The notes under the pieces: generated by a model
What the model was told of the DNA's origin: nothing
Databases searched by the model: none
What the model saw: only the letters and a program-made list of their open reading frames with translations
Part shown: positions 1-44,186 of the stretch, piece after piece
Layout: the number at the start of each line of letters is the position of its first letter
Position numbering within the stretch: position 1 is the stretch's first letter
Assembly (NCBI GenBank): GCA_964016885.1
Contig: CAXHJY010001023.1
Location: 1-44,186, forward strand
Origin: Eledone cirrhosa
Taxonomy: Eukaryota
Length of the DNA stretch: 44,186 bases
Direction of reading: 5' to 3'
Program-made: the position numbers and the translations under genes

Positions 1-632
1 TGGTAGGCTAATAGGGACAGAAATGAAGAAATATATGAGGATACAAAGGGGCATAAAATCATAGTCAATATACTATATTAAATAATAGAAAGGAGCGTAA
101 AAGAGGGGGGGGGATTAAATATAATCATAGTCTATTTGGAGGGGTTGAAAATAAGTTTATGTGCGCATGGGGGGGGGGGGGTATCCAAAGAAGAATCCGA
201 ATAAAATAAAGATAAAAATAAAAATAAAAATAAAAATAAAAATAAAAATAAAAATAAAATTAAATTAAAATTAAAATAAAAATAAAAATAAAAATAAAAA
301 TAAAATAAAATAAAATAAAATAATGTAAAATATATAATCAGATATATATTCATAAGGTGTTAATAGTGAAAATTTATGGTATAGTAGCCAAAAGATTATG
401 AGAGCTAGAATAAAGAGTCGTCAAAAACCAATGATAATAATGATGATAATAATGGTGGTAAACAAAAGAACCTAAACTAAAAAATAAGTAATGGAATATA
501 TCAGCTAATGGATACAATTTGTACTACTAGAACGTTTAGGTTTATAATAAAAGTATGAATTAGAAATAGCGTGGGGGCAAGAAGAGAATATCTCAGACTT
601 TCTATTAAGTAAGGATTCGCTAGAGAAAATTA
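1..632 (-). mobile_element. Penelope-like element fragment (GIY-YIG C-terminal tail + 3' UTR), same family as 26979-29368
   Basis: The minus-strand peptide IIFSSESLLNRKSEIFSSCPHAISNSYFYYKPK matches the + strand remnant near 27330-27430. The reverse complement of 1-632 aligns by eye with ~27325-27880. Confidence 0.85.
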
Positions 633-654
633 TATGTATATATATATATGTATA

Positions 655-714
<60 letters not shown>

Positions 715-715
715 C

Positions 716-1214
716 AATACTCAATACATTAACAGAGAAAGCCTTAAGCTATACTCTGACTGGCTACCATCTCACTCAACAAACATTAGGATATACCTTA
801 GTATAATCCCAATTTTATGTTTGGGGTGCCAAGTATATGTATTTTGTGGAAAGCCAGTTGTATTATTTTATATGAGATATAATTAAAATTAAAATATATC
901 TCTCTTTCCCAACAATTGTTTCATTATAAGTGTTCTACAAGTTGGGAGAATGTGTCCGGGTTATGTAGAAGCCTGCATATTTTTCTGTGAGAACATATGC
1001 AGGTGGTTACTTATAAATCATCAGTGGATGCCCGTTAAACATTGATATAAGAAAACATCTCTTACCACTGTCAGTTTCGTGTCAGCAAATTGTCCCTCCA
1101 CGCATCATAATGACCGCCAAATTTGAAATTCCAGCAGTCTCAGATTGAGGAATTTCACAGCGTCACGAAGCGGAAAAGGGAGGCAATCGCGAAACACAAG
1201 AAAATAAAATAATT

Positions 1215-1216
<2 letters not shown>
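716..1216 (-). mobile_element. Non-coding HHR-bearing insert in (TA)n, probably a PLE pseudo-LTR fragment
   Basis: Unique sequence flanked by (TA)n that contains the HHR motif at 907-1028. No credible ORF. Confidence 0.5.
907..1028 (-). ncRNA. Type I hammerhead ribozyme with ~95-nt branched stem II
   Basis: Minus strand reads tcca-CTGATGA-t-ttataagt...acttataa-t-GAAA-CAATTG-TT-ggga. Stem III is the palindrome ACAATTGT. Stem I is short with one mismatch. Confidence 0.6.
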
Positions 1217-1288
<72 letters not shown>

Positions 1289-1446
1289 AAAGAATGGAGG
1301 TGTAACACACAAGTTATTATATATTGGTAAACGGAATAGAAAATGCTGACAATTGTTCACAGTTGAAAAATGGTTTAATTAGGAATAAAAGAGTATTAGT
1401 GATTGTATGGGTTAGTATTCAGTTGTGGTTTTAAGTTTTTTAAGTT

Positions 1447-1483
1447 TTTTACCGGTTGCGCATTTCTAAATGCTTTTCAAAAA
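1447..1483 (-). ncRNA. Degenerate U3-A8 variant hammerhead (GAAA changed to GCAA) in a pLTR-like fragment at ~1284-1570
   Basis: Minus strand reads ttt-TTGAAAA-gcattt-ag-aaatgc-GCAA-CCGG-TA-aaa, the same layout as 39227-39264. Confidence 0.5.
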
Positions 1484-1569
1484 TAATTTTGAGATAGAGT
1501 GTCCGTGCTGTTTGCTCTGATCTGATTAGTTTTGGGAATTCTACCTGTTTTTATGTTAAAAAAAGTATG

Positions 1570-3027
<1,458 letters not shown>

Positions 3028-3030
<3 letters not shown>

Positions 3031-3534
3031 TTACAAACGAAACGAAATTTAATTTCGTTTCGTTATTTGTTTTTATCGTCTCCGCTGAACCGGTACGTAC
3101 TCACGCTCTATGCAAATTAGTCTGCCCACTACTAATTTTCATAGAAAAAGCATATAACGATATGTGCTTTTACGATTCTCTAGAAAGGCCGGAAGATAGG
3201 TAAATATTGCTGATGAGATGTAACAACATCGAAACTAGTCCAATATTCCTGTCTGGCTTTCTGGAGAATAGAGGAAAGGTGTTTCCTCGAAAACCAGTAT
3301 GACTCTAAAAACCGGTTTGTCTGTGTGTTTACATACAGAATAGCTGGACACTCACAGTCAAGTGTCCAGTGAAAAACTCGGTACATCTACATATGTACAC
3401 GTGTGTGTATTCATATGCATACTAGTATTTCAGTATACATATGTGGATGTACATTTTTAACTTAATTGTTTAAGCGTCAGTCATACAAAAGTGAGTTACA
3501 AACTAAACGAAATTTAATTTCGTTTCGTTATTTG

Positions 3535-3541
<7 letters not shown>
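3028..3541 (+). mobile_element. Non-LTR retrozyme-like element, subfamily A (465-nt monomer + ~49-nt terminal redundancy)
   Basis: gagttacaaac(g/t)aaacgaaatttaatttcgtttcgttatttgtttttat occurs at 3028 and 3493. One intact HHR inside, many hairpins, non-coding, flanked by (TA)n. Confidence 0.8.
3203..3247 (+). ncRNA. Type I hammerhead ribozyme (canonical core, GUC site)
   Basis: aatattg-CTGATGA-gatgt-aaca-acatc-GAAA-CTAG-TC-caatatt: 7-bp stem I, 5-bp stem II, palindromic minimal stem III (ACTAGT). Confidence 0.93.
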
Positions 3542-5069
<1,528 letters not shown>

Positions 5070-5366
5070 ATAAGTTGAAATAAAATGAAAACGAAATTTC
5101 ATTTCTCACTCTTAGTACGGCACTTACTTAAATGTAAGTATGTGTATATACGTACACACATATATGTATACAGACGTACAGTAGCATGCATATATATATA
5201 TATATATATACATACAGGTACACATACATATATGCACGTATCAGTTTAGAGGACGCTTATTATAACGCCGCTTTGTTCGTTTGTAAACAAACTGAACAGC
5301 CTGAATTTTTATGCCGTACGGTGTTAAGGCAACCACGTCACCTTTTTGTTCAACACTGACACAGGA

Positions 5367-5409
5367 ACGATGTACTAGTTTCAAGCTTGTTAGCTATCAT
5401 CAGCACCGT
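5367..5409 (-). ncRNA. Type I hammerhead ribozyme (GUA site)
   Basis: Minus strand reads acggtg-CTGATGA-t-agct-aaca-agct-t-GAAA-CTAG-TA-catcgt. Confidence 0.9.
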
Positions 5410-5663
5410 ATACCCATCTGCCAGATAGTTGAACGTTCGAAAGTATATACTTTCCTTATGAAAATTAACGGCTTAGCAGCCTAATTTGCATATCGAGTGA
5501 GCTAAGTCGGTCAGGCATACCGAAAACGATAACATACCGAAAACGATAAGTTGAAATAAAATGAAAACGAATTTCATTTCTCACTCTTAGTACGGCACTT
5601 ACTTAAATGTAAGTATGTGTGTATACGTACATACATATATGTATACAGACGTACAGTCGCATG

Positions 5664-5727
<64 letters not shown>

Positions 5728-6093
5728 CAGGTACACATACATATATGCACGTATCAGTTTAGCGGACGCTTATTATAACGCCGCTTTGTTCGTTTGTAAA
5801 CAAACTGAACAGCCTGAATTTTTATGCCGTACGGTGTTAAGGCAACCACGCCATGCATGCTACTGTACGTCTGTATACATATATGTATGTACGTATACAC
5901 ACATACTTACATTTAAGTAAGTGCCGTACTAAGAGTGAGAAATGAAATTTCGTTTTCATTTTATTTCAACTTATCGTTTTCGGTATTCCTGACCGACTTA
6001 GCTCACTCGATATGCAAATTAGGCTGCTCAGCCGTTAATTTTCATACGGAAAGTATATACTTTCTAGCGTTCAACTATCTGGCAGATGGGTAT

Positions 6094-6136
6094 ACGATGC
6101 TGATTATAGCTAACAAGCTTGAAACAAGTACATCGT
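6094..6136 (+). ncRNA. Mutated, probably inactive hammerhead copy
   Basis: acgatg-CTGATTA-tagctaacaagctt-GAAA-CAAG-TA-catcgt: core G8 changed to T and the stem III palindrome is broken. Confidence 0.8.
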
Positions 6137-6287
6137 TCCTGTGTCAGTGTTGAACAAAAAGGTGACGTGGTTGCCTTAACAACGTACGGCATAAAAATCA
6201 GGCTGTTCAGTTTGTTTACAAACGAACAAAGCGGCGTTATAATAAGCGTCCGCTAAACTGATACGTGCATATATGTATGTGTACCTG

Positions 6288-6335
<48 letters not shown>

Positions 6336-6388
6336 TGCTACTGTACGTCTGTATACATATATGTATGTACGTATACACAATACTTACA

Positions 6389-11722
<5,334 letters not shown>

Positions 11723-11856
11723 GTAGATAAATCTACCAAGAGTTTACGGTAGTGTCCAATCCGTATGAAGAACTCAATGTCTTCCGGATATCATGGAAAG
11801 AAGAAATGTAATGAAAAATCACTTTCGGTGAAAGATAAACGGTATACAGAGTCAAG

Positions 11857-11960
11857 ATAAAATATTAAACAAATAATGAATAAACAATTTCTCATATTAA
11901 ACAAAAAATAATGAACTTTTTTTGTTTAATATAAGAAATTGTTTATTCATTATTTGTTTA

Positions 11961-11969
<9 letters not shown>
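11857..11969. repeat. 52-bp near-perfect inverted repeat ending a short unique insert (11723-11969)
   Basis: 11857-11908 is the reverse complement of 11918-11969 with one mismatch. Confidence 0.85.
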
Positions 11970-12036
<67 letters not shown>

Positions 12037-12104
12037 TATGTATAATATATATATATGTATATGTATATATATATATTATATATATGTATATATATAAATA
12101 TATG

Positions 12105-12139
<35 letters not shown>

Positions 12140-12227
12140 GATATAATATATTATATATATGTATATATATATATATTTATATATATGTATATATATATAT
12201 ATACTTATATATATATATATATTTATA

Positions 12228-12284
<57 letters not shown>

Positions 12285-12701
12285 TGTATATATATACTAT
12301 ATATAATATATATGTATATATATATATATATATGTATAATATTATATATATATATATGGTATACTATATATATATATATATATATATACTATATATATAT
12401 ATGTAAATATTTTTAAGTCGTTAGGAAGCCTCGACAATGCAAATGGGTAAATCTCGGGTAACAATGTCCGGTGGTGGAGAGAGTGTTGTAAGTTGAGTGT
12501 GTCTTGTGTGTTGTTTGTGTGTGTTGTTGCCTTGTTCATCTGTATTGGCAGTGTAGTATGTTCGTGTGGTGGAATGCTACTGTGTGTGTGTGCGTGTGTG
12601 TGTGTAGTTGTCTCGTTTGCGTAGTGTGTGTGTGCGTGTGTTGTTGCATCGCTTGTTAACTTAAACCAACCATTTCATTTCGCTTCTCTCTGATCGGTTG
12701 T

Positions 12702-13740
12702 TTATTTGCGGTTGCAGTCGTTTGATAAAAAGCGCTTCCTTGATACGTAACGTGCGACGTTTCTTTCAGTCGCTAGAATTGTGACAATGGGCCTTCCGTC
12801 TTTGTTTCCGCATTTGTCTATATGTTTCCGGAAAGACGAGGCCCTGGTTTTAGTGTGTTCCTTGATCCGGATGTGCAAAGGTCGAATTGTGCTACCTATG
12901 TAGTATTGGTTGCACCTGTCACATTCTATCTTATACACGACGTATGTGCGTAGGCAACAGTTAGCATGGCGTATCGGACAGTCTCTGAGGGAGCATGCGT
13001 CAGTAGAATTTTTCGGGTTTCCTGGAGAGGCATCTTCGCAGGGAGGGGCCCGAGTGGCCAGGTGGATGTCGAGGCCCTCCCTCCGTATAGCCTTGCGGAT
13101 AGCGTTGGTGGTTTTCTCGCCCAGGTGTGGCATTTTAAGGAAGCACTTGCCTTGGGTGCTTCTCTGTCTCTTGCGTCTGGTGTCTCCTATTCTGTCTGTG
13201 ATCGAGATAGGGTACCCGTTCGTCTCCAGCACCTCGAGGAATCGCTTGGTATGAGTGACACCACTCGCGGGATCGCTGCATCTGTTTTTGATTCGCGCGA
13301 TCTCGTTCGTGATGTATCCTCTTTTGGCACTGTTAGGGAGGGCGGACTTGTAGTGAACGAATAGGTCCCTGCAGGCTGCCTTTCTGTAGAAGTTGCAGTG
13401 GATCCCTCCTTGTTCCGTGATGTTGATTCGGAAGTCGAGGAGGGCAAGTGACCCGTCTTCGTTGGGGTGTTCAACACTGAAGTCAATGTTCTCGTCCGTG
13501 CTGTTGAACGTCTCATAGATTCTGTTCGCCGTGTCTTGGGAAGATGTGAGGATGAGGATATCGTCCACGTATCTTGAGAAAAAGGCTACGGCGTTGGGGT
13601 GGCAGGCGTTGAGTGCCTTGCGTTCGAGGTTGTCCATGTAGGAGATCGCTAGCACACCTGATAGGCTTGATCCCATGGGCAATCCCGAGGTTTGTTGGTA
13701 TATTTGGTCAAGGAATCCGAAGTAGGTGTTGTCGACGACG
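12702..13740 (-). pseudogene. PLE reverse transcriptase C-terminal half + GIY-YIG endonuclease (5' truncated)
   Basis: Motifs QQTSGLPMGSSLS, RYVDDI, LALLD and VVYKIECDRCNQYYIGSTIRPLHIRIKEH. The ORF-track N-terminus upstream of ~13740 is inverted-pLTR sequence. Confidence 0.9.
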
Positions 13741-14071
13741 CACACACACACAGTAGCATTCCACCATACGAACATACTACACTGCCAATACAGATGAACA
13801 AGGCAACAACACACACACACAACACACACACTCAAGCGAGACAACAACACACGCACACACACACACAGTAACATTTAACAAACAGGCAGAGAATGGACTG
13901 ACAGCTAGCGCCATCTCACTCCCTCATTCGGCACTGACCTCTGTACGACCAACCCCATTTCACGCGCACGCGCGCTCTGCCGAATACCTCAGATATTCAA
14001 AACAACAAACAGCGAAAGACGCATTCCGGACTTGTCCGACAGACAACCTTTTCCCCCACCCCGGAAAAAAA

Positions 14072-14107
14072 CCCCAGTTGATGGATGTGAATCCGAAATA
14101 TATAGGG
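14072..14107 (+). ncRNA. Variant or degenerate hammerhead-like motif in the inverted pLTR
   Basis: ccc-CAGTTGA-t-ggat-gtga-atcc-GAAA-TATA-TA-ggg followed by ATTAAA. The core differs from CUGANGA at two positions. Confidence 0.45.
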
Positions 14108-14410
14108 ACTATTAAATCTCTCCCAAGGTAACTCTCTCTTGTGTTGTTATTTTTATTTTTATCCTTTATACTCTTCCCTTCATTCTACACATCTCACACA
14201 TCTTATACACACCACGCATCTGAACGTACACCCACTTACATCTCTCTCTCTCCACCACCGGACCTTGTTACCCGGAGATTTACCCATTTGCATTGACGAG
14301 GCTTCCAAACGACTTAAAGATATTTACTTATTGTTCCACAATGCTTCAAGCAAACTTCAATACTCTGATATATATATATATATATATATATGTATATTTT
14401 AATATAGATG

Positions 14411-14461
14411 AGATTCTACAGGACTAGAACTGTTTCATTCTTTAGAAATCATCAGGAATCT
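14411..14461 (-). ncRNA. Type I hammerhead ribozyme (inverted pLTR copy)
   Basis: Reverse complement of 19243-19293. Confidence 0.88.
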
Positions 14462-14661
14462 GGGTATCAAAATAATGTGAGTACCTCTTACCTATCTGCA
14501 TTTTTCTGCCTGTAGAGCTGTTTTTATGTGCCTGTGTATATGCGTATATTTATTGAGTACTTATTTATTTGTATGTGTATATATCTGTGTGTATGTTTGT
14601 ATATGTATGTGTATGTATATGTATGTGTATGTATGTGTATGTGTGCACGTGTATATGTGTA

Positions 14662-14716
<55 letters not shown>

Positions 14717-14719
14717 GTG

Positions 14720-14762
<43 letters not shown>

Positions 14763-14875
14763 ATGTATGTATATGTATATCTATGTGTATGTATGTGCAT
14801 ATGTATATGTATGTATATATGTGTGTGTATGTGTGTATATATGTGTGTGTATGTGTGTGTGTGTGTGCATGTGTG

Positions 14876-14907
<32 letters not shown>

Positions 14908-15064
14908 TATAGTATTTACGTATCGAGAAAGAGAAAAAAAGGGGGGGGATAGGTGATACATATAGTTATTTGCCAAGTAGCGTATGCCAAAGGTGCTCGA
15001 TACTAGTGCCGGCAGTATTAAATATTCGAAGTGTTAATATTTAGTGGGCTAGAGAGTTAGCAGA

Positions 15065-15106
<42 letters not shown>

Positions 15107-15234
15107 GTGTGTGTGGATATTTGTGTGTATATGTTTGTGTGGTTCTCTCTCTGTGTGTGTATTTATTTATTTATTTATTTATTATTTATATATGTGTGTG
15201 TGTGTATACATGTGTATATATGTGTGTGTGTGTC

Positions 15235-15267
<33 letters not shown>

Positions 15268-15295
15268 ATGTATATATGTGTATATGTGTATATAT

Positions 15296-16786
15296 AATGG
15301 AGTGAAACAGGGGGATATTCCAGCACCGACCCTGTTTGCCATATACTTTGCAATGGTTTTCTGTATTGCATTCAGGAATTGCGAGCATGGTGTTTACATC
15401 CGATATCGAACCTCAGGCAGCATATTTAACATCAGGCGCTTTGCTGCGAAGACAAAAGTGTTTACATCAATCATAAGAGACCTCTTGTATGCAGATGATT
15501 GCGATCTTGTAGCGCACACAGAGAGTGATATGCAGCACATTTTGAATGCATTTTCTGACCCTTGCACTGCCCTGGGTTTGACTGTCAGTCTCAAGAAAAC
15601 CGTCGTCATGTACCAACCTGCCCCTAGTAAGCAGTACACTGAACCAAACATCTATGTGTATGGCAAATGACTTGGAGTGGTTGATCAGTTTGTCTATCTG
15701 GGAAGCACTGTCAATCGATACGGCAACCTTGACAGTGAAATCTCACTTAGGATTAGGAAAGCAAGTGATGCTTTCGGAAAGCTAGAAAGGCGACTCTGGG
15801 GTCGGCGAGACATATGCAGGAGGACAAAGGTAAAGGTGTACAGGGCATGTGTACTCTCTTGTCTTCTTTATGCCTGCGAGACCTGGGTCACATATCGACA
15901 CCACCTTAAGCAATTGGAGCGTTTCCATCAGATGTGTCTCAGACGGATCCATGGCGTTCACTGGAGGGACCACATCAGTGATGTCGAGATTTTGGAAAGC
16001 TCTATGTGTGACAGTATAGAAGCTCTTGTGCTTAAGCAACGACTCCGTTGGAGTGGTCACCTTGCCAGGATGAAGGATTCTAGAATACCAAAACAACTCT
16101 TCTATGGAGAGTTGGTTAAAGGAAAACGACCGCCACATAAACCAAAAAAGAGGTATAAGGATTCCTTGAAAGCCTCTCTGAAAGACGCTAACATCTCTGC
16201 TGATACATGGGAAAATATTGCTGCTGATCGTAATAAATGGAGAAAGACTGTATATGAGAGAAAAGTTGCCTTTGAGGCATCTCGAATCGCACACGAGAAA
16301 GTAAAGCGGGACGTGAGGAAGGGCATTGCTGTTGCACTTCCAGACGGCGAGGGTCCTCCTATGGTGCTGACATGCAGCGCCTGTGCGAGACTCTGCCTAA
16401 TCAAAGCTGGACTCGAAAGTCATCTTCGCAGTCATAAAGAAAGACCAGTGGTTGACTACCAGGCTGCTGTTGGAGATGCTACTCATCATGCTTGCCAAAC
16501 ATGTGGTAGAGAATGCAAATCAGCAGGAGGGCTCAAGCGACATGCAAAAGTACACGAGCTCCAACCACAGCCGACTATTCCCAGTGAATGTTTTCGTTTC
16601 CGACTCTGTGCAAGACATTGTAGATCATTGGCTGGGCTAAAAAGCCACATTCGATCGCAGCACTGTTAGTTGTTATCGTGTGTGTGCGTGTGTGTGTGTG
16701 TAGATATGCTTATGTGCGTGCGTGTGTGTGTATATATATATGAATATGTATATTATTATTGTTGTTGTCGTTATTATTATTATTGC

Positions 16787-16817
<31 letters not shown>

Positions 16818-17033
16818 GTTATTAATGTATGTGTGTATGTGTATGTATGTGTGTATGTATATATGTATGTATGTATGTATATATATATATATATATATAT
16901 TTTTTATTATTATTATTATTATTATTATCATTATTATTATTTTATTTTATTTTATTTTATTTTTATTTTTATTTATTTTTTTTTCTTCCCGTGCAATGGC
17001 CATACTCGATAACGAGGGGGCAGCCATCATCAT
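15296..17033 (+). mobile_element. 5'-truncated RTE-clade LINE (RT C-terminus + three C2H2-type zinc fingers; 3' hairpin and (CAT)n tail)
   Basis: GVKQGDIPAPTLF, LLYADD, FVYLGS, LLYACETW, RLRWSGHLARM, RIPKQLFYGEL. One in-frame TGA at 15668 and the ORF ends at 16669. The 3' end tggccatactcgataacgagggggcagccatcatcat lies at 16997-17033, after an expanded microsatellite. Confidence 0.9.
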
Positions 17034-17088
17034 GTGTATATATATGTATATATATATATGTATATGTGTGTATGTATATGTGTATATA

Positions 17089-17126
<38 letters not shown>

Positions 17127-17148
17127 AGTGTGTGTGTGTGTATATGTA

Positions 17149-17200
<52 letters not shown>

Positions 17201-17522
17201 TATATATATGTGTATATATATATGTGTATATATACACACACATATGTATATATATATATATATATCTATATATATATATATATGTATAAATATATTTATA
17301 TGTGTGTGTATGTGTATATATTTATGTGTGTATATGTGTATATGTAGGTGTATGTATGTACGTGTGTGTGTGTATATATATATATATATTTATTTATGTA
17401 TACGTATGTGTGTATGTGTGTACGTATGTGTGTATATTTGTCTGTATGTGTATATATGTATATGTATATGTATGTATGTGTAAGTATATGTATATATATA
17501 TATATATATGTATATGTATGTG

Positions 17523-17583
<61 letters not shown>

Positions 17584-17592
17584 ATATATATA

Positions 17593-18620
17593 GTATTAAG
17601 GGTACTATTTATGGTTATGTATGCAATAAAACCTTTGATGGTAATATATTATATATACACAAACCCTAGATAGTGAGAGATAGTCATTAATTACTATCCT
17701 ATTACCAGTAAGATAAATAGCTCAATGTAATAACATCAGTTGTTTTACAGTTGAATCACCATTAATGTAGTTTAGCATAGTAATGTAACTAAGATAACTA
17801 GCTAGTTACCTCCCCTTACGCATTAATTCCCCTTAGTCATTCAGGCAATTCCGGAATCTGGACAGCATGATATATTAATTAAGAACCGACTGGATACGGT
17901 TTATAGCTTGACTATATGCTGAACCACTGCGAATTATACGATAGACGCGTGTTCTCTATATATATATTGCGTCTCATGGATTATGTGAGTGGTGGTGTGA
18001 GCAAGGACAGTGGTACGACCTTGCCTACGATACAATAAGGTTTATATGTATGTTGTTTATATGTATGTTTATATGTATGTTGAAGGTTTTTGATATTTTG
18101 GCGTTTCCCCGCATCCGAGACTGTATATCATACAGATGTATGAGAATAAATGACTTAATAATTCAGCCTATATAATAAGATCGATTGCCTGCTTCAGCTG
18201 CCTGACCCTGCAAATATCATTCTGACGCACTCTAATCATGTATAGATAAGACACGCGTGCATGCTACACGGGAGATTGTTTCATACACTGACTACTCTAA
18301 GCTTTCGTCTTGCTTTATCTTCATAGACTGCCAACGCTTCATGTTTATCTTTATTTTCACTCTTATTTTCACTCTTGTTTTTATTTTATTTTATTCTTAT
18401 CCTGTAACCTTTATATGTAAACTGCCATGCTATATCATTTGATGAATGTCACCCCACTGTTGATCAATATGCGCATATGTTTTATGTGTCTCTTGGGTTG
18501 AAAAGGAGGTCAAGTATGTTATAAATAGTTGCTCCGAAGAATCCCAACCTCGGTTTGGAGGAAACAATTGTAAGCAAATAAATGACTTAAACTGAACTTT
18601 GATTACTGTAATTTCTCTCT
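17593..18620 (+). mobile_element. Unclassified ~1-kb non-coding insert ending in TATA-HHR-AATAAA (solo pLTR-like or non-autonomous PLE)
   Basis: Unique sequence between microsatellites with an HHR at 18529-18577. aataaatgacttaa is repeated at 18145 and 18577. Confidence 0.55.
18529..18577 (+). ncRNA. Type I hammerhead, U4C core variant
   Basis: ttgct-CCGAAGA-a-tcccaacc-tc-ggtttgga-g-GAAA-CAATTG-TA-agcaa. Confidence 0.72.
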
Positions 18621-18669
18621 CTCTCTATATATATATGTATATATATACTTATATTTATGTGTGTGTATA

Positions 18670-18720
<51 letters not shown>

Positions 18721-18823
18721 ATATGTGTATATGTATGTGTATATATATATTTATATGTGTATGTGTGTGTATATATGTATATATGTGTATATGTGTGTGT
18801 GTGTATATATATATATATATAGA

Positions 18824-18857
<34 letters not shown>

Positions 18858-19242
18858 CATATGTGTGTATGTATGTGTGTGTATGTATATATATATATAT
18901 ATATATATTTTATATGTGTGTGTGTATATATGTGTATATGTGTATGTGTTTATGGGTGCGCGCGAGTGTGTGAGTGAGTGTGTTTTGTGAATGTGTCTGT
19001 TGATTTTTGGCATATAGTTGTCTAGTTTAAGAGAAATTTGAGGATAATTGTAAGATATGCAATCAATATTTTGAATTTGTCTACAGAATTCTCTAAACCT
19101 TTGTCACTTAGTAGAACCTTAAAGAATTTAGCTTTTAATGAATTCCCTTTTCTATCAACCAATGACCTATACCCATCCCACTCCCCACCCTCTCCCACCA
19201 CTTGTAGAGACCTATAAATACCAAACTTATTTTTTGATGCCC

Positions 19243-19293
19243 AGATTCCTGATGATTTCTAAAGAATGAAACAGTTCTAGTCCTGTAGAATCT
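19243..19293 (+). ncRNA. Type I hammerhead ribozyme in PLE pLTR
   Basis: agattc-CTGATGA-t-ttct-aa-agaa-t-GAAA-CAG-ttctagtc-CTG-TA-gaatct. TATAAATA at 19213 and ATTAAA at 19301. Confidence 0.9.
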
Positions 19294-19423
19294 CATCTAT
19301 ATTAAATCTGTTATACTCTGCAATGTATTGAGTACCTTACTTACTGTGGTTACCTCCGATTCAACCCGGAATAACGTACCTTTTAGCATTTTATGTGCCC
19401 CTTATAACCATCATCAATAAACC

Positions 19424-21522
19424 ATGCTGACCAAACTCTACCTTGATATTTCCATGAAGAACATCCCTATCCCTCCAAGGAAACTATACCTAAAAACACT
19501 CATCAGACGTACCGACGAGTTCATCACGCGAATTAGATGGACGGCCTTCTTCCTCGACATCCCTGATGTAGCATCTACCAATGATGAGAAGTTCGGCTTC
19601 AAAACGAATAAGAAACCACCCACCAACAGCCTACTCCAACCATTTGAAGAAGACCTCTTCAAGATGATCAAAGATATTAAATTCCGTAGAGCCACCACAC
19701 CATTCCATGCCTACTTAAATGCCGAATTGCGGAATATAAAAAAATCCCCTAATCTTTATGTCTCCTCCGATAAAACCAAAAACGTTTATGAGGTAGACCC
19801 ACAGACCTACAATAAGCTGGCAAAAAATGCCATCACGACCACCTACAAAAAGGTAATAGAGATGGCACTGACTGAGACAAACGCGGCCGGAAAAGAAATC
19901 GCCAAGTCCCTTAAATTGCACGACCGAACTGAACCTTTAAGGGTAAAGACCCCGCACTTTACCCTGAAGGACCATAAGGGAAACTTCCTCAACAAACCAT
20001 CAGTCAGACTTATCAACCCCACTCGTTTTGACATCGGCTCTATCAGTAAGAAGATCCTGGATAGAGTTCTACCATCATTGCGGGCTGCCTCACCACTTCC
20101 ACTCTGGAACAGAACATCTGAGGCAATATCATGATTCCAAGAATTACCCGACAAATACCACACTTGCTTCCTGCAACTCGACATAGAAAACTACTATGCC
20201 TCTATCTCGGAGCCCCTCCTGAAGAACGCAATTAACTTTGCCAGGAATTTTACCACCATTACCGATGCTGAGCAAGTTGTTATCCTCCACGCTCGTAAGA
20301 CCTTTCTATACCACGATGGATCTTACTGGATCAACAAGAAATCTCAGACCCCATTTGACGTTAGCTTGGGAGCGAGTGACTCGGCTGAAATTAGAGACCT
20401 TGTGGCCTTGTACATCCTACATCACCTGAAGAACCTCTTTACCGGCCTAACCGGAGGTTTATACTGAGATGACGGCCTCTTTGCCCTGCATAAGTTTAAC
20501 CCCAGAACCACCGATGGGTTTCGGAAAAACTTAAGCTCATTCTTCTCTAATCTAGGATTTAGTTTAACTATAGAATCTAATTTGACTAGGGCCAACTTCT
20601 TAGATGTCACTCTCGACCTAGATACTTCCCTCTATTACCCGTACCACAAACCTAACGAGTCCCTTAGATATATTAATGTTAATACAAACCACCCCTAAAA
20701 CATCACTGATAACCTAGTAAAAAGCGTCTCTATTAGAATATCTGGCCTCTCCGCCAACAAAGATATTTTTAACGCATCTGCCTCCTACTACAATGACGCC
20801 CTCGCCCGCAGCGGATTTAAAGAAAAGATAACATACCTAGAGACCACAGCAAGATTGCAGAGGAGGAATAGACATAGGCAGATTAGCTGGTACAACCCTC
20901 CCTTCAATAGAGAGGTCTCTACACCGAAAGCTAGAATTTTCTTCACTTTGCTGAAATTACACTTCCCCATACAACATAGGTACCACACCATCTTTAATAA
21001 GAACACAATAAGACTCTCCTAATCCACCACACCTAACCTAGCTAGGAATATAGCCAATCACAATTCTAAAAAATTAAATAAGCCAACCACCTCCGAACCC
21101 AATCCCCAGACTGGGGCTCTGTGTAATTGCCTAAATAAGGAAGCATGCCCACTTGAAAACAAATGCCTCACAAATGATATCGTATACAAATGCGATGTCA
21201 TCTCAGGCACCGATGATTGCAAAAAAACTTACATCAGCATGACCTCAAACAACTTTAAGACCCGTTGATATGCGCATACCCACTCCTTCAGAAGACCGGA
21301 CAAATCAAACCAGACAACACTCGCCTCCTATGTTTGGGACATCAAAAGGAACTCCACCCCTTCACGCTTAAATGGAAAATACTCCAGAAAGCGCGCTCTT
21401 ACAACGGAGGACACAAGGGCTGCGACCTTTGTATCTCAGAGAGCTACGAAATTTTATTCGTCAAGGGCACGCTACTGCCCGAACTGCATGCACAAGAACT
21501 TTGCAACTTTCAAACACTTTAA
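19424..21522 (+). pseudogene. PLE ORF (RT + C-terminal GIY-YIG) with several premature stops
   Basis: KNIPIP N-terminus, DKTKNVY, KPSVRLINP, QLDIENYY, GLY*DD, NFLDVTLDL, WYNPPF, CNC..CPL..KC...IVYKC, CDLCISE. Stops near 20132, 20465, 20696, 21019 and 21266. Confidence 0.9.
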
Positions 21523-21770
21523 GCCAGTGTTAAAGCCCGATGGTTAAAACGACCTCCTCCTATTGGCCGCTATACCTCCTTCCCACCCTACACCCACCCA
21601 CCCCTCCACAACCTGACATACGGCCACTATGGTTATGTGAGTACCTCTTACCTATCTGCATTTTCTGCCTGTAGAGGTGTTTTTATGTGCCTGTGTATAT
21701 GCGTATATTTATTGAGTACTTATTTATTTGTATGTGTATATATTTGTGTGTATGTGTGTATATGTATGTA

Positions 21771-23921
<2,151 letters not shown>

Positions 23922-24023
23922 GAAAATATTCTGTATGTTTATAATAAACATTTTGAAGACCTAATCGCTATAGAATAGAATACGTCACGTATTACAATTA
24001 GATTCTCGATAAAAGCAAGGGAA

Positions 24024-25306
24024 GTAATCTACGCGTTTCATTCTCGTTAGAAATCATCAGGACTACATATCCAGTGCTTTTATCGAGAATGACACAGCTA
24101 GAGACTTATAGAATACTTAGCTGTGTACAGGAACTGGTTTGAAAGAGCGGTTGCCGGTCCGGCAGAAATTAGAAATTGGAATAAATGCTCTGAAATAGCG
24201 ATATATATGTGAATATAGACATAGAATATTCGAAAATATTCTGTATGTTTATAATAAACATTTTGAAGACCTAATCGCTATAGAATAGAATACGTCACGT
24301 ATTACAATTAGATTCTCGATAAAAGCAAGGGAAGTAATCTACGCGTTTCATTCTCGTTAGAAATCATCAGGACTACATATCCAGTGCTTTTATCGAGAAT
24401 GACACAGCTAGAGACTTATAGAATACTTAGCTGTGTACAGGAACTGGTTTGAAAGAGCGGTTGCCGGTCCGGCAGAAATTAGAAATTGGAATAAATGCTC
24501 TGAAATAGCGATATATATGTGAATATAGACATAGAATATTCGAAAATATTCTGTATGTTTATAATAAACATTTTGAAGACCTAATCGCTATAGAATAGAA
24601 TACGTCACGTATTACAATTAGATTCTCGATAAAAGCAAGGGAAGTAATCTACGCGTTTCATTCTCGTTAGAAATCATCAGGACTACATATCCAGTGCTTT
24701 TATCGAGAATGACACAGCTAGAGACTTATAGAATACTTAGCTGTGTACAGGAACTGGTTTGAAAGAGCGGTTGCCGGTCCGGCAGAAATTAGAAATTGGA
24801 ATAAATGCTCTGAAATAGCGATATATATGTGAATATAGACATAGAATATTCGAAAATATTCTGTATGTTTATAATAAACATTTTGAAGACCTAATCGCTA
24901 TAGAATAGAATACGTCACGTATTACAATTAGATTCTCGATAAAAGCAAGGGAAGTAATCTACGCGTTTCATTCTCGTTAGAAATCATCAGGACTACATAT
25001 CCAGTGCTTTTATCGAGAATGACACAGCTAGAGACTTATAGAATACTTAGCTGTGTACAGGAACTGGTTTGAAAGAGCGGTTGCCGGTCCGGCAGAAATT
25101 AGAAATTGGAATAAATGCTCTGAAATAGCGATATATATGTGAATATAGACATAGAATATTCGAAAATATTCTGTATGTTTATAATAAACATTTTGAAGAC
25201 CTAATCGCTATAGAATAGAATACGTCACGTATTACAATTAGATTCTCGATAAAAGCAAGGGAAGTAATCTACGCGTTTCATTCTCGTTAGAAATCATCAG
25301 GACTAC
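24024..25306 (-). ncRNA. Five identical minimal type I hammerheads (24024-24066, 24334-24376, 24644-24686, 24954-24996, 25264-25306)
   Basis: Minus strand reads gtagtc-CTGATGA-t-ttct-aacg-agaa-t-GAAA-CGCG-TA-gattac. Confidence 0.9.
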
Positions 25307-25464
25307 ATATGTCTATATTCACATATATATCGCTATTTCAGAGCATTTATTCCAATTTCTAATTTCTGCCGGACCGGCAACCGCTCTTTCAAACCAGTTC
25401 CTGTACACAGCTAAGTATTCTATAAGTCTCTAGCTGTGTCATTCTCGATAAAAGCACTGGATAT

Positions 25465-25817
25465 GTAGTCCTGATGATTTCTAACGAGAATGAAACGCGT
25501 AGATTACTTCCCTTGCTTTTATCGAGAATCTAATTGTAATACGTGACGTATTCTATTCTATAGCGATTAGGTCTTCAAAATGTTTATTATAAACATACAG
25601 AATATTTTCGAATATTCTATGTCTATATTCACATATATATCGCTATTTCAGAGCATTTATTCCAATTTCTAATTTCTGCCGGACCGGCAACCGCTCTTTC
25701 AAACCAGTTCCTGTACACAGCTAAGTATTCTATAAGTCTCTAGCTGTGTCATTCTCGATAAAAGCACTGGATATGTAGTCCTGATGATTTCTAACGAGAA
25801 TGAAACGCGTAGATTAC
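25465..25817 (+). ncRNA. Two identical minimal type I hammerheads (25465-25507, 25775-25817)
   Basis: gtagtc-CTGATGA-tttctaacgagaat-GAAA-CGCG-TA-gattac, with palindromic stem III ACGCGT. Confidence 0.9.
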
Positions 25818-25974
25818 TTCCCTTGCTTTTATCGAGAATCTAATTGTAATACGTGACGTATTCTATTCTATAGCGATTAGGTCTTCAAAATGTTTATTAT
25901 AAACATACAGAATATTTTCGAATATTCTATGTCTATATTCACATATATATCGCTATTTCAGAGCATTTATTCCA

Positions 25975-26642
<668 letters not shown>

Positions 26643-26899
26643 GGCTTTGTGCAGTGCCTTTGCTCACTATAAAAGCTTCACGGCACAGGCATTGCTTTAT
26701 ATCTGGAGATCTCTCTGCACTTGTCATCACATGGGCCCAGCACTATGTGTCAATAATTGTCACAAGTGTAGTGTTTGTACCAGAATTTTCAAGTCGCTGG
26801 TTGGACTAAAAAGTCACACTTGTTCAGCGCATCGGTAGGAGTTCTCCTACATGGATATAAAGTAGTGGCCGTACTCGAAAACGAGTTGGCAGCCACCAT
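26643..26899 (+). mobile_element. RTE LINE 3'-terminal fragment
   Basis: [22 protein letters not shown] zinc finger. The 3' motif tggccgtactcgaaaacgagttggcagcca is homologous to 16997-17026. Confidence 0.75.
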
Positions 26900-27027
26900 A
26901 TATATATATATATGTGTGTGTGTGTATATATGTGCATGTATGTGTATATATGTATATATATATATATTTATATATATATTATGAAATTAAACCAAAGAAG
27001 CCTTCAATACATCAAAAGTCTTTATTA

Positions 27028-27065
27028 GCCAACAATGTTTCGTCCTATTAAGGACTCATCAGGGC
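27028..27065 (-). ncRNA. Minimal type I hammerhead (inverted copy)
   Basis: Minus strand reads gcc-CTGATGA-gtcc-ttaata-ggac-GAAA-CATTG-TT-ggc. Confidence 0.87.
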
Positions 27066-28842
27066 AAGTAAAGTTATAAGAAGCACTATCGGCCAATACA
27101 AGCCAAAAACTCAGAAGAATATGGAGTATACATACATTAAAACATAGGAAAATTATCAAGTAAAGATTATCAAGTAAAAATTGCTATTCTACTTCTTTAG
27201 CACACCATATCTGGGATCTTAAGGGGGCTAATATACCATATAGCCTTAATTGGCGAATAGTAGCACGCTCTAATAACCTATCAACGCACACTAAATTCTG
27301 TAATCTCTGTATCCTTGAGACCCACTCTATAATTTTCTCTAGGGAACCCTTACTTAATAGAAAGTCTGAGATATTCTCTTCCTGCCCCCACGCCATTTCT
27401 AATTCTTACTTTTATTATAAACCTAAAAGTTCTGGTAGTGTAAATTGTATCCATTATCTGCTATATTCCCTTATCTTTTTTGTTTAGGTTCATTTTGTTT
27501 ACCACCATCATTATCATTATTATTATTGGTTTTTAACAGCTTTTCGATCTAGCTTTAATAGTCTTTTGGCTACCATACCATATCTATCTTCTTAAATATT
27601 ATATTTCCACTATTAACACCTTATGAGTTTATATCTGATTATATATTTTATTTTATTTTATTTTATTTTATATTATTTTATTTTATTTTATTTGTATTCT
27701 CATTTAGATAATTAACCCCCCCCCCACACACTTGTCATTCGCCCCTTCAATTATACTATAATTATATTTAATTCCCTTGTATGCTCCTTTCTATTGTATA
27801 ATACAGTATATTGATTATGATTTTATGCTCCTTCGTATCCTCCATACCTTTCTTTTTTCTGTCCCCATTGGCCTACCATAGTTCTATTTAAAGTCCGTTT
27901 ATTAGATAACGTTATTCAACTGATAGTAGAATATTTCATTCTATTCTGGATATTTTTATTGAGATATCTTAAACATTGGAGATTTTGATTACTTAAACCA
28001 TAGCTAATTTTGTATTGACTTATTATGTATTTTAAATACTTTCAATAATAATTAATTTAATAGGGTTTTCTAGTCATTTATCCGGGTTTGATTCCTAATT
28101 TTTTTACTTAACTGCTTGTGACACCTAAGTAAATATATTTGTTTTTGTTTTTCGATTTCCGGTTGATTTTATTTATATTTTTTTTACTACCGTGCGTAGT
28201 TTCTGTCTGGTTCTTACTCACTTATTCACATATGTCTGTCTACCAACCATGTAATTATGTATATTATACTATGTTTATTATTTGATATTGAAGTTGTTAT
28301 ATCATATCACTCAATGTAATTGTACTATAGATGTTAAATATTTACCGATTATTCGATGTACCCTTATGTTAAATTTTGTAAATTCTGTAATATGTTTATA
28401 TTTTTATAATTTGTGTAATGTTTAGATAATATTTATTTATACCAATTGTATAAAAACTTGACCTCCGTCTGTTTTCTTACAACGGTATAGATATTTTTCC
28501 AGCACAATTTTTTCAACACAATTTAGTTCTGTATGATATTTTTTTCTCACCTTGTGTGTAACTTTATATGATTTGTTAAGTTATATGCCAATGTATTATA
28601 ATATTGTTATTATAGTGTTATTGTAATATTTATATTGTTTGTGCAAATTGACCGGAGATTATAAATTATATAATTATATAGTATATTATATATTATATGT
28701 TTACTTTTACTCATTTCTTTATCATTTTATACTGTAAATAATATATGTATTATATTTTTATTTTTATTCATATTTAAACTCTTAATAAGTTTTAGTTTGT
28801 ATTGATGGATATGTGTATTGATATATATATATATGTGTGTAC

Positions 28843-28882
<40 letters not shown>

Positions 28883-29180
28883 TGGGCCTTTTAATATTAT
28901 TATTACTATCATTATTAATTATATTATATTATATTATATTATATTATATTATATTACATATAGTACTGTAATTCTCGCTTTATATCACCACTTGTGTTTA
29001 GTTTTAGTTTTTGCATTGTACTATATTTGTAATATGGTTCAAAATGTTATTCACTTCCTTAGCAATTTTTACTTGATAATCTTTACTTGATAATTTTCCT
29101 ATGCTTTAATGTATGTACACTCCATATTCTTCTGAGTTTTTGGCTTGTATTGGCCGATAGTGCTTCTTATAACTTTATTT

Positions 29181-29218
29181 GCCCTGATGAGTCCGTAATA
29201 GGACGAAACATTGTTGGC
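29181..29218 (+). ncRNA. Minimal type I hammerhead (GUU site)
   Basis: gcc-CTGATGA-gtcc-gtaata-ggac-GAAA-CATTG-TT-ggc followed by AATAAA. Confidence 0.88.
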
Positions 29219-29365
29219 TAATAAATACTTTTGATGTATTGAAGGCTTCTTTGGTTTATTTTCATAATTCTTCGGCTCTGTATAATTACATTGAGCTATA
29301 CCTTTACTGTCATTTCTATAATATGAAGAGGGTGTTTAACTCCAACACACTCTAGTATTTTAATT

Positions 29366-29418
<53 letters not shown>

Positions 29419-29432
29419 ATATATATATATAT

Positions 29433-29492
<60 letters not shown>

Positions 29493-29511
29493 GTGTATGT
29501 GTGTATGTATA

Positions 29512-29544
<33 letters not shown>

Positions 29545-29553
29545 GTTTGTATA

Positions 29554-29601
<48 letters not shown>

Positions 29602-32555
29602 TACTATTTTACTCTTTTACTCTTTTACCTGTTTCAGCCATCCGGCTGAGGCCATGCTGGGGCACCACCCTTGTTGCTACACATTTTATCTCCAGTCTGT
29701 ATAGGTTGGCCACTGGTGTAAGAGGGAGTTTGTTGCTGCTGCCCTTAGGTTTCCCTCGTGTCTTGCTGTGGGCTCATCCGGGATCCTTGATAACAAGGTG
29801 TCGAGATGTTTCTTAAAGACATCCACCTCCACGTCATGTAAGTCTCTCAGATGCCTCGGCAGCCTGTTGAAGTGATGAGGGCCCTTGAATCCAAGGCTAT
29901 TGCAATACCTGCTCCTTATTCTAGATGTGGAAAACGGGACCTTTGGCACCACACAGTGACGTCCTGTTCGACGGTTGGTCCAGCTCCCAATGCCAAAGTT
30001 TGGTGCTAGTCCCTCCAGGATTTTCCACATGTAGATCACTGCGTATCTCTCCCGTCTTCGCTCCAAGGAGTAGAGGTTCAGTTCCTTCAGCCTCTCCCAG
30101 TAGCTTGTCTCCCTCATCTTGGCAATCCTCTTGGTGTAGCTTCGCTGGATTGCCTCAAGCTCCGTGGTTAGTTTGACACTATGGGGTGACCACAACTGGG
30201 AGCACTAGTCCAGGCGGTTTAGGACAAAAGTCCTCCACAGTGTCAACATGGTGTCTCGATATCTTGTCCGCAAAGTCCTCAAGATCCAACCAGCGAGTTG
30301 TCTGCACATTGTCGCCACGTTCATGATGTGTGAAGAAAAAGATGCATCTACGCTCATGTCTATGCCCAGGTCTCGTATCGATTTTGACACGGGGATATCG
30401 GTCCCTCCTGGTCCTGTGTTCCACTATATTTGTGTGTGCAGGTTTGTATTGTAGGGCTTGGAATTTGCCAGCATTAAACTGCATGTTGTTTTCTTCCGCC
30501 CATCTGTATATGGCATCCAGATCCTGCTGTAAAAGGGCAGCGTCAGCCGGGTTTTTGATTGCCTGTGCTACCTTAGTGTCATCAGCATAGCTAGTGAGGC
30601 ATGTTGTTGCATGCACCACAGAGGGCATGTCCGAGAGAGCCACCAAAAACAGTAGCGGTCCCAGGACTGTCCCATGGGGCACCCCACTTGTTATCGGTGT
30701 TTCTCTCGCGAGGGCCCCATTTGCTGCGACTGCCTGGCTTCTGTCCCCTAGGAAGCCATGCAGCCACTCACCTACTTTTCCAGTTATGCCGAGTCCGTGT
30801 AGTTTGTGACATATCATTCCGTGGTCGACCTTGTCAAAGGCCTTCGCAAAGTCAAGATATATCACGTCCACATGTGAGCTGTCTAGTAGTTGTCTCAGTA
30901 CCCAATCGTAGTGATGTAGCAGCTGTGTAAGGCAGCTTCTTCCTGGGCGGAATCCATGTTGCGTGCTAGTCAGGCGGTCATTTTTTTCGAGGAAAGTGAT
31001 TAGTTTCTTTCTGACGACTCGCTCCATGACCTTACTGAGATGCGACGTCAGGGAGACTGGCCTATAGTTCTTGGCCTCCGCTCTACTACCTCCTTTATGG
31101 ATAGGGCATATTGTGCCTTCTTTCAGCTCCCCGGGTAGTACACCGCTAGCAAAGGAGCTTCTGAAGAGCACCTTCAGTGGAGTTGCTAAGGCCCGCTTAC
31201 ATATTTTTAAGAGAACTGCTGGGAATCCATCAGGTCCAGCAGCCGAGTCTGTTCTAATTTCATCAATGGCGTACACCACATCCTCCTCCGTTATGTCTAT
31301 GTGGTTGATGGTTGCCATTTCTTGATGTAGTGTTGTGGCATCAAAGAACTCCTCTGGCTTCGTTATTTGCATGTGCCTCAGTGGACATGTGAAGACACTT
31401 TTGTACTGTTCGTTCAGTATTTCACATATCTCTTAGGCGGTTTTCGGTTAATGAACCGTCCGTGTGGAAGAGTGGCCCAATCTTGCAGTGTACTGAGGCA
31501 GTTTCTTTTGCAAATTTAAAGAAGGCCTTAGGGTTTGTTTTAATGTTTTCTATGGCCCTGTTCTCTTTCTTTGCCCTCTCGTTCTCATGTGAAAGTTTGA
31601 GTGCAATCTCGGTGTCAAGTAGTGCACGTTTCAAATAGGATTCCTTCTTGTTTTTGTTTTGTTGACTATTCAACTGGTTTGAGAGTTTAGTTCTACGTCT
31701 CATAAGGATTTTCCTATCTCTGGGAATAAGATTTTTGTGTCTGTTTGCCTCTTTCTCCGGGACACACTTTTTGCATATAGTGTGTATCGTTGTCATGAAG
31801 TGTTGAAATTGTGTGTTAGTGTCTTGTGTGGCGGCGTTTTTACTCCATGTTTGCTTCCGGATTTCACTCTTAATCTTTTTCCAGTTAGCCTTGTAGAAGT
31901 TAAGGCTGGATAGCGTCCCGGAGCTTCTTGGTGGTTTTGTCTCTATTGGTTCTCTTGGACCACATATCATTAGCTCTGCTAAGTTATGATCCGAGAGAAT
32001 TGTTGGTGTCAGCTTTACATTGTGGATGAGCACTTCGTTGTTTGTAAAACAGAGGTCCAGGACATTTTCGCCTCTTGTTGGGCGAAAACCAACCAAAGGC
32101 CATTTGACCTTTGGTTGGTTGAAGTCTCCCAGCAGTAGGATGTTGAGACCCTGGTCCAGTTTTTCAAGGACCTCTTCTATCCTACTTAGGCTATCCTCAA
32201 ATTTACCCTCATGACTGGGAGCATCGGGCGGCCGATACGTGACACATATCACTGTCTGTAGTTACTTCATATGTATTATCAGTGTGTCACAGACTGAGTT
32301 TGAATGTGTCAACAGTACAATTGGTGTGACATCTTCACGGATATACAGAGAAAACCCACCATGAGTTCTCTCCTTCCTGTCCGAACGAAATACAGTATAT
32401 TTCGGTATATGTATTTCTGCATCTGCTATACTGCTTGTCAGGTGCGTTTCGGTTAGTGCCATGCATAGTGCTTGATTGCTTATGGCTAAGTCTCCCAGGT
32501 AGGAAATTTTACTCATGTTACTGAGTTTCACCAGGCCCCTGACATTCAGCATTAT
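29602..32555 (-). mobile_element. CR1-group LINE ORF2 (APE endonuclease + RT), decayed, with 3' tail (GTAAAAGA)n
   Basis: APE motifs LNVRGL, LTETHL, RSDR, YRPP, GDFN, PTRGENVLDL, SDHN. RT motifs NYRPVSLTS, QHGF, YLDFAKAFDKVDH, SGVPHGTVLGP, YADD. C-terminus YWERLKELNLYSLERRR. Stops, frameshifts and an apparent internal deletion in APE. Confidence 0.9.
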
Positions 32556-34020
32556 ATTATTTATAAGTGTACCATTAAATCCGGAGGCAACGAGTGGTAT
32601 TACGTGGGATCAACGGCAACATCGTTTAAATCTCGATTATATAGGCATTCTTACTCAATAAAACACCAGAGCCAAAGAAATGTAACAACTTTAGCAGAAA
32701 AAGCTTGGACGCTCAGGGATAGCGATCAAAAGTTTACCCTAAAATGGGAGAAATTAGCTAAAACCCAAAGCTTTTCCAGGAGCCAAAATTTCTGCAAATT
32801 GTGTAATCTTGAGATCTTTTACATAATCACACACAAGAAGAAATTGCTGAATAACAGAATTGAACGAACATTATTCTGCCGTCACCGAACTAAAACTCTT
32901 TTTTCTCACTACAAGCTGAATATTACATAAAAGATGGACATCCCGCCAACTATATAAACCTCAATCTAGTTAAAAAAATATAAAATAATCTCTTCTCAAC
33001 ATATATATGTATATTAATAACCTCAAATTACCACACTAATAATGGAAAGATATGCTGATGAGAATAGGTGCAAAAATGCGATAATGAATGTGTCTAAAAG
33101 CGACCATAAGTATGTATATATATGTGAAAATGTATATAAATAAGTAAATATATATATATGTTTGATGTGTATAGTTAGATGTAAGTGCATTCATGTATTA
33201 AAGTGTTTATATATATATATATATACACATAGACTGGAGTATGTGTGTATATATGTGTGTGTCTATACGTGTGTATATAAAGATAAGTTGAGTATGAAAA
33301 TGTATACACATGAACGCGTATGTATGTACATGTATATATGTGTATATATATATCTATGCATGTGTATATGTATGTAAGTATGAGCATGTAAGTATGTGTA
33401 TGTGAGTATATGTATTTTGTAGAGGTGTGCAAATATATTTGTGTGTGAATGCGTGGGTGAAAGGATACGTACACTTGAAAGAAAAATTTAAGTCTGAATG
33501 TTAATTAAGTGCAAACACAACACCAACCACGCATATCTATACTATCTCTAATCCTTCTATAGATTTAGAAAAATAACCAATAATATAGTCTATAAAAATG
33601 TCAAAACAACAGATGGGAATCTAATTACTCACTGCCACCAAAAATTCTCACTGCTATCAAAAAACCACTCCCTCAACTATTCTTCTAACAACTTCACCCC
33701 TTCCTCCTAATATTCTCTATAAAAACCAAACAGGTCCTCAGTAAAATTATTCCGATGAAATGACAGTTGATAATAACATTGAAATATTGAATGTCTGCAT
33801 AACTAATACTTTGTAGATAGCAGCTGTTTTCAGGTTATGTAACTGTTATAGAAACACGTGTCAATAAATTCCTTTTAACTAAACTGTATCCATTAAAATC
33901 CTTCTATTTTTCTCCGGATTACTTTTGGAACTACAACTGGAACCGTCGAGCAAACTCTACGTGAGCTGTCCATCTACTGTGTGTAATATTTATATTACAA
34001 CACTACGGAAAATACTGTAT
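32554..34020 (+). mobile_element. PLE 3' fragment (GIY-YIG end + pLTR), same family as 34142-40290
   Basis: IIYKCTIKSGGNEWYYVGSTATSFKSRL...FCKLCNLE. Near identical to 36670-37318 plus ~39480-40290. Confidence 0.9.
33747..33867 (+). ncRNA. Type I hammerhead with ~92-nt extended stem II (CCGATGA core in this copy)
   Basis: ttatt-CCGATGA-a-atgacagtt...aactgttat-a-GAAA-CACGTG-TC-aataa. Confidence 0.72.
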
Positions 34021-34180
34021 ATGTATATATATATGTATATATATGTATATATATATATATGTATATATATATGTGTATATATATATGTATATATATATAT
34101 GTATATATATATGTATATATATATATGTATATATATATATATAGAAAGATTTGAATGGATACAGTTTAGTTGAAAGGAAT

Positions 34181-34300
34181 TTATTGACACGTGTTTCTAT
34201 AACAGTTACAGAACCTAAAACAGCTGCTATCTACAAACTTTTAGTTATGCAGACATTCAATATTTCAATGTTATTATTTACTGTCATTTCATCAGAATAA
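34181..34300 (-). ncRNA. Extended-stem-II hammerhead (inverted copy, canonical CTGATGA)
   Basis: Reverse complement of 40018-40137 with few differences. Confidence 0.75.
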
Positions 34301-34862
34301 TATTACTGAGGACCTACTTAGTTTTTATAGAGAATATTAGGAGCGAGGGGTGAAGTTGTTAGAAGAATAGTTGAAGGAGTGGTTTTTCGATAGCAGTGAG
34401 AATTCTTGGTGGCAGTGAGTAATTAGATTCCCATCTGTTGTTTTGACATTTTTTATAGAATATATTATTGGTTATTTTTCTAAATCTATAGAAGGATTAG
34501 AGATAGAAAAGATATGCGTGGTTGGTTTTGTGTTTGCACTTAATTAACATTCAGACTTAAATTTTTCTTTCAAGTGTACGTATCCTTTCACCCACGCATT
34601 CACACACAAATATATTTGCACACCTCTACAAAATACATATACTCACAATTCACATATTCATACTTACATATATATACACATGCATACACATATATATACA
34701 CACATGTATTCATGTACATACATACGCGCTCATGTGTATACATTTTCATACTCAACTTATCTTTATATACACACGTATAGACACACACATATATACATAC
34801 ATACTCTAGTCCATGTGTACACACATACACATACATACACATCTATATACACATATATACAT

Positions 34863-34918
<56 letters not shown>

Positions 34919-35368
34919 ATATATATATATATAAGCACTTTAATACATGAATACACTTACATCTAACTATACACATCAAACATATATATATATATTTACT
35001 TATTTATATACATTTTCACATATATATACATACTTATGGACGTTTTTAGACACATTCATTATCGCATATTTGCACCTATTCTCATCAGCATATCTTTCCA
35101 TTATTAGTGTGGTAATTTAAGGTTATTAATATATGTTGAGAAGAGATTGTTTTTATATTTTTCTAACTAGATTAAGGTTTATATAGTTGGGGGATGTCCC
35201 TCTTTTATGTAATAGTCGGCTTGTAGTGGGAAAAAAGGGTTTTAGATCTGTGACGGCAGAATAATGTTCGTTCAATTCTGTTATTCAGCAGTTTCTTCTT
35301 GTGTGTGATTATGTAATAAATCTCAAGATTACACAATTTGCAAAAATTTTGGCTCCTGGAAAAGCTTT

Positions 35369-37046
35369 ATATCTTAGATAGAATCATCCCCCAAATTAAG
35401 GTTAAGGTTAACATTAAACTCTGGGGGAAGACCCAAGAAGCAATAAGATGGTTTAATAGCATTAGCAATAAGAATAAATCTAAGCTTATCCAGTTTGATA
35501 TCGATGAATATTACTCATCGATATCACCTGAAACTTTGAATAGAGCCATTAAGTTTGCTAAGGATAACTCTGACCTTACAAACGATGAAATTAAGATTAT
35601 ATTAGAAGCTAGGAAAACTATAGTCAAATTTGAGAACAGTTATTGGGTACGTAAAGATAGACCCTCTAACTTTGACATAACAATGGGCTCTAACGATTCG
35701 GCGGAAATAACTGATATTGTGGGGTTATTTATCGCCTTTAGACTCCAGGAAAAATTCAGCAATCTCCACGGCGGAATATACCGCGACGATGTTCTCCTAG
35801 CTAAAAACCTTAATAACCAAAAACTAGAAAAACTACGCAAAGATATAAGAAAACTACTACTCGAAATAGGACTAACTATAACATATGAATACAACCTTAA
35901 AGTAGTTAACTTCCTGGATGTCACACTCAATTTAAACTCTGGTTTGATTAAACCGTTTCATAAATTGAATGAAAATCTCAAATACGTAAATGTTGGGTCT
36001 AACCACCCCATCTCTATAATTAAATCTATCCCTAAAAATATTTCCCTTAGAATCTCGGGTCTATCTTCTAACATACAAGTATTTAAGGAACACACCGAGT
36101 ACTACGATAACGCCCTTAGTAAAGCAGGCTACCTCAACAAAATAGAGTACATAGATGGGAACAATCAAAACACCCAAAATAAATCCCACATAGGTAGATA
36201 TAATAACACAACACCAAACCACACTTACTACCATAGTATGCACATCAGTAAACCAACAAACAAAACTAATAGAAAGCGATGCAAAGAGTACTTATGGTAT
36301 AACCCCGAATACAATAGTTCCATTAGTACAAATTTTCCAGTACTCTTCTTTAAAATAATTAAAAGACATTTTCCCACATCACACAAATACCACAAAATCC
36401 TAATCCCTACCACTATGAGACTGTCATACTCTACAGCGTTAAACCTTGAACAACACATAAAAAAGATCAATACTAGAAGGTTAAACGAAAACACTAAGAA
36501 CTTAAGTACAAAGAACACAAAAAAAAAACAGTAGACAATACACTACAGAACATAAATAAACCACACCTAAGTTCGTCCGCAATACTACTCCAGAGAAAAC
36601 CCAACGTACACAATTGTAACTGCACCTATCCTGACAACTGCCCCCTCGGCAATAACTGCCTGGAAAAAAATATTATTTATAAGTGTACCATTAAATCCGG
36701 AGGCAACGAGTGGTATTACGTGGGATCAACGGCAACATCGTTTAAATCTCGATTATATAGGCATTCTTACTCAATAAAACACCAGAGCCAAAGAAATGTA
36801 ACAACTTTAGCAGAAAAAGCTTGGACGCTCAGGGATAGCGATCAAAAGTTTACCCTAAAATGGGAGAAATTAGCTAAAACCCAAAGCTTTTCCAGGAGCC
36901 AAAATTTCTGCAAATTGTGTAATCTTGAGATTTATTACATAATCACACACAAGAAGAAACTGCTGAATAACAGAATTGAACGAACATTATTCTGCCGTCA
37001 CAGAACTAAAACCCTTTTTTCCCACTACAAGCCGAATATTACATAA
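35369..37046 (+). pseudogene. PLE RT + GIY-YIG, 5' truncated, single frameshift in the A10 run at 36519-36528
   Basis: QFDIDEYY, ITMGSNDSAE, GIYRDD, NFLDVTLNL, WYNPEY. After the shift: CNCTYPDNCPLGNNCLEKNIIYKC...YYVGSTATSFKSRL. Confidence 0.9.
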
Positions 37047-37317
37047 AAGAGGGACATCCCCCAACTATATAAACCTTAATCTAGTTAGAAAAATATAAAA
37101 ACAATCTCTTCTCAACATATATTAATAACCTTAAATTACCACACTAATAATGGAAAGATATGCTGATGAGAATAGGTGCAAATATGCGATAATGAATGTG
37201 TCTAAAAACGTCCATAAGTATGTATATATATATGTGAAAATGTATATAAATAAGTAAATATATATATATGTTTGATGTGTATAGTTAGATGTAAGTGTAT
37301 TCATGTATTAAAGTGCT

Positions 37318-37370
<53 letters not shown>

Positions 37371-37439
37371 AAAAAGGGATGAAATCGAAAATGCAACTGA
37401 AGTCTTATTTTTTTAAAAAATATATATATTTATTTGGTT

Positions 37440-37477
37440 CCTTTACCGGTTTCGCAGTTCTTCTGCTTTTCAAAAGG
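37440..37477 (-). ncRNA. U3-A8 variant hammerhead (inverted copy)
   Basis: Reverse complement of 39227-39264. Confidence 0.75.
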
Positions 37478-37689
37478 TGAGTTGAGATGGAGGGTCTGTG
37501 GTTTTTCTCACATCTGGTTGGTCTCTAAATGTTACTTGTTTTATATGGAAAAAGTGGCTCGAAAACCAGGTTTTTCGAGAAGTAATTTGATTGGGTTGTC
37601 AATAATTATAATAAATTTCGCGCCAGTTCGCGTTACAATAGTTCTTCAAATAAGAGAGGGGGGGGGGGGTTGTTACAGGTTGTTTTTTC

Positions 37690-38190
37690 ATAATAATCAA
37701 AATAATCAAAAGCAAAAGACAACCAAAATCACTGAAAACATTACTCACCAATGCCAAATTACCTACCACAAACCCACAACCAAGTATCAAAAAATGTGGT
37801 CGCTCTAATTGTGGAACCTGCACTCACCTCATTGAAGGCAACACGTATACATTTAAATCAGGACAAAATTTTACTGTAAAAAATCACTTCACTTGCTCAT
37901 CAAAAAATCTACTTTATGCCATTAAATGTAAAGGATGCAATAAAGCTTATATAGGACAAACTAAACTCACACTCAGAAACAGAATGACAGTTCATCGCCA
38001 ACAATTACGAGATCCAACCACGAGACAGATACCACTAAGTGCACATCTAGACATTTGCGCAAGTAATAAGACACCCAAATTCCAAGTCTTCCCATTTTAC
38101 CTTTGCGCTAACAATACAACAGAACAAATGCGAATAAATAAGGAAAATATGTTTATTCAAAAATATAGACCAACATTAAATAAGGTTTAA
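37690..38190 (+). pseudogene. Cys-rich linker + GIY-YIG endonuclease of a Neptune-like PLE
   Basis: SKRQPKSLKTLL..CGRSNCGTC..FTCSSKNLLYAIKCKGCNKAYIGQTKLTLRNRMTVH..KENMFIQKYRPTLN. Confidence 0.85.
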
Positions 38191-38659
38191 TATACATTAT
38201 GTCAACACCACAATATGACATACACACACACACACATAACACCTTCTACTTTAGAAAATAAAAACCCGAACTAAATAAACCTTAAACATACGTTTGCACT
38301 GGCAATACAATAGCAAACACGAAAAAGTCAGGAAAATATGTTCATTCAAAAATATTCCTACTAAAGGAATCATTTTCCTACACACACACATACACACACA
38401 CACAATATATATATATATATATATTCTCTTCATCTTAACATGCTAACCATACTCCCACACACATAACACCCATACACACACATAACAACCCCCACACCTA
38501 CAACACCCTCCCCATTTCTACTAATAGAACCACTTTCCTACACACATATATATATACACACACACAAAATATATATTCTCTCTATCTAACATACTCGCAC
38601 ACACACACATAACACACAACTCCCTCCCCCATCTCTACTAATAGAATCATCTTCCAATA

Positions 38660-38714
<55 letters not shown>

Positions 38715-39226
38715 GCACACAAATAAACACATATCTTCAGTCTCAATAGAAAATCTGAACTCTGACACCTGAACTCTGACAGCTGGCCATATTCACTGAA
38801 CCAGAACATTTCTCCCAATCCCTTTTCCCTTGACCACTATCTCTCCATTGTCATAACATTCACTATAAAGACTACAGAATAGTTTTCCAAATAAGGGCGC
38901 AAAAATGTAATGAAAACTTGTTCACGTGACAGCCAAATTTCATTTATAACCAACCAAAAAAAAAGCCTTCGTGAGCCTCATTTTTTCAAGTAAAAAGAAA
39001 TTCAAACACTCATATATGAAAAAAACAACCTGTGACAACCCCCCCCTCTCTTATTTGAAGAACTATTGTAACGCGAACTGGCGCGAAATTTATTATAATT
39101 ATTGACAAACCAATCAAATTACTTCTCGAAAAACCTGGTTTTCGAGCCACTTTTTCCATATAAAACAAGTAACATTTAGAGACCAACCAGATGTGAGAAA
39201 AACCACAGACCCTCCATCTCAACTCA

Positions 39227-39264
39227 CCTTTTGAAAAGCAGAAGAACTGCGAAACCGGTAAAGG
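39227..39264 (+). ncRNA. Type I hammerhead with compensatory U3-A8 core
   Basis: cctt-TTGAAAA-gcag-aagaa-ctgc-GAAA-CCGG-TA-aagg followed by AATAAA. Confidence 0.78.
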
Positions 39265-39395
39265 AACCAAATAAATATATATATTTAAAAAAAAAATAAG
39301 ACTTCAGTTGCATTTTCGATTTCATCCCTTTTTCTTTATACTTCCACTCGTGTAGGACACCTCGGTTATTTTTCATTTTGTAAAAAGAACCTCAC

Positions 39396-39461
<66 letters not shown>

Positions 39462-40017
39462 ATATGTGTATATAGATGTGTATGTATGTGTATGTGTGTA
39501 CACATGGACTAGAGTATGTATGTATATATGTGTGTGTCTATACGTGTGTATATAAAGATAAGTTGAGTATGAAAATGTATACACATGAGCGCGTATGTAT
39601 GTACATGAATACATGTGTGTATATATATGTGTATGCATGTGTATATATATGTAAGTATGAATATGTGAATTGTGAGTATATGTATTTTGTAGAGGTGTGC
39701 AAATATATTTGTGTGTGAATGCGTGGGTGAAAGGATACGTACACTTGAAAGAAAAATTTAAGTCTGAATGTTAATTAAGTGCAAACACAAAACCAACCAC
39801 GCATATCTTTACTATCTCTAATCCTTCTATAGATTTAGAAAATTAACCAATAATATATTCTATAAAAAATGTCAAAACAACAGATGGGAATCTAATTACT
39901 CACTGCCACCAAGAATTCTCACTGCTATCGAAAAACCACTCCTTCAACTATTCTTCTAACAACTTCACCCCTCCCTCCTAATATTCTCTATAAAAACTAA
40001 ATAGGTCCTCAGTAATA

Positions 40018-40137
40018 TTATTCTGATGAAATGACAGTAAATAATAACATTGAAATATTGAATGTCTGCATAACTAAAAGTTTGTAGATAGCAGCTGTTT
40101 TAGGTTATGTAAGTGTTATAGAAACACGTGTCAATAA
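40018..40137 (+). ncRNA. Extended-stem-II hammerhead (canonical CTGATGA, GUC site)
   Basis: ttatt-CTGATGA-aatgac...gttata-GAAA-CACGTG-TC-aataa. Confidence 0.75.
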
Positions 40138-40402
40138 ATTCCTTTCAACTAAACTGTATCCATTCAAATCTTTCTATTTTTCTCCGGATTACTTTTGGAA
40201 CTACAACTGGAACCGTCGAGCAAATTCTACGTGAGCTGATTATCTACTGTGTGTAATATTTATATTACAACACAACGGAAAATACTGTATATATATATAT
40301 ATATGTATATATATGTAATAAATTTATAAATTTAGGAATTTATAAATCTATAAATTTCTGGTTGGTTGGTTGTTTCCACAACCAGATACTTGTTTATATA
40401 TT

Positions 40403-40445
40403 GTCAAAGTTCTTTCGTCACACATTCTGTGACCTCTTCAGTGAC
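40403..40445 (-). ncRNA. Type I hammerhead in a short unique insert (~40316-40510)
   Basis: Minus strand reads gtca-CTGAAGA-g-gtcaca-gaatg-tgtgac-GAAA-GAAC-TT-tgac. Confidence 0.7.
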
Positions 40446-40573
40446 TGGGGATTCTTTTCTTTGTTTTTGTGCCTCTCCATTGTTCTGTCCTACGCCATTT
40501 TGTTTCTGTGTGTGTGTATGTATATATATATACATATGTATATGTATATATATATTTACGTATATATATATAC

Positions 40574-40685
<112 letters not shown>

Positions 40686-40686
40686 T

Positions 40687-42082
40687 TACACAGGTTCTTT
40701 AAGTCATACGGCCTATCCGTAACTATGGACCTCAACCACAGGGTTGTCAACTTCCTGGACGTGACCCTGGAGTTGAGTACGGGCTTATACAAGCCATACC
40801 ATAAGCCTGGAGAGTGCCTCTCTTATATTAATTATGCCTCAACCACCCCTAAGCAGACTCTCAACTCCATAGTCTATAGTATCTCACATAGAATCTCGAG
40901 GCTATCCGCCAATGAAGATATCTTCAACCAAGCGGCTGATTACTACAATAGGGCCCTGATAAGCGCCGGCTTTAACCGAGGAATTTCCTACATCCCTAAC
41001 GCTAGCTCTAGAAACCCCCCCTCATAAAACTAACGTTATAGTAAGCCATACCTATAACCGATCACGCGGCGACCTCGTTAAAGTCGGATATAATAGAATA
41101 GATAACCGCACCAAAGATCACGTCCCCGGCGACGGTTAATACTGTAGATTACTCAAACTATTCCCCTATTACAAAACCAACAAAGGCGACGGCCTACTAC
41201 CAACGCCTTCCAACCAACATCTTCGTGTACATAAACATGGAAGTGGTAGAAAGAGTGCACCCGAGCATAAAGTGAAAGGGGCACCGAACGGGCGACAGCG
41301 CATTAACACACATAAGAGCGATCACTTAGATGGAACCACCCGTAGCAAAAGTACAAGGACACGTAATCGCCACCGTAACGTCCTATGGTTCCACCCCCCT
41401 ACTCTCGAAGTGTGGCCTCCAACATACCCCGGATATTCTTCGAAGCCTTAGAGAAGAACTTCCCACCCAACCATAGGTATAGAAAAATTCTTAATAGGAA
41501 CAATGTAAAAATATCCTTCTCTACTACTCCTAACCTAGCAGACATCATAGGAACAACGAACCACAGTAAGATCACCAAGACACAGCACCTCGACGCAGAC
41601 GCACCTACACCTGACAATAACTGTATCGGCCTTAACAACTCCCTGACAGCATCCAATAGTGTGGCAACGGCATCCGCAGACGCAACCAGAATGACCGCGA
41701 AGTGACTGGGGAGCATGCAAAACATGGCGTGCGGAATAACAATCGCACCATCCCGCGTGCTGTGGGTTGTAATTGTGCTAACGACAGCTGCGGTAACGCA
41801 GCTAGCAACGTAGGCAGCAACAACGATAGCCTTATCGTGGGAAATAGACGGAACAGCGACAGAAATTGCAACTGCCGCGACAGAGGACGGTGCCCCCTTA
41901 GAGGATACTGCTTGACCGATAGGGTTATATATAGATGCACTATTACTAGCCACAATAGCGTTAAACATTATATAGGGGCCACCTCCGGCCCGTTCAAAAA
42001 TTAGGTTTCGAACACATCTCCACTCTTTCACAAATAGAAAACTAAGGCACTCCACCTCGCTCGCGGACTACATCACATCACA
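40687..42082 (+). pseudogene. Decayed PLE fragment (RT C-terminus, long linker, GIY-YIG)
   Basis: [94 protein letters not shown]. Confidence 0.88.
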
Positions 42083-42160
42083 TCACCAAAAGATGTTATA
42101 TTTAATGTTTTTGTCTTTTAAGGACCATATGAGTTCTGAGAGAGCAGTGTTAGTTTTTTT
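42083..42160 (-). pseudogene. Tiny PLE GIY-YIG fragment from another family
   Basis: [25 protein letters not shown] is homologous to TTLAEKAWTLRDSDQKFTLKW and STSLAHHIWDLKGANIPYSLNW. Confidence 0.7.
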
Positions 42161-42680
42161 ATATATATATACATATACATATATACATATATACATACAT
42201 ATATATACATATACATATATACATACATATATACATATATACATACATATATATATATATATATACATACATATATATATATATACATACATATATATAT
42301 ATATACATACATATATATATATATACATACATATATATATACATACATACATATATATATACATACATATATATATATATACATACATATATATATATAT
42401 ACATACATATATATATACATACATATATACATATATATACATACATATATATATATATACATACATATATATATATATACATACATATATATATATATAT
42501 ACATACATATATAATATATACATACATATATATATATATATACATACATATATATATATATATACATACATATATATATATACATACATATATATATATA
42601 TATACATACATATATATATATACATACATATATATATACATACATATATACATACATACATATATATATACATACATATA

Positions 42681-42721
<41 letters not shown>

Positions 42722-43556
42722 ACATACATATATACATACATATATATATATATACATACATATATATATATATATACATACATATATATATATATACATA
42801 CATATATATATACATACATATATATATACATACATATATATATACATACATATATATATACATACATATATATATACATACATATATATATATACATACA
42901 TACATATATATATATATACATACATATATATATATATACATACATTATATATATATACATACACATATATATATATACATACATATATATATATATACAT
43001 ACATATATATATACATACATATATATATATATACATACATATATATATATATACATACATATATATATATACATACATATATATATATATACATACATAT
43101 ATACATATATACATACATATATACATATATACATACATATATATATATATACATACATATATATATATATACATACATATATATATATATATACATACAT
43201 ATATATATATATACATACATATATATATATATAAATACATATATATATATTATACATACATATATATATATATATACATACATATATACATATATACATA
43301 CATATATACATATATACATACATATATATATATATACATACATATATATATACATACATACATACATATATATATACATAATATATATATATACATACAT
43401 ATATATATACATACATACATACATATATATATATATACATATATATATACATATATATATACATATATATATACATATATATATACATATATATATACAT
43501 ATATATATACATAATATATATATAAACATTACATATATATACATATATATATATAC

Positions 43557-43587
<31 letters not shown>

Positions 43588-43748
43588 CATACATATATAT
43601 ATACATACATATATATATATAATACATATATATATATATACATACATATATATATATATATATACATATATAATATATATATATATAACATATATATATA
43701 CATATAATATACATATATATATTATATACATATATATAATATATACTA

Positions 43749-43782
<34 letters not shown>

Positions 43783-43802
43783 CATATATATAATATATAT
43801 AC

Positions 43803-43857
<55 letters not shown>

Positions 43858-43886
43858 CATTATATATATACAATATATATATATAC

Positions 43887-43917
<31 letters not shown>

Positions 43918-43920
43918 CAC

Positions 43921-43955
<35 letters not shown>

Positions 43956-43994
43956 CATATATATATACATATATATATACATATATATATACAC

Positions 43995-44025
<31 letters not shown>

Positions 44026-44186
44026 CACATATATATATATATACATATATATATACACATATTATATATATACATATATATATCATTATACATATATATA
44101 TATATACATATATATATACATATATATATATATATACATATAGTATATATAAGTACATATATATATATACATATATGTACTATATA
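42161..44186. repeat. (TA)n/(TACA)n microsatellite
   Basis: Direct inspection. Confidence 0.97.

Follow-up and report, generated by a model that had tools for sequence, protein, structure and literature searches.

A tandem hammerhead retrozyme family of Eledone cirrhosa with Penelope-like insertion ends and a probably circular RNA template

The genome of Eledone cirrhosa harbours a family of non-coding hammerhead repeats which we read as a non-LTR retrozyme, copied by the endonuclease and reverse transcriptase of a Penelope-like element (PLE), probably round a circular RNA. Judged by its sequence, the family qualifies as a metazoan non-LTR retrozyme, and as a new one. Two lines of evidence carry this reading, namely the fixed insertion ends, from which mobilisation by a PLE can be stated with high confidence, and the distribution of variants among the tandem units, from which a circular template for the family arrays is favoured with less certainty.

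One copy lies in the window, i.e., the whole analysed stretch of 44,186 nt (Table 1), where it forms an island of 512 nt at 3028-3539 enclosed by a long (TA)n tract. Its terminal segment at 3027-3076 recurs at 3492-3541, offset by 465 nt and with one mismatch (3039 C vs 3504 T); the clear core of this redundancy comprises 47 nt (3028-3074 and 3493-3539), and the overall repeat length is 47-50 nt, its outermost T and AT being ambiguous with the (TA)n flanks. The longest exact repeat inside the element has 35 nt, compared with at most 12 nt in 200 shuffles. The earlier note, which had described one 465-nt unit with a terminal repeat inside (TA)n, has thereby been borne out, and its statement that the repeat is element sequence and no target-site duplication agrees with our mapping to unit positions 466/1-46 of the tandem unit. 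The intact type I hammerhead was likewise placed correctly in the middle of the copy and not at its ends. The figure of 465 nt holds for the window copy and not for the family, in which the usual unit has 466-467 nt; the copy carries a 1-nt deletion common to some other loci, and L043 is its near twin. What has not survived is the redundancy as a sign of a circular template: the overlap of ∼49 nt is the leftover of an insertion consisting of an A arm only, which ended after 1.1 units within the upstream tail, and it is uninformative on the circle, because a linear dimer or longer transcript yields the same form. As modelled, the copy could not release a monomer alone, because it holds a single hammerhead, and taken alone it is an ordinary truncated member of the family.

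Table 1. Features of the window copy and its flanks (window positions).
Feature	Position	Strand
Left (TA)n-rich flank, target; within microsatellite tract spanning 1571-12410	2936..3027	
One-armed insertion (466-nt hammerhead retrozyme family), 1.1 units, 5'-truncated, 3' end at site A (tail-end)	3028..3539	+
5' copy of the redundancy (unit 466/1-46); 5' truncation point inside the tail of the upstream unit	3028..3074	+
Predicted tail hairpin, 13-bp stem; related hairpin before an A-like end in the sister family	3036..3064	+
Predicted hairpin conserved with the sister family; includes ATGCAAAT at 3110-3117	3108..3145	+
Type I hammerhead, minimal palindromic helix III (ACTAGT), predicted cut after 3240	3203..3247	+
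Site B (unit 436-445), second fixed 3' end in the family; internal in the window copy	3467..3470	+
72-nt tail, site B to site A; ends in the 3' copy of the redundancy (47 nt)	3468..3539	+
Right (TA)n flank, target, joined to site A	3540..3600	

The hammerhead has been called on motif and covariation, with 0 matches at the gathering threshold in an Rfam scan. Stem I pairs 3203-3209 with 3241-3247 and stem II pairs 3217-3221 with 3226-3230, around a core with CTGATGA at 3210-3216 and GAAAC-TA-GTC on the 3' side. Among seven family and sister sequences, which are few and related, 6 of 14 base pairs show compensatory change, with covariation in stems I and II, and a large subfamily carries a compensatory swap at one pair of stem II. 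Helix III, a palindrome of two pairs, pairs between two copies in the predicted co-fold; hammerheads with such a short helix III are described as working as dimers in the available text of PMC4209133. The window-type hammerhead is accordingly modelled as likely active in the dimer, and cleavage of the monomer is likely to be slow because helix III is minimal. The whole unit is predicted to be strongly self-paired (z of −9.9 linear and −8.9 circular vs shuffles), and it is non-coding, the longest stop-free frame in six frames comprising 57-60 codons. The sequence ATGCAAAT within the conserved hairpin is presumably the octamer, with a putative promoter role.

In the genome (3.0 Gb), exact matches to the hammerhead core number 1,622, and a variant pattern that excludes the exact core adds 5,261, 99 of the first 100 listed being one variant; the family total thus comes to ∼6,900 hammerhead matches, spread over many contigs. 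The copies consist of units of 463-470 nt in tandem, which are 90-100% alike, with 0.7-22.9 units per position-sampled locus. The analysis has covered 116 loci, of which 55 form a position sample from the first 100 contig C1 matches of each pattern; the end counts leave out L067, L137 and L138 (satellite-like, ends out of view), L139 (empty), arms below 100 nt and overlapping loci. A young 467-nt subfamily (L129, L140-L159) combines a compensatory stem II change with GUU replacing the GUC cut site, and its hammerhead variant is commoner than that of the window subfamily. Long young arrays are uniform, as in L140/141, where ∼23 units show 3 single-unit changes. Block duplications at the DNA level after insertion are visible at L037, L038/39, L059, L075 and L077, and a diverged subfamily (∼90%) at L137, L067 and L138 (contig C1, ∼95.643-95.669 Mb) extends over more than 25 kb as a satellite-like array with ends not reached. 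Because of these duplications and of that array, it is clear that arrays can grow without RNA. Read on the RNA strand, single-unit variants across the family comprise more G>A than C>T changes (52 vs 32, p 0.05), which marginally hints at damage to cytosines of the cDNA strand.

The insertions carry a two-site footprint. In the position sample, the 3' end lies at site A or site B in 91 of 94 arms (A 50, B 41), site A being unit 43-50 and site B unit 435-448, so that the two bracket the 72-nt hairpin-bearing tail. Most insertions consist of two arms joined head to head, one per fixed site and with the tail at one end only; head-to-head pairs are of the A+B kind in 36 of 37 cases in the position sample and in 75 of 79 among all 116 loci, and at the 5' junction of several apparently single arms a few bases from the opposite end are left. 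The 5' ends are scattered round the unit as truncations, with no pile-up at the hammerhead cut (4 observed vs 4.2 expected) and a modest excess in the tail (22 vs 14.5, p 0.044, with a rotated reference). A stronger pile-up in the tail (14 of 50) has been discarded, as it fell to these values on rotating the reference, and 5 of 94 ends at position 330 have been recognized as an artefact of reference rotation. TA-like sequence abuts 169 of 196 ends, and target duplications of ∼11 bp, read by eye, occur at 6 loci with uneven flanks.

This architecture has precedents in PLEs. Two internal start sites around the tail together with two-strand cleavage of AT-rich DNA are reported for one PLE in vitro in the part of PMC11167929 available to us, and partial tandems, an inverted truncated arm and a one-end tail are described for PLE insertions in the corresponding parts of PMC8557442 and PMC3846280. 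In the E. cirrhosa genome itself, two families of coding PLEs likewise end at two fixed points within (TA)n. We are therefore confident that the retrozyme insertions carry a PLE two-site footprint and were mobilised by a PLE. The comparison of start points across copies, which the earlier note had proposed as a check for circular permutation, gives a mixed answer: variation is confined to the 5' ends, and the family copies are thus not freely permuted; the fixed 3' ends nonetheless leave the circle reading standing, because a PLE reverse transcriptase starts at internal sites (PMC11167929, in the part seen).

The same note had set against its own reading that the unit might simply be the pLTR of a coding PLE, and no detectable match to a coding-PLE pLTR has been found in the loci compared. 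In a wider form, in which the unit is a mere solo pLTR or a satellite spread at the DNA level, this explanation could draw on the diverged satellite-like array and on Xenopus retrozymes, which are related to pLTRs according to the portion of 10.64898/2026.07.22.740005 consulted. The repeated unit, however, has no stop-free frame above 60 codons, 45 unpaired arms have no shared upstream body (two adjoin coding PLEs), the pLTR of the adjoining PLE that was checked (L044) shows no similarity to the unit, and neither fixed A/B ends nor inversion nor target duplications are characteristic of satellites; we hold this explanation to be hardly credible. The copies are no autonomous PLE either, with no RT and GIY-YIG ORF between pLTRs, and a plant LTR retrozyme, with a type III hammerhead in LTRs and a 4-bp duplication, has been rejected in view of the type I hammerhead, the tandem units and the ∼11-bp duplication found here.

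A PLE with a pLTR or tail homologous to the retrozyme has been found neither among the window PLEs nor in 30 loci of one PLE family, in 30 of 89 variant-hammerhead loci or in 30 loci of the L238 family. The 89 matches to that variant-hammerhead pattern (control 6) have yielded, in the 30 examined, sister families and no PLE ORF. The window itself holds, at 12400-13874 (−), an abundant PLE with RT and GIY-YIG (21,942 first-look candidates) that ends at two alternative 3' sites in (TA)n at L098 and L108 and shows, at 12705, no similarity to the retrozyme unit; a motif scan of its 3' region has given no hammerhead. A second PLE, full-length and in L238:970-5312 (extending L044), has 534-nt pLTRs, a 107-nt tail and 2,238 candidates, the top matches being 97-99% alike, and its 5' end is joined directly to a retrozyme arm via a 59-nt inverted piece. 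This junction is possibly a template-switch chimera and a lead to the enzyme donor; it does not amount to evidence of a single joint insertion, the PLE ending at its own tailed site and both outer ends being tailed (A+A). In L085:1180-2254 a further PLE ORF leads from its 3' end straight, with no TA gap, into the 5' end of a B arm of 4.4 units that has the same orientation, and in L084:1290-3124 a family arm lies head to head with a sister-family arm, which suggests a shared enzyme or a nested insertion.

Further elements of the window deserve mention. A sister hammerhead family occupies 5070-6390 in inverted arms, with a unit of ∼480 nt that contains a TA run. It has the tail hairpin, the ATGCAAAT hairpin and the ACTAGT helix III in common with the family of the window copy, and L098 displays an A+B architecture of its own. 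At 23890-25976 a 310-bp hammerhead tandem array lies in (TA)n as two inverted arms. Additional hammerhead motifs have been located at 14455, 19249, 27062, 29184, 34295, 40023 and 40441, several of which adjoin PLE-like ORF pieces (19421-, 35320-37046, 40685-). The segments 34141-34916 and 39402-40177 form a 776-nt inverted pair, and broken LINE-like non-LTR RT pieces lie at 15053-16669 (+) and 29686-32261 (−), the second with a Pfam RVT_1 match.

Regarding the template, the cut site is crossed at least twice by 54 of 100 arms, with 1 indel at positions 208-217, which bracket the predicted cut at unit 212/213, in 262 spanning unit pieces, and because of these repeated unscarred crossings a cut linear monomer is excluded as the sole template. 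One might still imagine that hammerhead-cut linear monomers were copied by an enzyme jumping from end to end, on the same or on another monomer and with no covalent circle; this would yield tandem copies and a heterodimer boundary compatible with the cut site, as at L123/124, and the chimeric junctions at L044, L084 and L085 suggest template switching. The single indel among the crossings and the lack of a 5' pile-up at the cut argue against such jumping, as does the finding of one haplotype in most arrays despite many coexisting haplotypes, and we consider it very improbable.

The arrays are in fact uniform to a high degree. Among the A+B insertions, 55 of 75 show no variant limited to some units, i.e., one haplotype extends throughout, and 46 well-covered insertions represent 35 array-wide haplotypes. 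At L048, 161G occurs in 8 of 8 units of both arms, with 3 other matches in the genome on different backgrounds. A parent array for this 161G has been sought and rejected, because all its recurrences lie on different backgrounds; the 297C mosaic locus, itself a period-2 daughter, has been dismissed as a parent as well. Of the insertions with at least 4 units, 16 of 36 are mosaic. Haplotypes switch at L146 between positions 254 and 16, away from the hammerhead cut. The two arms of one insertion need not derive from one RNA, because L143 and L235/236 show periodicity in one arm only; in the latter, 323G recurs every three units of the B arm and in that arm only.

An alternative that has to be weighed at length is a linear, uncut read-through transcript of an array, primed by a PLE at the two sites, with uniform arrays explained by uniform young sources and later DNA duplication. 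Several observations suit it. Hammerhead cleavage is dispensable for insertion of an anole PLE in vitro, uncut RNA being the main substrate, as given in the accessible part of PMC11167929; the minimal helix III makes monomer cleavage likely slow, the window copy needs a linear dimer only, and DNA-level duplications are seen at several loci, so that young arrays could have grown unseen. At L057 and L066, moreover, aperiodic unit-specific variants are common to both arms in the outer register, as a linear multimer predicts, and a few templates do look linear. Against this, 161 single-unit variants have no counterpart in the corresponding unit of the second arm, whereas 13 variants are shared in register (6 insertions), and the 35 haplotypes would require repeated one-unit bottlenecks with long arrays directly after. 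Arm length does not track age either, being uncorrelated with accumulated variation (rho −0.04, n=63). From an edited linear multimer one would further expect an excess of A>G among single-unit changes, which is not present, and the period-2 edited pattern of L123/124 likewise speaks against it. We therefore regard a read-through template as unlikely for the family, and prefer the circular one. The circular-template reading of the earlier note has in this way lost the support of the redundancy and gained that of the family-level variants, i.e., the array-wide haplotypes and the A>G skew.

This skew has been observed on the tip branches of the haplotype network, where 20 of 48 changes are A>G and 7 are T>C, compared with 23 A>G and 27 T>C among 283 single-unit mutations (Fisher p 3e-8); counted by hand by distinct site, the tip-branch changes comprise 15 A>G vs 5 T>C (p 0.025). 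It appears only after polarisation along the spanning tree; a few edges of that tree point the wrong way, and sites recur in it. Measured against a single consensus there is no skew (array-wide 18 A>G vs 18 T>C, private 8 vs 13). The array-wide excess of A>G is suggestive, though not conclusive, of editing at the RNA stage, which we take, from general knowledge, to be ADAR editing. A change made at the RNA stage and found in every unit implies that one RNA unit has been copied repeatedly, in this insertion or in an ancestral one. The most detailed case is the A arm of L123/124, in which two cut-to-cut monomers strictly alternate over 5 units; they correspond to the L065 and L054 haplotypes, each with 5-6 recurring A>G and scattered single changes. 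At this one locus, the monomer boundary falls between positions 178 and 297, a span that includes the cut site, and the outer B arm of L123 is scrambled.

Taken together, these observations may be arranged into a cycle. Tandem arrays would be transcribed (step 1), and adjacent hammerheads would be cut as dimers, after which a host ligase may close 466-nt monomers and sometimes dimers, by analogy with other retrozymes, while adenosines in the hairpins would undergo A-to-I editing, to which the A>G skew points (step 2). In step 3, a PLE protein would make cuts ∼11 nt apart in (TA)n DNA and prime from each strand, one side using site A and the other site B. The insertions show the fixed ends, the A+B pairing, the TA target and the short duplications directly, and the enzyme is what we infer from them. 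Each cDNA would then roll round its template for 0.2 to more than 15 units before the two 5' ends join head to head (step 4), an architecture seen directly in the insertions and for which rolling is the proposed origin. Duplication at the DNA level, of which the block duplications give evidence, would later reshuffle long arrays (step 5). In its full form, the proposal states that the genome retains traces of rolling-circle target-primed reverse transcription, in which a PLE primes both strands of a (TA)n break at two sites on hammerhead-cut, ligated and A-to-I-edited circular RNA (a monomer, or at times a heterodimer derived from two source haplotypes), and that the edits become heritable, array-wide and drive the evolution of the family; to this complete chain we assign about even chances.

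Ever since the newt satellite, the mobility of animal hammerhead repeats has awaited an explanation. Circles have been described in coral, mussel and axolotl, and PLE enzymes have been proposed to copy them into tandem cDNA (PMC7229834, in the text available), while co-occurrence of retrozymes and PLEs and a pLTR phylogeny have been presented by Li, Clavereau and Pollet 2026 (10.64898/2026.07.22.740005, likewise in part). In the accessible parts of both sources, PLE copying of circular RNAs is proposed and undemonstrated. In the present family, the start sites have been mapped, the target and the geometry of the cut are given and young copies exist, so that a direct in vitro test is defined. 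If the circle is true, a retrotransposon enzyme would here be seen to roll round circular RNA in nature, and RNA editing would feed back into the genome. Contigs of unit length (495 and 496 nt) in two of four sequencing runs of unrecorded kind have been set aside, as tandem DNA explains them equally well as a circle. A retrozyme literature search that covered few subscription papers and no supplements has found no fixed two-site ends or array-wide edits.

Compared with known systems, the family agrees with the metazoan non-LTR retrozymes (PMC7229834; 10.64898/2026.07.22.740005), as far as the parts consulted describe them, in a non-coding tandem unit with one type I hammerhead per unit and low GC, a strongly self-paired fold (predicted here), forms from monomers to long multimers, and PLEs in the same genome; with the axolotl and newt type it shares a short palindromic helix III. 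Its unit of 466-467 nt exceeds the 170-400 nt of the 2020 set (PMC7229834) and is covered by the range of 51-972 nt in the 2026 survey. Circles have been detected by northern blot in the retrozymes of PMC7229834, whereas those of the E. cirrhosa family are predicted. Mobilisation by PLEs has been proposed in both retrozyme papers, in the portions of which fixed A/B ends, two-armed insertions and array-wide edits are undescribed. With EN+ PLEs, in the available parts of PMC11167929, PMC8557442 and PMC3846280, the family shares two fixed 3' ends, a one-end tail, an inverted 5'-truncated arm, an AT-rich or (TA)n target, a duplication of ∼8-11 bp and a type I hammerhead; it differs in having no ORF, in a tail of 72 nt vs the usual 30-40 nt (PMC8557442), and in many short units per arm where PLEs show a partial tandem of a long element. 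The Chlamys elements such as MRC1 (PMC8557442, in the same part) are also non-autonomous PLE derivatives with multicopy head-to-tail insertions, but this clade is without canonical hammerheads and has a 3' end resembling that of its autonomous family, a partner of a kind not found for the E. cirrhosa family in the loci compared.

What the first reader, a model, noticed from the sequence alone, without database searches (positions are those of the whole stretch)
5070..6388. Retrozyme-like arrays show the same inversion as PLE insertions
Both multimeric non-coding arrays switch orientation internally (at ~5852, and at 25308-25310 with a 3-nt TAT microhomology). The coding PLEs here likewise carry an inverted pLTR piece at the truncated 5' end (junctions near 13740, 14476, 27186, 35368 and 37691). 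Inverted pLTRs are an established PLE feature. Finding the same geometry in the non-coding arrays is sequence-level support for mobilisation in trans by PLE machinery (inference).
Basis: partly seen in the sequence, partly recalled or inferred. Interest (0 to 1): 0.75.

Follow-up and report, generated by a model that had tools for sequence, protein, structure and literature searches.

The report
Head-to-head hammerhead retrozyme insertions
Short non-coding repeats carrying a self-cutting RNA motif sit in TA microsatellites as two arms joined head to head, the same pattern left by neighbouring Penelope-like jumping genes, which supports the already proposed idea that those genes' enzymes paste them in.

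Summary
Array A (5070-6389) and array B (23916-25976) are type I hammerhead tandem repeats (non-LTR retrozymes), each with one orientation switch. In ribozyme sense both are head-to-head, with RNA 3' ends pointing out into (TA)n, like the five PLE-derived inversions listed. The arms are asymmetric, so these are not mirror chimeras. Raw reads of the same species label show 12 other distinct head-to-head junctions in family A, 8 of them in both individuals. The one tail-to-tail joint shown is an AATT ligation artefact; 331 joint rows were hidden. The window's own junction A was not recovered, and B was not tested. All 5 retrozyme 3' ends carry 2-4 nt AT microhomology (chance about 0.23 each). 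B's ribozyme matches a neighbouring Hydra-type PLE's over 26 nt. Best reading: a PLE enzyme primes twice, from both nicked target strands, on circular or multimeric retrozyme RNA (0.68). The geometry alone is not PLE-specific, because L1 twin priming gives it too. The PLE-helper idea is already in print; I found no report of this junction anatomy.

The parts
5070..5850 (-). Array A left arm, about 1.6 units of a ~465-nt retrozyme monomer; RNA 5' end at the junction, 3' end in (TA)n
5365..5411 (-). Type I hammerhead of the left arm: intact core, 6-bp helix I, U.U at base of helix II, short helix III; predicted cut after 5373
   Evidence: Rfam HH9 E 0.048, below gathering
5516..5549 (-). 17-nt tandem duplication in the left arm, at the monomer position where the arm's own 3' end also falls
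   Evidence: sequence, alignment
5851..5853 (.). Head-to-head junction of array A, 0-1 nt overlap, no long palindrome
5853..6389 (+). Array A right arm, about 1.1 units; 3' end in (TA)n
6092..6138 (+). Hammerhead of the right arm, with substitutions at 6105 (core) and 6126 (helix III) that nearly all family reads lack
3027..3541 (+). Copy C: non-inverted 1.1-mer, homologous to A along the whole monomer, ~50-nt terminal direct repeat, hammerhead 3202-3248
   Evidence: Rfam HH9 E 7.8e-05, below gathering
23916..25310 (-). Array B left arm, 4.5 identical 310-nt units, 5 hammerheads
25308..25310 (.). Head-to-head junction of array B, 3-nt microhomology
25308..25976 (+). Array B right arm, 2.2 identical units, 2 hammerheads; starts at monomer position 117, while the left arm's outer end is at 114
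12411..14368 (.). PLE (RT + GIY-YIG, minus strand) with inverted arm from ~13740; the inverted arm has a ~40-nt 3' extension and ~400 nt absent from the main arm
14398..14568 (.). Non-coding head-to-head fragment of the 19232-21727 PLE family; arms share no sequence; hammerhead in the inverted arm
19232..21727 (+). Hydra-type PLE (RIRW, DKT, CxCX5C motifs; decayed ORF); its hammerhead (core at 19249) matches array B's over 26 nt with one 2-nt gap
26979..29364 (.). 5'-truncated PLE with inverted pLTR, junction 27186
34144..37320 (.). 5'-truncated PLE, junction 35368; the inverted arm runs ~800 nt past the main arm's 3' end
37367..39400 (.). 5'-truncated PLE (GIY-YIG) with inverted 3' piece, junction 37691

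Best explanation
The arrays are non-LTR retrozymes copied into DNA in trans by the RT/GIY-YIG protein of a Penelope-like element, most plausibly a Hydra-type family for array B. The enzyme nicks both strands of a (TA)n tract. Each free 3' end pairs through 2-4 bases with an internal AU stretch of a circular or uncleaved multimeric retrozyme RNA and primes a cDNA that can run past one unit. The two cDNA 3' ends are joined through 0-4 nt of microhomology and filled in, which leaves a head-to-head insertion with both RNA 3' ends facing out. Shown: anatomy, polarity, end microhomology, recurrence in family A, ribozyme similarity. Inferred: the helper's identity, double priming, RNA circularity, cleavage.
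For: 2 of 2 arrays and 5 of 5 listed PLE junctions are single, head-to-head switches. 5 of 5 retrozyme 3' ends and 3 of 5 testable PLE 3' ends have at least 2 nt AT microhomology; null 0.16-0.26 per end. No poly(A) or repeat tail, whereas the window's two LINEs have their own tails. In reads, table 5 shows 5 head-to-head joints away from AATT sites and 0 tail-to-tail ones; table 5c adds 7 more distinct ones. B and the local Hydra-type PLE share 26 ribozyme nt, chance about 6e-4 after allowing for the core. In 3 of 5 PLE inversions the inverted arm holds sequence missing from the main arm, so both arms need an RNA template. A PLE protein cleaves and extends both target strands, prefers AT-rich DNA and initiates internally in vitro (PMC11167929). 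Hydra families insert in (TA)n (PMC8557442 section 11).
Against: Junction A was not seen in the reads: at 5851, 183 of 183 (X21) and 234 of 234 (X22) reads carry the ordinary monomer base, and contig depth was filtered to zero at 5855-5899. Junction B was not tested. No A or C homology to any local pLTR beyond low-complexity sequence. 26% of the window is pure TA run and both LINEs also abut microsatellites, so the target is weak evidence. Copy C is not inverted. 172 + 159 joint rows were hidden, so the polarity count is partial. [quoted passage not shown] No RNA data.
Confidence: 0.68

Rival explanations
1. PLE machinery, but the second arm arises by self-priming or fold-back (a cDNA hairpin, or an antisense template) rather than a second target-primed event.
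For: Proposed for head-to-head PLEs with junction palindromes (PMC3846280 Discussion). Periodic arrays cannot exclude it; B's arms are identical and its junction has a small 8-nt palindrome.
Against: Best local hairpin stems at the 7 junctions are only 3-6 bp. In 3 of 5 PLE inversions one arm cannot be a copy of the other. Both outer ends carry AT microhomology, as primed ends would.
Confidence: 0.12
2. LINE (RTE- or CR1/L2-type) twin priming on a multimeric or circular retrozyme RNA.
For: L1 machinery inverts 18-22% of L1 insertions and 13% of processed pseudogenes (PMC12016303). In B the left arm's outer end (monomer 114) abuts the right arm's start (117), as one-template twin priming predicts; chance about 0.045. 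Two LINEs lie in the window.
Against: No LINE-like tail on any retrozyme end and the 3' ends vary. Adjacency holds in 1 of 2 arrays only. 0 of 2 window LINEs show an inverted piece of their own (small n, and upstream parts were not available as query). Alu and SVA are almost never inverted. B's ribozyme resembles a PLE's.
Confidence: 0.1
3. Inversions arose later at the DNA level (template switching or breakage in fragile (TA)n and tandem DNA), or two opposite insertions became adjacent.
For: TA-rich, rearranged neighbourhood; a convergent junction of two endonuclease fragments at ~42085.
Against: An internal inversion gives one junction of each polarity; here each array has one head-to-head switch and no TA remnant at the junction. 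B's units are all identical, leaving little time. Shown read joints are one-sided.
Confidence: 0.06
4. Fold-back chimera or assembly artefact at junctions A and B.
For: Junction A not recovered in 4 runs; junction B untested; B's arms are 100% identical.
Against: A's arms differ at 10 of 312 aligned positions. Junctions join different monomer positions, and flanks and outer ends do not mirror. Equivalent junctions recur in two individuals at single-locus depth. The runs are probably other individuals: best word share 0.51.
Confidence: 0.04

Closest known systems
Metazoan non-LTR retrozymes (Cervera and de la Pena 2020, PMC7229834; passages and Discussion read, supplement not readable)
   Same: Non-coding tandem units with one type I hammerhead each, low GC, well-folding circle, co-occurring with PLEs; U.U at the base of helix II as in HHR_Amex2.
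   Different: A and C monomers (~465 nt) exceed the 170-400 nt given there. Internal head-to-head inversion and (TA)n targeting are not mentioned in the main text (0 hits for inversion, orientation, head-to, microsatellite). RNA circles and cleavage not tested here.
Retrozymes as non-autonomous PLE derivatives (Li, Clavereau and Pollet 2026, bioRxiv 10.64898/2026.07.22.740005; parts 1-3 of 5 read, supplements not seen)
   Same: Same conclusion on the helper; pLTR similarity, here limited to the 26-nt ribozyme match of B.
   Different: Their evidence is co-occurrence and pLTR phylogeny in vertebrates, and they favour local amplification for the arrays. No junction analysis (0 hits for inversion, orientation, junction). 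Here the evidence is insertion anatomy.
PLE insertions with an inverted 5'-truncated copy and 30-40-bp tail (PMC8557442, PMC3846280; passages and named sections read)
   Same: Head-to-head polarity, 5' truncation, (TA)n targets, unequal 3' ends.
   Different: No ORF; both arms multimeric; no long palindrome at the junctions.
L1 twin priming (PMC12016303, passages; Ostertag and Kazazian 2001 seen only as a reference)
   Same: Two oppositely oriented cDNAs primed from the two target strands.
   Different: No poly(A)-primed arm; arms overlap in template sequence; TSD not scorable in (TA)n.

Membership tests
Non-LTR retrozyme | Tandem non-coding units of a few hundred nt | tested here: met
   310-nt and ~465-nt periods; no ORF of 120 aa or more in the units other than microsatellite read-through
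Non-LTR retrozyme | One type I hammerhead per unit | tested here: met
   Motif scan with helices I-III: 7 of 7 cores in B, 1 intact and 1 mutated in A, 1 in C. Rfam gives only sub-threshold HH9 hits for A and C and none for B
Non-LTR retrozyme | [quoted passage not shown] 'active' criterion) | tested here: inconclusive
   Met by B; not met by A (one ribozyme per arm, one mutated) or C
Non-LTR retrozyme | High copy number, dispersed | tested here: met
   Family A: 107,947 of 12.5 million reads laid in X21, many sequence variants; B not tested
Non-LTR retrozyme | Stable self-paired circular fold | tested here: met
   Circular MFE -144, -68, -151 kcal/mol against shuffles -96+/-5, -48+/-5, -94+/-8 for A, B, C (30 mononucleotide shuffles)
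Non-LTR retrozyme | Expression as linear and circular RNA; self-cleavage | not testable with these tools
   No RNA holder listed
PLE-mobilised element | Inverted 5'-truncated copy adjacent at the 5' end (head-to-head) | tested here: met
   2 of 3 retrozyme insertions in the window; further joints in reads
PLE-mobilised element | Insertion in (TA)n / AT-rich targets | tested here: met
   6 of 6 outer boundaries of A, B and C abut (TA)n; weak, as 26% of the window is TA run
PLE-mobilised element | Homology to a pLTR of an autonomous PLE | tested here: inconclusive
   B: 26-nt ribozyme match only; A and C: none among 15 window regions beyond low-complexity sequence; no genome available
PLE-mobilised element | Trans-mobilisation by PLE protein | not testable with these tools
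   Needs an in vitro or cell assay
LINE-mobilised SINE-like element | 3' tail or 3' end shared with a LINE | tested here: not met
   Five 3' ends are internal monomer positions running straight into (TA)n; no similarity to the window's LINEs in self-BLAST

The most novel reading that the evidence does not exclude
Retrozyme arrays record the PLE integration reaction without the confusion of pLTRs. A PLE dimer primes from both strands of a (TA)n cut on one circular RNA, rolling-circle fashion, and hands the template from the first to the second primer (array B: 669 nt + 1395 nt, 2 nt apart in register). That would explain the long-unexplained inverted pLTRs of PLEs without antisense self-priming, make animal retrozyme arrays single-event insertions rather than locally amplified satellites, and point to a conserved hairpin in families A and C as the RT initiation signal.
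Probability: 0.3. Interest if true: 0.75.

Novelty: new variant of a known kind. Interest (0 to 1): 0.52.

Why it matters
Which enzyme moves animal retrozymes has been argued from co-occurrence and pLTR likeness. Junction anatomy is a more direct, countable signature that can be tallied in any long-read genome. How PLEs make their inverted repeats is itself stated as open (PMC8557442). A 310-nt non-coding circle gives a minimal substrate for the existing in vitro PLE assay and separates two-primer from self-priming models.

Tried and rejected
No whole genome is held, so no assembly-wide tally. The first self-BLAST timed out on microsatellites and was redone masked. Rfam over the window is swamped by microsatellite miRNA matches. 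The A ribozyme pattern has 0 matches in metagenome contigs. The B/PLE pattern has 1 match, L001, an intergenic 24-nt hit in an unrelated, phage-like contig, discarded. Massive loose ends at 5820-5821 and 5949-5950 and joints 5945>6037 and 5947>5821 first looked like a short sub-element. They fall on the stretch's AATT sites and are not prominent in the contig runs, so I treat them as restriction-ligation chimeras and dropped those 2 rows. The other 8 of 15 rows in table 5 are the normal monomer continuation, its variants or deletions. The ~400-nt difference between PLE1 arms is not a clean intron. B-type register adjacency is absent in A. Similarity of A to a PLE 3' region is low-complexity only. 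Earlier-finding look-ups by place, sequence and a six-word query returned nothing.

Full report
Setting. The window is eukaryotic DNA in which 26% of bases lie in pure TA runs, with retroelements inserted among them. No genome is held. The evidence is the window, one read-laying run and the literature.

Observation. Masked self-BLAST and exact extension confirm both switches. Array A has a left arm 5070-5850 and a right arm 5853-6389. Array B has arms 23916-25310 and 25308-25976 with a 3-nt overlap and 100% identical units. A motif scan finds type I hammerheads on the minus strand of both left arms and the plus strand of both right arms, so RNA 5' ends meet at the junction and 3' ends face out. 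The five PLE-side junctions are real and have the same polarity, which is also the usual one for PLEs (PMC3846280 Discussion). The 14398-14568 piece is non-coding. By my count 5 of 10 PLE-derived pieces that I could delimit are inverted, as are 2 of 3 retrozyme insertions; copy C (3027-3541), homologous to A over the whole monomer, is not.

Artefact? A mirror chimera would join a position to itself and mirror the flanks. Neither junction does, local hairpins are only 3-6 bp, and A's arms differ at 10 of 312 positions. I laid four runs of one species label (2 contig sets from one sample, 2 RAD read sets from two other samples) on 5735-6163, which holds one monomer split at the junction. The normal monomer continuation appears as the expected strand-change joint (9,288 and 9,301 reads), a positive control; its minor variants have 70-280 reads, which sets the single-locus scale (inference). 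The window's own junction was not seen: all 183 and 234 reads at 5851 carry the ordinary base, and contigs were filtered next to it. With a best word share of 0.51 these are probably other individuals, so this is inconclusive. Junction B was not tested.

Other junctions. In this reference a same-strand skip from the left part to the right part is a head-to-head inversion. Of 15 rows shown in table 5 (172 hidden), 5 are such joints, each in both individuals at 74-120 and 73-107 reads, four with 2-4 nt ambiguity. One row is tail-to-tail and one is a same-part skip, both at AATT sites where library molecules end, and I dropped them. The remaining 8 are the normal continuation, its variants or deletions. 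Table 5c (12 rows shown, 159 hidden), which I read as same-strand joints with inserted letters, adds 7 distinct joints after merging one with a table 5 row. That gives 12 in all, 8 shown in both individuals. The joined positions are too far apart for short hairpin fold-backs, and the two parts share only a 20-nt low-complexity stretch away from the joints. Many joints have a single read start, as RAD data would, and both samples belong to one study. So the inversion recurs in family A with one-sided polarity among shown rows; a rate cannot be given.

Ends. All 5 retrozyme 3' ends overlap the flanking TA run by 2-4 nt, as do 3 of 5 testable PLE ends, against a null of 0.16-0.26 per end; for five retrozyme ends that is about 6e-4. 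The ends fall at internal monomer positions, none at the ribozyme cut, and there is no tail. B's arms cross 5 and 2 intact cut sites, so the template was a circle or an uncleaved multimer (inference). A's left arm and copy C end at the homologous base, 5-15 nt after a hairpin conserved between two diverged subfamilies. Contig loose ends at 5955 (69 and 76 contigs, trending to T- and TA-rich sequence) may reflect ends there, or only T-run indels. In B the left arm's outer end (monomer 114) and the right arm's start (117) are nearly in register, chance about 0.045; A shows no such register.

Which helper? B's hammerhead matches that of the neighbouring PLE at 19249 over 26 nt with one 2-nt gap; counting only letters free of core constraints gives about 6e-4 over nine comparisons. 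That PLE has RIRW, DKT and CxCX5C motifs, fitting the Hydra clade, whose families insert in (TA)n (PMC8557442 section 11). A and C match no local pLTR. A purified PLE protein cuts and extends both strands of AT-rich DNA, starts internally near a stem-loop and mostly uses uncleaved RNA (PMC11167929, parts 1-2 of 4); it did so without homology to the target, unlike the short overlaps here. In 3 of 5 PLE inversions the inverted arm holds sequence that the main arm lacks, which needs two RNA-templated cDNAs rather than a fold-back. Against specificity: L1 twin priming also gives two opposed cDNAs (PMC12016303, passages; same polarity is my inference), and both LINEs here abut microsatellites, though neither shows an inverted piece.

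Prior art. PLEs were named the likely helpers in 2020 (PMC7229834, passages and Discussion), and a 2026 preprint argues it from co-occurrence and pLTR phylogeny (parts 1-3 of 5). Neither main text mentions inversions or orientation, nor did passages of two reviews (PMC7761336, PMC11722881). 'retrozyme' with 'head-to-head' gives 0 papers, and searches showed no report of inverted retrozyme arrays in their listings. The 2020 supplement could not be read, the preprint's supplements were not seen, and subscription papers are not searched, so either could show such copies.

Verdict. Real, recurrent and best explained by PLE-driven double priming (0.68; about 0.8 for a PLE helper by either route). 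It adds a junction-level line of evidence to an existing hypothesis and a testable handle on PLE inversion. Interest 0.52.

Noticed in passing
window 29610-34009, junction 32553/32554: A 5'-truncated CR1/L2-like LINE (minus strand, cut at the start of its endonuclease) abuts head to head a 5'-truncated PLE fragment (plus strand); both 3' ends lie in (TA)n. It could be a mixed-template two-primer insertion, or a LINE inserted at a PLE's TA border.
   Followed up: partly
window 42040-42156: Two GIY-YIG fragments of different Hydra-like PLEs meet tail to tail at ~42085, both cut at their 3' side; probably a deletion between convergent copies.
   Followed up: partly
window 5474-5481, 6012-6019 and 3108-3115: An octamer motif ATGCAAAT is conserved between retrozyme subfamilies A and C upstream of the hammerhead. 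From memory, newt satellite 2 uses snRNA-type promoter elements including this octamer; not checked.
   Followed up: no
window 5516-5549: The 17-nt duplication in array A starts at the same monomer position as the outer 3' end; a possible template jump or self-insertion mark.
   Followed up: no
window 5976-6165: The right arm of A carries a cluster of private, mostly transversion changes around its ribozyme, where the left arm matches the family majority; the arms may come from different RNA molecules.
   Followed up: partly
window 11866-11960: 95-nt near-perfect palindrome at the edge of a unique island in (TA)n; unidentified.
   Followed up: no
window 1-626 and 1290-1577: Older relatives (72-83% identity) of the PLEs at 27186-29364 and 37691-39400.
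   Followed up: no
window 34232-34295, 40023-40086, 37163: The PLE family at 35368 has a degenerate hammerhead core in its 3' UTR and a second hammerhead-like motif with long loops in its ~800-nt extension.
   Followed up: no
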